Assembly: GCA_036380875.1 (NCBI GenBank)
Contig: DASVDX010000070.1
Location: forward strand, 20,233 to 84,232
Direction: 5' to 3'
From: Acidimicrobiia bacterium
GTDB taxonomy: Bacteria; Actinomycetota; Acidimicrobiia; Spongiisociales; ZC4RG35
DNA length: 64,000 nucleotides
Part shown: piece by piece, positions 1 through 64,000 of the stretch
How the letters are laid out: every line of letters begins with the position of its first letter
Numbering within the stretch: position 1 is the first letter of the stretch
The notes under the pieces: model-generated
What the model was told of the DNA's origin: nothing
The model's database searches: none
What the model saw: only the letters and a program-made list of their open reading frames with translations
Made by a program: the position numbers and the translations under genes

Positions 1-1
1 C

Positions 2-1321
2 GGCACGCTCGAGTTGCTGCCTGCCGAACAGGCGATCCACGACGCCATGCTCGACAAGATCCGGCGCGGCTTTCGGCGGTTCGGCTTCCCGGCGATCGAG
101 ACTCCGGTGTTCGAACGAGCCGACGTGCTCTTGACGAAGACCGGGGGAGAGACCGAACGCCAGGTCTACTTCGTCCAATCGGCCGGGTCGCTCGAGGCGG
201 GCGAGCCGCCCGATCTGGCGCTCCGCTTCGACCTCACCGTGCCGCTGGCCCGCTACGTCGCCGAGCACGAGCACGACCTGGTGTTCCCGTTCCGGCGCTC
301 CCAGATCCAGCGCGTCTACCGGGGTGAGCGCCCCCAACGAGGCCGTTACCGGGAGTTCTATCAGTGCGACATCGACGTCATCGATCGTGATGAGCTGTCT
401 TTGCGTCACGACGCCGAAGTGGCGGCCGCGGCAATCGCCATCCTCGAGGATCTCGACATCGGCTCCGTGACCCTGCGCTTGAACAGTCGCAAGCTGATGC
501 GCCGCCTGTTGGAAGAGGTGGGCGTCACCGCAGAGGAAGCCCAGACCGAGGTCCTGCGGGAGATCGACAAACTCGAGAAGAAGGGCGTCGACGCCGTCCG
601 GAAGTCTCTCCTCGATTCCGGGATGTCCCCGGAATCGGTCTCCCGCCTCATCGAATGGACCACCATCTCCGCCTCCGGCGTGGCGGACATCGAAGCGGCC
701 CTGGCTTCCCTTCCCGTGAGGGCCGAGGCGGAAGCCGCCGAGCTGGCGGAAGTCTCGCGCACCATGGCCGCCCTCGGCGTTTCAGAGGAGTCCTTCGCCC
801 TCGACCTGTCTATCGCCCGCGGCCTCGATTACTACACCGGAACCGTCTACGAGACCCGGCTCGACGACCACCCCGAACTGGGCAGCATCTGCTCGGGCGG
901 CCGATACGACGACCTGGCCGGCCAGTACACGACCACGCGGCTCCCGGGCGTGGGGATCTCCATCGGCTTCACCCGCCTCTTCTGGCAGCTCCGGGAGGCG
1001 GGGCTGCTTCCCCAGGGCACCTCCGCCGTGCCCGTCAGCGTGGCCCTCTTGTCCGACGCCGATCTCGAGTACTCGTTGGGGATCGCCGACCGGCTCCGCC
1101 GGGCCGGCATCGCCACCGAAACCCAGATGACCGCAGCCCGCCTGGGCAAACAATTGAAGGCAGCCGACCGACGAGGCTGCACCCTCGTCTTGATCGCTGG
1201 GGAGTCCGAGCGGGACCGGAACACCGTCGCTGTCCGCGACTTGGCCCGCGGGGAGCAAGTCGAGGTCGACCTCGACAACCTCGTCGACCACGTCACTCGT
1301 CGTTTGGCCCAGGAGCCCTGA
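2..1321 (+). CDS. hisS: Histidyl-tRNA synthetase, 5' end cut by the window edge
   Basis: Frame open from base 2 (GTLELLP); motifs LRFDLTVPLAR, YRGERPQRGRYREFYQCDID, ARGLDYYTG, GGRYD. Confidence 0.97.
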   Translation, partial: GTLELLPAEQAIHDAMLDKIRRGFRRFGFPAIETPVFERADVLLTKTGGETERQVYFVQSAGSLEAGEPPDLALRFDLTVPLARYVAEHEHDLVFPFRRSQIQRVYRGERPQRGRYREFYQCDIDVIDRDELSLRHDAEVAAAAIAILEDLDIGSVTLRLNSRKLMRRLLEEVGVTAEEAQTEVLREIDKLEKKGVDAVRKSLLDSGMSPESVSRLIEWTTISASGVADIEAALASLPVRAEAEAAELAEVSRTMAALGVSEESFALDLSIARGLDYYTGTVYETRLDDHPELGSICSGGRYDDLAGQYTTTRLPGVGISIGFTRLFWQLREAGLLPQGTSAVPVSVALLSDADLEYSLGIADRLRRAGIATETQMTAARLGKQLKAADRRGCTLVLIAGESERDRNTVAVRDLARGEQVEVDLDNLVDHVTRRLAQEP

Positions 1322-1327
1322 ATTCGA

Positions 1328-3103
1328 ATGAGATACAGAACGCATTTCACCACCGAGCTCGGAACCGGCCTGGTCGGCGAGCGTGTGCGGGTGGCCGGGT
1401 GGGTGGCCCGCCGCCGCGACCACGGGGGCATCGCCTTTCTCGACATCCGCGACGGGAAGGGCATCGTCCAGGTCGTGGTCGACCCTGCCAGGCTCCCGCA
1501 CGTCGACGACCTTCGTATGGAGTACACGGTCACGATCGAAGGGGAAGTGACCGCCCGCCCCGAGGGGACCGTCAATCCGGAGCTGGTGACCGGCGAGATC
1601 GAAATCCAGGCATCCGAGCTCGAGATCCTCTCGCCCTCGGAGCCTCTGCCGTTCATGCTCGACGACCGGGTGGAGATCGACGAGCGGCTCCGCCTGCAGT
1701 ACCGCTACCTCGACCTGCGCCGCCCCCGTATGGCAGCGAACCTGCGGGCGCGCTCCCGGGCGACGGCCGCCATCCGACGGAGCCTCGACGAGCTGGGTTT
1801 CCTCGAGGTCGAAACTCCTACGCTCGTCCGGTCGACTCCGGAAGGCGCCCGGGACATGCTCGTTCCCTCCCGACTGCGGCAGGGAGAGTTCTACGCATTG
1901 CCCCAGTCGCCACAGCTGTTCAAGCAGCTCCTGATGATCGCCGGGGTCGAGCGCTACTTCCAGATCGCCCGCTGCTACCGGGACGAGGACTTCCGGGCGG
2001 ATCGACAAGTCGAGTTCACCCAGCTCGACCTCGAGGGCTCGTTCTGGGAGGCCGAAGACGTCCAAGCCGCCATCGAGGTGGCCCTCGTGGCCGCCACCGA
2101 GGAGATCCGTGGCGTCGAGATCCCCCGTCCGTTCCCCCGGCTCACGTGGCGCGAGGCGATGGAGCGCTTCGGCACCGACAAGCCCGACCTCCGGTTCGGG
2201 ATGGAGATAGTGGACCTGTCGGATCTCTTCCGATCCACCGAGTTCGGCGTCTTCGCCTCCGTGCTCGGAGAAGGGGGGACGATCCGAGGGATCAACGCCG
2301 GAGAACGCGAGCTCTCCCGGGCCGATGCCGACAGCCTCGTCGAGCGGGCCAAGCAACTCGGCGGGAAAGGCCTCGTGTGGATGCAGGTGGAGGCGGATGG
2401 GAACCTGCGGTCACCCGTCGCCAAGTTCCTCTCCGACCCGGAGAGAGCCGGCCTGCTCGAACGTCTGGAGGCCAAGCCCGGCGAGGTGCTGCTCATCGCC
2501 GCCGACCGCTGGAAGACGGCTCTGGAGGTGCTCGGCGGCCTCCGCAACGACCTCGGCCGACCCAGGGGCCACGACGAGCTCGCTTTCCTGTGGGTGACCG
2601 ACTTCCCGATGTTCGAAGAAGAAGAGGACGGCAGGCTCACCTTCAGCCACCATCCCTTCACCATGCCGCAGTCGGTAGAGGAAATGCGGCGATCGCCGGA
2701 GACGGCGCTGGCCCAGGCCTACGACGTGGTGTTGAACGGCGTCGAGCTCGGCTCCGGCTCGATCAGGATCCACGACCCCGAGATCCAGCGCCAAGTGTTC
2801 GAGATCCTCGGTATCGACCGCGAAAGTGCCGAGCGGCGCTTCGGGTGGTTCCTCGAGGCCCTGAATTACGGCACACCGCCTCACGGCGGTTTCGCCTTCG
2901 GCATCGATCGCCTCGTCATGGTCCTCCAGGGAGAGAGCTCGATCCGGGAGGTCATGCCCTTCCCGAAGACGCAGACGGGTGTGGACCCGCTCACCTCGGC
3001 GCCGGCGCCGGTCGAAGAGTCGCAGCTCGCCGAGCTCGGCATCCAACTGCGACCCGAGGTGGCAGCCGCTCACGCCGAAGCGGAGTCGCAGGCACAGGAG
3101 TGA
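1328..3103 (+). CDS. aspS: Aspartyl-tRNA synthetase, likely non-discriminating type
   Basis: GWVARRRDHGG, ALPQSPQLFKQLLM, CYRDEDFRADRQVEFTQLD, PPHGGFAFGIDRL. Confidence 0.97.
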   Translation: MRYRTHFTTELGTGLVGERVRVAGWVARRRDHGGIAFLDIRDGKGIVQVVVDPARLPHVDDLRMEYTVTIEGEVTARPEGTVNPELVTGEIEIQASELEILSPSEPLPFMLDDRVEIDERLRLQYRYLDLRRPRMAANLRARSRATAAIRRSLDELGFLEVETPTLVRSTPEGARDMLVPSRLRQGEFYALPQSPQLFKQLLMIAGVERYFQIARCYRDEDFRADRQVEFTQLDLEGSFWEAEDVQAAIEVALVAATEEIRGVEIPRPFPRLTWREAMERFGTDKPDLRFGMEIVDLSDLFRSTEFGVFASVLGEGGTIRGINAGERELSRADADSLVERAKQLGGKGLVWMQVEADGNLRSPVAKFLSDPERAGLLERLEAKPGEVLLIAADRWKTALEVLGGLRNDLGRPRGHDELAFLWVTDFPMFEEEEDGRLTFSHHPFTMPQSVEEMRRSPETALAQAYDVVLNGVELGSGSIRIHDPEIQRQVFEILGIDRESAERRFGWFLEALNYGTPPHGGFAFGIDRLVMVLQGESSIREVMPFPKTQTGVDPLTSAPAPVEESQLAELGIQLRPEVAAAHAEAESQAQE

Positions 3104-4029
3104 CGGCCGCTCCTTTCGACCAGGTCGAACAGGAAGTGATAGGCCACTACGCGGCCGGTGACTATCGAGCCGCTCTCGCCGTCCTCGACCGATCTGGTCC
3201 GAACCTCCCCGGCCAGTGGGAGCGCGTGGCCTACTGGCGGGCCTGCCTCCTGGCCCGCTCCGGGCACACGGAGGAAGCCGTCGATGTGCTGACCCAGGCG
3301 TTCGAGGCGGGCGCCTGGTGGTCGCCACGCCTCTTGGAGCTCGAAGCCGATCTGGATCCCTTGTGGGAGCACCCCGCCTACCGGCCGCTCCTCGAGAAGA
3401 TGGAGGAGCGCCGGCGCCGCTGGCGACCCCGAGTCACGGGGCTGTATGTGGGAGGTGTCGGAGGCGGCTGGCCGTTCCTGGGCCTCCACGGCCGCAATCA
3501 GATCTTCGAGACCGACGCCGCCCGGATCACCGGCGCCCTGGGAGAGGGATGGGAGGTGGCCGTCCCCGAATCGAGCCAGCGGATCGCGTCTGACGGGCCG
3601 GTGTGGGACGACGCCGGTGGCTGCTGTGACCAGGTCCTCGCCGTCGCCGACGCCCTGTGGCCCGACCGCCCGTTCGTGCTCGGAGGCTTCTCCCAGGGTG
3701 GGAGGCGGGCCCTCCAGATCGGGCTGCGCCACGGGCAGCGGATCCCTGCCGTCCTCGCCGTGTCCCCGATGTTGCTCCGGGGCAGTGAGATCGCCGAGGT
3801 GATCGAATGGCTCGGCCATCCGCCCTGGCCCCTCGTAGCGATAGTGGCAGGCGAGGAAGATCCGGCCACTCGCGGCGTGGCGACGGTGGTTCGCCACCTC
3901 GAAGAGGAGGGGATCGAGACGATCGTCGAACTGGTCGCCGATTCCGGGCACCGTTGGCTCGAGCCCCCGCGCCGTGTCCTGGCCGCGCTGGCGACACGTA
4001 TCGCCGAGCGAGCCACCCAGTCGGATTGA
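3100..4029 (+). CDS. Helical N-terminal domain plus alpha/beta hydrolase (esterase-like)
   Basis: GTG overlaps aspS stop (GTGA); GFSQG nucleophile elbow, GEED and GHRW candidate Asp/His; this is the 3' part of track ORF 655..4029. Confidence 0.75.
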   Translation: MTAAPFDQVEQEVIGHYAAGDYRAALAVLDRSGPNLPGQWERVAYWRACLLARSGHTEEAVDVLTQAFEAGAWWSPRLLELEADLDPLWEHPAYRPLLEKMEERRRRWRPRVTGLYVGGVGGGWPFLGLHGRNQIFETDAARITGALGEGWEVAVPESSQRIASDGPVWDDAGGCCDQVLAVADALWPDRPFVLGGFSQGGRRALQIGLRHGQRIPAVLAVSPMLLRGSEIAEVIEWLGHPPWPLVAIVAGEEDPATRGVATVVRHLEEEGIETIVELVADSGHRWLEPPRRVLAALATRIAERATQSD

Positions 4030-4058
4030 GGGACCGCCCCGGTACCCTCGACGCAGAC

Positions 4059-5399
4059 ATGGACGACCTGTTCGCCGCCCGGGCGGAACAAAACCTCGAG
4101 TCGGTGGCTCCCCTCGCCACACGCATGCGCCCCCGCAACCTGGACGAGGTGGTAGGACAGCCCGCCTTGCTCGCGCCCGGAGCGGCGTTCCGGCGGGTGG
4201 TGGAGTCCGGCAACCCGGTCTCGATGATCCTCTGGGGCCCGCCCGGAACCGGAAAGACCACCCTTGCCCGCCTCGTCGCCCATCACACGGCAGCCGCCTT
4301 CGAGACGCTGTCAGCCACGTCCGCCGGCGTCAAGGACGTGCGCGAGGTGCTGAGCCGGGCTCGCCAGCGCCTGGAGATGGACGAGAAGCGCACCGTGCTG
4401 TTCCTCGACGAGATCCACCGGTTCTCGAAGAACCAGCAGGACGCTCTCCTTCCGGGAGTGGAGGACGGCACCATCGTCCTTATCGGGGCGACGACCGAGA
4501 ACCCCTTCTTCGAGGTCAACAGCCCGCTGATCTCCCGGTCCACCCTCTTCCGCCTCGAACCCCTGGAGCCCGAGCATCTCGAAGCCTTGATCGACCGGGC
4601 GATGACCGACCGGGAGCGAGGGCTCGGCGGCCGCAACCTGAAGATCGATCCCGAGGCGAGAGCGGCCCTGGCTCGACGTACCGGAGGCGACGCCCGACTG
4701 TCCCTCAACACCCTGGAGGTGGCCGCCACCTTGGCGGAGGGCAGGGGCTCCGCCACGGTCGAGACCGAAGACGTAGAAGAGGCGTTGCAGCGCCGGATCG
4801 TTCGTTACGACAAGGCCGGCGACGTCCACTACGACGTCATCTCCGCCTTCATCAAGAGCCTCCGCGGTTCCGACCCGGACGCCGCCGTGTACTGGCTGCA
4901 TCTCATGCTCGAGGGCGGCGAGGACCCCGAGTTCATCGCCCGGCGGATGGTGATCTTCGCCTCCGAGGACGTCGGCCTGGCCGACAACCGAGCTCTCGAA
5001 GTGGCCGTGGCAGCGGCCCACGCCCTCGCTTTCGTCGGTTTGCCCGAGGCGGCATTCGCCCTGACCCACGCTGCCCTGTACCTGGCGACCGCCCCGAAGT
5101 CGAACTCGGTGACCACCACGATGGCTGCGGCCAGAAAGGCGGTGCGGGAAGGTCCTGCCCCTGTCGTGCCTCCCCATCTGCGCGACGCCCACTACCCGGG
5201 GGCGGGCGAGATCGGCCACGGCGAGGGTTATCGGTACCCCCACGACTACCCGGGCCACATCGTCGACCAGCGCTACTGGCCGGAGGGCCAGGAGCCGCTC
5301 ACCCTGTATCGCCCCAGCCGGCAGGGAGCGGAGAAGGCCCGGGCGGAGTGGTTCGCGGAGCTGGAGGCGTCGATAGGCCGAAAGCGGAACCGGGAGTGA
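4059..5399 (+). CDS. rarA: Replication-associated recombination protein A (AAA+ ATPase)
   Basis: PLATRMRP, GPPGTGKTT, DEIHRF, GATTENP, SAFIKSLRGSDPDAA; start re-picked at ATG 4059 (MDDLF). Confidence 0.95.
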   Translation: MDDLFAARAEQNLESVAPLATRMRPRNLDEVVGQPALLAPGAAFRRVVESGNPVSMILWGPPGTGKTTLARLVAHHTAAAFETLSATSAGVKDVREVLSRARQRLEMDEKRTVLFLDEIHRFSKNQQDALLPGVEDGTIVLIGATTENPFFEVNSPLISRSTLFRLEPLEPEHLEALIDRAMTDRERGLGGRNLKIDPEARAALARRTGGDARLSLNTLEVAATLAEGRGSATVETEDVEEALQRRIVRYDKAGDVHYDVISAFIKSLRGSDPDAAVYWLHLMLEGGEDPEFIARRMVIFASEDVGLADNRALEVAVAAAHALAFVGLPEAAFALTHAALYLATAPKSNSVTTTMAAARKAVREGPAPVVPPHLRDAHYPGAGEIGHGEGYRYPHDYPGHIVDQRYWPEGQEPLTLYRPSRQGAEKARAEWFAELEASIGRKRNRE

Positions 5400-5418
5400 G
5401 TCGGCTACCCTTCCCCGC

Positions 5419-5592
5419 ATGCTCGATCGGTTGTGGTGGTTCGCCACTGGGCTCCTGGCGGGGGGCCTCGTCACCGTTCGCGCGTTGCGCCGCAAGCCGA
5501 CCCCGGCCGACCTGAGACGAGCAGCGGCGTACACCGGCGCCGATATCCTCGAACTCGCCGCTCGAGCTATCCGGCCGCCTCGCCGCCGCTGA
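5419..5592 (+). CDS. 57-aa small membrane-associated protein
   Basis: Hand-translated MLDRLWWFATGLLAGGLVTVRALRRKP...RRR; TACCCT -10 seven nt upstream; fills the rarA-alaS gap; below the track cutoff. Confidence 0.7.
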   Translation: MLDRLWWFATGLLAGGLVTVRALRRKPTPADLRRAAAYTGADILELAARAIRPPRRR

Positions 5593-5644
5593 GCCCCTGC
5601 GGCATCGCACCCAGCGCCCTACCGACCACCACATAGACGAACTG

Positions 5645-8277
<2,633 letters not shown>

Positions 8278-8278
<1 letters not shown>

Positions 8279-8691
8279 TGGGCAGGGTCCTGGCGGTCGA
8301 CCCGGGCACCACCCGAGTCGGGCTGGCGATCAGCGATCCCCTGGGGCTCACCGCCCAGCCGCTCGAGGTCGTGCCCGCCGACTCGGCGGTCGAACACGTG
8401 GCCCGACTGTGTGAGGAGCTCGACGTCGAGGAGGTCATCGTCGGGCTGCCCGTCACCGAGAAAGGCGAGGAGAAGGAATCGGCTGTCATGGCTCGCAGAA
8501 TGGCCGCCGACATCGAGTCCGCAACCGGTCTGGTCGTGACTACTGTCGACGAGCGCTACACCACGCGAATTGCTGACTCAGTGATGCTCGAAGCCGGTAC
8601 CAGACGACGAAAGCGGCGGAGCGCCGTCGACAAGGTCGCCGCCGCCGTGCTGCTCCGCGGCTACCTCGATCGTCGTGGAGAAGCAAGGTGA
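8278..8691 (+). CDS. ruvX: Holliday junction resolvase / pre-16S nuclease YqgF
   Basis: LAVDPGTTRVGLAISD, VDERYTT, VDKVAA; follows alaS. Confidence 0.93.
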
Positions 8692-9779
8692 GCTTGGAGC
8701 CCGTGCCGCCTCCACCGACCTTTTCCCGCCTCGGTCGAATCGGGGCGATCATCGCCCTGGTGATCGTCGCCGGGGTAGCGATCGTCGGTGGCGCCTCGTA
8801 TCTCGGCCGCCAGGTCGGCGGTGTCCTGAACAACAACGACGATCGGGTCGATGTGGAGCCGGGCCTCGAAGTCGAGGTCGTCATCCCCCAGGGCGCCAGC
8901 GCCCAGGACATCGCCGCGATCCTCGCCGGCAAGGGTGTAGTGGCCCGCGCCGCGGAATTCGAGGCGCTGGTCCGCACCGAGGGCGCCGCCGCCGAGCTCA
9001 AGGCAGGCACGTACCAGCTCGTCACCGGGATGCAGCCGGCCGAAGTCCTCGAAGCGCTGCGGACCGGCCCGCTCGTAGACGTGTATCGGATCACCATCCG
9101 CGAGGGGTTGCGGGTGGGGGAGATGCTCCGAATCCTATCCGAAGGATCGGGGATGCCCGTCGAGGAGTTCGAAGAAGCGCTCCAGAGCGGTGATGTCACC
9201 ACGACCCTCAAAGAGATGCCCGAGTCTCCGTCCCTCCAGGACTGGGAAGGGCTCCTCTTCCCCGACACCTACGAGTTCTCCCAGCAGTCGACGGCTGTCA
9301 GCATCCTCCAGCGCCTCTCCAACACCATGCAGGCGAGGGTTGAGAGCATCGACTGGACGGCCTTCGAGGACGACGGCTTCACCATCTACGAGGGGATCAT
9401 CATGGCGTCGCTCATCGAGTCCGAGGTGCGGGTGGCCGAAGAGCGGCCGCTGGTGTCGAGCGTGATCCACAACCGTCTCGACGAGGGAATGCCCCTCCAG
9501 ATCGACGCTACCGTGCTCTACGCCCTCGGCACCCGGTCTCCCGAGGATTTCGACCGGGAGGTGGACTCGCCTTACAACACCTATCAGAACGCCGGTCTGC
9601 CACCCACCCCGATCGCTTCGCCGGGGCGGGCATCACTCGAGGCGGCCGCCAACCCGGCCGACACGAACTTCTTCTACTACGTGCTTTCCAGCGAAGACGG
9701 CAGCCACACGTTCTCTGAGACGCTCGAAGAGCACAACGAGGCGGTTCGGAAGGCTCGAGAGGACGGAGTTCTCCCGTAG
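8688..9779 (+). CDS. mltG: Endolytic transglycosylase MltG
   Basis: N-terminal TM helix, EGLLFPDTY, ASLIESE, NRL..GMPLQIDATV, SPYNTY, GLPPTPI. Confidence 0.95.
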   Translation: MSLEPVPPPPTFSRLGRIGAIIALVIVAGVAIVGGASYLGRQVGGVLNNNDDRVDVEPGLEVEVVIPQGASAQDIAAILAGKGVVARAAEFEALVRTEGAAAELKAGTYQLVTGMQPAEVLEALRTGPLVDVYRITIREGLRVGEMLRILSEGSGMPVEEFEEALQSGDVTTTLKEMPESPSLQDWEGLLFPDTYEFSQQSTAVSILQRLSNTMQARVESIDWTAFEDDGFTIYEGIIMASLIESEVRVAEERPLVSSVIHNRLDEGMPLQIDATVLYALGTRSPEDFDREVDSPYNTYQNAGLPPTPIASPGRASLEAAANPADTNFFYYVLSSEDGSHTFSETLEEHNEAVRKAREDGVLP

Positions 9780-10591
9780 TGACACATCCGCTCCGGCTGG
9801 CGGTGATCGGCGATCCCATATCCCACTCCCGGTCGCCGGCGATCCACACCGCCGCTCTCGCCGCCCTGGGAATCGACGGAACCTACGAGGCGCGTCGCGT
9901 GCCCAGTTCGGAGATGGAGTCCGTCATAGAGGACTTGCGAGCTGGTCTCCTCGACGGGGTCAACGTCACAATGCCTCTGAAGGGTGTGGCTGCAGCCCTG
10001 GTGGACGAGATCACCGACGAAGCTCGCCGCTCCGGCTCGGTGAACACCATCGTTCGCCTGCCCGACGGGCGCCTGAAGGGCTACAGCACGGACATCACCG
10101 CACTCGGGCGCCTCTGGCCGTCCGACTCGGAGCCTGTTCTGATCCTGGGAGCGGGGGGAGCCGCCGCCGCGGCTTGCCTGGCGGCGCGGGGTCGCACGCT
10201 GTACGTGTCGGCCCGCCGAGCGGGAACCGTGGCCGCCCTCGCCGACCGTCTCGACTCCGGCACGATCGTAGAGGTGCCGTGGGGGACGGCCGTCGTCGAT
10301 GCGGTGGTCGTCAACGCCACCCCTCTCGGCATGGCCGGCGAGCCGCTTCCCCCCAGGATCGTGCCGCTGGCGTCGGCCCTGATCGATCTCGCCTACGGCA
10401 CGGAGGTGACGCCTGCGGTCGCCGAAGCACGTGGTCTGGGGCTTCCTACCGTCGACGGGCTGGAGTTCCTCGTTGCCCAGGCCGCCGACTCGTTTCGCTT
10501 GTGGACAGGGCGCGAGCCGCCGATAGACGTGATGACCGAGGCGGCACTAAATCCCTCAAGCCGGGCCGCTGAGGCACCGAATCATCACTGA
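9779..10591 (+). CDS. aroE: Shikimate dehydrogenase
   Basis: GDPISHSRSP, NVTMPLK, GSVNT, GAGGAA, VNATPLGM. Confidence 0.93.
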   Translation: MTHPLRLAVIGDPISHSRSPAIHTAALAALGIDGTYEARRVPSSEMESVIEDLRAGLLDGVNVTMPLKGVAAALVDEITDEARRSGSVNTIVRLPDGRLKGYSTDITALGRLWPSDSEPVLILGAGGAAAAACLAARGRTLYVSARRAGTVAALADRLDSGTIVEVPWGTAVVDAVVVNATPLGMAGEPLPPRIVPLASALIDLAYGTEVTPAVAEARGLGLPTVDGLEFLVAQAADSFRLWTGREPPIDVMTEAALNPSSRAAEAPNHH

Positions 10592-10620
10592 CGGCGAAGG
10601 GAAGTACCAAGGAGAAGCCC

Positions 10621-11718
10621 ATGTCGCTCAGCGGAAAACTGGACGTCTTTCCTCTCGAGGAGGTCCTCCGCCTTCTCGCGAGGTCACAACAGAACGGGTG
10701 TCTTCGTGTAGACGGCGAGTCCGCCGGACGCATCTACATGGAGGGTGGCTACCTGACCTATGCCACCGTGGAAAGCGACGAAGTTCTCCGCGATCGCCTG
10801 GTCGCTGCCGGCGTGGTCACCGAAGAGGGTCTCAGCCGCCTCGACATCTCCCGCGGCACTCTGACCGATGCCGTTGCTCCTTCCGCTTCGGCGTCGGCGC
10901 TCACAGAATTGGTGCGTGAGCACAGCGTCGAGTCCCTGTACCGGATTCGCCGTCCCGGTACTGGCGCTTTCGAGTTCGTCGCCGACGCCAACCCCCGTTA
11001 TCCGACGGGCCAGACGTTCGACGTAGAGAGCACCATCGCCGACGCAGAGCGGCGGGCTTCGGAGTGGGCCGACATCGAGACCATCGTCCCCGATCTCACC
11101 ACGCTGTGGCGCATGGTGCCCGAGATCGAGGAAGAGTCCGTCAACCTCAGTGACACCGCCTGGCGATTCCTGGCGGCGATGGATGGCTCCTGCTCTGTCG
11201 AGGCCCTCGCCGACCGTCTGGGCATGACCAAGTTCCAGACCGCGCGGCGCATGGCCGAGATGGCTCGGGCGCATCTCGTGGAGCCCATGCCAGCGCCGTC
11301 CTACGAGACGCCTGGCTACGACACGGCCTACAACGCCACCGACATCTACCAGCCGGCACCGGAGCCGGAGTACACGACCGAACCGGAGCCGGAGGCGGTG
11401 GAGGAGCCGGCGGCGGGTGTGGTCGAGGCGCCGACGCCGGATCCTGACCGCTCGTGGTGGTCCGAGACCAATGCCGAGGAAGCTCTGCCGACGGGTGTCG
11501 CCGACAACACCTTCGAGACTCCCGCCGAGGACGAAGGCACCGAGGAACCTGCCACCGTCGAGCCGCAGGCCGAGGAGTCGTTCCTCGAGACGGTCTTCAG
11601 CGAACTGGAGAAGACCGAGGAGTCGACCGAAGAGCACGAGGACTCCGAGGAGAGCGGGTTCGGTCTGCTGCGGCGCCGGGGCTTGGGCGCTGCTTTCCGA
11701 GAGCTTGCCGACAGCTGA
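10621..11718 (+). CDS. DUF4388 (PatA-N-like) domain protein with acidic Pro/Glu-rich tail
   Basis: N-terminus MSLSGKLDVFPLEEVLRLL...G.L.V resembles DUF4388; SD AAGGAG upstream; low-complexity C-terminus. Confidence 0.75.
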   Translation: MSLSGKLDVFPLEEVLRLLARSQQNGCLRVDGESAGRIYMEGGYLTYATVESDEVLRDRLVAAGVVTEEGLSRLDISRGTLTDAVAPSASASALTELVREHSVESLYRIRRPGTGAFEFVADANPRYPTGQTFDVESTIADAERRASEWADIETIVPDLTTLWRMVPEIEEESVNLSDTAWRFLAAMDGSCSVEALADRLGMTKFQTARRMAEMARAHLVEPMPAPSYETPGYDTAYNATDIYQPAPEPEYTTEPEPEAVEEPAAGVVEAPTPDPDRSWWSETNAEEALPTGVADNTFETPAEDEGTEEPATVEPQAEESFLETVFSELEKTEESTEEHEDSEESGFGLLRRRGLGAAFRELADS

Positions 11719-11771
11719 ACCCTTGCGGCTGAAGATGAGGGCGACGTCGCCGGGCTAGCATCGCGAGCCCC

Positions 11772-12488
11772 GTGCACGTCGCCCTCTCGGCTCTCGCCGG
11801 CCTGCTCGCCGGCCCCTTCGTCCACCATCTCGCCGTCCAGGCGGGCGCCGACCTGCCCTTCGCCCTCTCTGCTGCGGTCTGCCGCCGCTGCGGCCACCCC
11901 AGGGGACTGCTGACACGTTGCTCGGAGTGCGGACTCGGGATCGGCCGCCCACTCCTCACTTCGATCACCACGGCCGGTGTTGCCGCCCTCGTCGCTTGGT
12001 CGATCGGCCCCCGCTGGGTTCTCTGCGCCTACTTCTGGTTCGTGGCGATGACGGTCGTGCTCTTCTTGACCGACATCGATCACAAACGCATCCCCAACCG
12101 CATCACGTATCCGGGGACACCGATCGCGGTCGCCCTGTTGGCGGGCGGCGCCGCTCTCGATGGGACGTTGCAGGCTTTGCCGCGAGCCCTGGGAGGTGCG
12201 TTCGTGTTCGCGGGGTTCTTCCTCGTGGTGTTCGTCCTCGCCCGGGGCGGGTTCGGTTTCGGCGACGTCAAACTCGCCTTTCCTCTCGGCCTCTTCACCG
12301 CCTTCATCAGTTGGATCCACTTGTTTCTCGCTGTTCTGGCCACGGCGGCGCTCGGCGGGTTGGCAGCCCTTGCCGCCCTTCTCGCCGGGAAGGGAGCGAA
12401 GTCGGAACTGCCGTACGGGCCGCCGATGATCGTCGGAGCGTGGGTGTCGATCGTGTGGGGAACCACCCTCGCGGGCGTGATCTTCTAG
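11772..12488 (+). CDS. Prepilin peptidase (peptidase A24)
   Basis: Two CxxC motifs (CRRC, CSEC), catalytic Asp motifs TDIDHKRIPN and GFGDVKL, C-terminal PYGP, multiple TM helices. Confidence 0.9.
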   Translation: MHVALSALAGLLAGPFVHHLAVQAGADLPFALSAAVCRRCGHPRGLLTRCSECGLGIGRPLLTSITTAGVAALVAWSIGPRWVLCAYFWFVAMTVVLFLTDIDHKRIPNRITYPGTPIAVALLAGGAALDGTLQALPRALGGAFVFAGFFLVVFVLARGGFGFGDVKLAFPLGLFTAFISWIHLFLAVLATAALGGLAALAALLAGKGAKSELPYGPPMIVGAWVSIVWGTTLAGVIF

Positions 12489-12493
12489 GTCGG

Positions 12494-12499
12494 TAGCAT
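12494..12499 (+). promoter_or_regulatory. -10 element (TAGCAT) for likely leaderless aroC
   Basis: TANNNT hexamer 7 nt before the GTG start, no SD. Confidence 0.55.
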
Positions 12500-12506
12500 C
12501 TGGCCC

Positions 12507-13664
12507 GTGTTGCGTTTCCTGACCGCAGGTGAATCCCACGGCCCGGGCCTGGTGGCCGTGGTGGAGGGGCTGCCGGCCGGGCTGGAGGTGACGGTAGAAG
12601 GACTCCAGGCCGAGTTGGCACGTCGTCGCCTCGGTTACGGGCGCAGCCCACGCATGGGCCTCGAGAAGGACCAACTCGAGATCATCGGCGGAGTCCGCCA
12701 CGGAAGGACATTGGGATCTCCGGTTGCGGTCCTCATCCGCAACACGGAGTTCGAAACGAAGTGGGCGGAGGAGATGAGCCCCCACCCGGGGAACCCGAAG
12801 CGAAAGATGACGACGCCTCGACCCGGCCACGCCGACCTCCCGGGCATGCTCAAGTACGACACCCACGACGCCCGCGACATCCTCGAACGGGCCTCCGCCC
12901 GGGAGACGGCGGCGCGGACCGTCGTCGGCTACCTGTCCAAGCAACTCCTGGGTGAGCTCGGCATGTCGGTGCTCAGCCATGTGGTGGCAATCGGCACCGT
13001 CAGGGTCCCCGATGACATGCCGATCCCCGCCCCGGAAGACCTCGTCAGCATCGACTCTTCGTCGGTCCGCTGCTTCGATCCGGCCAGTGCCGCTCAAATG
13101 GAGGCGGAGATCCGAGGTGCCCGCGAGAGCCGCGACACCCTGGGAGGAGTGGTCGAGATCCTCGCATATGGGGTGCCCCCCGGTCTCGGCAGCCACGTGC
13201 ATTGGGACCGCAAGATCGACGGGCGTCTCGCCCAGGCGCTGATGTCGATCCAGGCGATCAAGGGTGTGGAGATCGGAGACGGGTTCACTCAGGCGCGCAA
13301 CCGGGGCAGCGAAGCCCACGACGAGATCTATCACAACGGCACCACCTTCACCCGCCAGACGCTCCGTTCGGGCGGGACGGAGGGAGGCATCACCATCGGG
13401 GGACTTCTCCGGGTGCGGGCGGCGATGAAGCCGATCTCGACCGTCATGCGCCCCCTCGACACCGTAGACGTCGAGACCAAGGAGTCGACGAAAGCCTTCT
13501 ACGAGCGTTCGGACGTCTGCGCTGTGCCTCGGGCCGGCGTCGTCTGCGAGCAGATGGTGGCTTACGTCCTCGCCGACGAGTCGCTGCGGATGTTCGGCGG
13601 CGACACCGTCGACGATGTGGTGGCGTCATTCGAGCGCTACCGGGCTCGGCTGGCCGAGTTCTGA
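12507..13664 (+). CDS. aroC: Chorismate synthase
   Basis: LTAGESHG, PRPGHAD, ERASARETA, SIQAIKG, RSDVCAVP. Confidence 0.97.
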   Translation: MLRFLTAGESHGPGLVAVVEGLPAGLEVTVEGLQAELARRRLGYGRSPRMGLEKDQLEIIGGVRHGRTLGSPVAVLIRNTEFETKWAEEMSPHPGNPKRKMTTPRPGHADLPGMLKYDTHDARDILERASARETAARTVVGYLSKQLLGELGMSVLSHVVAIGTVRVPDDMPIPAPEDLVSIDSSSVRCFDPASAAQMEAEIRGARESRDTLGGVVEILAYGVPPGLGSHVHWDRKIDGRLAQALMSIQAIKGVEIGDGFTQARNRGSEAHDEIYHNGTTFTRQTLRSGGTEGGITIGGLLRVRAAMKPISTVMRPLDTVDVETKESTKAFYERSDVCAVPRAGVVCEQMVAYVLADESLRMFGGDTVDDVVASFERYRARLAEF

Positions 13665-14173
13665 TGCTCTGGCTCATCGGGATGATGGGCTCGGGAAAGA
13701 CTTCCGTCGGTGCGGAGGTCGCTTCCCGGCGAGGTGTCGACTTCGTCGACACCGACGAGCTGGTGACGGCCGTCACCGACCTCAGCATCCCTGAGATCTG
13801 GCAACACCAGGGCGAGGAGGAGTTCCGGCGCCTCGAGCGCCAGATGATCGCTTCCGCCGCCGCCGAAGACGAGCCCGTTGTGATCGGCACCGGCGGGGGA
13901 GCGGTGCTCGACGATGAGAACGTCGAGATCATGCGCCGCTCCGGCACGGTGATCTGGCTCTCGGCCACGCCGGAGACGCTGGCCAAACGCATCGGCCGTG
14001 ATTCGAACCGGCCCCTTCTGGCCGCGGCTGAAGACCCGGTGGAGGTGCTCAGGGCCGTGCTCGCCGAGAGGGAGGACGAGTATCGACGGGCCGCCCACGC
14101 GGTGGTCACGACCGACGACAAGACGATCGATGAGGTGGTGGAGGAGGTGCTCCGACTGTGGAACGGTTCGTGA
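13664..14173 (+). CDS. aroK: Shikimate kinase
   Basis: ATG in TGATG overlap; GMMGSGKTSVG, GEEEFRRLE, GGG, RPLL. Confidence 0.95.
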   Translation: MLWLIGMMGSGKTSVGAEVASRRGVDFVDTDELVTAVTDLSIPEIWQHQGEEEFRRLERQMIASAAAEDEPVVIGTGGGAVLDDENVEIMRRSGTVIWLSATPETLAKRIGRDSNRPLLAAAEDPVEVLRAVLAEREDEYRRAAHAVVTTDDKTIDEVVEEVLRLWNGS

Positions 14174-15183
14174 TCGGCGCCGAAAGCGAGATCCTCGTCG
14201 ATCACGGCTTGCCGCGCCCCCTGCTTCCCGCCAACGACTCCCGACGCCGGGCGGCGGTGCTGACCCAACCCGGAGCGGAATCCATCGCCCGGCGGATCGC
14301 CGCCCTGATCACGGGGGAAGGCGCGGACGCCTACGTCCATGTGATGCCCGACGGCGACGAGGCGAAGACGCTCGCCGCGGTCGAGGCGGCTTACGCGTCG
14401 CTGGCCGAACAACGCATCGGCCGCACGGACACGGTGGTCGCCGTCGGTGGGGGAGCGGTGACCGACGCCGGCGGCTTCGTCGCCGCCACTTGGATGAGGG
14501 GCGTCGAGGCGGTCTATGTGCCCACCACCCTCTTGGGGGCGGTGGACGCCGCCATCGGAGGCAAGACCGGGATCAATCTCGCCGGGAAGAACCTGGTGGG
14601 GGTCTTTCGCCACCCGCGACGGGTGGCAGTGGACCTCCTGATCCTCGACGAGCTCCCCGACCACCTGAAGCGAGAGGGGGCGGCCGAGATCATCAAAGCC
14701 GGGTTGCTGGCCGCACCCGACGTCGTCGCCGCCTATCGGACTGCCGGCATCGACGCCCCCCTCGACGAGGTAGTGCCGACGGCGGTCGGGGTGAAGGTCG
14801 ACATCGTCACCCGTGACTTCACCGAAAGCGGGGATCGGGCCCTCCTCAACCTGGGGCACACCATCGGCCACGGAGTCGAGTTCGCAGCGGGGATCTCCCA
14901 CGGAGAAGCCGTGGCGATAGGCCTCGTCGCGGCAGCGGCGGTATCGGAGCACAAGCTGGGCTTCGGCGAGAGGAACATCGTGCACGAGGCCTTGGCCCGC
15001 ACCGGCTTGCCCACGGAAGCGCCTCCGGTCGACCGCGCCGAGGTGATCCGCCTCATCGGCCTCGACAAGAAACGGAAAGCCGGCCGCCTGTACATGACTC
15101 TCCTCGCCGCGGTGGGCCGCCCCGTGATCACCGAGGTCACAGACGCCGACGTCGCCGTCGGTCTCGACGCCATCGGGCTCTGA
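14158..15183 (+). CDS. aroB: 3-dehydroquinate synthase
   Basis: GGGAVTD, PTTLLGAVDAAIGGKTG, LNLGHTIGH, HGEAVAIG; start could be GTG 14170. Confidence 0.95.
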   Translation: MERFVIGAESEILVDHGLPRPLLPANDSRRRAAVLTQPGAESIARRIAALITGEGADAYVHVMPDGDEAKTLAAVEAAYASLAEQRIGRTDTVVAVGGGAVTDAGGFVAATWMRGVEAVYVPTTLLGAVDAAIGGKTGINLAGKNLVGVFRHPRRVAVDLLILDELPDHLKREGAAEIIKAGLLAAPDVVAAYRTAGIDAPLDEVVPTAVGVKVDIVTRDFTESGDRALLNLGHTIGHGVEFAAGISHGEAVAIGLVAAAAVSEHKLGFGERNIVHEALARTGLPTEAPPVDRAEVIRLIGLDKKRKAGRLYMTLLAAVGRPVITEVTDADVAVGLDAIGL

Positions 15184-15214
15184 GACCGCCGTCCTGAGGC
15201 CCCCGCTGCTTTCC

Positions 15215-15220
15215 TATCCT
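15215..15220 (+). promoter_or_regulatory. -10 element (TATCCT) for likely leaderless efp
   Basis: Hexamer 6 nt before ATG 15227, no SD. Confidence 0.55.
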
Positions 15221-15226
15221 TGCACC

Positions 15227-15784
15227 ATGATCTCTACCAACGACGTCCGCCCGGGCATGGCTCTCGCCCTCGACGACGGCATCTTCACCATCATCGAGTA
15301 CCAGCACGTCAAGCCCGGGAAGGGCAAGGCGTTCGTCCGGATGAAGCTCAAGAACGCCGAGACCGGTCAGGTCCTCGATCGAACGTTCCGCGCCGACGAG
15401 GACGTACCCCAAGCGATCATCGAGCGTGTCGAGCACCAGTACCTGTACTCGGACGACCTCGGGTACCACTTCATGAACCTCAGCGACTACGGGCAGATCG
15501 CCTTGACCGAAGAGGACGTCGGCAGCGCGGCGGGCTATCTCACCGACGGCTCCACCGTCACACTGGTCATGTACCAGGGCACCCCGATCGGCGTCGAGCT
15601 TCCAGCTGCGGTCGAACTCGAAGTCACCTATGCCGAGCCCGGTGTCAAAGGCGACACCCGCACCGGCGCCACCAAGCCCGTCACACTCGAGACCGGCCTG
15701 GTCGTCCAGGTGCCGCTCTTCGTGGAGCAGGGCGACCGCATCAAGGTCGACACTCGCACTGGCGAGTACCTGACGCGGGTGTGA
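15227..15784 (+). CDS. efp: Elongation factor P
   Basis: HVKPGKGKAFVR, PGVKGDT, VPLFV, KVDTRTGEY. Confidence 0.98.
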   Translation: MISTNDVRPGMALALDDGIFTIIEYQHVKPGKGKAFVRMKLKNAETGQVLDRTFRADEDVPQAIIERVEHQYLYSDDLGYHFMNLSDYGQIALTEEDVGSAAGYLTDGSTVTLVMYQGTPIGVELPAAVELEVTYAEPGVKGDTRTGATKPVTLETGLVVQVPLFVEQGDRIKVDTRTGEYLTRV

Positions 15785-16161
15785 CATCCGAGGCCTCTTC
15801 TGAGCCCCGTGACCGGGCCCTCCAGGCCCTGTACCAGGCCGACCGCACCGGAGACCCCGGAGACCTCGACGAGCTCCCCGCCAAGGCCCGCCGGCTGGTC
15901 GAAGGCGTCCTCGACAAGCTCGACGAGCTAGACGCCACGATCGCCTCGGTGTCCGACCATTGGAGCATCGAGCGCATGCCGGTGGTCGACCGGGCCATCC
16001 TCCGCCTGGGTCTCTACGAGCTCCGTTACGTCCCATCGGTGCCGACGGCGGTGGTGGTCAACGAAGCCGTCCGCCTCGCCAAGACCTACTCCACACAACG
16101 CTCGGGGGTGTTCGTCAACGGCGTGCTCGCGTCGCTGGCGGAGAAGGAGCGCGGTGCCTGA
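15781..16161 (+). CDS. nusB: Transcription antitermination factor NusB
   Basis: GTGA overlap with efp; RDRALQALY, DRAILRLG, NEAVRLAK, FVNGVL. Confidence 0.93.
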   Translation: MTSEASSEPRDRALQALYQADRTGDPGDLDELPAKARRLVEGVLDKLDELDATIASVSDHWSIERMPVVDRAILRLGLYELRYVPSVPTAVVVNEAVRLAKTYSTQRSGVFVNGVLASLAEKERGA

Positions 16162-17698
<1,537 letters not shown>

Positions 17699-17702
<4 letters not shown>

Positions 17703-18970
17703 TCGTCATCCGCGGCGGCTCGGTACTGACCCCGGACGGCATCGTGACCGCAGATGTGGTCGTCGAGGACGACAGGGTCGTGTCAGTGGAGGCGTCTCCG
17801 ATCTCGCACCCCCCGTCCCCGCCCACCACCCAGATAGACGCCACCGGTTGCTGGGTCGGCCCCGGCCTCGTCGATCTCCACGCCCACCTGCGCGAGCCCG
17901 GTCAGGAGTGGAAAGAGGACATCGCCTCAGGGAGCCGGGCGGCCGCCGCCGGAGGCTTCACCGCGGTCGTGGCCATGCCCAACACCCTCCCCGCGATCGA
18001 CGAAGGGCATCGGGCCCGCTTCGTCGCCGAGCGGGGCCAGAAGGTCGGGCTGTGCGATGTCGTCCCCGCCGGGGCGCTGACGCTGGGGCGGGAGGGCCGC
18101 CAACTCGCCCGCCTCGACGAACTGATGGATGCGGGCGTTCGGTTGTTCACCGACGATGGGGACACCCTCGTCGACGCCGGCCTCCTGCGGAGAGCCATGG
18201 AGTACCTGGCGGGACGGGACTGTGTGATCGCCCAGCATGCCGAAGACCCCGGTCTTGCCGGCGACGGCCACATGCACGAAGGCTCCGTCTCCTCGCGGCT
18301 CGGCATGCGCGGGCTGCCCGCCCTGGCCGAGGAGACGATCGTCGCCCGCGACCTGGCGCTCGTCGAGTTGACGGGCGCCACCTATCACGTGCAACACGTT
18401 TCGACCGCGGGCACGGTGGAACTCGTCCGTCGTGCCAAGAAGGCCGGGCTCTCGGTCACCGCCGAAGTGACGCCGCATCACCTCGTTTTCGACCACCAGG
18501 AAGTGGAGTCGATGGACCCCAACTTCAAGATGTACCCGCCCTTGCGTACCCCCGACGACGTGGCCGAGTTGCGCAGGGCATTGCTGGACGGGACCATCGA
18601 TGCCGTGGCCACCGATCACGCCCCGCACGCCGACCACGAGCAAGAAGTGCCCTTCGAAGAGGCACCCCGGGGAGTGATCGGGCTGGAGACGGCCGCCGCC
18701 GCCGTCATCACCGCCACCGGGATCGACCAGCAGCGCTTCTTCGAGCGGATGTCGATCATCCCGGCACAGATCGCCCGCCTCGACGGCCACGGTCTGCCCG
18801 TGGCTCCGGGATCGCCCGCCAACCTGGTGGTGATCGACCCGTCCGCCGTGTGGACGCCGGAACGATTCCACTCCCGCAGCCAGAACAGCCCCTTTTCGGG
18901 CCGCAAGCTCACCGGACGAGTCAGGGCCACGCTGTTGCGGGGACGCCTGACCCACGAGGAGGTGGCATGA
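17699..18970 (+). CDS. pyrC: Dihydroorotase
   Basis: DLHAHLREPG, MPNT, KMYPPLR, ATDHAPH. Confidence 0.96.
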
Positions 18971-20116
18971 GCGACGGCTTGCTGGTCACTGCCGACGGCG
19001 CCGTCTTCCGGGGCCGCTCGGTGGGAGCGGAAGGCATCGCCACCGGTGAAGCCGTCTTCAACACGTCGATGACCGGCTATCAGGAGATCCTCACCGACCC
19101 GTCGTACGCCGGCCAAGTCGTGGTCATGACCGCCCCCCATCAGGGGAACTACGGCGTGACCGAAGCCGATGCCCAGCGGCCCACCCTCGCGGTGGCGGGG
19201 TTCGTCGTGCGCTCCCTCTCTCGGCGCCACTCCAACTGGCGGGCGGAGGGGTCCCTCGCTTCCTATCTGCGCCAGCACGGGATCGTGGCCCTCGCCGACG
19301 TCGACACCCGCCGCCTGACCCGACACATCCGCGAACGGGGGGCGATGCCGGTCGCCCTCGGCGTGGGCGCCGACGAGGCGGAGGTAGCCGCAGCTGCGGC
19401 CTCCGCCCCGGGTATGGAAGGCCAGGACCTCGCCACCGGGGTCGCCACTGCCGAGCCATACGAGGTGGCGGCGACCACGGACCGTATCGGATCGGTGGTG
19501 GCGATCGACCTGGGGATGAAACGAGACATCGCCGACCGCCTCACCGAGAGGGGCCTCGACGTCACCGTGGTTCCTCCCCGCTTCACGGCCGACGACATCC
19601 TCGCCCTCGCGCCGGACGGGGTCTTCGTATCCAACGGGCCCGGCGACCCCCAGCCACTCGTGCAAGCGACGGAAGCGCTGGCCGGCGTGCTGGGAAAGGT
19701 GCCGGTCTTCGGTATCTGCCTCGGACACCAGGTCCTCGGCCTGGCCCTGGGGGCGTCGACGTTCAAGCTCCCGTTCGGTCACCACGGCGGCAACCATCCG
19801 GTGCGCCGGTTCAGCGATGGCAAGGTCGAGATCACCTCCCACAACCACGGGTTCGCGGTCGACCTGTGGAGCCTCACCGACCAGGCCCCGCCCGAGCGTC
19901 GTGGCCTGGTGACATCCGATCTCCTCCCGGAGCAGGTGGAGACACGCTTCGGCTCGGCCGTGCCCACCCACCAGAACCTGAACGACGGCACGCTGGAGGG
20001 CCTGCGCTGCCTCGACGTCCCCGCCTTCTCCGTCCAGTACCACCCGGAGGCGGCCCCTGGCCCGCGGGATTCGGTCCACCTGTTCGACGAGTTCGTCTCC
20101 GTCATGGGGTTGGCCG

Positions 20117-20127
<11 letters not shown>
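18967..20127 (+). CDS. carA: Carbamoyl-phosphate synthase small subunit
   Basis: [31 protein letters not shown]. Confidence 0.97.
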
Positions 20128-23370
<3,243 letters not shown>

Positions 23371-23374
<4 letters not shown>

Positions 23375-24297
23375 CGGTCGTCACGGCAGTCGACCTCGGC
23401 CGTCTCCACCTGGAGACACCGCTCGTGGCGGCCTCTGGAACGGTCGGCTCGGTCTGGGAGTTTGCCCGCGTCGCCGACGTGTCCGCCTACGGAGCGATGA
23501 CCGCCAAATCGGTTTCTCCCGACCCCTGGCCGGGCCGCCGGCCCCCCCGTCTGGCCCCGGCCGGGGCGGGGATGCTCAACGCCATCGGCATCCAGAACCC
23601 GGGGATCGAAGCGTGGTTGCGGGAGACTGCTCCCCGACTCAGAGGCATCGGGTGCCCCGTGTGGGGTTCGGCCGTGGGCCGCACTCCCGATGAGTTCGCC
23701 CACGTCGCGGCCAAGCTCGACGAAGCCGGCGTGGCGGCAGTGGAGATCAACCTGTCGTGCCCCAATCTCGAGGACGGGCGTATGTTCGCCCTCGATCCCT
23801 CCCGTTCGGGTGAGGTGGTGGCGGCAGTGCGCGCCGCCACCTCGGCGCCCATCGGGGCCAAGCTCTCACCCAACGCCGACGACATCGTGGCTGTGGCCGA
23901 AGCGTGTGCCGCGGCCGGCGCCGACTGGGTGACCCTCACCAACACCATCTCGGGCGCATCCATCGACGTCGAAACCGCCCGCCCGGTCTTGTCGAGCGGC
24001 GCCGGGGGTTACTCGGGGCCTCCCCTGAAGCCGATCGCCCTGCGCTGCGTCATGGAGGTGGCGTCCCGGCTCCCCCAACTGCCGATCCTCGGCTGCGGCG
24101 GGGTCGTTTCCGGCCGCGACGTCGTCGAGTACCTGATGGCGGGGGCGACAGCGGTGGGTCTGGGAACCATCCACTTCGCCGATCCCCGGGCGGCTAGGCG
24201 CATCCTGGAGGAGCTCGTCATCTGGTGCGAGCGCCACGGAGTGAAGGCGGTTACCGACCTCATCGGGTCGGCACACGTCACGAAGGAGGAGCGGTGA
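23371..24297 (+). CDS. pyrD: Dihydroorotate dehydrogenase, class 1B-like catalytic subunit
   Basis: [41 protein letters not shown]. Confidence 0.93.
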
Positions 24298-25022
24298 GCG
24301 AGCACAACCCGGTGATCGTCGCTTTGGACTACGGAGAAGCCCGGGCCGCGGTCGAGACGGCCAAGCTGCTGGCACCCCACGTCGGCGCCTTCAAGGTCGG
24401 TCTCGAGCTCCTCACCGGGCCAGGGCCGGCGACGGTGGCGGCGATCAGGGAACTCGGGTTGCCGGTGTTCGTCGACGCCAAGCTCCACGACATCCCCAAC
24501 ACGGTGAGACGGGCGGCACGCAACCTGGGAGCGATCGGCGCCCGGTGGGTCACCGCCCACGCCGCCGGTGGCACCGCCATGCTCGAAGCGGCCGTCGAAG
24601 GCTTGGAGGACGGCGCCGCCGGTCACCCAGCCGGGATCCTGGCGATCACGGTTCTCACCAGCCTCACCGGCGCCGACCTGGCCGCCACCGGAATCACCGG
24701 CACGACGGGAAAACAGGTGGCGAGACTCTCGAAGCTCGCCGCCGCCGCCGGCGCGGAAGGTGTGGTTTGCTCTGTCAGGGAGTTGGGTGACGTCGCCCAG
24801 GTGGCACCAGAGCTGAAGCGGGTCACCCCCGGGATCCGGCCTTCGGGCGGTGACACCCATGACCAGGCCCGTGTCTCGTCTCCCGCCGAGGCCATCCGCC
24901 GAGGTGCTGACTGGCTGGTGGTGGGCAGATCGATCACGCGCGCTCCCGACCCCGTATCCGCCGCCGTCGGCATCGCCGAGGAGATCCTCGAGGCGCGCGC
25001 CGAACTGCGAACCGTCACATGA
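24294..25022 (+). CDS. pyrF: Orotidine-5'-phosphate decarboxylase
   Basis: VALD, KVGLEL, DAKLHDIPNT, TPGIR, VVGRSI; GTGA overlap start. Confidence 0.96.
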   Translation: MSEHNPVIVALDYGEARAAVETAKLLAPHVGAFKVGLELLTGPGPATVAAIRELGLPVFVDAKLHDIPNTVRRAARNLGAIGARWVTAHAAGGTAMLEAAVEGLEDGAAGHPAGILAITVLTSLTGADLAATGITGTTGKQVARLSKLAAAAGAEGVVCSVRELGDVAQVAPELKRVTPGIRPSGGDTHDQARVSSPAEAIRRGADWLVVGRSITRAPDPVSAAVGIAEEILEARAELRTVT

Positions 25023-25749
25023 AACGTCGGATCAGAGATCCGGGCACGGCGCGGAGGAGCCAGCCCAGAGGGCGCCACGGCCACGCCGGCACCACCACAT
25101 CCGACGCCCGCTCGTCCATCGCCGAGATCATCGCCGCCACGCCCCGCTCCAGGGGGCTGAGGTAGGGGAACCGGGTGCCGCCCGACAACTCGGTGCGGAT
25201 GTAGCCGGGTCGTAGCGTCGTGACGTAGATCCCGGACCCAGCGAGTTCGATTCGAAGCGATTCCCCGAGGCTGGCGAGAGCGGCCTTCGTGGCGGAGTAC
25301 ACGGCTGCCGACCCGGGCAGGCCACGGACGGATGCCAGCGACGAAACGAGGGCGATATGGCCCCGGCGCCGAGGCCGGAACAGCTCCAGAGCCGCCTCGA
25401 TCTGGGCGAGTGCTCCCGTCAGGTTGGTCTCGATCAGGTTCCGGTTGCGGTCGAACCCCCCGGTGCCCAACCGAGCCCCTCCGGCGACTCCGGCGTTGAC
25501 CACCACCACGTCGAGACCACCGAGTTGGGCATCGGCCATCGTCATCGCCGCCCACACGGCGGCGGCGTCGGTCACATCCAGGGCGTGGACGCTGACATTC
25601 CCAGGTAGCGGCGCCAGATCCGCCTCGAGCTGCTCGAGGCGGTCCAGTCGGCGGGCGGCGATGGCCACCGCATCGCCTCTGGCGACCAGTTGGCGGGCCA
25701 TCTCGGCCCCGAGCCCCGAACTGGCCCCGGAGATGAAGTACGCGGTCAC
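25015..25749 (-). CDS. Short-chain dehydrogenase/reductase
   Basis: GASSGLG, NAG, SSLA, YSATK. Confidence 0.9.
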   Translation of the reverse strand: MTAYFISGASSGLGAEMARQLVARGDAVAIAARRLDRLEQLEADLAPLPGNVSVHALDVTDAAAVWAAMTMADAQLGGLDVVVVNAGVAGGARLGTGGFDRNRNLIETNLTGALAQIEAALELFRPRRRGHIALVSSLASVRGLPGSAAVYSATKAALASLGESLRIELAGSGIYVTTLRPGYIRTELSGGTRFPYLSPLERGVAAMISAMDERASDVVVPAWPWRPLGWLLRAVPGSLIRRFM

Positions 25750-25851
25750 GACGGAACGAGCTCTTTCGGCAAGCGGCTAGGGTCCGAAAGCGTACGCCAT
25801 GACCGTAATCTCGCCTGATACAGTCGCGCCGTCCACTCCTGGGAGGATCGG

Positions 25852-26163
25852 ATGAAGCCGCCGGAACTGACAGCTGAGCAACGAGCCGCCGCCCTCGCCA
25901 AGGCCGCCGAAGCGCGCCGGGTGCGGGCCGAGCTGAAGGAGTTGCTCAAGACCGGCACCATCACCTTGGCGGAGGTTCTCAAGCGCGCCGACGAGGACGA
26001 TTTGATCGGTGGCATCAAGGTCGAGGCGCTGCTCGCCGCCATGCCCGGCACCGGCAAGGTGAAGGCGAAGCGTCTCATGGAGAAGTACGAGATCGCCGAC
26101 AACCGCCGCCTCCGCGGCCTCGGCGAACGGCAACGTGCCGGACTCCTCTCAGAGTTCTCCTGA
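25852..26163 (+). CDS. mihF: Actinobacterial integration host factor mIHF
   Basis: LTAEQRAAALAKAAEARRVRAELK, AMPGTGKVKA, RRLRGLG; SD GGAGGA; precedes gmk. Confidence 0.93.
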   Translation: MKPPELTAEQRAAALAKAAEARRVRAELKELLKTGTITLAEVLKRADEDDLIGGIKVEALLAAMPGTGKVKAKRLMEKYEIADNRRLRGLGERQRAGLLSEFS

Positions 26164-26728
26164 CAGTCCTGCGCCTCGCCCACGGGGCCGGCTGCTCGTG
26201 ATCGCAGGCCCCGGGGGCGTGGGCAAGTCGACGATCGTCGCCGAGCTCCGCCGCAGGATCCCGGTGCACTTCTCGGTGTCTGCGACGACGCGTCCCCCGC
26301 GGCCCGGCGAAATCGATGGCTTCCACTATCGCTTCGTCACCCGGGAACAGTTCCAGGACCTGATCGAGCGGGGAGAGTTGCTCGAGTGGGCGGTGTTCAA
26401 CGACAACTACTACGGCACACCCCGGGATGCGGTGGAAGCCGCCCTGGCCGATGGCCGGGACGTCCTGTTGGAGATCGAAGTCCAAGGCGCCCGCCAGATC
26501 CGCCAGGTGATGCCCGACGCTCTGATGATCTTCATCGCGCCCCCGTCGACGGAAGACCTGCGCCGGCGCCTGGAGAAACGGGCGGACACGTCACCTGAGG
26601 ACATCGAGGCGAAGCTGCGCATCGCCGAGGAGGAACTGGCGGCGGCGCCCGAGCTCTTCGACTACATCGTCGTCAACGACGACATGCACCGGGCTACAGA
26701 CGAGATCGTCGCCATCCTGGAGCAGTAG
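26135..26728 (+). CDS. gmk: Guanylate kinase
   Basis: GPGGVGKST, SATTRPPRPGEIDG, YYGTP, LEIEVQG. Confidence 0.96.
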   Translation: MPDSSQSSPDSPAPRPRGRLLVIAGPGGVGKSTIVAELRRRIPVHFSVSATTRPPRPGEIDGFHYRFVTREQFQDLIERGELLEWAVFNDNYYGTPRDAVEAALADGRDVLLEIEVQGARQIRQVMPDALMIFIAPPSTEDLRRRLEKRADTSPEDIEAKLRIAEEELAAAPELFDYIVVNDDMHRATDEIVAILEQ

Positions 26729-26811
26729 GAGTCGTCCCCGGCGTCTACTACCCTTTGGTGCATCCGAAACGACGAGTTTTTCCCACTGATCGAGTTCGAA
26801 ACCGAGGTCGC

Positions 26812-27033
26812 ATGGAGATCGAAGACGTAGTCAACGCCATCGGCAACCGCTTCGCGGCGGTCGTCGTCGCCGCACGGCGCGCCCGCCAGATCAACGCCTA
26901 CTTCAGCCAGCTGGGGGGCGGGATCGGCGAGTACGTGCCGCCGCAGGTCCATTCCCTGTCCCGTAAACCGCTCACCATCGCCATGGAGGAGATCGCCGAG
27001 GGCAAGGTAGCGGTGGAGAAGCAAGAGGAGTAA
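26812..27033 (+). CDS. rpoZ: RNA polymerase omega subunit
   Basis: NRF..VVVAARRARQIN, KPLTIAMEEI; located between gmk and coaBC. Confidence 0.9.
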   Translation: MEIEDVVNAIGNRFAAVVVAARRARQINAYFSQLGGGIGEYVPPQVHSLSRKPLTIAMEEIAEGKVAVEKQEE

Positions 27034-28205
27034 TGCTCTCCGGCCGCCGGGTCGTCCTCGGCGTCTCCGGTGGCGTGGCGGCCTACAAGTCCGCCTACCT
27101 CGCCCGCCGCCTCCTCGAGGCAGGGGCCGAGGTCAAGGTGGTGATGACCCCAGCGGCCCAACGCTTCGTCGGCGCCCAAACCTTCGCCTCGCTCACCGGC
27201 AGCCATCCCCTCACCGACCTGTTCGCTGACCGGTCGGTCAGCCCCCACACGGAACTGGCCCGGTGGGCGGAGCTCGTGATCGTGGCGCCTGCCACCGCCG
27301 CCACCATCGCCCGACTGGCCCACGGGATGGCCGACAACGCGCTCGCCGCCACGCTCCTGGCGACCCGCGCTCCGGTGATCCTGGCGCCAGCCATGCACAC
27401 GGAGATGTGGGAGCACCCGTCGACCCAACGCAACATCGCCCAGCTCGAGGCCGACGGTCATAGGATCATCGGGCCCTATCCCGGCGAGCTGGCCGGAGGC
27501 GACGTGGGCATGGGCCGCGTCGCAGAACCCGAAGACATCGTCGAGTTCGCCAGAACGGTGTTCGACCGTCCCCTCGACGGCCTCACCGTCCTCGTCACGG
27601 CCGGCGGCACTCGCGAGGCACTCGACCCGGTGCGTTACCTAGGCAACCGGTCGTCGGGCAAGATGGGCCACGCCATCGCCGGCGCGGCTGCGCAGCGCGG
27701 CGCCCGTGTCGAACTCGTCACCGCCTCGTCGCTTCCCGATCCCCCCGGCGTCAACACCCATCGCGTCGAATCGGCCCAGGAGATGCTCGAGGCGGTCGAG
27801 AAGATCCATCCCGACGTCGCCATCTTCGCCGCGGCGGTGGCCGACTTTCGTCCCGCCCACGCCGCCCACGACAAGCTGAGTCGAAGCGAAGGCCCTCCCA
27901 CACTCGTGCTGGAGCCGACGCCGGACATCCTGGCTTCGGTCGTCGCCCGGGACGAAGACATCTTCACCGTCGGGTTCGCCGCCGAGACCGGGGGAGTGGA
28001 GCGGGCGATCGAAAAGGCCAAACGCAAGGGAGTCGACCTGATGGTCTACAACGATGTCACCTCCCCGGGCTCCGGCTTCGGGACCGACACCAACCAGATC
28101 ACGCTGATCGAACCCGACGGCACGGTCGACCGATGGCCGCAGCTCCCGAAGACGGAGGTCGCCTCGCGCCTCTTGGACATCGTCGCCCGTCGCCTCGGGC
28201 GATAA
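27033..28205 (+). CDS. coaBC: Bifunctional phosphopantothenoylcysteine decarboxylase/ligase
   Basis: GVSGGVAAYK, APAMHTEM, TAGGTRE.LDPVRYLGNRSSGKMG, GFAAET. Confidence 0.97.
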   Translation: MLSGRRVVLGVSGGVAAYKSAYLARRLLEAGAEVKVVMTPAAQRFVGAQTFASLTGSHPLTDLFADRSVSPHTELARWAELVIVAPATAATIARLAHGMADNALAATLLATRAPVILAPAMHTEMWEHPSTQRNIAQLEADGHRIIGPYPGELAGGDVGMGRVAEPEDIVEFARTVFDRPLDGLTVLVTAGGTREALDPVRYLGNRSSGKMGHAIAGAAAQRGARVELVTASSLPDPPGVNTHRVESAQEMLEAVEKIHPDVAIFAAAVADFRPAHAAHDKLSRSEGPPTLVLEPTPDILASVVARDEDIFTVGFAAETGGVERAIEKAKRKGVDLMVYNDVTSPGSGFGTDTNQITLIEPDGTVDRWPQLPKTEVASRLLDIVARRLGR

Positions 28206-28218
28206 TCTGGAGGCTCGC

Positions 28219-29385
28219 ATGTCCTCCCGCTGGTACTTCTCGTCCGAATCGGTCACGGAGGGCCACCCCGACAAGGTGGCCGACGCCATCAGCGACGCCG
28301 TCCTCGACGACGTCCTCGCCAACGACTCACTCGGCAAGGTGGCTTGCGAGACGCTGGTCACGACCGGCCGGGTGGTGATAGCCGGCGAGCTCAACACCGA
28401 TCACCGACCTGATTTCGAGGCGATCGCCCGCCGAACGATCCGCGAACTGGGTTACGTCGAAGACGAGCACTTCTCCGCCGACGAGGTGGAGATCCTGGTC
28501 TTCGCTCACACGCAGTCACCCGACATCCACCAGGGCGTCCACCGTGGCGACATCGAGTCCTGGGGGGCGGGCGATCAGGGAATCATGTTCGGATTCGCGG
28601 TCGACGAAACCCCCGAGCTGATGCCTTTCCCGATCCAGGTGGCACACAGATTGGCAGAGCGACTGGCAGAGGTGAGGAAGCTCGGCATCCTCGACTTCCT
28701 CCGCCCCGACGGGAAGACACAGATCACTGTCGAGTACGAGGGCGGCAAACCGACGCGGGTCACGTCCGTCCTCGTGTCGGCCCATCACAAGCCCGACACG
28801 GACTCCGACATGATGGCCAAGGCGGTGTGGGACGAGGTAGTGGTGCCCACCATCCCCGAAGGAATGCTCTCGGGCGACGCCAACTACTACTTCAACCCCA
28901 CCGGCAAGTTCGAGATCGGCGGCCCCCACGCCGACACGGGCCTCACAGGGAGGAAGATCATCGTCGACACCTACGGTGGCTACGCCCGCCACGGTGGCGG
29001 CGCCTTCTCGGGAAAGGACCCCTCGAAGGTCGACCGCACGGCCGCCTACGCCGCCCGCTGGGCCGCCAAGAACATCGTCGCCGCCGGTCTCGCCGAGCGC
29101 TGTGAGCTCCAGCTCGCCTATGCGATCGGGACGCCGGAGCCGTTCTCCGTGTATGTCGACACGTTCGGGACGGCCGCCATCGATCCCGACAAGCTCACCG
29201 GCCTGGTCAGGGACTACTTCGACTTCCGCCCCGGAGCGATGATCAAGCGCCTCGATCTGCTGCGGCCCATCTACCGACCCACCGCCGCCTACGGCCATTT
29301 CGGACGGCCGGGGAGCGCCGACCAGTTCCCCTGGGAGAACACCGACGTGGCCGCCGACCTGCGGCGGGCGGCTGAGAGCCTCTGA
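28219..29385 (+). CDS. metK: S-adenosylmethionine synthetase
   Basis: SESVTEGHPDK, GAGDQG, GLTGRKIIVDTYGG, GGGAFSGKD. Confidence 0.98.
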   Translation: MSSRWYFSSESVTEGHPDKVADAISDAVLDDVLANDSLGKVACETLVTTGRVVIAGELNTDHRPDFEAIARRTIRELGYVEDEHFSADEVEILVFAHTQSPDIHQGVHRGDIESWGAGDQGIMFGFAVDETPELMPFPIQVAHRLAERLAEVRKLGILDFLRPDGKTQITVEYEGGKPTRVTSVLVSAHHKPDTDSDMMAKAVWDEVVVPTIPEGMLSGDANYYFNPTGKFEIGGPHADTGLTGRKIIVDTYGGYARHGGGAFSGKDPSKVDRTAAYAARWAAKNIVAAGLAERCELQLAYAIGTPEPFSVYVDTFGTAAIDPDKLTGLVRDYFDFRPGAMIKRLDLLRPIYRPTAAYGHFGRPGSADQFPWENTDVAADLRRAAESL

Positions 29386-31160
29386 GCACAGCAGCCCGAG
29401 TCGTCCCTGCGGTCCCGACCTTCGCCGTCGACGACGGCTTCTGGTACGCCATCCCGGAGTCTCATCGTCCCCGTGTGGAGGTCGGACGGATCGTCCGCGT
29501 CCCGCTCGGCGGACGGAGGGTGCGGGGCCACGTAGTGGAAGTGGCGGAACGCCCGACTACCGGCCTGAAGCCTATCGCCGGGGTCTCCGGTGAGCTCCCG
29601 ATCTTCGGGCCGAAGCTCCGCGACGCCCTGATCTGGGCCGCTCATTACTACGTCGCCCCCGTAGCCGTGATGCTGGAGCGGTCGGGGCCGCCGAACCTGC
29701 CGGGGCGTCCGCCCCGCCCTTCGAGCCCGGCGACAGCCTTTCACCCGCATTCACCTCATCCGCTAGACGACCTGGTCGCGGCCGTTGCCTCGGGGGGCCG
29801 CAAACCGCCGACGGTGTTGCTCACCTCCTGGGAGGACATGACGTGGCTCCCAGCTCTGAGCCCGGTGCTGGGGTCGGGAAGGTCGGCGATGATCGTCGCC
29901 GCCACCGCCGCCGAGACGCGGCTCATCGCCGAGACCGCCCGCCGTGTCCTCGGAACCGAAGTGATCGAGGTGAACGGCGAGCTCGACGACGCCACCATCA
30001 CCGAACGATGGGGGCAGGCCGCCACGACGCCGGGGCTCGTCGTCGGTACCCCGAGGATCGCCGAATGGCCGGTCGCCGGCCTCGGGCTGGCGGTCGTGAT
30101 CGAGGAGGGTCGCCGGGCGATGAAGGACCGCCAGACGCCGACCGTGGCCGTGCGGCGATTTCTCATGACGCGTGCTCGTCTGGAGGGCTTCACCCAGGTG
30201 TATGTCGGGCCGACGCCGTCGCTCGAACTACTGGCCACTGGCGCCGAGGTGATCCGTTCCGCCCCCCGGGTATGGCCACTGGTCGAGGTCGTCGATCGCA
30301 ACGAGGAGCCACCCGGTGCCGGCCTGATCTCCGCCCGGGTTCGTGCCGCCATCCGCGCCACAGTCGAAGGCGGAGGGCGAGTATTCGTCTTCACCCACCG
30401 CCGGGGATACGCACCCGCCTATCGGTGTTCCAACTGCAAGGAACTGCGCCGGTGCCCGACCTGTGGCTCCCGCCCGGATCCCGGCGAGACTTGTAGCCGC
30501 TGTGGCGCCCCGTCCCAGCCCTGCCTCCAGTGCGGCGGGGAGACGTTCGAGCCGCTCGGGGCGGGCGTGGGACGCGTGCTCCACGAGTTGCGGGGCCAGT
30601 TCGGGGACCGGGCCGGGGAGGCCGGGTCCGACGCTCCTGTGATCGTGGGGACAGAACGCGACCTCGCCGGCGTTCGCGCCGTCGATCTTGCCGTGGCTGT
30701 AGACGTCGACGGCCTGACGCTCGGCACCCACTTCCGGGCCGCCGAAGAAGCATTCCGAGTGCTCGCCCGCCTGGCGGGCCGGGTCGAGCGCGGCAGCGGG
30801 CGCCGGTTGATGTTGCAGACCACCATGCCCGACCAACCGGTCGTGACGGCCATGCGCCGAGGAGACCCGCTCGATTTCCTCCATCACGAGATGGAAGCCC
30901 GTCGTGCGATGGGCTATCCGCCGGCTTCGGAGATCCTGGTCGTGGAGGTGAGAGGAGAGGCTGACACGGTCGACAGCGATCTGCGCGCCATCGCCGGCGA
31001 CAACACCGTCCTCGGCCCCGCAGACCGGGCCGATGGCCGCCGATGGCTCGTCCAGGGCACGAATCTCGGGCAGTTCAAGAGGGACCTCCGTCCACTGGTC
31101 CAGCGTTGGCGTGACATCGGTGCCACCGTGCGCATCGACGTCGACCCGCTCGACCTCTGA
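29382..31160 (+). CDS. priA: Primosomal protein N' with degenerate helicase motifs
   Basis: VRVPLGGRRVRG, RRGYAP, four CxxC, G.GVGR; start extended to CTG 29382 (first ATG/GTG/TTG is 29475). Confidence 0.88.
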   Translation: MSTAARVVPAVPTFAVDDGFWYAIPESHRPRVEVGRIVRVPLGGRRVRGHVVEVAERPTTGLKPIAGVSGELPIFGPKLRDALIWAAHYYVAPVAVMLERSGPPNLPGRPPRPSSPATAFHPHSPHPLDDLVAAVASGGRKPPTVLLTSWEDMTWLPALSPVLGSGRSAMIVAATAAETRLIAETARRVLGTEVIEVNGELDDATITERWGQAATTPGLVVGTPRIAEWPVAGLGLAVVIEEGRRAMKDRQTPTVAVRRFLMTRARLEGFTQVYVGPTPSLELLATGAEVIRSAPRVWPLVEVVDRNEEPPGAGLISARVRAAIRATVEGGGRVFVFTHRRGYAPAYRCSNCKELRRCPTCGSRPDPGETCSRCGAPSQPCLQCGGETFEPLGAGVGRVLHELRGQFGDRAGEAGSDAPVIVGTERDLAGVRAVDLAVAVDVDGLTLGTHFRAAEEAFRVLARLAGRVERGSGRRLMLQTTMPDQPVVTAMRRGDPLDFLHHEMEARRAMGYPPASEILVVEVRGEADTVDSDLRAIAGDNTVLGPADRADGRRWLVQGTNLGQFKRDLRPLVQRWRDIGATVRIDVDPLDL

Positions 31161-31162
31161 GC

Positions 31163-32479
31163 TCAGGAGGAGAGGATCTCCGCAAGTTCCGTGAGGTCGG
31201 CGTCGGTGCTGCCGGTCGTGACCCGGATGTGGCCCTCGAACGTGGGCCGGAGCTGGAAGGGACGCCCGGGGGCGACTGCGATCCCTCGCGCCGCAAGCAT
31301 CACCAGTGCCGCCTGCTCATCGGGCACCGCCACCCACAAGTTCAGGCCATCGGAGCCCGTGGTCGTGAACCCGTGCTCCGCCATCGCCGCCGCCAGCTTC
31401 GCCCGCCGCTGCCCGTAGACCGACCGCGCCTCGGAGACCAGCCGTTCGACCTCCGGGTCCCCGAGCAATTCAGCCAGCAGGCTCTGGAGGAATCGCGACG
31501 TCCACGCCGGGCCGAGGCGGCGACGGTCGACCAGCTCGGCGAGGGCGGCCGAAGGTCCGGCGATGCTGGCGATGCGGAAGTCCGGGCCGTGCGACTTCGA
31601 GAAACTCGTTATGTGGAGAACGCGCTCCGGGAGGTGGGCTCCGATGCTGACCAGCGGAGACGACGAGATCATTCCCGAGTGGTCGTCCTCGATGACCCAG
31701 GCACCCGAACGGGCGATGACTTCCGCCAGCTCCTTGGCACGCCGCTCCGTCATCGAAACACCCGTGGGGTTCTGGGCGCGGGGCTGGATGACGACGCCGA
31801 CGGGGCGCTGCCGCAAGGCGCGGGCGAGTGAGTCGGGGACCATCCCCTCGTCGTCGATCTCGACCGGCACCGCCACTCCGCCGTGCTCTTCGATGAGGTC
31901 GAAGATCGGCGGAAAACCGGGGTCGGCCACCGCCACCCGATCACCCAGCCTCACCCGCGGCCCCAGCAGCCGGTCGAGAGCGTCCAGAGCGCCGTCGACG
32001 ACGGTGAGAGCCTCGGCGGGATACGGGAGCCGACGGCGGATCTGCTCCTCGAGCTTCGGCACCACGGGCGGGGCGATGTAGCTCGACGGATGGGGGACCT
32101 CCTTCACCCTCTCGAGCGCCGACTGGATGGGAGGAAGCAGGGCCGGATCGGGCATCCCCGTGGAGAGGTCGAGCCGGAACTCGCCGTGGCGGGAGTAGCG
32201 GAAGAAGCGGACGGCGTGGCGCCTCTCCAGGAGGGGGACGAACGACCCCGCTCGTCCGCGTGTCTCGATCATCCCCGCGTCCGCCAACTGGGCCCAGGCC
32301 CGCGAGATGGTCGCCACGCCGACTCCCAGCTCGGCGGCGATGGCTCTGACCGTCGGAAGCCGTTCGCCCGGAGCGAGAGCACCCTCGCGGATCATCCCGC
32401 TCACCGCCTCGACCACTCCGGCGACCGACCGGTCGCGAATCATGCTGGCGAGTTGGGCGGCGTCCACGGCCGGAAACAT
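31163..32479 (-). CDS. MocR/GabR-family regulator (GntR HTH + PLP aminotransferase-like domain)
   Basis: GERLPTVRAIAAELGV HTH, QNPTG, IEDD, SFSK; divergent from ABC operon; start re-picked at ATG 32479. Confidence 0.92.
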   Translation of the reverse strand: MFPAVDAAQLASMIRDRSVAGVVEAVSGMIREGALAPGERLPTVRAIAAELGVGVATISRAWAQLADAGMIETRGRAGSFVPLLERRHAVRFFRYSRHGEFRLDLSTGMPDPALLPPIQSALERVKEVPHPSSYIAPPVVPKLEEQIRRRLPYPAEALTVVDGALDALDRLLGPRVRLGDRVAVADPGFPPIFDLIEEHGGVAVPVEIDDEGMVPDSLARALRQRPVGVVIQPRAQNPTGVSMTERRAKELAEVIARSGAWVIEDDHSGMISSSPLVSIGAHLPERVLHITSFSKSHGPDFRIASIAGPSAALAELVDRRRLGPAWTSRFLQSLLAELLGDPEVERLVSEARSVYGQRRAKLAAAMAEHGFTTTGSDGLNLWVAVPDEQAALVMLAARGIAVAPGRPFQLRPTFEGHIRVTTGSTDADLTELAEILSS

Positions 32480-32486
32480 ACCTGAA

Positions 32487-32501
32487 ACAATTCGATTTTG
32501 T
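32487..32501. promoter_or_regulatory. Candidate operator ACAA-N7-TTGT
   Basis: AT-rich inverted repeat ACAATTCGATTTTGT in the divergent intergenic region. Confidence 0.45.
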
Positions 32502-32524
32502 CGTCGATCCGTCCATCGAACGCG

Positions 32525-32530
32525 TATAGT
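32525..32530 (+). promoter_or_regulatory. -10 element (TATAGT) of the ABC/pyrimidine operon
   Basis: Near-consensus hexamer 8 nt before GTG 32539. Confidence 0.6.
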
Positions 32531-32538
32531 CGACCGCC

Positions 32539-33426
32539 GTGGCAGCGGCGAGACAGTCAGGGCGGAGCGGCACCGGCCCGATGCGTCGCGTCTTCGCTTT
32601 CCTGGTCGTCCTGGCGTTGCTCGCAATCCTCTGGGAGGGCTACAAGCTCCTCGGTGCCCTCTGGGGTGGGACCTGGCCCATCCTCGGCACGGAGATGCGT
32701 CCCCGCCCCGGAGACAGCTCGATGCCCCATGTGTGGGACGTGATCGCCGCCCTCTTCGCCCCGGCCCGCCGCAACGCCGAGCCGCTGATCCTCACGCTGT
32801 TCGTGGCGACCCTCTACACGCTCCGGGAGGCGCTCGTGGGTTTCCTGGTCGGCGCGCTGGTCGGCTTCTCCATCGGGGTGGTCTTCGTGCGCTCGTTGTC
32901 GGCAGAACGAGCATTCATGCCCTACGTCGTGGCCAGTCAGACCATCCCCATCATCGCCGTGGCGCCGATGGTCGTCGTGTGGGGCCGCCAGCTCGAGCTC
33001 CCTGGCTGGACGATGGTGTCGATCATCGCCGCCTACCTGACGTTCTTCCCCGTGGCGATCAACACCGTTCGCGGCCTCCGCTCGCCGGAGGCCACCGCCA
33101 CCGAGTTGTTCGACTCGTACGCCGCCACGCCCTGGCAGCGACTGACCAAGCTCCAGATCCCATCGGCACTGCCCTACATCTTCACCGCCCTCAGGGTGTC
33201 GGCAGCTGCCTCCGTGGTCGGGGCGATCGTGGGCGAGCTGCCGGCCGGGTTCGCCGACGGCCTGGGACGCGCCCTGCTCCAGTTCAACCAGACGTTCGCG
33301 GCCGACCCCGCCAAGTTGTACGCCGCCGTGTTGATGTCCGCCCTCGGAGGGATCGTCTTCGTGGGTGCGGTGGCCTTGGCAGAGCGGCTGACTCTTCCCT
33401 CGGCTCGCCGGGAGGTGACGACCTGA
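32539..33426 (+). CDS. ABC transporter permease (SsuC/TauC-like)
   Basis: TM helices, QTIPIIAVAP, FFP...NTVRGL, KLQIPSALPYIFTALR; start could be ATG 32581. Confidence 0.9.
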   Translation: MAAARQSGRSGTGPMRRVFAFLVVLALLAILWEGYKLLGALWGGTWPILGTEMRPRPGDSSMPHVWDVIAALFAPARRNAEPLILTLFVATLYTLREALVGFLVGALVGFSIGVVFVRSLSAERAFMPYVVASQTIPIIAVAPMVVVWGRQLELPGWTMVSIIAAYLTFFPVAINTVRGLRSPEATATELFDSYAATPWQRLTKLQIPSALPYIFTALRVSAAASVVGAIVGELPAGFADGLGRALLQFNQTFAADPAKLYAAVLMSALGGIVFVGAVALAERLTLPSARREVTT

Positions 33427-34202
33427 TGGACTACATCGTCGACGCCCAAAAGCTGTCGAAGACCTTCACCGGCAGCTCAGGCACCGTGCACGCACTGGCC
33501 GACATCGACCTCCAGATCGAGCCTGGCGAGTTCGTGTCGCTGATCGGGCCTTCGGGCTGCGGCAAGTCGACACTCCTGCGGTTGATCGGCGATCTGCTCG
33601 CGCCCAGCTCGGGGACCCTAAGCGTCAACGGCAAGGATCCGCATCGAGCCCGGGTCGATGGCGACTACGGCATCGCCTTCCAGAAAGCCACCCTGCTGGA
33701 TTGGCGGACCGTTCGTCGCAACGTCGAGCTTCCCCTGGAGTTGGCCGGCGTCCCGGCCGAGGAACGGCGGTCGCGAGCCGACGAACTGCTGCAGATGGTG
33801 AACCTCGCCGAGTTCGCCGACCACTACCCGTGGCAGCTGTCGGGCGGTATGCAGCAGCGCGTGGCGATTGCCCGGGCCCTCGGTCAGCGTCCGCCGCTTC
33901 TCCTCATGGACGAGCCATTCGGCGCCCTGGACGAAATGACGCGGGAATCGATGCAGCAGGAGCTCATGCGCATATGGCGGGACACGGGCACGACTGTCGT
34001 GTTCGTCACGCATTCCATCCCCGAAGCCGTCTTCCTTTCGACGAGGGTGGTGGTCATGTCCGCCCGTCCGGGCCGCATCACGCATCGCATAACCGTGGAT
34101 CTGCCTCAGCCGCGCGACTTCGAGGTACGCGAAAGCCCTCGCTTCTTCGAGCTGATCACCGAGGTCCGCGAGGCGTTGCGCCAGAGGGAGGTGACGGTGT
34201 GA
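33426..34202 (+). CDS. ABC transporter ATP-binding protein
   Basis: GPSGCGKST, LSGGMQQR, LLMDEPFGALD, FVTH. Confidence 0.95.
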   Translation: MDYIVDAQKLSKTFTGSSGTVHALADIDLQIEPGEFVSLIGPSGCGKSTLLRLIGDLLAPSSGTLSVNGKDPHRARVDGDYGIAFQKATLLDWRTVRRNVELPLELAGVPAEERRSRADELLQMVNLAEFADHYPWQLSGGMQQRVAIARALGQRPPLLLMDEPFGALDEMTRESMQQELMRIWRDTGTTVVFVTHSIPEAVFLSTRVVVMSARPGRITHRITVDLPQPRDFEVRESPRFFELITEVREALRQREVTV

Positions 34203-34972
34203 GGTGGCTCCGCCACCGCGCCGTCGCTCCGATTCTCGCCTTCGTCGCTGTCGTCGGCCTCTGGGAGCTCGTCGTCAAGAGCCTCTCCATCGAGTCGTTC
34301 ATCCTCCCGGCGCCGTCGGCGATCTGGTCGTCCTTCGTCGGCAACGCCGCCACCATCTGGCCCTATGGGCTCCGAACGCTGGGGGAGGCGCTCGGGGGCC
34401 TCGTGATCGGCACCGTCCTCGGCGTGCTGGCGGCCGCTGCCGTGGCCCGTTGGACGACGCTGCGTCTCGGGGCGATGCCTTTCGCCGCCGCAGTCAACGC
34501 CATGCCGATCGTCGCCACCGCCCCGATCTTCAACCAGCTGTTCGGGTCGACCAACCCTGTCTCGAAGATGGCGGTGGTGGCCGTCATGGTGTTCTTCCCG
34601 GTGATGGCCAACACCACGCGGGGTCTCGCCGAAGTGGACCCGTCCGAGCTGGAGTTGATGCGGGCGATGGCCGCCTCCCCATACACGGTGCTCCGTCGGG
34701 TCCGTATACCCAACGCCCTCCCGTACTTCTTCACGGCTATGAAGGTGGCGGTGCCCCTCTCTCTGATCGGGGCGATCATCGCCGAGTACTTCGGCGGGCC
34801 CCAGAACGTGCTCGGCCAATACATCGTCAACCGGGCACAGCTGTTCCAGTTCCCCGACGCCTGGGCGGCGATCCTCGTGTCCGCCGTGCTCGGCATCGGG
34901 ATGTATCTCGTGGTTCTGGTCAGCGAGCGCCTCGTCATGCCGTGGCACGTTTCGTTGCGAGCGACGGAATGA
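34199..34972 (+). CDS. ABC transporter permease
   Basis: TM helices, FFP...NTTRGL, VRIPNALPYFF, IGAIIAEYF. Confidence 0.9.
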   Translation: MRWLRHRAVAPILAFVAVVGLWELVVKSLSIESFILPAPSAIWSSFVGNAATIWPYGLRTLGEALGGLVIGTVLGVLAAAAVARWTTLRLGAMPFAAAVNAMPIVATAPIFNQLFGSTNPVSKMAVVAVMVFFPVMANTTRGLAEVDPSELELMRAMAASPYTVLRRVRIPNALPYFFTAMKVAVPLSLIGAIIAEYFGGPQNVLGQYIVNRAQLFQFPDAWAAILVSAVLGIGMYLVVLVSERLVMPWHVSLRATE

Positions 34973-35021
34973 GGAGGGTTTCGATGGCCGGAGAGAGGCA
35001 ACAACGACCCTGGGAGGAACG

Positions 35022-36191
35022 ATGACAACGACGTATCGGCGCCTGCTGGCCCTGTTGGCTGTATTGGCGCTCTTCCTCGCCGCTTGCGGTGGCGGTGGCG
35101 AGGAAGCCGACGACACGGCCCCAGCCGATGACACCGCACCCGCCGGCACGGAGGGGGACACCGGCTCTGACGCGGAGGCGTGCGACAGCCCCGACCAGGT
35201 TCGGCTGCAGCTGCAATGGTTCGCCCAGGCGCAGTTCGCCGGCTACTACGCCGCCATCGACCAGGGGTACTACGCCGACCGGTGTCTGGAGGTCGAGATC
35301 CTCGAAGGCGGCGTCGACATCGTCCCCCAGCAGGTCCTGGCTTCCGGGGGAGCCGAGTTCGGCATCGCCTGGGTGCCGAAGGCACTCGTCTCCCGGGAAG
35401 CCGGCGCCGACATCATCAACATCGCCCAGGTGTTCGAGCGCTCCGGCACCCTGATGGTGAGCTGGGCCGAGTCGGGCATCGACTCGCCGGAGGACTGGGC
35501 CGGCAAGAAGGTCGGCAACTGGGGCTTCGGCAACGAGTACGAGCTGCTCGCTGCGATCGAGAAGTTCGACGTCCAGGACGTCGAACTCGTCGCCCAGGAC
35601 TTCACGATGACCGCTCTCCTGAACCGGGAGATCGACGCCGCCGAGGCGATGACGTACAACGAGTACGCCCAGGTCCTCGAGGCCGAGAATCCCGAGACTG
35701 GTGAGCTCTACCAGCCCGAGGACCTGACCGTCATCGACTTCAACGACGTCGGCACGGCGATGCTCCAGGACGCCATCTGGGTCAACGCCGACTGGATCGC
35801 CGAGAACGAGGACGTCGCCCAGCGGTTCCTCGAGGCGAGCTTCGAGGGATGGATCTACTGCCGCGACAACCCCGACGACTGCGTCCAGTCGGTGCTCGAC
35901 GCCGGCTCCACCCTCGGCTTGAGCCACCAGACCTGGATGATGAACGAGATCAACGCCTTGATCTGGCCGGCCAGCAACGGGATCGGGGTCATGAACGAGG
36001 ATCTGTGGAACCAGACCGTCGAAATCGCCACGACGCAGATCCCCGACCTCCAAGGCGTGGAGATCAGCCCGGACGTCTACCGCTCCGACCTGGCCGAAGC
36101 GGCGGTCGCCGCCCTCGAAGAGGACGGCCTCGACACGAGAGGCGAAGGCTGGGAGCGGGTCGAGGTGCAGCTCAGCCCGGGCGGCGAGTAG
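35022..36191 (+). CDS. ABC substrate-binding lipoprotein (NMT1/THI5-like)
   Basis: Lipobox LAAC; LQLQWFAQAQFAGYYAA...GYY; SD GGAGGA. Confidence 0.9.
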   Translation: MTTTYRRLLALLAVLALFLAACGGGGEEADDTAPADDTAPAGTEGDTGSDAEACDSPDQVRLQLQWFAQAQFAGYYAAIDQGYYADRCLEVEILEGGVDIVPQQVLASGGAEFGIAWVPKALVSREAGADIINIAQVFERSGTLMVSWAESGIDSPEDWAGKKVGNWGFGNEYELLAAIEKFDVQDVELVAQDFTMTALLNREIDAAEAMTYNEYAQVLEAENPETGELYQPEDLTVIDFNDVGTAMLQDAIWVNADWIAENEDVAQRFLEASFEGWIYCRDNPDDCVQSVLDAGSTLGLSHQTWMMNEINALIWPASNGIGVMNEDLWNQTVEIATTQIPDLQGVEISPDVYRSDLAEAAVAALEEDGLDTRGEGWERVEVQLSPGGE

Positions 36192-36205
36192 AACTCGAGG
36201 TAAGA

Positions 36206-36236
36206 GGGGTGGGGCGGCCTGGCGTCGCCCCACCCC
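36206..36236 (+). other. GC-rich intergenic stem-loop after the binding-protein gene
   Basis: GGGGTGGGGCGGC / GTCGCCCCACCCC 13-bp stem without U-tail. Confidence 0.6.
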
Positions 36237-36257
36237 CCGGGAGAGAGGAGGACGAGC

Positions 36258-37100
36258 ATGTCCAACATCGTCAGAGCGGCAATTCTCCAGACCGAGTGGA
36301 CCGGCGACAAAGAGTCGATGGTCGACAAGCACGTCAAATACGCCGAGCAGGCGGCCAACGAGGGCGCCCAGGTGATGTGCTTCCAGGAGATCTTCAACAC
36401 TCCGTACTTCTGTCAGGTGCAGGACAACGTGCACTTCGACGATGCGGAGCCGATCCCCGACGGCCCGACCATGCAGCGGATGATCCAGCTCGCCAAGGAC
36501 ACCGAGATGGTGCTGGTCGTGCCGATGTTCGAGAAGGCCGACGAGGGCTTCTACTACAACACGGCGGCCGTGATCGACGCCGACGGGACGTACCTCGGCA
36601 AATACCGCAAGACCCACATTCCCCACGTCAACGGGTTCTGGGAGAAGTTCTACTTCCGGCCCGGCAACCTCGGCTACCCGGTGTTCGACACCAAGGTCGG
36701 CCGCATCGGGGTCTACATCTGCTACGACCGCCACTTCCCCGAGGGCTGGCGCGCTCTCGGGCTCGCCGGCGCCAAGATCGTGTTCAACCCGTCGGCGACC
36801 AGCCGCGGGCTGTCCATGTACCTGTGGAAGCTGGAGCAGCCGGCCGCGGCGGTGGCCAACGAGTACTTCATCGGGGCCATCAACCGGGTCGGCAAGGAAC
36901 CGTTCGGCGACAACGACTTCTATGGGTCGTCCTACTTCGTGGACCCGCGTGGCCAGATCGTGGGCGAAGCGGCGTCCGACACGGACGAAGAACTCGTGGT
37001 GCGGGACCTCGAGATGGACATGATCGAGGAGGTTCGCCGGATCTGGGCGTTCTATCGCGACCGTCGCCCCGACGCCTACCAGTCCCTGGTGGAGCCATGA
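36258..37100 (+). CDS. Nitrilase-family amidohydrolase, probable beta-ureidopropionase
   Basis: Triad motifs CFQEIF, YRKTHIP, ICYDRHFPE; operon context. Confidence 0.88.
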   Translation: MSNIVRAAILQTEWTGDKESMVDKHVKYAEQAANEGAQVMCFQEIFNTPYFCQVQDNVHFDDAEPIPDGPTMQRMIQLAKDTEMVLVVPMFEKADEGFYYNTAAVIDADGTYLGKYRKTHIPHVNGFWEKFYFRPGNLGYPVFDTKVGRIGVYICYDRHFPEGWRALGLAGAKIVFNPSATSRGLSMYLWKLEQPAAAVANEYFIGAINRVGKEPFGDNDFYGSSYFVDPRGQIVGEAASDTDEELVVRDLEMDMIEEVRRIWAFYRDRRPDAYQSLVEP

Positions 37101-37106
37101 GATCCA

Positions 37107-37137
37107 AGTCGGAAATCGGCAGCCGGGAACCGGAAGT
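37107..37137 (+). repeat. Degenerate heptamer tandem repeat
   Basis: AGTCGGA AATCGGC AGCCGGG AACCGGA AGT. Confidence 0.7.
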
Positions 37138-37140
37138 GTC

Positions 37141-38433
37141 ATGAGCGTGCACGCAGAACTCCTCGCCAGGCATCGCCAGGTGATGCCGAACTGGCTGGCG
37201 CTCTACTACGAGGAGCCGATCTCGCTCGTCGACGGGCAGGGGAGGAGGGTCACGGACGCCGAAGGTGTCACCTACCTCGACTTCTTCGGCGGGATCCTGA
37301 CGACGATGACCGGGTACAACGTCCCGGAGATCGTCGAGGCGATCAAGGCCCAGGCCGAGAAGATGGTCCATACCTCGACCCTGTACCTGATCGAGTCACA
37401 GATCGAGCTCGCCGAGAAGATCGCCGAGCTGTCGGGAATCCCCGACGCCAAGGTGTTCTTCACCAACTCGGGCACCGAGGCCAACGACACCGCCTTGATG
37501 CTGGCGACGCAGTATCGGCGGTCGAACCAGATCCTGGCGATCCGCGGTAGCTACCACGGGAAGTCCCACTCCACGGTGGCGATCACCGGGCAGAGGGCGT
37601 GGTCGGCCACCTCGCTTTCGCCGTTCGACGTCGTCTATGTGCACGGCGGCTACAAGCTGCGTTCGCCGTTCGGGCACCTTTCCGACGAGGAGTTCACCGC
37701 TGCCTGCGTCGCCGACCTGGAGAACCTCCTCGAGGTCGCCACCGCCGGTGACGTGGCGGCGATGATCGCCGAGCCCATCCAGGGCGTGGGCGGCTTCGTC
37801 ACCCCGCCCGACGGCTTCTTCGGCGCGATGGAGGAGGTGCTCGACCGTCACGGCATCCTCTTCATCTCCGACGAGGTCCAGACGGGGTGGGGCCGGACCG
37901 GTGAGCACTTCTGGGGCTACCAGGCCCACGGGATCACGCCCGACATCTTGACGTTCGCCAAGGGACTCGGGAACGGGCTGGCGATCGCCGGGGTGGTCGC
38001 CCGCGCCGAGATCATGGACTGCCTGGCCGCCAACTCGATCTCCACTTTCGGCGGAAACCCGTTGTCCACCGCCGGCGCCCTCGCCAACCTCGACTACGTC
38101 CTGAAACACGACCTGCAGTCGAATGCCTTCAAGATGGGTGGCCAGCTGAAGGAGGGCCTCGACTCCATCGCCGCCGAGGTCCCCGAGGTCCTCGAGGTGA
38201 GAGGCAAGGGCCTCATGCTGGGAGTGGAGTTCGGCCGACCCGACGGCACCCCCGACCCCGCCCTCACGGCCCGGGTGATGGAAGAAGCGAAGGCGGGACG
38301 ACTGCTGATCGGCAAGGGTGGGCTCTACGGCAACACGCTGCGCATCGCCCCACCCCTCACCGTCACCGCCGACGAGGTGGCCGAGGGTCTGGAGATCCTC
38401 GAAACCGCCGTGAAGCGAGCAACAGGAGGCTGA
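37141..38433 (+). CDS. Class III PLP aminotransferase, probable beta-alanine transaminase
   Basis: YLDFFGG, FTNSGTEAN, AEPIQGVGG, DEVQTGWGRTG, TFAKG. Confidence 0.9.
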   Translation: MSVHAELLARHRQVMPNWLALYYEEPISLVDGQGRRVTDAEGVTYLDFFGGILTTMTGYNVPEIVEAIKAQAEKMVHTSTLYLIESQIELAEKIAELSGIPDAKVFFTNSGTEANDTALMLATQYRRSNQILAIRGSYHGKSHSTVAITGQRAWSATSLSPFDVVYVHGGYKLRSPFGHLSDEEFTAACVADLENLLEVATAGDVAAMIAEPIQGVGGFVTPPDGFFGAMEEVLDRHGILFISDEVQTGWGRTGEHFWGYQAHGITPDILTFAKGLGNGLAIAGVVARAEIMDCLAANSISTFGGNPLSTAGALANLDYVLKHDLQSNAFKMGGQLKEGLDSIAAEVPEVLEVRGKGLMLGVEFGRPDGTPDPALTARVMEEAKAGRLLIGKGGLYGNTLRIAPPLTVTADEVAEGLEILETAVKRATGG

Positions 38434-38437
38434 GCCG

Positions 38438-39853
38438 ATGGCACGCACAATCATCGCCAACGGAACCGTCGTCACTGCAACCGACCGGGTGCCCGCCGAC
38501 GTCCTCATCGAGGGCGAGAAGATCGTCGCCATGGCCGCTCCCGGCAGCCACGACTGGACGGCCGACGAGACGATCGACGCCGCCGGCAAGTACGTGATCC
38601 CCGGCGGCATCGACGTCCACACCCACATGGAACTCCCGTTCGGGGGCACCTTCGCCTCCGACACGTTCGAAACCGGGACGCGCGCCGCCGCTTGGGGTGG
38701 CACGACCACCATCGTGGACTTCGCCGTCCAAACCAGGGGCACGAGCCTCATGGAGGGATTCGAGGCCTGGCGGGAGAAGGCTGACGGCAACTGCGCCATC
38801 GACTACGGGTTCCACCTGATCATCTCCGACGTCAACGAGCAGACGCTCAAGGAGATGGAGACCGCCTTCGACGAAGGCGTCACCTCCTACAAGATGTTCA
38901 TGGCCTATCCCGGCGTCTTCTACTCCGACGACGGGCAGATCTTCCGGGCCATGCAGAAGGCATCGGAGAACGGCTCGACGATCATGATGCACGCCGAGAA
39001 CGGCATCGCCATCGACGTCCTCGTCGAGCAGGCCCTCCAGCGAGGCGAAACCGACCCCATCTATCACGGCATCGTCCGCAAGTCGATTCTCGAAGGCGAG
39101 GCGACCCACCGGGCGATCAAGCTGGCGGAACTGGCCGGGGCGCCGCTCTACATCGTCCATCTCTCCGCCATGGAAGCACTGGAGGAGGTGACGATCGCCC
39201 GCGACCAGGACCTGAACGTTTTCGCCGAGACATGCCCCCAGTACCTGCTACTGGGCCTCGACGACCTGGGCAACGGGTTCGAGGGCGCCAAGTACGTGTG
39301 CTCGCCCCCGCTGCGTGACTGGGAAGCCGGCCACCAGGAGGAGCTCTGGAGGGGTCTGCGCGGCAACGACCTCCAGGTCGTCTCCACCGACCACTGCCCG
39401 TTCTGCATGGACGAGTTCGATGGCCTCATCGCCCAGAAGCGGCTCGGGGAAGGAGACTTCTCGAAGATCCCCAACGGCATGCCCGGTGTGGAGCCCCGGA
39501 TGGAGCTCATCTATCAGGCCGGTGTCGTGGAGGGGCGGATCACGCTCAACCGCTGGGTCGAGCTCTGCTCCACCGCTCCGGCCAAGATGTTCGGTATGTA
39601 CCCCGAGAAGGGGACCATCGCCGTCGGATCCGACGCCGACATCGTCATCTTCGACCCCGGGCAGTCGAAGACCATCTCGGTCGAGAACCAGCACATGCGG
39701 GTCGACTACTCCGCCTACGAAGGCTGGGAGGTGTCAGGAACCGTCGACATGGTGCTCAGCCGGGGCCGCAAGATCGTCTCGAGCGGCGAGTACCTGGGCG
39801 AGCAGGGACACGGACGCTACGTGAAGAGGGGCATCAACCAATATGCCCACTGA
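38438..39853 (+). CDS. hydA: Dihydropyrimidinase
   Basis: PGGIDVHTH, YKMFMAY, MHAENG, YIVHLS, STDHCPF, IPNGMPGVE. Confidence 0.95.
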   Translation: MARTIIANGTVVTATDRVPADVLIEGEKIVAMAAPGSHDWTADETIDAAGKYVIPGGIDVHTHMELPFGGTFASDTFETGTRAAAWGGTTTIVDFAVQTRGTSLMEGFEAWREKADGNCAIDYGFHLIISDVNEQTLKEMETAFDEGVTSYKMFMAYPGVFYSDDGQIFRAMQKASENGSTIMMHAENGIAIDVLVEQALQRGETDPIYHGIVRKSILEGEATHRAIKLAELAGAPLYIVHLSAMEALEEVTIARDQDLNVFAETCPQYLLLGLDDLGNGFEGAKYVCSPPLRDWEAGHQEELWRGLRGNDLQVVSTDHCPFCMDEFDGLIAQKRLGEGDFSKIPNGMPGVEPRMELIYQAGVVEGRITLNRWVELCSTAPAKMFGMYPEKGTIAVGSDADIVIFDPGQSKTISVENQHMRVDYSAYEGWEVSGTVDMVLSRGRKIVSSGEYLGEQGHGRYVKRGINQYAH

Positions 39854-39898
39854 CAGGAAGGGGGAGAGCGGGACAGCCCGCCTCCACAGGGAGCAACC

Positions 39899-41395
39899 AT
39901 GAAACGAATAGCACATTGGATCGGCGGGAAGGCGTGGGACGCCGAGCCCGAGCGCACCGGCCCGGTCTACAACCCGGCGACGGGTGAGCAGACAGGAGAG
40001 GTGGCTCTGGCCACGGTGGCCGAGGTGGACGCCGCAGTCGAGGCGGCCCGCAAGGCGTTCGAGGAGTGGCGAGACGTGCCGATCACCCGCCGCCAGAACG
40101 TCATGTTCGATTTCCGCCGCATCGTGGCGGAGCGCCGCCGGGAGATGGCGGAGGTGCTGACCTCCGAACACGGCAAGACCATCCCGGACGCCCTAGGGGA
40201 GGTGCAGCGCGGGCTGGAGGTGATCGAATTCGCCTGCAACATCGCTCACCTCACCAAAGGCGAGTACTCCGAGCAGGTCTCCACCGGCGTGGACACCTAC
40301 ACGATCCGCCAACCGCTGGGGGTCGTGGCGGGCATCACCCCGTTCAACTTCCCAGCGATGGTGCCCATGTGGATGTATCCGCTGGCGATCGCGGCGGGGA
40401 ACACGTTCGTGTTGAAGCCGTCGGAGAAGGACCCGTCGGCGTCGCTCCTCGCCGCCCAGTGGCTCGAGGAGGCGGGCCTGCCGCCGGGTGTGTTCAACGT
40501 GGTCCATGGTGACAAGGTGGCGGTGGACCGGATCCTCGAGCACCCCGACATCGCCGCGGTGTCCTTCGTCGGGTCCACCCCCATCGCCCGATACATCTAC
40601 GAGAACGGCACCAAACACGGGAAACGTGTCCAGGCTCTGGGCGGGGCGAAGAACCACATGGTGGTGCTGCCCGACGCCGACATGGAACTGGCCGCCGACG
40701 CCGCCGTGTCCGCTGGGTTCGGCTCGGCAGGTGAGCGGTGCATGGCCATCTCGGTCGTGGTGACGGTGGGCGACGCCGCCGACCGTTTGCTGCCGAAGGT
40801 GCTGGAGCGGATCGAGAAGCTGCGCACTGGACCGGGCGACGATCCCGACTCGGAGATGGGCCCGCTGGTGACCCCGGAGCACCGCCAACGCGTCCTCGGC
40901 TACATCGAGAAAGGCATCGAAGAAGGCGCCGAGCTCGTGGTCGACGGCCGCGGCTACGCCCCCGAAGGCTACGAAAACGGGTTCTACGTGGCACCGACGC
41001 TGTTCGACAGAGTCACGCCCGACATGACGATCTACAAGGAAGAGATCTTCGGGCCCGTGCTGTCGACGGTCCGGATGGACACGTATCAGCAAGCTATCGA
41101 CCTGATCAACGCCAACCCCTACGGCAACGGCACCGCCGTGTTCACCAACGACGGGGGAGCGGCGCGCCTGTTCCAGAACCAGATACAGGTCGGCATGGTC
41201 GGCATCAACCTGCCGATTCCCGTCCCGTTGGCGTTCTACAGCTTCGGGGGCTGGAAGAACTCACTGTTCGGAACCCACCCGATCTACGGGCCGTACGGGG
41301 TCGACTTCTACACGCGACAGAAGGTCGTCATCAGCCGCTGGCCCGACCCGATGCATCGGGGCGTGGATCTCGGCTTCCCCCAGCACGGATCATGA
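39899..41395 (+). CDS. mmsA: CoA-acylating (methyl)malonate-semialdehyde dehydrogenase
   Basis: GITPFNFPAMVPMW, LKPSEKDP, FVGSTPIA, GGAKNH, AGERCMA, EEIFGPV. Confidence 0.95.
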   Translation: MKRIAHWIGGKAWDAEPERTGPVYNPATGEQTGEVALATVAEVDAAVEAARKAFEEWRDVPITRRQNVMFDFRRIVAERRREMAEVLTSEHGKTIPDALGEVQRGLEVIEFACNIAHLTKGEYSEQVSTGVDTYTIRQPLGVVAGITPFNFPAMVPMWMYPLAIAAGNTFVLKPSEKDPSASLLAAQWLEEAGLPPGVFNVVHGDKVAVDRILEHPDIAAVSFVGSTPIARYIYENGTKHGKRVQALGGAKNHMVVLPDADMELAADAAVSAGFGSAGERCMAISVVVTVGDAADRLLPKVLERIEKLRTGPGDDPDSEMGPLVTPEHRQRVLGYIEKGIEEGAELVVDGRGYAPEGYENGFYVAPTLFDRVTPDMTIYKEEIFGPVLSTVRMDTYQQAIDLINANPYGNGTAVFTNDGGAARLFQNQIQVGMVGINLPIPVPLAFYSFGGWKNSLFGTHPIYGPYGVDFYTRQKVVISRWPDPMHRGVDLGFPQHGS

Positions 41396-41401
41396 CCCTG
41401 A

Positions 41402-41433
41402 AGTCGGCAGTCGGAAATCGGCAGTCGGAAGTC
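41402..41433 (+). repeat. Heptamer tandem repeat
   Basis: AGTCGGC AGTCGGA AATCGGC AGTCGGA AGTC; shares a 16-mer with 37107-37122. Confidence 0.8.
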
Positions 41434-41573
41434 CTCCCGCGGCGGCAGCGGACGCGAACCGCGGACGATTCCCGTTCGAAGACAGGCGCGACCAGCGTCC
41501 ACGCCAGTATGACGACGCGCGGGGGTTTCGGGGGGGTCGTGCCCCCGCCCGAGTGCAGCGAGGGAAAGTGGTC

Positions 41574-42581
41574 ATGGAGTTCGGTGTAGTCATCCAGACC
41601 GACCCACCGGCCTCGAGGGTCATCGAGCTGGCCAAGCTGGCTGAGGCGAACGGGTTCACCTACGGGTGGACCTTCGACTCCCACGTCCTGTGGCAGGAGC
41701 CGTTCGTCATCTACTCGCAGATGCTGGCGCAGACCGAGCGGATGATCGTCGGCCCGATGGTGACGAACCCGGGGACACGGGACTGGACGGTTCTGGCGTC
41801 GTTGTTCGCCACGCTGAACGAGATGTTCGACGGGCGGACGATTTGCGGCATGGGACGAGGTGACTCCGCCCTCCGCTACATCAATCAGCAGCCGACGACC
41901 CTGCAGACGATGGTCGAATCGATGCGGATCATCAAGGCCCTGGTGGCCGGCGAGTCCGTCGTCTACAACGGCAAGGAGCTGCGGATCCCCTGGATCCCGG
42001 AGGGGGGAGGCTGGGAGCTGCCGATGTGGGGAGCCGGCTACGGGCCCAAGGCGCTCGCCACCATCGGGGAGCACTGCGACGGGTTCATCCTCCAACTCGC
42101 CGACCCCCAGATCCTCGAATGGACGATGGGAACCGTCCGCGAGGCGGCGGAACGAGCCGGCCGGGATCCCGACGAGATCGCCATCTGTGTGGTCGCCCCG
42201 GCATACGTCGGCGACGACATCGCCCACCAGCGCGACCAGGTGAGGTGGTTCGGCGGGATGGTCGGCAACCACGTCGCTGACCTCGTGGAGCGGTACGGCA
42301 AGGACGGCCCCATCCCCAAGGTCCTCACCGACTACATCGACGCCCGCAAGGGCTACGACTACGACCACCACGGCAGGTCCGACAACCCCTCGACCGACTT
42401 CGTCCCCGACGACATCGTGGACCGCTTCTGCGTGCTCGGCACGGTCGAGGACCACATCGCCAAGTTGTCCGAGTTGAGGGACCTGGGCGTCGACCAGTTC
42501 GGCATCTACCTGATGCACGACAACAAGGAGGGGACTCTCCAGGCCTACGGGGAAAAGATCATCCCCGCTCTGGCCGGCTGA
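41574..42581 (+). CDS. LLM-class, probably F420-dependent oxidoreductase (TIGR03842-like)
   Basis: MEFGVVIQTDPP, WTFDSHVLWQEPF, GPMVTNP.TR, GRGDSA, GYGPKAL. Confidence 0.85.
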   Translation: MEFGVVIQTDPPASRVIELAKLAEANGFTYGWTFDSHVLWQEPFVIYSQMLAQTERMIVGPMVTNPGTRDWTVLASLFATLNEMFDGRTICGMGRGDSALRYINQQPTTLQTMVESMRIIKALVAGESVVYNGKELRIPWIPEGGGWELPMWGAGYGPKALATIGEHCDGFILQLADPQILEWTMGTVREAAERAGRDPDEIAICVVAPAYVGDDIAHQRDQVRWFGGMVGNHVADLVERYGKDGPIPKVLTDYIDARKGYDYDHHGRSDNPSTDFVPDDIVDRFCVLGTVEDHIAKLSELRDLGVDQFGIYLMHDNKEGTLQAYGEKIIPALAG

Positions 42582-42604
42582 GCTCCGAACTGCAGATACC
42601 CACG

Positions 42605-42636
42605 AAAAAGGAGGGCGGCCCATCGGCCGCCCTCCT
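42605..42636 (-). terminator. Intrinsic terminator between convergent genes
   Basis: 12-bp stem AGGAGGGCGGCC-CATC-GGCCGCCCTCCT with an A-run upstream (U-tail on minus strand). Confidence 0.8.
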
Positions 42637-42659
42637 CATCGTTTCGCCGGTCTGTCGGA

Positions 42660-44684
42660 TCAGGGAGCAGCGACGACGTCGATCCGGTCCGTCGCCGGTG
42701 GATCGATCGGGCTGTTGGCCGCGAAGTAGTCCACCAGGGCGTCGAGATCGACATCACCGCCCACCCGGTCGGTGCCTTCCCGCAGCACCACGAAGTTGTC
42801 GCCTCCGTCGGCCAGGAAGCTGTTGACGGTGACGCGGTAGCTGGCGTTCAGGTCTATCGGGGTCCCGTCGATCGTGATGGTCGCCGGGTCGACCCGGTCG
42901 CCCACTGGAGCGTTGGGATCCCACGTGTAGCTGAAGCCCTCCGAGACCTGGAGGACCCGACCGGGCGGATCCTGGCCCTCCCACTGCTGCTCGAGCAGCG
43001 TCTCGATCTGGGCGCCGGTGAGCGTCATCGTCACGAGGCTGTTGCCGAACGGTTGCACGGCGAATGCCTCGCCGTAGGTCACCTCACCCGGGCCCTCGCT
43101 GCCACTGGGGGCGAAGACGAAACCGGCATCGGTGCGGATGCCGCCCGGATTCATGAACGCCACCACGGCGTTCGCCGGCGCTGCCTGGGTGGCCGCCAAC
43201 TGGGCATCAGCGATCAGGTTGCCGACCGGCGACTCGCCCGAGTCGTCGTAGTCCTCGGGGATGTCGGCGGTGATGGTCCCGATCACCTGGTTGGCCGCTT
43301 CGGCCGAGAGTTCCTCGTACTTGGTTATCAACTCGGTGAGGTCCTCTGCCGCCGTCTGGCCCTCGTGGTAGGTCGGGACGTTGTCGATCCTCACCACCTC
43401 GAGGTCGCCGGTGCCCCGGTCGATGCGGACGTCGATCTCGGTGAACAGACGCCCGGCGTTGTCGGCCATCGTCACCCACTTGCCGTCCACTTCGCAGACG
43501 AACTCGTCGTTGACATGGCCGGCGATGACGAGGTCGACGGCGTCGTCGAAGCCGGCGACGATGTCGGCGAGCGGACCGGTCAGACCGTCCAGACATTCGT
43601 CGCCTTCGGGCCCACCGTCCGAGAAGCCGCCCTCGTGGAGGAGCACGACGATCGCCTCGATGCCCTGGGCTTGCAGCTCAGGAACGAGGGCGTTCACGGT
43701 CTCTACCTCGTCGTGGAACGTGAGACCGGCCACACCCTCCTGGGTGACGATCGTCGGGGTTCCCTCGAGGGTCATCCCGATGAAGGCGACCTTCTCGTTC
43801 CAATAGGTCTTGACCGAATAGGGCGGGAAGAGCGTGTCGCCGGAGGCATCGACGGTCACGTTGGCCGCCAGGAACTGGAAGTCGGCCCCGGTGAACGGCT
43901 CACCGTCGGCGTCCGGGATCGTCGGATGTGCCCCGCCGTTCTGCATGCGGCGCAACTCCGCCGGCCCTTCATCGAATTCGTGGTTGCCGACGGCGTTGAG
44001 TTCCAATCCGATGAGGTTCATCGCCTCGATTGTCGGCTCGTCCTGGAAGAGCGCCGACACGAGCGGCGACGCCCCGATCAGGTCACCAGCCGACACGAAG
44101 ATCGAGTTCTTCACCTCGGCGCGCTCGTTGCGGATGTACGTCGCCAGGTAGTCGGCACGGCCCACCGGCTTTCCGAGCCACTCGCCCGTCGTGTTGATGT
44201 TGCCGTGGAAGTCGTTGAGGGCGAGGATCCGCAATGGCACGGAGCCGACCGAGTCGGCCCGGTGGAAGAACGCCGCCATCTGCTCGCGAGTTATGAAGTC
44301 ATCGGGGCAGAACTGGTCATTCGCAGGCGGATTGCATCCACGGGTGATGCCCGCCGCCGACAACCGGAGGATGTCCCCTTCGAACAGATGGTTGTCCGTG
44401 TCGGTGAAGTCCGTCCCCCCAGTGGTGTCGGTCAACCCGAGCGCCCGGACGAAGAACGCCGCCATCTGCCCACGAGTCACGAAATCATCGGGGCAGAACA
44501 GCGTGTTGTCGGGCGGGTTACACCCCCGGGTGATGTCGTTTTCCTTGAGCCAATCGATGTCGCCATGGAAGATGTTGCTGTCCGGCACATCTTCGAACTG
44601 GTGGGAAGCCATGCCGGGCAACGCGCCCAGGATCGTGACCAACCCGACGATCAAGGCGACCACCAATGGGGTTCGTGGTCTCAC
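42660..44684 (-). CDS. Secreted SLH-domain 5'-nucleotidase / metallophosphoesterase
   Basis: Signal peptide, two SLH repeats (GITRGCNPP...FCPDD..TR.QMAAF), NDFHG, AGDLIG, VGNHEFD, NPGGIR, QPFGN, VNSFLADGGD. Confidence 0.9.
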   Translation of the reverse strand: MRPRTPLVVALIVGLVTILGALPGMASHQFEDVPDSNIFHGDIDWLKENDITRGCNPPDNTLFCPDDFVTRGQMAAFFVRALGLTDTTGGTDFTDTDNHLFEGDILRLSAAGITRGCNPPANDQFCPDDFITREQMAAFFHRADSVGSVPLRILALNDFHGNINTTGEWLGKPVGRADYLATYIRNERAEVKNSIFVSAGDLIGASPLVSALFQDEPTIEAMNLIGLELNAVGNHEFDEGPAELRRMQNGGAHPTIPDADGEPFTGADFQFLAANVTVDASGDTLFPPYSVKTYWNEKVAFIGMTLEGTPTIVTQEGVAGLTFHDEVETVNALVPELQAQGIEAIVVLLHEGGFSDGGPEGDECLDGLTGPLADIVAGFDDAVDLVIAGHVNDEFVCEVDGKWVTMADNAGRLFTEIDVRIDRGTGDLEVVRIDNVPTYHEGQTAAEDLTELITKYEELSAEAANQVIGTITADIPEDYDDSGESPVGNLIADAQLAATQAAPANAVVAFMNPGGIRTDAGFVFAPSGSEGPGEVTYGEAFAVQPFGNSLVTMTLTGAQIETLLEQQWEGQDPPGRVLQVSEGFSYTWDPNAPVGDRVDPATITIDGTPIDLNASYRVTVNSFLADGGDNFVVLREGTDRVGGDVDLDALVDYFAANSPIDPPATDRIDVVAAP

Positions 44685-44843
44685 TCTCTCCCTCCTTCTC
44701 CTCCTCGTGCGGGCGAGAAGCCCGCCCTGCTGCCCAACGTAGCCACGTCGGGCGTCCCGCGCTCAACCTAGCGACTGCCGCGATCTTGCGCATCGGCAAC
44801 CGGCGCTCATCCGCCCTGCGCCCACCGTTACCCTGTGTCCGCT

Positions 44844-45344
44844 ATGGCCATCTTTCCGATCCGGACATTCGGCGACCCCGTGTTGCGGACTCCGGCGAAG
44901 CCCGTAGAGGAGATCGACGACAAGATCCGCACGCTGGTCGAGGACATGATCGAGACCATGTACGACGCACCCGGGGTCGGCCTGGCCGCGCCCCAGATCG
45001 GGGTCAGTTTGCGCATCGCGGTGTTCGACTCCGGCGATGGGCTCGGTGCCCGGGCGATGATCAACCCCGAACTGGTCGAAACGGCGGGGGAGTGGGAGTT
45101 CGAGGAGGGTTGCCTGTCGGTGCCCGGATACTGGTGGAACATCAAGCGGCCCGCCTACGCCAAGATCAAGGCCCTCAACGAGGAGGGTGAGGAGGTCGTG
45201 TACGAGGGCGAAGAGCTGATGGGGCGGGTGTTGCAGCACGAGTACCAGCACCTCGAGGGCATCCTGATCATCGACCAGCTCACCCGCCGGGAACGGAAGA
45301 AGGTGCTGAAGGAACTGAGCGAGCAGGCGCTGGGGCTGGGGTGA
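44844..45344 (+). CDS. def: Peptide deformylase
   Basis: GVGLAAPQIG, EGCLS, QHEYQHLEG. Confidence 0.96.
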   Translation: MAIFPIRTFGDPVLRTPAKPVEEIDDKIRTLVEDMIETMYDAPGVGLAAPQIGVSLRIAVFDSGDGLGARAMINPELVETAGEWEFEEGCLSVPGYWWNIKRPAYAKIKALNEEGEEVVYEGEELMGRVLQHEYQHLEGILIIDQLTRRERKKVLKELSEQALGLG

Positions 45345-46237
45345 AAGCCGTTTTCTGTGGCACCCCCCAGATCTCCGTACCTTCCCTCCACGCTCTCGCC
45401 CGCATCGCCGACATCGACCTGGTAGTGACCCGCCCTGACGCCCGGCGGGGACGCAACCGCCGGCTCCAGCCACCTCCGGTCAAAGACGCCGCCGAGAGAC
45501 TGGGCCTCCCGGTCGCACAACCCTCCACCAAGAACGAGCTCGCCGAGCTGCTGTCACCGAGGGCTTTCGACGTCGGTGTGGTCGTTGCCTTCGGCATGCT
45601 CCTCCAGCCCGAGGTCCTCGCCATCCCGCGTGCCGGGTTCGTCAACGTGCACTTCTCGCTCCTGCCGCGGTGGAGGGGAGCCGCTCCGGTCGAGCGGGCG
45701 GTGATGGCGGGGGACACCGAAACCGGCGTCACGATCATGTTGATGGACCAAGGACTGGACACTGGGCCGATCCTCTCCCAGGAGCGCACCCCGATCGAGG
45801 ATTCAGACACCGGCGGATCCCTGCGGGACCGCCTGGCCGAGATGGGAGCGAAACTCCTAGCCGAGACGCTTCCTGCCTGGGTTTCAGGTGACATCGAGCC
45901 GGTCCCTCAACCCGAAGAAGGAGCCACCTACGCCCCTCGTCTCCAGCCCGAGGATCGAGTGCTCACCACCGACATGACCGTGGCCGAGGCCTGGAACCGG
46001 ATCCGCGCCCTGGCCCCGGACATCGGGGCGCAACTCGTCATCGACGGTGCGACTCACAAGGTCCTGGCAGCCACCCCGGCCGATGTGGTGCTGGCGTCCG
46101 GGCAATGGGCCAGCGTCGACGGTGTTCCGGTCGTCGGGTTCGCCGACGGCGCCCTCGCAATCGTTTCTATCCAGCCGCCCGGCAAGCGGGCGATGGGTGG
46201 CGCCGACTGGCTTCGCGGTCGATCCCTGCCTGGCTGA
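45341..46237 (+). CDS. fmt: Methionyl-tRNA formyltransferase
   Basis: FCGTP, NVHFSLLPRWRGAAP, LDTGP. Confidence 0.96.
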   Translation: MKAVFCGTPQISVPSLHALARIADIDLVVTRPDARRGRNRRLQPPPVKDAAERLGLPVAQPSTKNELAELLSPRAFDVGVVVAFGMLLQPEVLAIPRAGFVNVHFSLLPRWRGAAPVERAVMAGDTETGVTIMLMDQGLDTGPILSQERTPIEDSDTGGSLRDRLAEMGAKLLAETLPAWVSGDIEPVPQPEEGATYAPRLQPEDRVLTTDMTVAEAWNRIRALAPDIGAQLVIDGATHKVLAATPADVVLASGQWASVDGVPVVGFADGALAIVSIQPPGKRAMGGADWLRGRSLPG

Positions 46238-46268
46238 ACGCTTCCCGGTCGCAGACGCAATAGGTCGG

Positions 46269-46274
46269 TAGACT
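46269..46274 (+). promoter_or_regulatory. -10 element (TAGACT) for likely leaderless rpe
   Basis: Hexamer 7 nt before ATG 46282, no SD. Confidence 0.55.
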
Positions 46275-46281
46275 CATGCCG

Positions 46282-46944
46282 ATGAAACCGGTACGGATCG
46301 CCCCGTCGCTGCTCGCGGCCGATTTTGGGCGTCTGGCGGAGCAGGTCGCCAAGGTCGAACCCCATGCCGACTGGCTCCACCTGGATGTGATGGACGGGCA
46401 TTTCGTGCCGAACATCAGCTTCGGCATGCCGGTGATCTCGGCGCTGCGGCCCGTATCGGACCTCTACTTCGACTGCCATCTGATGATCACCAACCCGGCC
46501 GCCTACCTCGACGACCTGGCCGAGGCGGGCGCCAACCTGGTCACCGTGCACATCGAGGCGGTACCCGACCCCACCGTCACCGCCGAGAAGGCACGTGGGC
46601 TGGGACTGGACTTCGGTCTGGTGATCAACCCGGCGACCCCGGTGCGGGCGGTCACGCCGTTCCTAGAGCTCTGCGACGTCCTATTGATCATGTCGGTGGA
46701 GCCGGGATTCGGCGGCCAGTCGTTCATGCCCGAGGCATTGACCAAGGTGATCGCCGCCCGGGAATGGGTTGAGTCGAACGACCTGTCGGTCGATATTCAG
46801 ATAGACGGTGGCATCACGACTGAGACTGCGCCCAAGGCGCGGGCGGCCGGTGCCAACGTCTTCGTCGCCGGCACCGCCATCTTCGGAGCGTCCGACCCGG
46901 CGGCGGCTGCCGACGATCTGAGAAGAGTGATAGAGGAGATATGA
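46282..46944 (+). CDS. rpe: Ribulose-phosphate 3-epimerase
   Basis: IAPSLLAADF, HLDVMDGHFVPN, MSVEPGFGGQ, IDGG. Confidence 0.97.
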   Translation: MKPVRIAPSLLAADFGRLAEQVAKVEPHADWLHLDVMDGHFVPNISFGMPVISALRPVSDLYFDCHLMITNPAAYLDDLAEAGANLVTVHIEAVPDPTVTAEKARGLGLDFGLVINPATPVRAVTPFLELCDVLLIMSVEPGFGGQSFMPEALTKVIAAREWVESNDLSVDIQIDGGITTETAPKARAAGANVFVAGTAIFGASDPAAAADDLRRVIEEI

Positions 46945-47870
46945 GCGAACGGATTCTGGTCGCCGACGACGATCCCGACATCCTCCAGGTCGTCCGCGTC
47001 AACTTGGAGCTGGAGGGGTACGAGGTCGAGACGGCGCTGGACGGCCAGGAAGCCCTGGACAAGGCGACGAGCCAGCCGGTGGACCTGATCCTCCTCGACA
47101 TCATGATGCCCCGGATGGACGGCCTCACGGCCCTCCACCGCATCCGCGGGCACGCCTCCACGGGCAACACGTCGATCATCCTTCTCACCGCCCGCGGCCT
47201 CCCCGAGGACCGGGTTCGAGGCCTGGAACTCGGGGCCGACGACTACATCACCAAGCCCTTCGACGTCTCCGAGCTCGTGGCCCGGGTGAAGGCGGTGCTG
47301 CGGCGCACCCAGGCAGCCCGTGACCTGTCGCCCCTGACCGGACTCCCCGGCAACTTCCGGATCTCCCAGGAAATCGAGGACCGGATCGCCTCCGGGAAGT
47401 CCTTCGCCCTGATCCATGGCGACCTCGACAATTTCAAGGCCTTCAACGACCACTACGGCTTCATGCGCGGCGACGAGGTGATCCGCTTCTGCGGCCGTTG
47501 CCTGCAGGACGCCGCCCACGCCATCGGCCAGTCCGACGCCTTCATCGGCCACATCGGAGGCGACGACTTCGTCGCCATCGTCGACGCCGACATGGCCGAG
47601 GCCTACTGCAAGGAAGTCATCGAACGGTTCGACGACGGGATCCTCGACTACTACGACACTGCCGATGCCCTCCGCGGCTACATCGAGGTCGTCGACCGCC
47701 GCGGCGAGCGCTACGCGGTGCCGATCTGCTCGATCTCGCTCGGTGTCGCCAGCAATGCCAACCGGGAGATCAAGACCCAGTGGGAGGCGTCGGCCGTGGC
47801 CGTGGAGATGAAGGAGTTCGCCAAGAAGAAGGCGGGATCCTCCTACGAGATCGACCGCCGCACCCGTTGA
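46941..47870 (+). CDS. Response regulator with REC plus GGDEF-like (GGDDF) domain
   Basis: VADDD, LLDIMMP, KPF; PLTGLP, DLDNFKAFNDHYG, HIGGDDF. Confidence 0.88.
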   Translation: MSERILVADDDPDILQVVRVNLELEGYEVETALDGQEALDKATSQPVDLILLDIMMPRMDGLTALHRIRGHASTGNTSIILLTARGLPEDRVRGLELGADDYITKPFDVSELVARVKAVLRRTQAARDLSPLTGLPGNFRISQEIEDRIASGKSFALIHGDLDNFKAFNDHYGFMRGDEVIRFCGRCLQDAAHAIGQSDAFIGHIGGDDFVAIVDADMAEAYCKEVIERFDDGILDYYDTADALRGYIEVVDRRGERYAVPICSISLGVASNANREIKTQWEASAVAVEMKEFAKKKAGSSYEIDRRTR

Positions 47871-47883
47871 CGGGGGAAGGCGT

Positions 47884-48960
47884 TTGAGCCCCTTGGAGGC
47901 GATCCGACGGGCCATCGAATTGTCCCGCCGGGCGCATCCCCATCCGAACCCCCGGGTCGGAGCCCTGGTCCTCGACGCCGACGGGAACGTTATCGCCGAG
48001 GGATTCCACGTCCGACCTGGAGAGCCCCACGCCGAACGTGTCGCCCTGGCGGCACTGGCAGGGCCGCCGCCACCCGGGGCGACGATGGTGGTGACTCTCG
48101 AGCCCTGCGCCCACCACGGCCGCACCCCGCCCTGCACGGAGGCCATCCTCGAGGCGCAGATCGAGAAGGTGATCCTGGGCGCCGTCGACCCCGACCCCCG
48201 TAATCGCGGGGTGGGGATCGAGATCCTCCGCTCGGCCGGCGTCGAAGTCACCACTGGAGTGGCGGCCGAGGAGGTAGAAGCGGCGGATCCCGCCTACTTC
48301 CACCACCGCCGGACCGGTCGCCCGCTCGTCACGCTGAAGACGGCGATGACCCTCGACGGCCAGACGGCCGCCGACGACGGCACTTCGCAATGGATCACGA
48401 CGGAAACCGCCCGCACGGACGCCCACCGCCTGCGGGCCGAGAACGACGCCGTGCTCATAGGTGCCGCCACCCTGCGGGCGGACGATCCGACTCTCACCGT
48501 CCGCCTTCCCGACTACGAGGGCCCCCAGCCCGTGGCGGTGGTCATGGCCGGCAACGAACCGCTCCCCACGGACGCCCGGCTGTGGTCGCGCGACGACACG
48601 GTCGTGATCAGCACCCGCTCCCACGACCTCCCGGTCGAGGTGATCGAAGTTCCGCCGGGCGAAGACGGCCTCCCGGAACCGGAAACGGCGCTGAAAGCCC
48701 TCGCCGAACGCGGGCTCCTGGGGGTGCTGCTCGAGGGAGGCGCCGCCTTGGCCGCCGCCTTCTGGAGGCGGCAACTCGTCGATCGGGGCGTCAGCTACAT
48801 CGGGTCGCTCGTCGCGGGAGGCACCGGCCGAGGAGTGATGGCGGGGGAGTGGAAGACGTTCGCCGACGCCCGAGGGATCGAAATCACCGACGTCCGCCGT
48901 CTCGGGGCCGACCTGCGCATCGACTGGCGGCCTGTGCGGGAATCAGTGGACCATGACTAG
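47884..48960 (+). CDS. ribD: Riboflavin biosynthesis deaminase/reductase
   Basis: PNPRVGA, HAE, LEPCAHHGRTPPC, MTLDG. Confidence 0.95.
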   Translation: MSPLEAIRRAIELSRRAHPHPNPRVGALVLDADGNVIAEGFHVRPGEPHAERVALAALAGPPPPGATMVVTLEPCAHHGRTPPCTEAILEAQIEKVILGAVDPDPRNRGVGIEILRSAGVEVTTGVAAEEVEAADPAYFHHRRTGRPLVTLKTAMTLDGQTAADDGTSQWITTETARTDAHRLRAENDAVLIGAATLRADDPTLTVRLPDYEGPQPVAVVMAGNEPLPTDARLWSRDDTVVISTRSHDLPVEVIEVPPGEDGLPEPETALKALAERGLLGVLLEGGAALAAAFWRRQLVDRGVSYIGSLVAGGTGRGVMAGEWKTFADARGIEITDVRRLGADLRIDWRPVRESVDHD

Positions 48961-48973
48961 CGTTGTCAGCGGA

Positions 48974-49567
48974 ATGTTCACCGGAATCGTCGAGCACCTG
49001 GGCAAGGTCGCATCGCTCGACGACCTGGATCGCGGCCGAAATCTGGCGATCGACGCCGGGCCCCTCGCCACCGACGCCACTGTCGGTGATTCCGTCGCCG
49101 TGAACGGGGTGTGCCTCACCGTCGTCGCCGTCGACGGAGACCGGCTGTCGTTCCAGGCGGTGGGGGAAACTCTCGACCGCACCAATCTGGGGTCTCTCGT
49201 CGCCGGTGACTCGGTGAATCTCGAGCGACCACTGGCAGCGTCCGGACGGTTCGACGGCCACATCGTCCAGGGACATGTCGACGGCGTGGGAACGGTGGAA
49301 TCGGTAGTGCCCGACGGCGAGGGCCGCCGGATGAGCGTCTCCGTGCCCTCTGCGCTCCGCCGCTACATCGCCGGAAAGGGCTCGGTGGCGGTTGACGGGG
49401 TCAGTCTCACCGTCGCCGGTGTCACCGACTCCGGCTTCGAGGTGGCTCTCATCCCGCACACGTTGGCCGTCACCACACTCGGCACCCGCCAGCCCGGCGA
49501 CCGGGTCAACATCGAGGTGGACGTGATCGCCAAGTACGTCGAGCGCATGCTCGGAGCAACCCTGTGA
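48974..49567 (+). CDS. ribE: Riboflavin synthase alpha chain
   Basis: [27 protein letters not shown]. Confidence 0.96.
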
Positions 49568-50790
49568 CCGAATTCGCCTCCGTCGAGCAGTTGGCCGACG
49601 CCATCGGGCGGGGCGAGATGGTCATCATCGTCGACGATGCCGACCGGGAGAACGAAGGCGACCTGATCCTCGCCGCCGAAAGGGTCTCCACCGAGAAGGT
49701 CGGTTTCATGCTCCGGCACACGTCGGGGATCATCTGCGTGGCGATGCTCGGCGAGCGCCTCGACGAGCTCAAGCTCCCGATGATGGTGACCCGCAACACC
49801 GCCGAGTTCCGCACCGCCTTCACCGTCTCGGTCGACGCCGCCGAGGGTGTCACCACGGGCATTTCGGCCGCCGACCGGGCCCGCACCATCTCGGTCCTGG
49901 TCGATCCCGAAGCCGGGCCCGGCGACCTGGCCCGTCCCGGGCACGTCTATCCGCTGCGCTACGAGCCGGGTGGCGTCCTGAAACGCGCCGGCCACACCGA
50001 GGCGGCAGTGGACCTGGCGAAGCTCGCCGGCCTCTATCCGGCGGCCGTTCTCGCCGAGGTCATGAACGACGACGGCACGGTGGCGAGACTCCCGGAACTG
50101 ATCCGATTCGCCGAGGAGCACGGCCTGCTCATCGGCACGATCGCCGACATCATCGCCTACCGCCGTGAGAAGGAAAAGCTCATCGAGCGGGTCGTGGAAG
50201 CGAGGATCCCCACGATCCACGGGGAGTTCCGCGCCGTCGGCTACAAGTCGCTCGTCGACGACCGCCACCACGTGGCGCTGGTGATGGGCGACATCGGTGA
50301 CGGCCAGAACGTCCTGGTCCGGGTGCACTCGGAATGCCTCACCGGCGACGTGTTCGGGTCGCAGCGCTGCGACTGCGGAGAGCAACTGCACCAGGCGCTC
50401 GCCAAGATCGGTGAAGAAGGCCGAGGCGTGCTGCTGTACATCCGCGGCCACGAGGGCCGGGGAATCGGTCTCTTGAACAAACTCGCCGCGTACGAGTTGC
50501 AGGACCAGGGCCGCGACACGGTCGACGCCAATCTCGACCTGGGCCTGCCGGTCGACGCCCGCGACTACGGGGTCGGCTCCCAGATCCTCTACGACCTGGG
50601 CGTGCGCACCATGCGCCTGATGACCAACAACCCGACGAAGCGGGCCGGCATCACCGGGTACGGCCTCGAGATCGTGGACCGCATCCCACTCGTGACTGAG
50701 GCAAACCCGCACAACGTCCGATATCTGGACACCAAGGCGACACGACTCGGCCACATGCTCACAGAAGACGACGAGGGCGACGCGTTGTGA
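49564..50790 (+). CDS. ribBA: DHBP synthase / GTP cyclohydrolase II
   Basis: [24 protein letters not shown]...RCDC, EGRGIGL. Confidence 0.97.
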
Positions 50791-51266
50791 CCGAAATCCG
50801 GACGGTCGAACCACAGGCCGACCCGTCCCGCCTGCACATCGGCGTGGTGGCGGCGAAATGGAACCAGTCGATCACCGACCGCCTGGTCGACGGCGCCGTC
50901 AGCCGGCTCGAACACCTCGGGGTCGGCCGGGTCACGGTGATGCGCGTCCCCGGGTCGTTGGAGTTGCCCGTCGGCGCCAGGGCCCTGGCTCGGGCCGGCT
51001 GCGACGCCGTCGTGGCTTTGGGAGTCATCATCAAGGGGGAAACCGACCACTACACGATCGTCGCCACGGAGTCGGCCCGCGGGCTCACCCTGGTGAGCCG
51101 GGACACGGGAATACCCGTCACGAATGGTGTGTTGGCGGTACACGACGTGTCCCATGCGGTGGAGCGCTCCCAGCCCGGGCCCAACAACAAGGGCGACGAG
51201 GCGGCGACCGCCGCCGTGGAGATGGCGCTGACGTTGGCGTCGCTCACCCAACCGGCCTCGACGTGA
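50787..51266 (+). CDS. ribH: Lumazine synthase
   Basis: [24 protein letters not shown]. Confidence 0.95.
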
Positions 51267-51282
51267 CCGATCGGCACCGCTC

Positions 51283-51291
51283 TGGTACGCT
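51283..51291 (+). promoter_or_regulatory. Extended -10 promoter (TGGTACGCT) of infC operon
   Basis: TGn-TANNNT upstream of a ~245-nt leader. Confidence 0.6.
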
Positions 51292-51315
51292 GGTTCACAA
51301 CAGGCGAGATAGCCG

Positions 51316-51483
51316 TAAGCGGAGGCTGCTGCTTCCCACCCGGCCGCCGTTCCAGGCGAGCCGTGGTACCGGCCACCTCCCCACGCATCCGAGCGGTACT
51401 AGGCATGCGCGTCATGCCTCCCGGTCGGCTGCGAGGGGACTCATGACCGTGAGCAGCAAGCGTTCGTTTGCTGCTCTTTTCTT
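51316..51483 (+). promoter_or_regulatory. L20-leader-like element of infC-rpmI-rplT
   Basis: TAAGCGGAGGCTGCTGCTTCCCACC resembles my recollection of the Firmicutes L20 leader core; terminator downstream. Confidence 0.6.
51451..51483 (+). terminator. Intrinsic terminator within the infC leader (attenuator)
   Basis: 11-bp stem GAGCAGCAAGC/GTTTGCTGCTC followed by TTTTCTT. Confidence 0.75.
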
Positions 51484-51543
51484 GTCCGGAAGGCGGAGAC
51501 GCCAACGAGCACGTAGGAATAGGAACTATCAGGAGGTACTCAC

Positions 51544-52110
51544 ATCGCTGACCTGCGCGTGAACGGATACATCCGTGCCCCCGAGGTACGGGTAGTTGCC
51601 CCCGACGGTGAACAGATCGGGGTGAAGAAGCTGGCCGAAGCCTTGTGGCTCGCCGAACAGCTCGGCTTGGACCTCGTCGAGGTGGCGCCCAACGCCAACC
51701 CCCCGGTCTGTCGTCTGATGGACTACGGCAAGTACAAGTACGAGCAGTCCGTACGAGACCGCGAAGCGCGCAAGAAGCAATCGCGGACCCAGGTCAAGGA
51801 GATCCGGATGAAGGTCCGGATCGGACAGCACGACTTCGACATCAGCCGCCGCCGCGCCGAGGAGTTCCTCGCCGACGGCGACAAGGTCAAAGTCACCATC
51901 CGCTTCCGGGGACGCGAACAGGAGAGACCCGAGTTCGGACTCGAGCTCCTCGAGAGACTGATCGAGGCGCTCGGCGACGATGCGGTCGTGGAGCAGGCCC
52001 CAGCGATGGAAGGCCGCAACATGACGATGGTGCTCGCCCCGGCGAAGAAGCCGGCGTCTGGACGAGAGACAGAGCGGCAGGAGACCCCAAGCCCCGCCGA
52101 AGGGGAGTGA
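51544..52110 (+). CDS. infC: Translation initiation factor IF-3 with ATC start
   Basis: SD AGGAGG at 51531-51536, 7 nt before in-frame ATC; LDLVEVAPNANPPVCRLMDYGKYKY, GDKVKVTIRFRGRE. Confidence 0.95.
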   Translation: MADLRVNGYIRAPEVRVVAPDGEQIGVKKLAEALWLAEQLGLDLVEVAPNANPPVCRLMDYGKYKYEQSVRDREARKKQSRTQVKEIRMKVRIGQHDFDISRRRAEEFLADGDKVKVTIRFRGREQERPEFGLELLERLIEALGDDAVVEQAPAMEGRNMTMVLAPAKKPASGRETERQETPSPAEGE

Positions 52111-52119
52111 GGAGCACCC

Positions 52120-52314
52120 ATGCCAAAGATGAAGACACACAGCGGCGCCAAGAAGCGCATCAAAGTCACCGGTTCAGGCAAGTACATGCGGCGTCAGGCC
52201 GGGCGAGGCCATCTCAAGCTCGCCAAGGGCAAGCACGTCTTCCGGCGTCGCGCCGGCGATGTCGACCTGGCCCCAGGCGATCGCCGGATCGCCAAGAAGC
52301 TGATGGCCAAGTGA
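52120..52314 (+). CDS. rpmI: 50S ribosomal protein L35
   Basis: [19 protein letters not shown]. Confidence 0.98.
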
Positions 52315-52330
52315 CGGATCGGAGGTAGAG

Positions 52331-52687
52331 ATGGCACGCGCCAGGAACCCAGTTGCCGCCCGGAAAGCCCACAAGAAGGTCCTCGCCAAGGCCAAGGGCT
52401 ACAAGGGGGCCCGCAGTCGCCGATTCCGCACGGCCAACGAGCAGGTGATGCATGCGGGGGCCGACTCCTACCGGGATCGCCGCGCCCGCAAGGGCGAGTT
52501 CCGCCGGTTGTGGATCACCCGCATCAACGCCGCCGCCCGCCAAAACGGGACGACCTACTCGCAGCTCATCGCCGGCCTCAAGGCTGCCGACATCGAGATC
52601 GACCGCAAGATGCTGGCCGATCTGGCCGTCAACGACCCGGCCGCCTTCTCGGCGCTGGTCGAAGCGGCCGGAATCGACCGCGACTGA
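52331..52687 (+). CDS. rplT: 50S ribosomal protein L20
   Basis: [34 protein letters not shown]. Confidence 0.98.
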
Positions 52688-52697
52688 ACATCGGTCG

Positions 52698-53447
52698 ATG
52701 GAGCCGATCCGCTCTCCCCGCAACCCTGCGGTGGTGGCAGCGGGTCGGCTCCACCGCGTTCGGGAGAGGCACGCAACCGGCCTGACCCTCGTCGAAGGGC
52801 CTCATGTCCTCGAGGAGGCGATCGCCGCCGGCGCCGAGATCCAACGGACCTTCGTGCTCCCCGACGACCCTCGTCACCACGAGTGGCCCAACGCCGTCGT
52901 CGTCGACCACGACGTGATGCGCAAGCTGGCCGCCACCGAGACGCCCCGGGGCCCGGTGGCGGTCGTCGTCATCCCCGACTGGATCGAGCCCCCGGCCGAC
53001 CGTGACCTTCTCGTCCTCATGGGAGTGAGCGATCCGGGCAACGTCGGCACGATCATCCGCTCCGCCGCCGCCTTCGGGCTGGGCGTGGTCATCGGCCCCG
53101 AAACCGCCGATCCCTGGTCGCCCAAGGTGGTGCGTTCGGGGGCCGGGGCGCACTTTCGACTCGGTGGGCTGAGCCGGATCGCCGACGTGGCGGAGCTGAA
53201 AGGTCATCGACTGGCCGCCACGGTCGTCGAAGGTGGCGTCGACCCGGCGACGCTCGGGCCCGGTCCCTGGGCGTTTCTGATCGGCAGCGAAGCCCACGGT
53301 TTGGACCCCATCGTGGTGGCGGCTTGCGAAGTCCGGGTGACCATCCCGATGAAGGGGGACACGGAGAGCCTGAACGCCGCCGTGGCCGCCTCGATCCTCG
53401 CCTACATCGTGTCGATCGGTTCCGAACCCGGTCGGGCCTCCCACTAA
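52698..53447 (+). CDS. TrmH/SpoU-family RNA methyltransferase
   Basis: LVEG, DPGNVGTIIRSA, GSEAHGL, IPMKGDTESLNAAVA. Confidence 0.92.
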   Translation: MEPIRSPRNPAVVAAGRLHRVRERHATGLTLVEGPHVLEEAIAAGAEIQRTFVLPDDPRHHEWPNAVVVDHDVMRKLAATETPRGPVAVVVIPDWIEPPADRDLLVLMGVSDPGNVGTIIRSAAAFGLGVVIGPETADPWSPKVVRSGAGAHFRLGGLSRIADVAELKGHRLAATVVEGGVDPATLGPGPWAFLIGSEAHGLDPIVVAACEVRVTIPMKGDTESLNAAVAASILAYIVSIGSEPGRASH

Positions 53448-53459
53448 CCTGCCCCCTCC

Positions 53460-54512
53460 ATGGATCTCCTGGAGCGCCTCGAAAAGGCCCGCCAAACCGC
53501 TCCCGACGCCGTGGCCAGGGCCGCCACACTGGCCGAGTTGGAGTCGGTGGAGGCGGCGCTGCTCGGGAAGGACTCCGACATCGGGGCGGTTCGACGGTCG
53601 ATGGGCTCGATCGACGCCGCATTGCGGCCGCAGGTGGGTGCGAAACTCAACGAAGTGACCAAGGAGGTCACGGCTCTCCTCGAGGAGCGGCGGAGCGACC
53701 TCGAGCGGCAAGAGGCGGAGGAGAGGCTGCAAGCTGAGCGGATCGACATGACCCTGCCGGCGGTCGAATACCCACTCGGAGTCCTGCACGTGCTGCAGCA
53801 GACGATCGACGAGATCACCGACATCTTCACGTCGATCGGCTACGCCGTCGCTGACGGGCCGGAAGCCGAGTTGGCTTGGTACAACTTCGACGCCCTCAAC
53901 ACCCCGCCCACCCATCCGGCCCGGTTCGAGTCAGACACGATGTACCTCGACTACGGCGACCCGGCTGACGAGATGCTCCTGCGCACCCAGACGTCGCCCG
54001 TCCAGGTCCGGTGGATGGAGAGCCACGAGCCGCCGGTCCACATCATCGCCCCGGGGAAGACATACCGGACGGACGCGATCGACGCCACCCACCTCCCGGT
54101 CTTCCATCAGATCGAAGGACTGGCGGTCGACGAGGACATCACGTTCGCCGACCTCAAAGGGACGCTGCACTATTTCGCCAAGGAGTTCTTCGGCCCGGGG
54201 ACGAAGATCCGCCTGCGCCCCCACTTCTTCCCGTTCACCGAGCCATCGGCGGAACTCGACGTGTCGTGCTTCAACTGCGACGGGGGAGAGCCGGATTGCC
54301 GCGTCTGCCGGGGCGCCGGATGGCTCGAGATGCTGGGGTGCGGAATGGTCGATCCAGCTGTGTTCGAAGCAGCCGGCTACGACCCCGAGAAGGTGACCGG
54401 ATTCGCGTTCGGCATCGGTGTCGAACGCCCCGCCATGGTGCGGTACGGGATCAACGACATCCGCAACTTCACCGACAACGACCTGCGCTTCCTCTACCAG
54501 TTCCCGTCATGA
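53460..54512 (+). CDS. pheS: Phenylalanyl-tRNA synthetase alpha subunit
   Basis: NFDALN.P..HPAR, LRTQTSPVQ, FHQIEG, FPFTEPS, GFAFGIGVER. Confidence 0.97.
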   Translation: MDLLERLEKARQTAPDAVARAATLAELESVEAALLGKDSDIGAVRRSMGSIDAALRPQVGAKLNEVTKEVTALLEERRSDLERQEAEERLQAERIDMTLPAVEYPLGVLHVLQQTIDEITDIFTSIGYAVADGPEAELAWYNFDALNTPPTHPARFESDTMYLDYGDPADEMLLRTQTSPVQVRWMESHEPPVHIIAPGKTYRTDAIDATHLPVFHQIEGLAVDEDITFADLKGTLHYFAKEFFGPGTKIRLRPHFFPFTEPSAELDVSCFNCDGGEPDCRVCRGAGWLEMLGCGMVDPAVFEAAGYDPEKVTGFAFGIGVERPAMVRYGINDIRNFTDNDLRFLYQFPS

Positions 54513-54522
54513 GCGCCGCCGC

Positions 54523-56919
54523 ATGAAGGTCTCACTCAACTGGCTACTCGAATTCGTCGACCTCCCGACCCGGGACGTGGGCGAGCTCTCTCGCGTCCTG
54601 GCCTTCCTGGGCCATGAGGTCGAGGGAGTGGAGACGATCGAAGTCGGGTGGACCGATGTCGTCGTCGCCCATGTCGATGACGTCCAGCCCCACCCCAACG
54701 CCGACAAGGTGCGTCTGTGCGCGGTGTCGACCGGAGGCGATCCCATCGACGTCGTGTGCGGGGCATGGAACTTCGAGGCGGGGGCCAAGGTGGCGTTCGC
54801 CAAGCCCGGCGCGGTGCTTCCCGGGGACTTCCAGATCGGTGTCCGCACCATTCGCGGAGTCGAATCGCACGGGATGATCTGCTCGGAGAAGGAACTGGGT
54901 CTAGGAGACGACGCCGAGGGCATCCTCGTACTCGAGCCGGGTGCGCCGGTGGGCCAGCCTCTGGAGACCCTGCTCACTTTGCCCGACGTTGTGTTCGACC
55001 TGGCGGTCACGACGAACCGGCCGGACGCCATGTCCATCCTGGGAATCGCCCGCGACCTCGCCGCCTGGTACGGGATCACCGTGAAGCGGCCGACGCCCAA
55101 CCCGCCCACCGTTCCCGGCGCTCCCGACATGGCAGTGCGGATCGACGATCCTGTGGGCAATCCCCGCTTCTTCGCCCGCCAAGTCGACGGGGTGACGATC
55201 CGGCCTTCGCCGCTGTGGATGCGCCACCGCCTCCGCCTGTCGGGGGTGCGTCCGATCTACAACATCGTCGACGTCACCAACTACGTGATGCTGGAGCTCG
55301 GCCAACCGCTCCACGTGTTCGACCTGGACCGGCTCGACGGAGACGAACTGGTAGTGCGAAGGGCCGAGGAAGGGGAGCGCCTCGTCACCTTGGACGGAGT
55401 CGAGCGCACCTTGTCGGCCGCCGACATCGTGATCTGCGACGCCGACGGCCCCACCTCATTGGCCGGCACGATGGGTGGCGAGGATTCCGAGGTCATCCAT
55501 ACGACCACCCGGACCTTGATCGAGGCCGCCAGCTGGGATCCGCCTTCGATCATGCACACCTCGCGCCGTCACGGGCTGCGTTCGGAGGCCTCCGCCCGCT
55601 TCGAGAGGGGAGTCGATCCCGAGCTGCCTCCGCTCGCGTCATTGCGAGCGGCAGAGCTCGTTCTGGAAACTGCCGGCGGCCGACTCCGAGACGAGGCCGT
55701 CGACGTGGTCGCCAGGCCCTTCGAGCCGACAGTCGTGCGTCTGACCGTCGCTGACGTGACCCGCATCCTCGGCGAGGGCTTCGACAGCGACCGCATCGCT
55801 GGCCTCCTACGACGGCTGGGTTTCGAGGTCGAAGGGGACAACCCGATGATCGTGACTGTTCCGAGTTATCGGCCCGACGTGACTCGCCCAATCGACCTCG
55901 TCGAGGAAGTCGCCCGCCTCGCCGACTACGACTCGTTCCCGGAGCGGCTCCGGCCAGGTACGGGTGGCGGCCTCACCCCGGACCAGAGGCTGGAGCGCCG
56001 ACTGCGAGAATTGCTCGTCGGCCTCGGCTACAGCCAGGCGATCACGTTGCCCTTCGTGACGTCCTCCGACCTGGAGGCGTTCGATGCGCCCTCCGACCAC
56101 GAGCTGCACCAGACGATCCGGGTCAAGAACCCGCTGAGCGACGAGGAGGCGATCCTGCGCCCCTCGCTCCTTCCCGGGCTACTCCGCGTGATCCGCCACA
56201 ACCGCAACCGGGGGGCCTCGACGGTCGCCGTCTTCGAGCAAGGAAGGGTCTTCCACAACCGGCCGTGGAACCGTGACAAGCGGGTCCCCGACCAGCCGGT
56301 GCGTCTGGCGTTCGCCTCCATCGGCGTCGTTGGGCCCGCCGATCTCGCCGGCAGCGGGGTCGCGGCCGATGGGGCGTCGGCTGCCGCCCTCGTCCGTCGG
56401 CTGGCCGCCGGGTTGGGCCTGCACATCGAGTTCCACCAGGACGCCGCCCCCGGATTCCATCCGACCCGCACCGCCCGAATCACGAGCGACGGCAACTTCG
56501 TCGGATACGTGGGCGAGTTGCATCCCCACACCGCCCGGGCCTTCGACATCGAAGACCGGGTGGCGGTGGGCGAACTCGACATGGAAGCCTTGTTGGGCGC
56601 CCGACGGGACCCCGAGTTCCGTCCGATCAGCCCGTACCCACCCGCCGACTTCGACCTGTCGTTCGAGGTGGACGCCGAACTCCCTGCCGCCACGCTCGCC
56701 GACGCGCTGCGTCAAGGCGGGGGAGACCTGGTGGAGCGCATCGAAGTGTTCGACGAATTCCGGGGCGGCAACCTGGCGCCGGATCGAAAATCGCTGGCGT
56801 TCAGCGTCCGCCTGCGGGCCCCGGACCGGACTCTCACCGCCGAGGAGATCGGCGCGGTGCGGGAGGCGATGATCGCCGCCGCCGGCGCCAAGAACGCCGT
56901 GCTGAGAGGGAGCGCATGA
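54523..56919 (+). CDS. pheT: Phenylalanyl-tRNA synthetase beta subunit
   Basis: HPNADK, SHGMICSEKELG, NRPD, VDVTNYVMLELGQPLH, RFERG. Confidence 0.97.
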   Translation: MKVSLNWLLEFVDLPTRDVGELSRVLAFLGHEVEGVETIEVGWTDVVVAHVDDVQPHPNADKVRLCAVSTGGDPIDVVCGAWNFEAGAKVAFAKPGAVLPGDFQIGVRTIRGVESHGMICSEKELGLGDDAEGILVLEPGAPVGQPLETLLTLPDVVFDLAVTTNRPDAMSILGIARDLAAWYGITVKRPTPNPPTVPGAPDMAVRIDDPVGNPRFFARQVDGVTIRPSPLWMRHRLRLSGVRPIYNIVDVTNYVMLELGQPLHVFDLDRLDGDELVVRRAEEGERLVTLDGVERTLSAADIVICDADGPTSLAGTMGGEDSEVIHTTTRTLIEAASWDPPSIMHTSRRHGLRSEASARFERGVDPELPPLASLRAAELVLETAGGRLRDEAVDVVARPFEPTVVRLTVADVTRILGEGFDSDRIAGLLRRLGFEVEGDNPMIVTVPSYRPDVTRPIDLVEEVARLADYDSFPERLRPGTGGGLTPDQRLERRLRELLVGLGYSQAITLPFVTSSDLEAFDAPSDHELHQTIRVKNPLSDEEAILRPSLLPGLLRVIRHNRNRGASTVAVFEQGRVFHNRPWNRDKRVPDQPVRLAFASIGVVGPADLAGSGVAADGASAAALVRRLAAGLGLHIEFHQDAAPGFHPTRTARITSDGNFVGYVGELHPHTARAFDIEDRVAVGELDMEALLGARRDPEFRPISPYPPADFDLSFEVDAELPAATLADALRQGGGDLVERIEVFDEFRGGNLAPDRKSLAFSVRLRAPDRTLTAEEIGAVREAMIAAAGAKNAVLRGSA

Positions 56920-57803
56920 ACTTCCTGTCCGTCGCCGACCTCACCGCCGAGGCCCTGGCGGACGTGCTCGGCCTGGCGGCCGACGTGAAGCAGGAGCCTG
57001 GCCGATACTCGACGGCCCTCGCCGGCCGCTCGATCGGGCTCTTCTTCGCCAAGCAGAGCCTGCGCACCTGGGTCTCGTGCGATGTGGCGGCGATCCAACT
57101 CGGCGCCCATCCGCTGTCGATCCGTGACGACACGGCCGGCCTCGGCACCCGCGAGACGCCTGCCGATGTGGCCCGGGTTCTCGACCGATACCTCGACCTC
57201 CTCGCCTTGCGGGTCCACCGCCACGAGGACCTGGTGGAGATCGCCCGGCACGCCGAGATGCCCATCGTCAACCTGCTCTCCGACCGGGAGCACCCGTGCC
57301 AGGCACTGGCCGACCTGCAGACGATCGCCGAGCACCGCGAGCTCAACGGGGCGACGATCACGTTCATCGGCGACGGCAACAACGTGTGCCATTCGCTGAT
57401 GCTCGGCGCCGCGATGGTCGGAGCCACTGTCCGAGTGGTTGGACCACCGGGATACGAGCCCGACGACGATGTACTCGAGGTGGCCAGGAAGTTCGGCGAC
57501 GTCACCGCACTCCACGACCCGCACGAGGCGGTGGCCGGGAGCGACGTCGTCTACACGGACGTGTGGGCGTCGATGGGCCAGGAGGCGGAGGCCGAGCTGC
57601 GCCGCCGCCACTTCGAGCCCTATCGGGTGACGCTCGAATTGTTCGAGGCCGCCGGGCCGGATGCGATCTTCATGCATTGCTTGCCGGCGCACAGGGGGGA
57701 GGAAGTCGTCGACGAGGTGATCGACCATCCCCGGTCGGTCGTGTTCGACCAGGCAGAGAACCGTCTCCATTCGTTCAAGGCGCTGCTCCTCCACCTGCTG
57801 TGA
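56916..57803 (+). CDS. argF: Ornithine carbamoyltransferase
   Basis: SLRT, HPCQ, DGNNV, DVWASMGQE, HCLPA. Confidence 0.9.
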   Translation: MNFLSVADLTAEALADVLGLAADVKQEPGRYSTALAGRSIGLFFAKQSLRTWVSCDVAAIQLGAHPLSIRDDTAGLGTRETPADVARVLDRYLDLLALRVHRHEDLVEIARHAEMPIVNLLSDREHPCQALADLQTIAEHRELNGATITFIGDGNNVCHSLMLGAAMVGATVRVVGPPGYEPDDDVLEVARKFGDVTALHDPHEAVAGSDVVYTDVWASMGQEAEAELRRRHFEPYRVTLELFEAAGPDAIFMHCLPAHRGEEVVDEVIDHPRSVVFDQAENRLHSFKALLLHLL

Positions 57804-58363
57804 AACAGATCGACCTGGCCGAGTTCCTCGCAGGGCGTTCCTGGGAGGTGGCGCCGCGGCTCATCGGCTGGCGGCTCGAGACCCGGTTCGAAGGCGTCAC
57901 CACCGCGGTGGTACTCACCGAGGTGGAGGCTTACGACCAGACCGATCCGGCCTCCCATTCCTACCGCGGGCCGACCAACCGGGCGGCGATCATGTTCGGC
58001 CCTCCCGGGAACCTCTACGTCTACCGCTCCTATGGGCTGCATTGGTGCGCGAACATCGTCACCGGGCCGGAAGGTCACGGAGCCGCCGTGCTCCTGCGGG
58101 CCGGAATCCCCGTCGAGGGAGTCGATGAGATGGTGCGGCGCCGGGGCCGGGCCACCAACCTCACAGACGGGCCCGGGAAACTGACCGAGGCTTTGGGAAT
58201 AACGGGCGACCACAACGGGTTGGACCTGATCCACGAGGATTCGGTCCGGCTCCTGCCGACGGGGGAGTCATTCACCGTCCTCGCCACGCCTAGAATCGGT
58301 ATCACCAAAGCGGTGGAAAAGCCGTGGAGGTTCGTGGCGGTGACCGACGGTAAGGGATTTTGA
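57800..58363 (+). CDS. mpg: 3-methyladenine DNA glycosylase (AAG/MPG family)
   Basis: TEVEAY, SHSYRG, YVYRSYGLHWC.N, AVLLRA, GPGKL, PRIGI, PWRF. Confidence 0.93.
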   Translation: MKQIDLAEFLAGRSWEVAPRLIGWRLETRFEGVTTAVVLTEVEAYDQTDPASHSYRGPTNRAAIMFGPPGNLYVYRSYGLHWCANIVTGPEGHGAAVLLRAGIPVEGVDEMVRRRGRATNLTDGPGKLTEALGITGDHNGLDLIHEDSVRLLPTGESFTVLATPRIGITKAVEKPWRFVAVTDGKGF

Positions 58364-58387
58364 AACGCCGGTAGCCGCTACTACGAT
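58360..58387 (+). promoter_or_regulatory. Putative rrn promoter
   Basis: TTGAAA-16 nt-TACGAT about 370 nt upstream of 16S. Confidence 0.55.
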
Positions 58388-58572
58388 GCTGGTTCCGTCT
58401 GGGAATGCGCCTGGCGTTTCTCCTGGACGGACCCACCACCAGCGGGGTGCCGAGAACTGGGAGCGACAGGCTCTCGGTTCGGCTACGCGCCCCGGTTTGG
58501 CATCTGTTTCGTGAGCGGGCTACCGTGCCTGCTCCGCCGAGGGCGCCGAACGCGCCCGGTGGGAGTCGAGGG

Positions 58573-58592
58573 CTCCTTGACAACTGAACAGC
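58573..58592 (+). other. 5' strand of 16S processing stalk / boxA-like element
   Basis: CTCCTTGACAACTGAACAGC is 18/20 complementary to 60451-60470. Confidence 0.8.
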
Positions 58593-58757
58593 GTGACCAA
58601 AAGTCAGCAATGCACGCGTAGGTGAGGCCCCCAGGCTGAACCTCGCAATTGCATCGCTTGGACCGCTTGCCATCAGGCAAGCGGATCCAGGACTCGATTA
58701 GAGCAGATGCAAACTCGAAAATGACATAGAGCACCCCCTCGGGGATGCTCAGGATGT

Positions 58758-60284
<1,527 letters not shown>

Positions 60285-60450
60285 CTAAGGAGCTAAGACG
60301 GATGGTATTTGCACCATCCCAGCTCTTAGTTGATCTGCTGACTATTCATCTCCTTCTCCGATCTCAGAGTCTCGACGGAACGAACGAGCTCGTCGCAAGG
60401 CGAGTGGTTCGGATGAGTCGTGCCTCGAGGGAAGAGGCGAGATGGGTCAT

Positions 60451-60470
60451 GCTGTTCAGTCGTGAAGGAG
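60451..60470 (+). other. 3' strand of 16S processing stalk
   Basis: GCTGTTCAGTCGTGAAGGAG pairs with 58573-58592. Confidence 0.8.
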
Positions 60471-60520
60471 TCCTCCCGGAGGCCTGGCATGTGCCAGGCG
60501 CTCTAGGACGCCTTCAGGCA

Positions 60521-60539
60521 CCTTGAGAACTGCATAGCG
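60521..60539 (+). other. 5' strand of 23S processing stalk / boxA-like element
   Basis: CCTTGAGAACTGCATAGCG is similar to leader CCTTGACAACTGAACAGCG. Confidence 0.65.
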
Positions 60540-61102
60540 AGCACGATGTCTTGGAATTCTCTATATCCAAGCTACTAAGGGCCAACGGTGGATGCCTTGG
60601 CGCTAGGAGACGATGAAGGACGTGGCAGGCTGCGATAAGCCCCGGGGAGCCGTCAAGCAGGCACCGATCCGGGGATGTCCGAATGGGGAAACCCGACTGG
60701 GGTCATGCCCAGTCACTCCGGTCTGAACACATAGGGCCGGTAGAGACAACCAGGGGAATTGAAACATCTCAGTACCCTGAGGAAAGGAAAGCAATAGCGA
60801 CTCCCTGAGTAGTGGCGAGCGAAACGGGATGAGCCTAAACCGATGCAGTGTCAAAGCCCGGTGGCGTTGCTGTATCGGGGTCGTGGGACCCACCCGCTGG
60901 TGCACCGGAGCCGGCAAGGAGTTACAAACTCGGCGGTTAGTCGAACACAGCTGGAAAGCTGGGCCACAGGAGGTAATAGCCCTGTAGACGAAAACTGACC
61001 GAGCTCCTGGTGGTGTTCCCAAGTAGCACGGAGGATATTCCGTGTGAATCTGCGAGGACCACCTCGTAAGGCTAAGTACTACCTAGCGACCGATAGCGGA
61101 CA

Positions 61103-61133
<31 letters not shown>

Positions 61134-61622
61134 GGCGAGGGGAGTGAAATAGTACCTGAAACCGTTGGCTTACAAGCAGTGGGAGGAGTTGCTTGCAACT
61201 CTGACCGCCTGCCTTTTGAAGAATGAGCCGACGAGTTAGCGATATGTGGCGAGGTTAAGGTGTAAAGCCGTAGCCGAAGCGAAAGCGAGTCTTAATAGGG
61301 CGTCTAGTCGCATGTCCTAGACCCGAAGCCGAGTGAGCTATCCATGGGCAGGGTGAAGCGAGGGTAAGACCTCGTGGAGGCCCGAACCCACCAAGGCGAA
61401 AACTTGGGGGATGACCTGTGGATAGGGGTGAAAGGCCAATCAAACTCGGCGATAGCTGGTTCTCCCCGAAATAGCTTTTGGGCTAGCGTCGTGTGTTCCG
61501 TGCTGGGGGTAGAGCACTGATTGGGCTAGGGGGCCAACAAGCTTACCGAACTCAGTCAAACTCCGAATCCCAGTACGCCAAGCACGGCAGTCAGTCTACG
61601 GGGGATGAGCTTCGTAGACGCG

Positions 61623-61655
<33 letters not shown>

Positions 61656-61728
61656 CAAATCTCAACTAAGTGGGAAACGATGTGGGATCGCCCAAACAGC
61701 CAGGATGTTGGCTTAGAAGCAGCCACCA

Positions 61729-61764
<36 letters not shown>

Positions 61765-62646
61765 CCTGCGCGGAAAATGTAACGGGGCTCAAGTTGAGTA
61801 CCGAAGCTGCGGGATTTCGTGACGATTCGTCGTCACGGGATCGGTAGGGGAGCGTCATGCCACCAGCGAAGCGGCGGCGTAAGCCAGCCGTGGAGGTGAC
61901 ATGAGTGAGAATGTCGGCATGAGTAGCGAAAGAGGAGTGAGAATCTCCTCCGCCGAATGTCCAAGGGTTCCTGGGGAAGGTTCGTCCGCCCAGGGTAAGT
62001 CGGGACCTAAGGCGAGGCCGCGAGGCGTAGTCGATGGACAACAGGTTGATATTCCTGTACCGCTCTATGCGCGTCCCGGCCGAATCTGGTGTGCTAAGGA
62101 AAGCCCTTCGGGGCCTACCGACCCCGCCAGTACTAGGCCAGCGATGGGGTGACACGGAAAGGTAAGCGGACCCGGGCGATGGTTGTTCCCGGGGTAAGCG
62201 TGCGGGGCGGCACCTAGGCAAATCCGGGTGCCACAAAGCCCGAGGCGCGATGCCGAGCCGCTTTAGGCGAAGCCGCTGACCCTATGCCGTCGAGAAAAAC
62301 CTCTAGCGAGCTCATAGGGCGCCCGTACCCCAAACCGACACAGGTGGACAGGTAGAGAATACCAAGGCGAGCGAGTTAACCCTGGTTAAGGAACTCGGCA
62401 AAATGGCTCCGTAACTTCGGGAGAAGGAGCGCCCCGGTAAGGTGAAGGACTTCGCGTCCCGAGCTTGAGGGGGCCGCAGAAACCAGGCCCAAGCGACTGT
62501 TTACCAAAAACACAGCAGCGTGCTAAGTCGCAAGACGACGTATACGCTGTGACGCCTGCCCGGTGCTGGAAGGTTAAGTGGATGGGTTAGCTTCGGCGAA
62601 GCCCTGAAACAAAGCCCCAGTAAACGGCGGCCGTAACTATAACGGT

Positions 62647-63398
62647 TACTACCCAAGTGGCCGTGGGTAAACCTGGCTGTATGCTGGGACATCCGAGTAT
62701 CCGACGGTACTCGTTCATGTCACAACCGTCTCGTACGGTGCTGACATGGGCAGTGAAAATCCGATCGGTGCGGACGATCAGCAGGAAACCGAACGCACTG
62801 TGGAGCTCGCTCCCTGGTGGGTTGTCGGGTTCGTCGATGGTGAAGGCTGCTTCTCAGTGAGCCTGCACCGGAACGAACTGGCAACACCCACAAGAGGCTG
62901 GCACATCCAGCCGACGTTCCAGGTCTCTCAGCATTGCGACAACCGCGGTGTCTTGTTGGAGCTCCGAGACTTCTTCGGGGCCGGCACCGTGAGGAGCAAG
63001 GGCCCGAGAACCCCTGTGCACGTCTATGTGGTTCACAGCACCAAGGAGCTGATGAGAACGGTGATCCCGTTCTTCGAGGGGCATCCACTACGCGTCAAGC
63101 GGGAGGACTTCGAGATCTTCGCCCGGATCACCCGAGCGATCAGATCGAGGAGTCATCACCGCCCAGAGGTGTTCGATGAGCTGGTGCGACTGGCCTACTC
63201 GATGAATGCGAGAGGCAAACAACGCAAACGGCCCATCGAAGAGATCCTCTCGGGATCCTCAGAGACTGTACGCCAGGCACCACTCTCATCTGAGTGGTGA
63301 AGATACAGTCCGATCCTCATGGCGACATGAGGAGCCAGACAGAAATGATCTGGCCACTCACATTCGAATATGAGCCGAATGTGAGGAGTAACAACATG
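62647..63398 (+). mobile_element. Group I intron (IB-like) inserted after 23S U1923 (E. coli numbering)
   Basis: Splits AACTATAACGGT|CCTAAGGTAGCG; U.G in P1 with IGS GCCGT; P4 TGCTG/CAGCA; P7 GACTGT/ACAGTC; terminal G. Confidence 0.95.
62746..63300 (+). CDS. Single-motif LAGLIDADG homing endonuclease in the intron
   Basis: WVVGFVDGEGCFSV motif, FQVSQ, PFFEGHPL..KREDF; alternative start GTG 62800. Confidence 0.92.
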   Translation: MGSENPIGADDQQETERTVELAPWWVVGFVDGEGCFSVSLHRNELATPTRGWHIQPTFQVSQHCDNRGVLLELRDFFGAGTVRSKGPRTPVHVYVVHSTKELMRTVIPFFEGHPLRVKREDFEIFARITRAIRSRSHHRPEVFDELVRLAYSMNARGKQRKRPIEEILSGSSETVRQAPLSSEW

Positions 63399-63453
<55 letters not shown>

Positions 63454-63963
63454 CGACTTGGGCACTGTCTCAACCAGGGACTCGGCGAAATTGCAGTGTG
63501 AGTAAAGATGCTCACTACCTGCGGCAGGACGGAAAGACCCCGGAACCTTGACTGTAGCTTGACATTGGAGTCTGACGGGTGATGTGTAGGATAGGTGGGA
63601 GACTGGGAAGCAGCGGCGCCAGCCGTTGTGGAGTCGCCCTTGAAATACCACCCTTCACTCGGCGGCCTTCTAACCTCGGTCCGTTATCCGGATCAGGGAC
63701 AGTGTCTGGTAGGCAGTTTCACTGGGGCGGTGGCCTCCTAAAAGGTAACGGAGGCGCCCAAAGGTTCCCTCAATCCGGTTGGCAATCGGATGTTGAGTGT
63801 AAAGGCACAAGGGAGCTTGACTGCGAGACCTACAAGTCGAGCAGGGACGAAAGTCGGGCTTAGTGATCCCATGGTGGCATGTGGGTGCGCCATGGCTCAA
63901 CGGCTAAAAGGTACTCCGGGGATAACAGGCTCATACCCCCCAAGAGTCCATATCGACGGGGGT

Positions 63964-64000
<37 letters not shown>

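Follow-up and report, generated by a model that had tools for sequence, protein, structure and literature searches.

Dihydropyrimidine dehydrogenases (DPDs) of the PyrD/DHOD family comprise the NADPH-dependent PydA, the NADH-dependent PreAT of E. coli and the ferredoxin-dependent PydAc of Clostridium, and the Pyd gene clusters, as summarised in the same source, include pydABC of Brevibacillus agri and extended variants with PydD/PydE or MSDH (PMC7332683). Another type of reductase has been proposed by bioinformatic inference in the uricolytic clusters of Chloroflexota, where a presumed F420-dependent "yanthine reductase" of the luciferase family would act on a uracil-like ring (PMC12507026). 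Reduction of a uracil ring by deazaflavin-type chemistry has a loose precedent in NpsU / SSGG-03002 from uridyl-peptide antibiotic clusters (PMC10714638); NpsU differs from the case presented here in serving nucleoside-antibiotic biosynthesis, its activity and cofactor are putative, and it is distantly related to PPOX-class (split beta-barrel) proteins and not to luciferase-like (LLM) oxidoreductases (PMC10714638 supplement). No report of F420H2 as the reductant of any DPD was found in the literature searched.

The window analysed here, a stretch of 64 kb, carries a run of plus-strand genes from 32539 to 42581 that includes an ABC importer, a nitrilase-family carbamoylase (Nit), a class III aminotransferase, a dihydropyrimidinase (HydA), MmsA and an LLM of the TIGR03842 family, each of them intact according to ORF and HMM inspection (Table 1). 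The original prediction had gathered these genes in a single run at 36258-42581; their co-occurrence on one strand stood, with the correction that this span reaches exactly from the start of Nit to the stop of the LLM and leaves the importer upstream of it. The run is predicted to form a complete operon for uptake and reductive catabolism of pyrimidines. As in the Pyd clusters, a dihydropyrimidinase, a ureidopropionase, a beta-alanine transaminase and a malonate-semialdehyde dehydrogenase would be accompanied by a dedicated transporter and regulator, whereas the place of PydA is taken by the F420-class LLM, the transporter is of the NMT1/ThiY ABC type and the regulator of the MocR type. We consider it likely that this LLM reduces uracil/thymine with F420H2 and functionally replaces PydA/PreAT, without homology to any known DPD; if true, it would constitute a dihydropyrimidine dehydrogenase of a new kind, unrelated to the others.

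Table 1. Features of the predicted pyrimidine catabolic locus, with positions in the 64-kb window.
Feature	Position	Strand	Evidence
MocR/GabR-type regulator (GntR HTH fused to aminotransferase-like domain)	31163..32479	-	Pfam GntR + Aminotran_1_2
ABC permease 1	32539..33426	+	BPD_transp_1, 71 bits; alternative start ATG 32581
ABC ATPase, NitT/TauT type	33426..34202	+	ABC_tran, 113 bits; best NCBIfam matches are taurine/nitrate-type ATPases
ABC permease 2	34199..34972	+	tblastn of conserved permease from other loci
Substrate-binding lipoprotein, NMT1/THI5/ThiY type	35022..36191	+	Pfam NMT1, 134 bits
Nit, nitrilase-superfamily N-carbamoyl amidase	36258..37100	+	CN_hydrolase, 224 bits
Class III aminotransferase	37141..38433	+	Aminotran_3, 319 bits
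Dihydropyrimidinase / D-hydantoinase, HydA (PydB)	38438..39853	+	TIGR02033 equivalog, 582 bits (cut-off 393)
MmsA, CoA-acylating (methyl)malonate-semialdehyde dehydrogenase	39899..41395	+	TIGR01722, 739 bits (cut-off 448)
mmsA-LLM spacer, 178 nt	41396..41573	+	read from sequence
LLM, luciferase-like F420-class oxidoreductase	41574..42581	+	TIGR03842, 560 bits (cut-off 295)

The enzymes expected downstream of a DPD in the Pyd pathway form a full and seemingly intact set. HydA scores 516 bits against the solved D-hydantoinases/dihydropyrimidinases 1yny and 3sfw and has its metal ligands complete (HxH, carboxylated-Lys, His, His and Asp motifs), and MmsA has the catalytic Cys motif GERCMA. Nit, with its triad E44/K118/C155 present, stays below the cut-off of the aguB model (259 bits for 410) and is, among solved structures, closest to an N-carbamoylputrescine amidohydrolase (201 bits) and to animal beta-ureidopropionases (186 and 177 bits), D-carbamoylases reaching about 97 bits; it is predicted from these similarities to be a PydC-like beta-ureidopropionase. 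The aminotransferase, whose nearest solved relatives are the 4-aminobutyrate transaminases GabT/PuuE, is likewise a predicted PydD-like beta-alanine/beta-aminoisobutyrate transaminase.

Upstream of these genes, the ATG of the ATPase gene overlaps the stop codon of permease 1 (ATGA), a protein that about 25 loci have conserved beside the LLM cluster. The second permease was located by tblastn with the cluster-0 permease of other loci as query (45% identity, E 5e-55), in a frame with a GTG start, a GGAGG ribosome-binding site and an overlap with the ATPase stop codon; the mechanically called ORF at 34204-35025 lies in the wrong frame and was rejected. The only solved relatives of the binding protein are the formylaminopyrimidine-binding ThiY (3ix1), 4nmy and THI13, and by this resemblance the imported pyrimidine or dihydropyrimidine is the probable ligand of the lipoprotein. 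The MocR gene is divergent from the operon, its probable start being the ATG at 32479, and the NCBIfam MocR-like models match its product, every one under its cut-off. In 7 of 80 loci a homologue is likewise divergent at this place, and the protein is likely the regulator of the operon, with beta-alanine or a related amine as a possible ligand.

The LLM ORF extends over 41553-42581, its true start probably being the ATG at 41574 that follows a GAGGGA ribosome-binding site. The encoded protein is a clear member of TIGR03842, a family described in the original prediction as being of unknown function and still classified as "hypoth_equivalog" in NCBIfam release 20 (June 2026); no publication on its function was found in the open-access literature. 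The top NCBIfam matches are all F420-class LLMs, while the best FMN-class models reach only about 40 bits, and both Mer models remain under their cut-offs (134 for 276 and 123 for 349 bits). In an AlphaFold model (pLDDT 87.6) searched with Foldseek, the best 16 matches are F420-dependent LLMs, headed by the Mer-F420 complex 8qpl (TM 0.81). Mer (8qpl, 1z69) is the nearest solved relative, with 28% identity, a TM of 0.81-0.82 and a shared fold. Both proteins have the loop after beta-3 that in Mer carries a non-prolyl cis-peptide (x-V-T-N-P), an aspartate (Asp97 in the LLM) equivalent to Mer Asp96, which in Mer contacts the pyrimidine ring of the pterin, and a carboxamide (position 178) that ends beta-6 (comparison with PMC11094777). 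Conversely, the catalytic Glu6 of Mer, whose Gln variant retains 0.4% of kcat (PMC11094777), is replaced by Val6 and the pterin-tail Phe233 by Gly228, and the LLM occurs in non-methanogenic bacteria. An R-x-G-Y-D-Y-x-x-H lid segment, Arg95, Arg101, Asn232 and His233 are conserved features without counterpart in Mer. Most family-specific polar residues are common to TIGR03842 members unlinked to HydA, and they do not therefore by themselves specify uracil.

Compared with PydA, PreAT and PydAc, the LLM would catalyse the same reaction, from uracil or thymine to the 5,6-dihydropyrimidine, from an equivalent position in the pathway and, beside PydB (HydA) and PydC, in the operon. It is however unrelated to them in sequence and fold, consists of a single luciferase-like TIM barrel of about 335 aa without FMN/FAD domains or Fe-S clusters, and would take its hydride from a diffusible deazaflavin with no internal electron-transfer chain. 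The "yanthine reductase" offers an independently reached parallel, an F420 LLM replacing there a PydA-like/YgfK flavoenzyme ahead of a PydB-like amidohydrolase, although it belongs to the uric acid pathway, with another substrate and in another phylum, and is likened here by description.

The genomic surroundings of the LLM were compared over 10 kb on each side in the 80 species loci of its close clade (63-77% LLM identity). In the 67 species-level loci with at least 4 kb of upstream sequence, HydA (63 loci) and Nit (62 loci) flank the LLM, nearly always on its strand, an arrangement far beyond chance. Among the 80 loci, the gene directly upstream of the LLM is HydA in 38 and MmsA in 25; MmsA is present in 34 and a class III transaminase in 23. 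The LLM, HydA and a carbamoylase are combined in at least seven operon architectures in Actinomycetota and Alphaproteobacteria, down to a minimal NCS1 nucleobase permease-Nit-HydA-LLM operon in which the LLM is the sole oxidoreductase. In Rubrobacteraceae the order is HydA-AT-M20 carbamoylase-NCS1-LysE-LLM; a clade at 50% LLM identity has HydA-ABC on one strand and M20-LLM on the opposite one; and of two clades at 42% identity, one has Nit-HydA-Nit on one strand and LLM-Nit-SDR-M20 on the other, and the second has amidohydrolase-LLM-CN_hydrolase. At 39% identity, one member is directly preceded by a gene of the cytidine/cytosine deaminase type and has an M20 amidase in its vicinity. The linkage thus survives gene shuffling, the displacement of Nit by an M20-type carbamoylase and divergence to 42-50% LLM identity. 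HydA is missing in four of the 67 loci, and in one gammaproteobacterial MAG, where it was not found nearby, the LLM is fused to an isochorismatase domain. Because TIGR03842 members unlinked to HydA also exist (a marine clade, Paracoccus alcaliphilus, P0167/P0172), the family is not uniformly one of pyrimidine reductases.

A search of the window with E. coli PreT and PreA (tblastn) gave one weak PreA-like match, at 23416-24276, and nothing else. Since it scores 118 bits with the PreA model (cut-off 335) but 307 with NF005574 (cut-off 269), and its length of 306 aa is too short for the Fe-S C-terminal extension of PreA, this candidate was rejected as PreA; it is a class-1 dihydroorotate dehydrogenase within a biosynthetic pyrR-pyrB-pyrC-carAB-pyrD-pyrF operon. 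This pyrD is the only DHOD-family gene of the window, and the earlier statement that the window has no Fe-S/flavin DPD holds. In all 80 genome loci the 10 kb on either side of the LLM are free of PreA/PreT homologues, and none turned up in the further LLM-containing loci examined. The comparison of LLM and preAT occurrence in hydA operons that was proposed with the original prediction thus came out in its favour at the level of loci (10 kb on each side), as did the HMM test against TIGR03842 proposed alongside it. The HMM class and the synteny with HydA and carbamoylase, together with the lack of PreAT at these loci, support the LLM as the missing first step, an activity that is predicted.

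The HMM class, the structural matches, the retained features of the F420 site and the occurrence of relatives in F420-biosynthesis operons suggest that the LLM uses F420. On Leisingera plasmids, cofG-cofH-cofD-cofC-cofE-npdG(Fno)-TIGR03842 stands back to back with pntA-pntB-omega-aminotransferase-TIGR01879 carbamoylase-hydA-NCS1, a self-contained island that unites cofactor synthesis, a supply route from NADH via NADPH to F420H2, a single F420 enzyme and the remaining pyrimidine pathway. A paralogous marine clade has three tandem TIGR03842 paralogues inside F420-biosynthesis operons. No F420-biosynthesis genes were found in the window or in the 80 loci, and the source organism is assumed, from its phylum, to produce the cofactor. 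F420H2 (about -340 mV) is an obligate hydride donor stronger than NAD(P)H, and F420 enzymes reduce conjugated C=C bonds.

In the proposed pathway, uracil or thymine would be imported by the ABC system and its ThiY-like binding protein, the operon being under control of the divergent MocR regulator. F420H2, supplied by the product of a gene elsewhere in the genome, Fno (with NADPH) or Fgd, would bind in the TIM-barrel active site of the LLM and transfer a hydride from the deazaflavin C5 to C6 of the pyrimidine, whose C5 a general acid would protonate; the conserved His37, within the D35-S36-H37 motif, is the probable acid. The resulting 5,6-dihydrouracil or dihydrothymine would be opened by HydA and then converted by the nitrilase-type amidase into NH3, CO2 and beta-alanine or beta-aminoisobutyrate, which the class III transaminase would turn into malonate or methylmalonate semialdehyde; MmsA would convert these to acetyl-CoA or propionyl-CoA.

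The earlier caveat that another heterocycle might be the substrate stands, and the LLM could be an F420H2-dependent reductase feeding HydA with another unsaturated cyclic ureide, which the operon would then serve to degrade, for example a nucleoside, an alkylidene-hydantoin, or a pyrimidine that is modified or substituted at position 5 or 6. Enzymes of the HydA type are promiscuous D-hydantoinases, as the nearest solved relatives are named, the NCS1 permeases matched at several loci belong to a family that includes hydantoin transporters, the ligand of ThiY is a substituted aminopyrimidine, and Nit is as near to N-carbamoylputrescine amidase as to beta-ureidopropionase; some divergent clades, with extra FAA_hydrolase, CoA-transferases, SDR and two or three CN_hydrolases, also suggest other substrates. 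We nevertheless regard this reading as rather unlikely: MmsA and the class III transaminase, both in the window, are just the enzymes that the uracil and thymine products beta-alanine and beta-aminoisobutyrate call for, HydA scores above the cut-off of the equivalog model for dihydropyrimidinases, Nit is far nearer to beta-ureidopropionase than to D-carbamoylases, and a cytosine/cytidine-deaminase-type gene directly precedes the LLM in one clade. The LLM fold by itself leaves the cofactor undecided, and RutA is a luciferase-like monooxygenase that also acts on uracil, as the initial step encoded in an operon for pyrimidine catabolism. RutA is however FMN- and O2-dependent, opens the ring oxidatively, which would make HydA pointless, and needs RutF and RutB-E; neither these partners nor a flavin reductase were found in the operon, the RutA model is absent from the NCBIfam matches at E <= 1e-5, and the FMN-class scores, the structural matches and the relatives in F420-biosynthesis operons with Fno all disfavour an FMN-dependent monooxygenase, which we hold to be the least probable reading.

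A role further down the pathway, for instance as an F420-dependent malonate-semialdehyde reductase (an analogue of PydE/RutE) or in another redox step of beta-alanine metabolism, with import of dihydropyrimidines or a DPD encoded elsewhere, would agree with the position of the LLM as last gene of the window's run, after mmsA and a spacer, and with the extended Pyd pathways with a semialdehyde reductase, known as far as they are cited in PMC7332683. The absence of PreAT/PydA rests on 10 kb on each side, which makes a DPD elsewhere in the genome possible. Such a role is nonetheless improbable, considering that the LLM directly follows HydA in 38 of 80 loci, in operons without transaminase or MmsA and hence without semialdehyde, that a semialdehyde reductase would be redundant where MmsA is present, and that the linkage is to the pair of HydA and a carbamoylase of either family. 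A single phylum accounts for most of the 80 loci, which could have inherited one ancestral arrangement, and some family members stand in unrelated contexts, so the LLM might be uncoupled from the pathway, its adjacency reflecting shared ancestry of a gene block or unrelated co-regulation. The association is yet kept through at least seven gene orders and orientations, with carbamoylases from two non-homologous families and three types each of transporter and regulator, across two phyla and 42-77% LLM identity; this variety argues for selection for co-localisation rather than inertia, and we find mere adjacency hardly probable.

Counting against the preferred reading of the LLM as uracil/thymine reductase, its co-transcription with mmsA is only predicted, owing to the 178-nt spacer between them. 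A consensus scan called no promoter or terminator in this spacer. It contains a tandem 13-mer, TCGGCAGTCGGAA, present twice at 41404-41430 and with no further mismatch-free copy in the window, and a G/C-rich hairpin at about 41523-41545 ahead of the ribosome-binding site of the LLM, and may constitute an internal regulatory site.

The genes adjoining the cluster upstream are housekeeping genes (hisS, aspS, alaS, aro genes, efp, pyrR-pyrB-pyrC-carAB-pyrD-pyrF, gmk, coaBC, metK and priA), and downstream lie a convergent 5'-nucleotidase anchored by an S-layer-homology (SLH) domain, def, fmt, rpe, the rib operon, infC, pheT, argF and an rRNA operon, the whole window having a G + C content of about 67%. 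The run of genes described in the original prediction, i.e. an ABC importer, a nitrilase-family amidase (Nit), a class III aminotransferase, a dihydropyrimidinase (HydA), a (methyl)malonate-semialdehyde dehydrogenase (MmsA) and a luciferase-like oxidoreductase (LLM), is confirmed, since all these genes are present and closely spaced and Nit, HydA, MmsA and the transaminase have kept their catalytic motifs intact; the interval it delimited extends exactly from the start of Nit to the stop of LLM. From the start of the first permease gene to the stop of mmsA, adjacent genes overlap or are separated by 4-66 nt, and the ATGA overlap between this permease and the ATPase suggests a translational coupling. 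LLM is preceded by a 178-nt spacer after mmsA.

Features of the cluster and their coordinates in the window
Feature	Coordinates	Strand	Model or structure scores
MocR-type regulator	31163-32479	-	
ABC permease 1	32539-33426	+	
ABC ATPase	33426-34202	+	
ABC permease 2, frame corrected	34199-34972	+	
NMT1/ThiY-like binding protein	35022-36191	+	
Nit, nitrilase-family amidase	36258-37100	+	
Class III aminotransferase	37141-38433	+	319 bits
HydA, dihydropyrimidinase	38438-39853	+	TIGR02033, 582 bits vs cut-off 393; 516 bits to solved structure 1yny
MmsA	39899-41395	+	TIGR01722 MMSDH, 739 bits vs cut-off 448
LLM	41574-42581	+	

The second permease begins with a GTG overlapping the stop codon of the ATPase; the longest mechanical ORF at this place (34204-35025) was rejected for this role, as it has no match in Pfam or NCBIfam, bears no likeness to the first permease and lies in the wrong frame. 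HydA, above the cut-off of its family model, corresponds to the PydB of the Pyd clusters, and the extended pathway is represented by the transaminase, putatively acting on beta-alanine, and by MmsA as malonate-semialdehyde dehydrogenase. The catalytic triad of Nit is intact, and its predicted role as PydC rests on gene context, because it resembles N-carbamoylputrescine amidase and animal beta-ureidopropionase to about the same degree and matches no NCBIfam model at its cut-off (best, aguB, 259 bits vs 410).

The dihydropyrimidine dehydrogenases (DPDs) characterised to date are all PyrD-family enzymes, with NADPH, NADH or ferredoxin as reductant (PMC7332683). These enzymes (PydA, PreAT, PydAc) combine a dihydroorotate dehydrogenase-like FMN domain with [4Fe-4S] ferredoxin domains, with or without a Pyr_redox_2 subunit. 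Searches by tblastn with PreT and PreA of E. coli retrieved no homologue in the operon and a single PreA-like match in the window (23416-24276), which is not a hidden DPD but part of the biosynthetic class-1 pyrD of the pyr operon (23377-24294, + strand), located between carB and pyrF and overlapping the start of the latter. Its 306-aa product passes the PyrD models (307 bits vs 269; 281 vs 270), fails that of PreA (118 bits vs 335) and is too short for the Fe-S C-terminal extension of PreA. As this pyrD is the only PF01180-type gene in the window, the initial observation that no Fe-S/flavin DPD is present there holds. This gene had been overlooked by the GC3-based gene call, which chose an antisense ORF (23487-23963), and no pyrK-like partner was seen adjoining it. 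The cluster thus differs from Pyd clusters, having PydB with PydA neither in it nor near it. It also differs from the Rut pathway, the RutA family being absent among the 20 NCBIfam hits of LLM with E <= 1e-5 and no RutB-F partner (isochorismatase-type amidase, RidA, hydrolase or flavin reductase) being found in the operon. LLM itself displays PF00296 only, with neither PF01180 nor [4Fe-4S] ferredoxin domains in Pfam; judging from this architecture, it is not a member of the DPD family, though it may act as a DPD.

LLM belongs to TIGR03842, matched over model positions 1-329 of 329 with 560 bits (cut-off 295.45, E 1.5e-168). The function of this family is unassigned, in agreement with the original prediction: it is labelled 'hypoth_equivalog' in NCBIfam release 20 (June 2026) and its NCBI annotation has given a hypothetical function since 2010. 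The nearest relatives of LLM, with 92% identity, are found in Acidimicrobiia metagenome-assembled genomes (MAGs). The protein has the luciferase-like (beta/alpha)8 barrel (Pfam Bac_luciferase, 212 bits), its AlphaFold model has a pLDDT of 87.6 and a pTM of 0.89, and its next-best NCBIfam models are all F420-class LLMs, FMN-class models scoring about 40 bits. The 16 best PDB matches of the model in Foldseek are likewise F420-dependent LLMs, headed by the Mer-F420 complex of M. jannaschii (8qpl, TM 0.81, 28% identity; 0.81-0.82 for Mer) and followed by FGD2, Adf and FGD1. His37 of LLM is presumably the equivalent of the conserved acid/base histidine of FGD1 and Adf.

The residues of Mer analysed by Gehl et al. 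(PMC11094777) were mapped on LLM through a HMMER alignment to 8qpl. The loop after beta-3, which in Mer carries the cis-peptide and backs F420 (PMC11094777), is retained (G61-V62-T-N-P in Mer, M62-V63-T-N-P in LLM), as are Asp96, which contacts the pyrimidine ring of the pterin (PMC11094777) and corresponds to Asp97, and the carboxamide at the end of beta-6 (Gln174). Conversely, the catalytic Glu6, at which a substitution by Gln leaves 0.4% of kcat (PMC11094777), is replaced by Val6, the hydrophobic pterin-tail Phe233 by Gly228, and LLM falls below both Mer cut-offs (NF002619, 134.5 bits vs 276; TIGR03555, 123.3 bits vs 348.7). Because the cis-peptide loop, the aspartate and the carboxamide are retained and Glu6 and Phe233 are lost, LLM keeps the predicted F420 site but, from its sequence, is not a methylene-pterin reductase, a reading rejected on the model cut-offs and the missing Glu6. 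TIGR03842 has its own set of conserved polar residues absent from Mer, namely Arg95, Ser98, Arg101, Asn232-His233 and an R-x-G-Y-D-Y-x-x-H lid; as conserved pocket residues are also found in clades not linked to HydA, substrate specificity is not readable from them.

When each species was represented by a single genome (about 186,000 in total), the scan pattern was matched in at least 595 of them, and the best 80 of these relatives (63-77% LLM identity) were retrieved with 10-kb flanks. They belong to Acidimicrobiia, Pseudonocardiales, Micromonosporales, Streptosporangiales, Propionibacteriales, Streptomyces, Rubrobacteria and Thermoleophilia, with a few MAGs labelled Acidobacteriota or Gammaproteobacteria. 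HydA has an orthologue in 63, and Nit in 62, of the 67 loci whose upstream flank is at least 4 kb long, almost always on the strand of LLM, and the gene directly upstream of LLM is HydA in 38 and MmsA in 25 of the 80. MmsA was found in 34 loci, with the transaminase in 23, an ABC system in about 27-31 and the divergent MocR regulator in 7. A reduced unit, made up of an NCS1 nucleobase permease, Nit, HydA and LLM, is seen in Pseudonocardiaceae and several other lineages; LLM is its sole oxidoreductase, and in the Amycolatopsis group a PucR regulator lies a few kb upstream of it. PreA and PreT were absent by tblastn within 10 kb of LLM across the 80 loci, except for one weak PreT-like segment (locus L028), so that the profiling of LLM against preAT at hydA loci agrees with what the original prediction implied.

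In more distant clades, the association of LLM with pyrimidine genes persists while all else changes. In Rubrobacteraceae a carbamoylase of another family (M20/TIGR01879) is present, in the order HydA-transaminase-M20-NCS1-LysE-LLM, and in a clade of 50% identity the pair M20-LLM runs divergently from ABC(NMT1)-HydA, and genes for MmsA and a transaminase are close by. Two clades of 42% identity have, respectively, Nit-HydA-Nit facing LLM-Nit-SDR-M20, and ABC(NMT1)-amidohydrolase-LLM-CN_hydrolase. A metagenomic contig (JGI sample 3300056388, genes 3180-7482) encodes an IclR regulator, an M20 amidase, a small gene of the cytidine/dCMP-deaminase family and two tandem LLMs; its LLM (P0154), 39% identical to that of the window, comes after the gene of cytidine/cytosine-deaminase type with the M20 amidase near, an arrangement that may represent an entry branch from cytosine to uracil. 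Two borderline members of TIGR03842 are in unrelated gene contexts. In a gammaproteobacterial MAG (OZ244895.1; locus L014, 10001-11809), a TIGR03842-like LLM 70% identical to that of the window and a C-terminal isochorismatase-family domain, of the RutB/carbamoylsarcosine-amidase fold, form one 602-aa ORF, neighboured by DUF1932 and AIRC-like proteins, with no HydA within 10 kb.

No homologue of FbiC, CofC, CofD, CofE or Fno was found in the 64-kb window or the 80 loci. A metagenome scan with the single protein P0142 as query returned a marine clade of about 40% identity, above the TIGR03842 cut-off, with three tandem paralogues within an operon for F420 biosynthesis, which encodes FbiC, CofC, Fno, these three LLMs, CofD, CofE, a PNPOx-like protein and another LLM. 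The three paralogues lie between fno and cofD (L085-L093, e.g. L087 2506-13210), and no HydA or other pyrimidine-catabolic gene is near these loci. On plasmids of Leisingera aquaemixtae and L. caerulea (ten records for the two species) and of Paracoccus alcaliphilus, the PGAP annotation gives a single run cofG-cofH-cofD-cofC-cofE-npdG-TIGR03842. In Leisingera, where the LLM has 507 bits on TIGR03842, this run is back to back with pntA-pntB, an AptA-like omega-aminotransferase, a TIGR01879 carbamoylase, hydA (annotated as dihydropyrimidinase) and an NCS1 nucleobase symporter, without PreA or PreT at the locus. From its gene content, the locus reads as a full module combining cofactor synthesis, a NADH -> NADPH -> F420H2 supply, a single F420 enzyme and every step of reductive pyrimidine degradation but the conventional dehydrogenase. 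The F420 operons of L. aquaemixtae (NZ_CP081034.1, 142193-158002) and of P. alcaliphilus are complete, with the TIGR03842 LLM as last gene and an accompanying DUF1330 gene; that of Paracoccus adjoins an ABC transporter instead of pntAB and pyrimidine genes. The HMM hits, the 16 structural matches, the cis-peptide/TNP segment and the relatives located within cofGHDCE-npdG operons together favour F420 rather than FMN as the predicted cofactor of LLM.

The original prediction that LLM is an F420H2-dependent uracil/thymine reductase is therefore supported by convergent comparative evidence. In the simplest reading of these gene contexts, PydA/PreAT has probably been displaced non-orthologously by such a reductase, the novelty being a non-homologous solution to the first step within an already known pathway and enzyme superfamily. 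On balance, the HydA-linked TIGR03842 proteins seem to constitute an unrecognised class of DPD, structurally unrelated to all known ones, single-subunit, Fe-S-free and driven by F420H2. LLM would transfer a hydride from F420H2 to C6 of the pyrimidine, followed by protonation at C5. This chemistry is plausible because F420H2 donates hydrides obligately and at a lower potential than NAD(P)H, and because the FMNH2/Cys mechanism of DPD follows a similar course, with hydride addition at C6 and protonation at C5. The substrate of LLM could also be a different cyclic ureide.

There are two partial precedents, neither of them involving TIGR03842 or pyrimidine catabolism. NpsU/SSGG-03002 is a genetically defined uracil-ring reductase, described as a PPOX-like putative F420/FMN protein (PMC10714638), and was discarded as a precedent for LLM since its relatives are PPOX-class proteins, not LLMs. 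The 'yanthine reductase' of Chloroflexota, an F420-LLM, is a bioinformatic proposal (PMC12507026). No paper tying TIGR03842 or an F420-LLM to reductive pyrimidine or hydantoin enzymes was found in open-access full text, and other journals may differ.

If correct, this assignment would give a function to a widespread orphan family, and a fourth reductant and second protein fold to the first step of reductive pyrimidine catabolism. F420 is mostly tied to methanogenesis, antibiotic biosynthesis, xenobiotic reduction and prodrug activation; it would here enter central nucleobase catabolism across Actinomycetota, a housekeeping role in aerobic bacteria. The recovery of N and C from nucleobases would help explain the retention of F420, as well as the acquisition of its whole pathway on plasmids in some Proteobacteria, the plasmid island of roseobacters such as Leisingera, with the F420 pathway, Fno and PntAB, essentially powering one reaction. 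Pathway reconstruction would also be affected, many Actinomycetota without a recognisable DPD being otherwise scored as lacking pyrimidine catabolism. Moreover, a small cluster-free uracil/thymine reductase would be a possible biocatalyst for dihydropyrimidines or, with hydantoinases, beta-amino acids.

The spacer between mmsA and LLM contains a perfect tandem 13-mer, TCGGCAGTCGGAA, present twice, one base apart (41404-41430, + strand), and a G/C-rich hairpin, GGGGGGGTCGTGCCCCCGCCC, at about 41523-41545 (+); the spacer may thus provide LLM with an operator or attenuator of its own. The 13-mer has no further copy without mismatches in the window and, being absent from the MocR promoter, was rejected as an operator common to both. 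A promoter and terminator scan of 31000-45000 gave nothing exceeding the shuffled expectation, and no riboswitch was detected in the operon by an Rfam scan, in which rRNA genes were the sole matches. Convergent to LLM, a 674-aa 5'-nucleotidase/phosphoesterase with an N-terminal SLH domain (42660-44684, - strand) could release nucleosides extracellularly; it was discarded as a member of the system, as it is conserved beside the cluster in 0 of the 80 loci. Between rpe and ribD, a gene (46941-47870, +) joins a response-regulator receiver domain to a GGDEF domain whose match to the Pfam model is limited to positions 5-94 of 161, suggesting that the cyclase domain may be degenerate or truncated. 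The drop of the G + C content to about 57-60% is due to the rRNA operon (58758-64000, +), with a complete 16S gene (58758-60284) and a 23S gene starting at 60565 and cut by the window end.

Follow-up and report, generated by a model that had tools for sequence, protein, structure and literature searches.

The 23S rRNA gene at the end of a 64,000-nt stretch of DNA from an Acidimicrobiia bacterium (the whole stretch that was analysed, referred to as the window) is interrupted by an insert of 752 nt directly after U1923 in E. coli numbering. With high confidence, this insert is best explained as a group I intron that lacks P2, possesses an extended P5 arm, and contains an endonuclease gene. Elements of this kind are familiar, and their sequences are already abundant in public assemblies; within the literature searched, the combination of host and site is new for bacteria.

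The boundaries of the insert were defined with a complete 23S gene present on the JGI metagenome contig L012, which is identical to the window over the common region. In a MAFFT alignment of this gene with rrlH of E. coli (reference L013), the insert was placed directly after position 1923, and it was the only intron-sized insert in the full gene. It is preceded by TAACTATAACGGT (to 62646), and CCTAAGGTAGCG follows from 63399. A 23S sequence that is conserved universally is thereby split. In a preliminary description of this DNA, an interruption of 752 nt had been reported, and exactly this length was confirmed with junctions exact to the base against rrlH. The statement that the intron ends in G is also correct, base 63398 being a G, and a conserved motif, GUAACAA, is located just 5' of it. 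Position 1923 is also the site of the chloroplast intron of Chlamydomonas eugametos which encodes I-CeuI. The 23S gene is truncated by the end of the window at position 2552 of the LSU_rRNA_bacteria model. The features at this locus are as follows.

58758-60284, 16S rRNA gene, from an Rfam search of the window
60565-64000, + strand, 23S rRNA gene hosting the intron (Rfam LSU_rRNA_bacteria, 2309 bits, match spanning the insert)
62642-62646, + strand, ACGGU at the end of the 5' exon, corresponding to E. coli 1919-1923 in the 3' strand of helix 69
62647-63398, + strand, 752-nt insert read as a group I intron
63398, + strand, terminal G (omega G), 3' splice site; G is the last base in 72 of 73 homologous introns
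63399-63410, + strand, first bases of the 3' exon, CCUAAGGUAGCG, from E. coli 1924 on
Intron-less 1923 site, sequence TAACTATAACGGTCCTAAGGTAGCG

The fold of the insert was examined by comparison with its relatives. An alignment of 73 non-identical introns located at site 1923 (alignment A2) was the basis of all pair counts. The predicted helices are listed in the order of their 5' strands, with the 3' strands of P6a/P6, P3 and P7 entered separately.

62642-62646, + strand, 5' strand of P1, ACGGU, with U62646 as the splice-site U of the U.G pair; 100% paired, n = 73
62660-62664, + strand, internal guide sequence GCCGU, 3' strand of P1
62672-62677, + strand, 5' strand of P3, CCUGGC, with 63272-63277; 97.7% paired, changes on both sides in five of six pairs
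62682-62687 with 62778-62783, + strand, P4, UGCUGG/UCAGCA; 100% paired, invariant in 73 of 73 introns
62692-62774, + strand, P5 arm, consisting of the next four helices
62692-62695 with 62771-62774, P5; 97.6% paired, three of four pairs covary
62701-62707 with 62761-62768, P5a, A62764 bulged; 99.6% paired, seven of seven pairs covary
62708-62716 with 62748-62755, P5b; 94.7% paired
62718-62746, P5c, distal hairpin with an ATG in its 3' strand; variable in length, poorly aligned, 62-84% paired
62784-62786 and 62789-62792, + strand, 5' strands of P6 (GGA) and P6a (CCGA), with 63256-63258 and 63250-63253, respectively
63250-63258, + strand, 3' strands of P6a and P6, UCGG...UCC, followed by J6/7, UCAGA, 63259-63263
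63264-63270, + strand, 5' strand of P7, GACUGUA, pairing with 63304-63310 and forming a pseudoknot with P3
63272-63277, + strand, 3' strand of P3, GCCAGG, as in the 73-intron alignment
63278-63299, + strand, P8 hairpin, CACCACUC / GAGUGGUG; double changes in eight of eight pairs
63300-63310, + strand, J8/7, AAGAU, and 3' strand of P7, ACAGUC, aligning to the RF00028 consensus gAAGAUAUAGUC
63314-63333, + strand, P9 hairpin with a GCGA tetraloop; 93.8% paired, six of eight pairs covary
63334-63354, + strand, P9.1 hairpin with the conserved loop CAGAAAUGA; 98.8% paired, six of six pairs covary
63357-63385, + strand, P9.2 hairpin, variable in length between introns; 76% paired, ten of ten pairs covary

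All helices that had been named in the preliminary description were recovered: P1 (ACGGT 62642-62646 with GCCGT 62660-62664, U.G at the splice site), P3 (CCTGGC 62672-62677 with GCCAGG 63272-63277), P4 (TGCTG(G) 62682-62687 with (T)CAGCA 62778-62783), P7 (GACTGT 63264-63269 with ACAGTC 63305-63310), and the hairpins P8 (63278-63299) and P9 (63314-63333). P1 is extended into the intron by pairing of 62647-62649 with 62657-62659, and no P2 lies between P1 and P3. Two other pairings were tried and given up. The motif GUAACAA could be paired with J1/3, which reads GUUAC in many introns; no covariation was observed, and this pairing was rejected because J1/3 varies while GUAAC is constant. A local GAGUA/UACUC hairpin around 62695-62712 was dropped in favor of the long-range helices P5a and P5b, which covary. 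For P10, the 3' exon pairs with one base at most 5' of the guide sequence; no convincing P10 was detected there, and none is proposed.

Standard base pairs were present in 89.1% of all pair cells of the 73 introns, compared with 34-45% when the 3' partners were slid by one to three columns. Compensatory changes on both sides were detected in 64 of 92 pairs, the covariation score was 0.363 versus 0.06-0.09 for the slid versions, and none of 500 shuffles attained the observed pairing values, so that chance agreement is far exceeded. The helices P3, P5, P5a, P9, and P9.1 were each paired to 94-100% with most of their pairs covarying. For P6 and P6a together, 90.5% pairing and covariation of five out of seven pairs were determined (n = 73), and the five core pairs of P7 were always formed, two of them covarying (n = 73). 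P8 reached only 75.7%, because its distal part differs in length among the introns. A group I core with the P3-P7 pseudoknot, the P4-P5-P6 domain, P8, and P9 was thus found on 73 introns, with P4 being uninformative: since it is invariant in all of them, it provides no evidence from covariation. J8/7 and the 3' strand of P7 are nearly invariant across the 73 introns as well.

The pairing between guide sequence and exon followed the same rule. The guide sequence, exon position 1921, and position 1909 of helix 69 change together, and only three combinations of exon and guide were observed without a single mismatch in 73 introns: AACGGT/GGCCGT (n = 52), AACCGT/GGCGGT (n = 12), and AACGGT/GGCTGT (n = 9). 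At position 1921 this corresponds to 52 GC, 12 CG, and 9 GU pairs with the guide, and the U.G pair at the splice site is invariant in all 73. No other single piece of evidence for the fold is as strong as the covariation of P1. The guide repeats the sequence of the 5' strand of helix 69, so one and the same exon strand can pair either in P1 or in helix 69. The exact site, the covarying core, the covariation of guide and exon, and the near-universal omega G all bear out the group I intron at position 1923 that had been proposed.

These data also speak to the question of whether the element has the form of a group I intron but has lost splicing, being retained in mature 23S rRNA or lying in a dead rRNA operon. 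A passage in PMC11270868 cites a precedent, the intron at position 1931 of Simkania reported to be unspliced (Everett 1999), and the window shows just one rRNA operon. Loss of splicing is nevertheless very unlikely, given that the core has been kept by compensatory changes over 73 species with several phylum labels, that the guide follows changes of the exon, and that the omega G is so consistently retained; together, these three observations indicate ongoing selection for splicing. Moreover, the flanking rRNA is intact and conserved, as its score of 2309 bits illustrates, and from established knowledge 752 additional nucleotides at the base of helix 69, the site of bridge B2a, should be harmful if retained.

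Rfam searches of the whole window at the gathering threshold did not detect the intron. In a permissive search of 851 nt with RF00028, a local match of 28.5 bits (E 3.7e-5) was obtained between 63173 and 63332, spanning J6/7, P7, the 3' strand of P3, P8, the 3' strand of P7, and P9, and the 5' stretch of P7 agrees with the consensus UCAaAGACU of this family. The comparison with a covariance model suggested in the preliminary description therefore succeeded in part: a local match exists, but its score is below the gathering value of 50. Related introns behave in the same way with 24-38 bits, including an intron at position 1951 that is devoid of an ORF. Because this intron and its relatives are below the threshold, the comparative analysis was relied on instead, and we read the low score as a limit of the general model rather than as evidence against the intron. 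The RF00028 model is unable to bridge the ORF of approximately 460 nt in P6.

Most of the insert is occupied by a reading frame, which had been overlooked in the preliminary description.

62746-63300, + strand, ORF of 184 codons, single-motif LAGLIDADG homing endonuclease

Its product matches Pfam LAGLIDADG_1 (PF00961) over residues 27-126 (E 3e-17, 63.8 bits versus a cut-off of 23.1), and no NCBIfam model was assigned to it. The endonuclease motif VVGFVDGEG comprises residues 26-34 with E33 as acidic residue, and its D-G-E-G is invariant in the protein alignments A1 and A3. As only one LAGLIDADG motif is present, the enzyme should work as a homodimer. An AlphaFold (AF2) model calculated from 32 homologues had a mean pLDDT of 80, with values above 90 over residues 21-150, and its predicted secondary structure elements (H23-33, E34-42, E52-63, H64-77, E81-84, E91-96, H99-112) correspond to the alpha-beta-beta-alpha-beta-beta-alpha fold of LAGLIDADG proteins. 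The best match among solved structures was I-TnaI from Thermotoga (Foldseek, 35% identity, target-normalised TM 0.89), followed by I-Vdi141I, halves of the I-OnuI family, and I-CreI; I-TnaI and I-CreI match the model at TM 0.8-0.9. Sequence comparisons yielded E values of 2e-24 for I-TnaI and of 1e-29 to 1e-36 for I-OnuI-type proteins. I-CeuI (2ex5) was matched with E 2.3e-7 over residues 22-115, and it was not among the best 50 Foldseek matches to the model. The designation of the locus as the I-CeuI site therefore holds for the position but not for the enzyme, which is much closer to I-TnaI; the target site is all that is shared with I-CeuI, and nothing obvious marks the endonuclease as an orthologue of that enzyme.

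The reading frame and the ribozyme overlap extensively. The ORF starts in the extension of P5, in the 3' strand of distal P5c, its body fills the loop of P6, and it ends in P8, whose 3' strand contains the stop codon TGA (63298-63300). Codons 2-15, conserved as GSENPIGADDQQET, at the same time specify the 3' strands of P5b, P5a, P5, and P4, the last of which thus doubles as coding sequence, and the 5' strand of P6. The final 17 codons or so traverse the 3' strand of P6, J6/7, P7, the 3' strand of P3, and P8. The nucleotide sequence of these overlapping stretches hardly varies; in GGAUCCUCAGAGACU, at the 3' side of P6a/P6 and J6/7, it is almost constant although coding. Such near-invariance fits a double constraint by coding and RNA structure. 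The frame is open over at least 175 codons in 70 of 73 homologous introns. Changes at the third codon position dominate between the ORF and its relatives; compared with the ORF of the nearest labelled genome, L001, 39 differences are located at third positions and 11 at each of the other two. The ORF is intact and under selection, and nothing else gives direct evidence of mobility.

Taken together, a group I intron carrying a homing endonuclease gene is very likely. An intervening sequence as known from enterobacteria or Coxiella, excised by RNase III without ligation and leaving a fragmented 23S rRNA, might come to mind, since no other kind of insert is as common in bacterial 23S genes (PMC11270868). 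This reading has next to no probability: intervening sequences are short and found at other sites, namely 23IS2 and 23IS4, or helix 45 in Coxiella (PMC11270868), and the present insert has a complete and covarying group I core, the U.G splice site, the omega G, and the homing endonuclease gene.

The distribution of the intron was determined in two scans. The first, performed with one genome per GTDB species, revealed 11 loci. The second, in which an alignment of the proteins from these 11 loci was used, yielded at least 396 coding stretches, the best 80 of which were examined. Among the matches listed, at least 73 non-identical introns are situated exactly at position 1923; they range from 696 to 804 nt, and 72 of them end in G. 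Most were found in metagenome-assembled genomes (MAGs) labelled Acidimicrobiia, Acidimicrobiales, Acidimicrobiaceae, or Microthrixaceae, with smaller groups labelled Acidobacteriota, Gemmatimonadota, Ignavibacteria/Chlorobi, Methylococcaceae, and Paceibacterota. A protein search of metagenome collections produced 1479 homologues, mostly on short contigs. Related MAGs harbor paralogous introns at 1931 and 1951 beside the one at 1923, and an intron at 1911 was also detected. More distant matches include CPR genomes (L043, L080, L082, L086, L088, L093). The view that introns of this kind are rare in bacteria does not apply to this lineage: the element is common in public genomes of the Acidimicrobiia, and at least 73 GTDB species possess it.

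Assemblies of rRNA operons call for caution, being difficult to assemble and to bin, and the labels of related MAGs are in conflict: L005 and L006, two loci of identical sequence, carry the labels Acidobacteriota and Actinomycetes, respectively. A foreign intron-bearing fragment erroneously joined into the rRNA gene is, however, highly improbable here. The same sequence is contained in the separately recorded contig L012, an independent assembly without differences in this region, the two junctions between exon and intron are exact to the single base, and homologous introns are found in the middle of long-read contigs of 0.4-4.5 Mb and in two closed chromosomes (OZ244202.1, OZ244139.1). It is the identity of L012 and the position of homologues inside long-read contigs that make misassembly, which had been named as a possible objection, unlikely.

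Intron identity was also found to track the identity of the 900 nt of upstream exon in pairwise comparisons of 65 loci (Spearman 0.84, Mantel r 0.87, with 0 of 999 permutations as high), a correlation not expected from chimeras. Since the divergence of the introns is correlated with that of the host rRNA, the intron has mostly diverged together with its hosts, and judged from these sequences inheritance looks mainly vertical. In the survey of 23S genes of relatives that had been recommended, the at least 73 intron-bearing loci are accompanied by 38 genomes which have the helix-68 signature of the window and an uninterrupted 1923 site. Among the latter are Ca. Actinomarina, the OCS155 cluster, Salsipaludibacter albus, and Nitriliruptorales. 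Identity in the 23S gene to the closest sequences that lack the intron is 89-93%, and no difference in presence or absence was seen between very close relatives. From the sequences we infer that the 1923 intron may be capable of homing.

Group I introns have been observed at this site before. The LSU/1923 introns of archaea are classed IB4 (Nawrocki, Jones and Eddy 2018, PMC6125680), and the type lacking P2 and having an extended P5 has been published as subgroup IB4 or 'IC1-like without P2'. By analogy with the archaeal LSU/1923 and LSU/1931 introns classed IB4 (PMC6125680), and with P2 missing, the present intron would probably belong to IB4. Like it, the archaeal and chloroplast introns are group I ribozymes inserted after 1923, and many are about 700-750 nt long and carry a LAGLIDADG ORF (PMC6125680). 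In contrast to these, the host here is a free-living member of the Actinomycetota, a comparison in which the RNAs were considered by description only, and the similarity of the endonuclease to I-CeuI of the chloroplast intron is only distant (E 2e-7).

Among bacteria, a compilation from 2007 listed rRNA introns at 1917, 1931, 1951, and 2593 in Thermotoga, Simkania, Coxiella, and cyanobacteria, position 1923 not being included (PMC1995217). Those introns are similarly found in helices 69-71 and belong to the same size class, 654-774 nt with endonucleases of 143-189 amino acids (PMC1995217). The cyanobacterial 1917 and 1931 introns also lack P2, have a complex P5, and contain an ORF that begins in a peripheral loop and reaches P7, P3, and P8 (PMC1995217), and the endonuclease of the Thermotoga 1931 intron is I-TnaI, the best structural match mentioned above. 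The present intron differs from the compiled ones by its site and by a new host phylum, and the many MAGs of mesophilic bacteria from soil and water stand against the few thermophiles or intracellular bacteria of that list (PMC1995217). In CPR bacteria (Patescibacteria), one 23S gene can contain several group I introns, and the LAGLIDADG_1 proteins have a single domain and approximately 180 amino acids, which resembles the system described here (PMC11270868). The positions surveyed there are 1917, 1931, 1952, 2593, 2604, and 2657 (Tsurumaki et al. 2024, PMC11270868) without 1923, unlike in our case, and introns were described as scarce in non-CPR bacteria (PMC11270868). Our literature search revealed no paper that links Acidimicrobiia or Actinobacteria to group I introns in rRNA.

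Splicing, the specificity of cleavage, and any maturase role, which we infer from the features described above, could be combined in the following way. In the precursor, the guide GCCGU would pair with exon positions 1919-1923 and displace the identical 5' strand of helix 69, thereby forming P1 with the U.G pair at the splice site. An external guanosine in P7 would attack the 5' splice site, the terminal G63398 would subsequently take the place of this guanosine, and the exons would be joined, which should restore helix 69 and with it ribosomal bridge B2a. As the intron lies in one strand of helix 69 and its guide copies the other, ribosome assembly must await splicing or be coupled to it. The endonuclease, for its part, would act on DNA: it would cleave 23S alleles that lack the intron at the universally conserved position 1923, and repair would copy the intron into them (homing). 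The protein may also, or instead, aid folding of the RNA; the Thermotoga protein helps its RNA to fold.

No new mechanism is implied by these findings, which extend the host range and the known abundance of a familiar element. Their breadth is of more interest, since many species of Acidimicrobiia have the 1923 intron, often together with introns at 1931 and 1951 and even at 1911. It may equally well turn out to be right or wrong that introns are a regular, long-standing feature of 23S genes in Acidimicrobiia, a major class of free-living bacteria, and their relatives from soil and water, with up to three or four of them packed into helices 69-71 at 1911, 1923, 1931, and 1951, inherited mainly vertically and with ORFs under selection. 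If true, the endonucleases are perhaps kept intact as splicing helpers, and the textbook view that, outside the CPR, bacterial rRNA introns occur only in a few thermophiles and intracellular species would be overturned. In practical terms, rRNA introns break amplicon primers and annotation models, and intron-bearing Acidimicrobiia may be under-counted or mis-annotated. The endonucleases constitute a large natural set of LAGLIDADG enzymes of single-chain length for one universal 23S site, a set that may interest enzyme engineers.

Regarding the host, the actinobacterial origin assumed in the preliminary description is in agreement with the rRNA data. The nearest labelled genome, L001 ('Acidimicrobiia bacterium'), is 96-97% identical in the exons and 88% in the intron, and the helix-68 signature of the window is common to named Actinomycetota, Ca. 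Actinomarina and Salsipaludibacter. Several long contigs from MAGs have closely related rRNA and carry Acidobacteriota labels, which we regard as doubtful. The host appears as an uncultured, Acidimicrobiia-like soil actinobacterium. Its 16S-23S spacer of 280 nt is devoid of a tRNA gene, which we take as a supporting hint for a member of the Actinomycetota. In addition, the 23S gene contains an insertion of 69 nt after position 1405, presumably the location of the actinobacterial 'helix 54a' insertion.

Several introns per gene seem to be common among the 23S genes of the group carrying the position-1923 intron, since many of these genomes possess a second insert at position 1931 or 1951 (E. 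coli numbering). The inserts were recognized in a table of exon landmarks, in which landmarks e2 and e3 are apart if position 1931 is interrupted, and landmarks e3 and e4 if position 1951 is. Among the loci fetched from relatives, one or the other arrangement was detected in L001, L002, L010, L019, L027, L028, L031, L032, L034, L035, L041, L044, L045, L048, L049, L051, L054, L057, L059, L060, L062, L063, L065, L071, L073, L076, L079, and L084.

In locus L003 (Actinomycetota MAG D5M12_6, JBKHKD010000023.1), three group I introns are located inside 30 exon bases of the 23S gene (2897-4644), and the exons separating them comprise just 8 and 20-21 nt.

Group I introns in the 23S gene of L003
Intron 1: position 1923, 747 nt, ORF present
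Intron 2: position 1931, ~707 nt, 184-aa LAGLIDADG ORF
Intron 3: position 1951/1952, ~265 nt, ORF-less

The protein encoded in the 1931 intron is 41% identical to that of the window ORF. The ORF-less intron reached the top score of the set with RF00028, the general group I intron model of Rfam, at 37.7 bits (gathering score 50 bits). Yet another site is occupied in L007 (2156-2889) and L066 (~658-1393), where an additional intron of ~735 nt lies between U1911 and A1912 and is separated from the 1923 intron by a 12-nt exon, AACTATAACGGT. The 1911 intron matched RF00028 partially, with 30.7 bits. L007 contains one more intron farther downstream, with a partial RF00028 match at 4847-4995.

Comparison of the 73 non-identical introns at position 1923 revealed differences outside the core. 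The A+T-rich introns of L068, L074, L078, and L081, all labelled Ignavibacteria/Chlorobi, have no P5c hairpin and a P1 loop enlarged by a long insertion, and P9.1 and P9.2 are absent from the introns of L076 and L079, which bear Gemmatimonadota labels. Since the core is otherwise retained, the peripheral elements are, as judged from these sequences, dispensable or lineage-specific. Nearly invariant in all 73 homologues is the sequence GUAACAA, located 4-6 nt upstream of the 3' splice site (63388-63394 in the window). It is similar to GUAACUAUAA, an exon sequence in helix 69; a search for a covarying partner in the 73 introns yielded none.

Only one of the 73 introns, L008:249-970, ends in A instead of G (…CACATA|CCTAAGG); the P9.1/P9.2 sequence typical of the others is missing from it as well. 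This copy may be decaying, or its 3' splice site may be shifted. In the endonuclease ORF of L011, to which L061 is identical, a stretch of ~35 codons is out of frame, with a 1-nt insertion at one end and a deletion of 1 nt at the other, and shorter endonuclease frames are also present in L058, L066, and L070. These broken or short frames reflect either gene decay or indel errors of long reads.

A number of long-read MAG contigs labelled 'Acidobacteriota' (L005/L006, L015, L047, L058, L072, and others) contain rRNA that is ~90% identical to that of the window and shows the same actinobacterial helix-68 signature. L005 and L006 are identical rRNA loci at contig ends, assigned to two bins from one sample with different phylum labels, which points to mistakes in binning or labelling in the vicinity of rRNA operons. 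In the window itself (64 kb), ARAGORN predicted no tRNA genes, either in the 280-nt 16S-23S spacer (60285-60564) or elsewhere. Relative to E. coli, the window 23S gene contains insertions of 28, 51, and 69 nt after positions 274, 286, and 1405, respectively, the last of which is presumably at the location reported for the Actinobacteria-specific domain III insertion.

Follow-up and report, generated by a model that had tools for sequence, protein, structure and literature searches.

Our analysis covered a 64,000-nucleotide stretch of contig DASVDX010000070.1, hereafter referred to as the window, and it indicates that the feature under study is probably an endonuclease gene carried by a mobile group I intron, which interrupts a 23S rRNA gene after position 1923. 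Both the intron and its enzyme are of a well-known kind; judged from alignments and a tree, the lineage of this enzyme is other than that of I-CeuI, which is classically associated with the position. Homing endonucleases that act on universally conserved rDNA serve as rare-cutters and as models of how proteins recognise DNA and of how selfish elements complete their life cycle, and I-CeuI is the standard tool used to cut bacterial chromosomes at their rrn operons. The main elements of the locus are the following:

60565..64000, plus strand: host 23S rRNA gene (Rfam LSU_rRNA_bacteria, 2309 bits; the 5' 2552 of 2925 model positions)
62642..62646, plus strand: 5' exon strand of P1 (ACGGU), with the 5' splice site after U 62646, equivalent to E. 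coli U1923
62647..63398, plus strand: group I intron of 752 nt, without P2, with an extended P5 domain and omega-G at 63398
62746..63300, plus strand: homing endonuclease ORF, 184 aa plus TGA, with an ATG start
62842-62844, 62929-62931 and 63097-63099, plus strand: key codons of the ORF, for E33, Q62 and K118, respectively
63399..63424, plus strand: start of the 3' exon (CCUAAGGUAGCGAAAUUCC...), E. coli C1924 onward

The end of the window cuts off the host 23S gene, whose Rfam match runs to position 64000. In a relative that is 99.2% identical (L060), the 23S end lies 326 nt past the window and is followed by the 5S gene; judged from this relative, there is no second intron in the remaining part of the 23S. 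The insertion after U1923 has a junction that reads ...TAACTATAACGGT(62646)|TACTAC...AACATG(63398)|CCTAAGGTAGCGA..., so that the 752 nt split the exact 26-bp I-CeuI site, TAACTATAACGGT|CCTAAGGTAGCGA, and the exons once joined make a perfect site (26/26), the reference for this comparison being the 26-bp sequence contained in primer CeuF (PMC2790883). Exactly these 752 nt are skipped by the intron-less 23S contigs that were recovered from 16 metagenome and metatranscriptome runs in searches for the joint with 25-nt exon flanks. In a metagenome scan with the 16-mer GGGATCCTCAGAGACT, about half of the matches lay away from any rRNA; they probably arose by chance and were set aside.

The identification of the insertion as a group I ribozyme with P1 and P3 to P9.2 is strongly supported by the comparison of 29 related introns, in which we combined RNAalifold with pair counts. 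Its structural elements, all on the plus strand, are as follows:

62660..62664: internal guide sequence, the 3' strand of P1 (GCCGU), pairing with ACGGU at 62642..62646
62672..62677: 5' strand of P3 (CCUGGC), pairing with 63272-63277 (GCCAGG), with compensatory changes at 4 of 6 pairs
62683..62782: P4-P5 domain, from RNAalifold and pair counts
62683-62687/62778-62782: P4, invariant and hence uninformative for covariation
62693-62695/62771-62773: P5
62701-62707/62761-62768: P5a
62708-62722/62742-62755: P5b
62725-62739: P5c hairpin
62783..62792: 5' strand of P6/P6a (AGGAAACCGA), pairing with UCGGGAUCCU at 63250-63259 and closing loop L6
62793..63249: loop L6, with the body of the endonuclease gene; missing from ORF-less L1923 introns
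63264..63269: 5' strand of P7 (GACUGU), pairing with 63305-63310 (ACAGUC) and forming the pseudoknot with P3
63278..63299: P8 hairpin, CACCACUC-UCAUCU-GAGUGGUG, from the Rfam alignment
63315-63332, 63334-63354 and 63357-63385: P9, P9.1 and P9.2, with compensatory changes at 16 of 21 pairs

Across the 29 introns, 97.1% of cells were paired, against 28-41% in slid controls, and 36 compensated pairs were observed, against 8-17 in the controls; none of 500 shuffles reached the observed values. The covariation extends to individual helices: an exon G-to-C change in P1 is matched by a change of the guide sequence in 3 of the 29 introns, all of which keep the U-G wobble at the 5' splice site; the pairs of P6a alternate among GC, AU, UA and CG; P7 shows a compensatory change from G-C to A-U in four sequences; and the P8 hairpin is kept in all relatives with differing sequences. 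The Rfam model of group I introns (RF00028, Intron_gpI) does not report the intron at its gathering threshold, and a permissive search matched the 3' core at 28.5 bits (E=3.7e-5; gathering score 50), with the R and S elements aligned to the model; this sub-threshold score weighs little because the model cannot span the 457-nt ORF in L6. An intervening sequence processed by RNase III was also considered, and it was rejected because a group I core is present and covaries. By analogy only, the intron may be assigned to the IB4 subtype; the analogy is based on the occurrence of IB4 introns at LSU/1923 and LSU/1931 and on the absence of P2.

The body of the ORF fills L6. Helices of the ribozyme core encode both the N and the C tail of the protein: there is strong support that the first ~18 and the last ~14 codons are ribozyme core translated as protein. 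The start codon (62746-62748) is base-paired within P5b, and the single-sequence fold of P4-P5 (-41.7 kcal/mol, z=-3.2) also has the AUG paired, while the stop codon (63298-63300) overlaps the 3' end of the P8 hairpin. Nine ORF-less L1923 introns of 263-330 nt could be aligned with the window intron; in these relatives P6 is a short hairpin with a loop of 4-10 nt, and in one of them (L111) the residual reading frame consists of the N tail joined to the C tail.

The first-pass annotation had described an uninterrupted 184-aa ORF with the motif VVGFVDGEG and had read it as an intact LAGLIDADG endonuclease, and our results bear out both points. The motif occupies residues 26-34 (nt 62821-62847), no in-frame start lies between the preceding stop and the ATG, and Pfam LAGLIDADG_1 (PF00961) matches residues 27-126 as a single domain per chain, scoring 63.8 bits where the cut-off is 23.1 (E=3.1e-17). 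This match, together with more than 1400 homologues, rules out a chance ORF. No NCBIfam model matches the 184-aa protein, and the more than 100 clusters of the enzyme family, at 59-99% identity, are every one labelled hypothetical. As far as profile and homologue comparisons can establish, these data confirm the ORF as the intact gene of a single-motif LAGLIDADG_1 homing endonuclease, a class that acts as homodimers, and its product appears to be functional.

Structure prediction and conservation agree with this assignment. The AF2 model has a core with pLDDT >90, disordered tails and the topology alpha-beta-beta-alpha-beta-beta-alpha (H23-33, E34-42, E52-63, H64-77, E81-84, E91-96, H99-112). 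Its best Foldseek match is I-TnaI (35% identity, TM 0.86); the single-domain enzymes I-TnaI, I-Vdi141I and I-CreI match across the whole core, whereas two-domain enzymes match by halves only. In I-CreI, D20 is the acidic metal-binding residue and Q47 and K98 are the active-site Gln and Lys. An hhalign alignment (probability 97.4%) places E33, Q62 and K118 at these three positions, so E33 is the putative metal-binding acid of the window enzyme; I-CreI R51 is not kept, and N66 stands at its position. None of the three residues varies in 50 homologues of 59-99% identity, and every residue that is invariant in this comparison is present in the window protein. Over the core, dN/dS is 0.08-0.37 and pS 0.35-0.76, with an omega of 0.15 against the nearest relative (L001), values that support purifying selection on the endonuclease. 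In the protein tails pS is 0-0.23, which indicates that they are under constraint at the RNA level.

Special attention was given to the relation of this enzyme to I-CeuI, since the first-pass annotation had predicted I-CeuI-like specificity. As regards position, the results agree with it: the intron is inserted exactly at 1923, inside the 26-bp site. As regards kinship, they do not. BLASTP aligns I-CeuI with the window enzyme at 29% identity over 104 aa; core identity is 20.6% to I-CeuI, 23.6% to I-CreI and 35-39% to the enzymes of L1931 introns, and I-CeuI scores 33.7 bits, where I-TnaI reaches 89 bits and the best PDB match 129 bits. I-CeuI is not among the best 50 Foldseek matches, where I-TnaI ranks first. 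In a neighbor-joining tree computed without I-TnaI, the window clade groups with the L1931/L1917 enzymes (70% bootstrap), and I-CeuI falls outside this group, paired (90% bootstrap) with the enzyme of a different L1923 intron (L125), to which it is 43% identical; the kinship with I-CeuI that had been implied is not supported. By these comparisons, the window enzyme is not an I-CeuI orthologue; its lineage is that of I-TnaI and the L1931/L1917 enzymes. This placement implies that it probably contacts other bases than I-CeuI does and cuts at other exact positions.

It could nevertheless be proposed that the enzyme has true I-CeuI-equivalent specificity, with the same ~19-26-bp recognition sequence and a CTAA 3' overhang, given that the insertion point is identical to that of the I-CeuI intron, that the joined exons match the I-CeuI site throughout, and that LAGLIDADG enzymes cleave a few bp from the insertion site of their own intron. 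We consider this rather unlikely, as the core identity to I-CeuI is low, the DNA-facing residues of the beta-strands differ, the enzyme clusters with the L1931/L1917 proteins, and the I-CeuI-type enzyme at L1923 is another protein, that of L125. A dyad scan of the joined exons, which is a weak analysis, does not favor the CTAA centre: the best centres stand at 4-5/9, TAAG at 5/9 and CTAA, the true centre of I-CeuI, at 3/9, where ~2.25 is expected by chance. The scan is thus uninformative as to the cleavage centre, and the target has no clear dyad symmetry by which the cut could be placed.

Among the closest known systems, the best structural match is I-TnaI of the Thermotoga 23S L1931 intron (PDB 5GKK), an intron reportedly described by Nesbo and Doolittle in 2003. 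Like the window protein, I-TnaI is encoded in a group I intron of a bacterial 23S gene and carries one LAGLIDADG_1 motif in a chain of ~160-180 aa; it differs in its site, 8 nt away (1931 versus 1923), in its thermophilic host of another phylum, and in sequence (~35% identity). I-CeuI itself, from the Chlamydomonas eugametos chloroplast intron Ce.LSU.5, shares the LSU position, the 26-bp sequence and the single LAGLIDADG motif, but it carries an N-terminal extension of ~50 aa that has no counterpart in the window enzyme, and this homodimeric protein is organellar and AT-rich, whereas the window gene has a GC3 of ~76% in a host of 67.6% GC. I-ShaI and I-KazI of CPR bacteria (Tsurumaki et al. 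2024) are also metagenome-derived enzymes with a single LAGLIDADG_1 domain from 23S group I introns, and I-ShaI, a single-domain homodimer, has been shown by experiment to cut its joined-exon target, which makes it a precedent for the window enzyme (PMC11270868). I-ShaI is 42% identical to I-CeuI and is thus of the I-CeuI type, like the enzyme of L125 and unlike that of the window; the hosts of I-ShaI and I-KazI are Patescibacteria, whereas the window host is a high-GC soil bacterium. The L1917 and L1931 introns of Synechococcus C9 and S. lividus (Haugen et al. 2007) lack P2, their P5 is complex, and their ORF runs from a peripheral loop through P7, P3 and P8 (PMC1995217). The window intron shows this architecture too; its site and host are different. 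In archaea, metagenomic group I introns of one subtype (IB4) occupy both LSU/1923 and LSU/1931 (Nawrocki et al. 2018; PMC6125680), the former being the rRNA position found here in a bacterium; the sharing of one subtype by both positions fits the close similarity of L1923 and L1931 introns. L1923 does not appear in a table of the LSU introns of bacteria that contain HEGs (PMC1995217), and the LAGLIDADG_1 sites of the CPR survey are 1917, 1931, 1952, 2593, 2604 and 2657, without 1923 (PMC11270868). Our literature search for L1923 and I-TnaI by those names returned nothing relevant.

A further explanation is that the protein is kept mainly or only as a maturase for its intron, with little or no DNA endonuclease activity. 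Dedicated maturases commonly lose their catalytic residues, and here E33, Q62 and K118 remain unchanged throughout the 50 homologues; moreover, ORF-less introns persist with the whole ribozyme, so the RNA is not strictly dependent on the protein. In favor of this explanation, the closest solved relative is I-TnaI, maturase-like activity has been reported for the Thermotoga neapolitana intron protein (PMC3984707), inheritance looks mostly vertical, and purifying selection would be expected equally. On balance, we regard an exclusive or main maturase role as improbable. That the ORF is a decaying remnant, intact by chance and on its way to loss, is scarcely credible: other lineages do have degraded copies (L013, L057, L094) and the nine ORF-less ones at this site, but the ORF is full-length with each family-invariant residue and an omega of 0.15 against L001, its copy in L060 differs by 1 residue, and the intron in contigs from independent samples differs by 0-1 nt.

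The reading that we favor, a homing endonuclease encoded in a mobile intron, can be set out as a cycle. The intron would leave the pre-23S rRNA through guanosine-initiated self-splicing, and the enzyme would be translated from the excised intron or from the precursor RNA after the opening of the helix in which the AUG is sequestered. Once dimerised through its LAGLIDADG helix, the protein would cut 23S DNA that lacks the intron, inside a site of ~20 bp across the 1923 junction and with 4-nt 3' overhangs, and repair off the intron-plus copy would then insert the intron, while intron-plus alleles would be immune owing to their split site. The prediction that the intron-less 1923 region is cut follows from the position of the intron and from the logic of homing. 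In favor of such a cycle, intact, degraded and ORF-less copies all lie at one site. A secondary maturase role is possible, as for the Thermotoga enzyme. The first-pass annotation had also expected spread between taxa, and for this we found a weak indication. The divergence of the introns mostly follows that of the host 23S, and exon and intron identities show mild incongruence only (L005 versus L009/L010/L100). Two relatives, L005 and L006, have 23S sequences that are 99% identical, yet they are labelled as different phyla. Because the incongruence is mild and the phylum labels of MAGs are unreliable, we make no claim of transfer across phyla.

Evidence at the RNA level comes from at least 8 metatranscriptomes in which the intron was found. 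In one of these (X36), a contig of 782 nt (752+30) with a depth of 135 represents a closed circle of 752 nt whose joint, 63398->62647, corresponds exactly to the predicted ends; this full-length circle suggests that each of the two splice sites reacts in nature. The circular joint was absent from assembler contigs of 15 other runs, so the circle was present in 1 of 16. Contigs that span the exon-intron borders occur in several RNA runs and represent unspliced precursor or contaminating DNA. It is important to consider that the abundant joint that skips the 752 nt derives from intron-less 23S genes of other community members and so is no evidence of splicing in this organism, and that the universal flanks prevent an assignment of ligated exons to it.

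Taken as a whole, this is a selfish element of a well-known kind, and it leaves the general picture of such elements unchanged. It extends HEG-bearing 23S introns to bacterial position 1923 and to high-GC soil lineages, which are absent from the lists in PMC1995217 and PMC11270868, and it brings together, at a single site, intact, decayed and ORF-less introns as a natural series. The locus further illustrates dual coding in a clean form: ribozyme helices serve as protein ends and are made visible by suppressed synonymous change. We propose tentatively, as a possibility that falls short of even chances, that the enzyme represents a second, independent protein solution for the conserved 1923 DNA, derived from L1931/L1917-type enzymes through a shift of a few bp, that it reads different bases and/or cuts at another central four than I-CeuI, and that the intron may accumulate as an abundant full-length circle carrying the ORF. 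If this were true, the enzyme would be a natural counterpart of I-CeuI for the study of unrelated dimers on one asymmetric site, and a new rare-cutter would be available for almost every rrn operon of bacteria. The locus adds an abundant, uncharacterised family of enzymes, predicted to cut in or beside the I-CeuI site and of different ancestry.

The endonuclease reading frame was recovered exactly as the first-pass annotation had described it. It encodes 184 aa from an ATG, the preceding stop leaves no earlier in-frame start in the ORF listing, and the motif VVGFVDGEG occupies residues 26-34 (nt 62821-62847). Membership of the LAGLIDADG family is borne out by a Pfam LAGLIDADG_1 match over residues 27-126, which scores 63.8 bits where the cut-off is 23.1. 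The frame lies inside the 23S rRNA gene, and a tRNA search found no tRNA.

Features of the rRNA locus and of the reading frame
58758..60284: 16S rRNA gene (Rfam)
60565..64000: LSU (23S) rRNA gene, truncated by the window end (Rfam)
62746..63300, + strand: LAGLIDADG ORF
First ~18 codons of the ORF: P5b-P5a-P5-P4'-P6 ribozyme sequence
Last ~14 codons of the ORF: P6'-J6/7-P7-P3'-P8 ribozyme sequence

The 5' exon ends in GGCCGTAACTATAACGGT (62646), the insertion begins with TACTACCC and ends with AACAACATG (63398), and the 3' exon resumes with CCTAAGGTAGCGAAATTCC, so that the insertion measures 752 nt; in every run examined, intron-less 23S contigs of other community members omit exactly the same 752 nt. 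In helix-69 numbering we take the last 5' exon base to be U1923, hence the name L1923 for this intron. The joined exons read TAACTATAACGGTCCTAAGGTAGCGA, which is the 26-bp I-CeuI site contained in primer CeuF, and cleavage of intron-free 23S DNA by I-CeuI yields a CTAA 3' overhang (PMC2790883). Actinobacteria were left out of the survey in that work, as reportedly uncut by I-CeuI; in contrast, the joined exons of this probable actinobacterium (62621-62646 and 63399-63424) form a perfect 26-bp site. In a related locus, L060, which is 99.2% identical to the window and reaches past its end, the 23S gene runs on for 326 nt beyond that end, free of any other intron, and a 5S gene comes next. We also observed a SAM riboswitch at L060:10160-10253, about 6.3 kb downstream of this 5S gene, and, directly upstream of the rrn operon in the window, an ORF (57296-58363) whose C-terminal half resembles by eye a 3-methyladenine DNA glycosylase.

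Judged by its sequence, the 752-nt insertion is a group I intron. It shows the hallmarks of U as the last 5' exon base and G as the last intron base, and the Rfam group I model aligns its 3' core, comprising the R element UCAGAGACU, P3', P8, the S element AAGAUACAGUC and P9 (28.5 bits, E=3.7e-5), a score under the gathering score because the model is unable to bridge the ORF. Relatives were collected as 11 loci from a species-representative genome collection and others by scanning metagenomes for a core 16-mer, and 29 distinct L1923 introns were aligned with the ORF body taken out. On this alignment, RNAalifold independently predicts P1, P3, P4, an extended P5 (P5, P5a, P5b), P6/P6a, P9, P9.1 and P9.2; P7 was placed by hand, as it is pseudoknotted with P3. 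Paired cells amount to 97.1%, and sliding the partners by 1-3 columns lowers this to 28-41%. Compensatory changes affect 36 pairs against 8-17 in the slid controls, and covariation scores 0.314 as opposed to about 0.05; none of 500 shuffles reached the observed values. P1 pairs exon ACGGU with guide GCCGU, and three introns with exon ACCGU carry guide GCGGU. The window intron has no P2. One related intron (L008:249-970) ends in CACACATA directly before CCTAAGG, lacks the terminal G and has a shortened P9 region, making it a possible omega-G-less variant, such as one Coxiella intron reportedly is. The cyanobacterial L1917 and L1931 introns of Haugen et al. (PMC1995217) likewise lack P2 and have a complex P5, and their ORF begins in a peripheral loop and extends across P7, P3 and P8, matching the architecture found here.

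The endonuclease gene is an insert in loop L6 of this ribozyme, as two comparisons indicate. Nine L1923 introns of 263-330 nt without an ORF differ from the window intron in a single block, their P6a loop having 4-10 nt versus 457 nt (62793-63249) in the window, and the residual frame of one related locus, L111, reads MSSDNPTGADNQQETE/PSGSSETVRQA, the family's N tail fused straight to its C tail. Consistent with such an insert, AlphaFold leaves residues 1-18 and 171-184 disordered around a core with pLDDT >90, and synonymous differences are almost absent in the tails (pS 0-0.23) versus a core near saturation (pS 0.35-0.76); likewise, I-CreI comes from an intron with the same R element and also ends in a ...SETVR... 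peptide, which that element encodes. Synonymous change among relatives is scarce in the tail codons at 62749-62793 and 63241-63279 because these overlap ribozyme helices. When the P4-P5 domain is folded as a single sequence (-41.7 kcal/mol, z=-3.2), the AUG at 62746-62748 is paired in P5b, so ribozyme folding and translation initiation should compete.

Full-length intron circles are a known side reaction of group I introns, and the intron sequence occurs in at least eight metatranscriptome runs (manure, soil, compost, sludge). One of them, the compost RNA-Seq run X36, holds a 782-nt contig at depth 135 that maps to 62695..63398 and then on into 62647..62724. Its joint leads from 63398 back by 752 to 62647; the shorter side measures 78 nt, and the contig carries no exon. 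As 782 = 752 + 30, we infer a closed 752-nt cycle as printed by a k=31 assembler. The circle differs from the window intron by 6 nt, and its depth is about four times that of the exon-exon junction of the whole community in the same run. This joint suggests that both predicted splice sites react precisely in nature. Circle formation is alluded to by Haugen et al. (PMC1995217). Among the contigs of 15 other runs (two DNA, two guessed to be RNA and 11 others), the circle joint was not found, and several of these runs hold contigs spanning exon and intron, from precursor or DNA. We therefore regard intron excision as supported but not established.

The protein looks functional in sequence comparisons. 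Fifty homologues of 59-99% identity align without frameshifts, and a profile alignment to I-CreI (sequence checked against PDB 1N3E) equates E33, Q62 and K118 with D20, Q47 and K98, residues that have catalytic roles in I-CreI; the family shows no variation at any of the three. Over core residues 21-160, Nei-Gojobori omega lies at 0.08-0.37 in comparisons with 18 relatives (0.15 for L001, the nearest), and the AlphaFold fold is a canonical single-domain LAGLIDADG core. The core of the gene has a GC3 of about 76% and the host DNA 67.6% GC, so that the gene is adapted to hosts of high GC content. Degraded copies occupy the same site in L013 (647 nt, broken ORF), L057 (525 nt) and L094 (N terminus lost); together with the ORF-less copies, they form the series expected from the cycle in which homing endonuclease genes invade, decay and are lost.

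The first-pass annotation had read the gene as an intact endonuclease with predicted I-CeuI-like specificity, a reading that is partly supported: the intactness holds, and the implied kinship with I-CeuI does not. Using an I-CeuI sequence checked against PDB 2EX5 (207/207 aligned, one substitution), BLASTP gave 29% identity over 104 aa (53 bits). In the PDB search, I-CeuI scored 33.7 bits, the single-domain 5GKK protein 89 bits and I-OnuI-family halves 78-129 bits as whole chains (55-65 bits per domain in the alignments shown). Foldseek placed 5GKK first (I-TnaI of a Thermotoga 23S L1931 intron; 35% identity, TM 0.86), followed by I-Vdi141I, I-SmaMI, I-OnuI and I-CreI, and I-CeuI was absent from its top 50. 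A metagenomic L1923 intron, L125:4075-4744 (670 nt, AT-richer), encodes a different 180-aa enzyme with 43% identity to I-CeuI (115 bits) and 34% to the window protein; just downstream of this intron, an additional insertion is apparent. In a neighbour-joining tree of the 135-residue core (200 bootstraps, RNA-constrained tails left out), the 20 sequences of the window's L1923 clade group together at 87% and join the L1931/L1917 enzymes at 70%, and I-CeuI pairs with L125 outside this group at 90%. L1923 introns therefore carry two endonuclease lineages, the window's being the non-I-CeuI one, and the enzyme is not an I-CeuI orthologue.

The resemblance between L1923 and L1931 introns extends to their RNA, which fits the finding of Nawrocki et al. 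(PMC6125680) that in archaea a single subtype, IB4, occupies LSU/1923 as well as LSU/1931. In an Actinomycetota MAG (JBKHKD010000023.1, L003:2897-4400), we observed two HEG-bearing introns in one 23S gene: an L1923 intron of 747 nt and, 8 nt later after CCTAAGGT, an L1931 intron with its own 184-aa LAGLIDADG ORF, their 5' ribozyme sequences being very similar.

By homing logic, and in agreement with the first-pass annotation, the likely target of the enzyme is the intron-less 1923 junction, the intron-plus allele being immune because its site is split. The enzyme need not read the same bases as I-CeuI or cut at CTAA; its lineage is another one, and its DNA-facing strands differ from those of I-CeuI. 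A dyad-symmetry scan of the joined exons revealed no centre that stands out (true I-CeuI centre 3/9, best nearby 5/9, chance about 2.25).

The nearest genome record, the Acidimicrobiia MAG L001, is 87% identical in the endonuclease, 95.7% in the 23S exons and 87.6% in the intron. It also has about 335 extra nt absent from the window (L001:3665-3998, corresponding to window 63427). This stretch, some 28 nt beyond the 3' splice site and near L1951/1952, is probably a second intron, one that has no ORF. Other carrier MAGs are labelled Actinomycetota, Acidobacteriota or unclassified, with 23S exons mutually 84-97% identical. Two MAGs of one sample, labelled Acidobacteriota (L005) and Actinomycetes (L006), have exons 99.1% identical and an identical intron located at contig ends, so phylum labels of these rRNA contigs are unreliable; the operons appear mis-binned or collapsed. 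Intron divergence mostly parallels exon divergence, with a few mild exceptions, a pattern suggesting that inheritance has been mostly vertical, with transfer on occasion. Of the contigs with the exact 16-mer GGGATCCTCAGAGACT (L012-L131), about half lack rRNA nearby; these are probably chance matches, though some may be introns in other genes. The rRNA-linked ones hold related introns at L1931, L1951 and around L2593, frequently as arrays of several introns. Searching with the protein gave 1479 relatives, of which the best 120 clusters are 59-99% identical and, where named, "hypothetical protein"; NCBIfam has no model for the window protein.

HEG-bearing group I introns of bacterial 23S genes are well documented at L1917, L1931, L1951 and L2593 (PMC1995217) and, in CPR bacteria, at 1917, 1931, 1952, 2593, 2604 and 2657 (PMC11270868); the CPR enzyme I-ShaI, 42% identical to I-CeuI, was shown to be an active homodimer (PMC11270868). 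Group I introns are known at position 1923 in archaea (PMC6125680) and in chloroplasts (I-CeuI). In the literature accessible to our search, PMC1995217 and PMC11270868 included, we found neither a report of a bacterial 1923 intron nor an account of this enzyme lineage. The mechanism of the element is therefore ordinary, its combination of site, host and lineage is new, and it is a good subject for a simple biochemical test.
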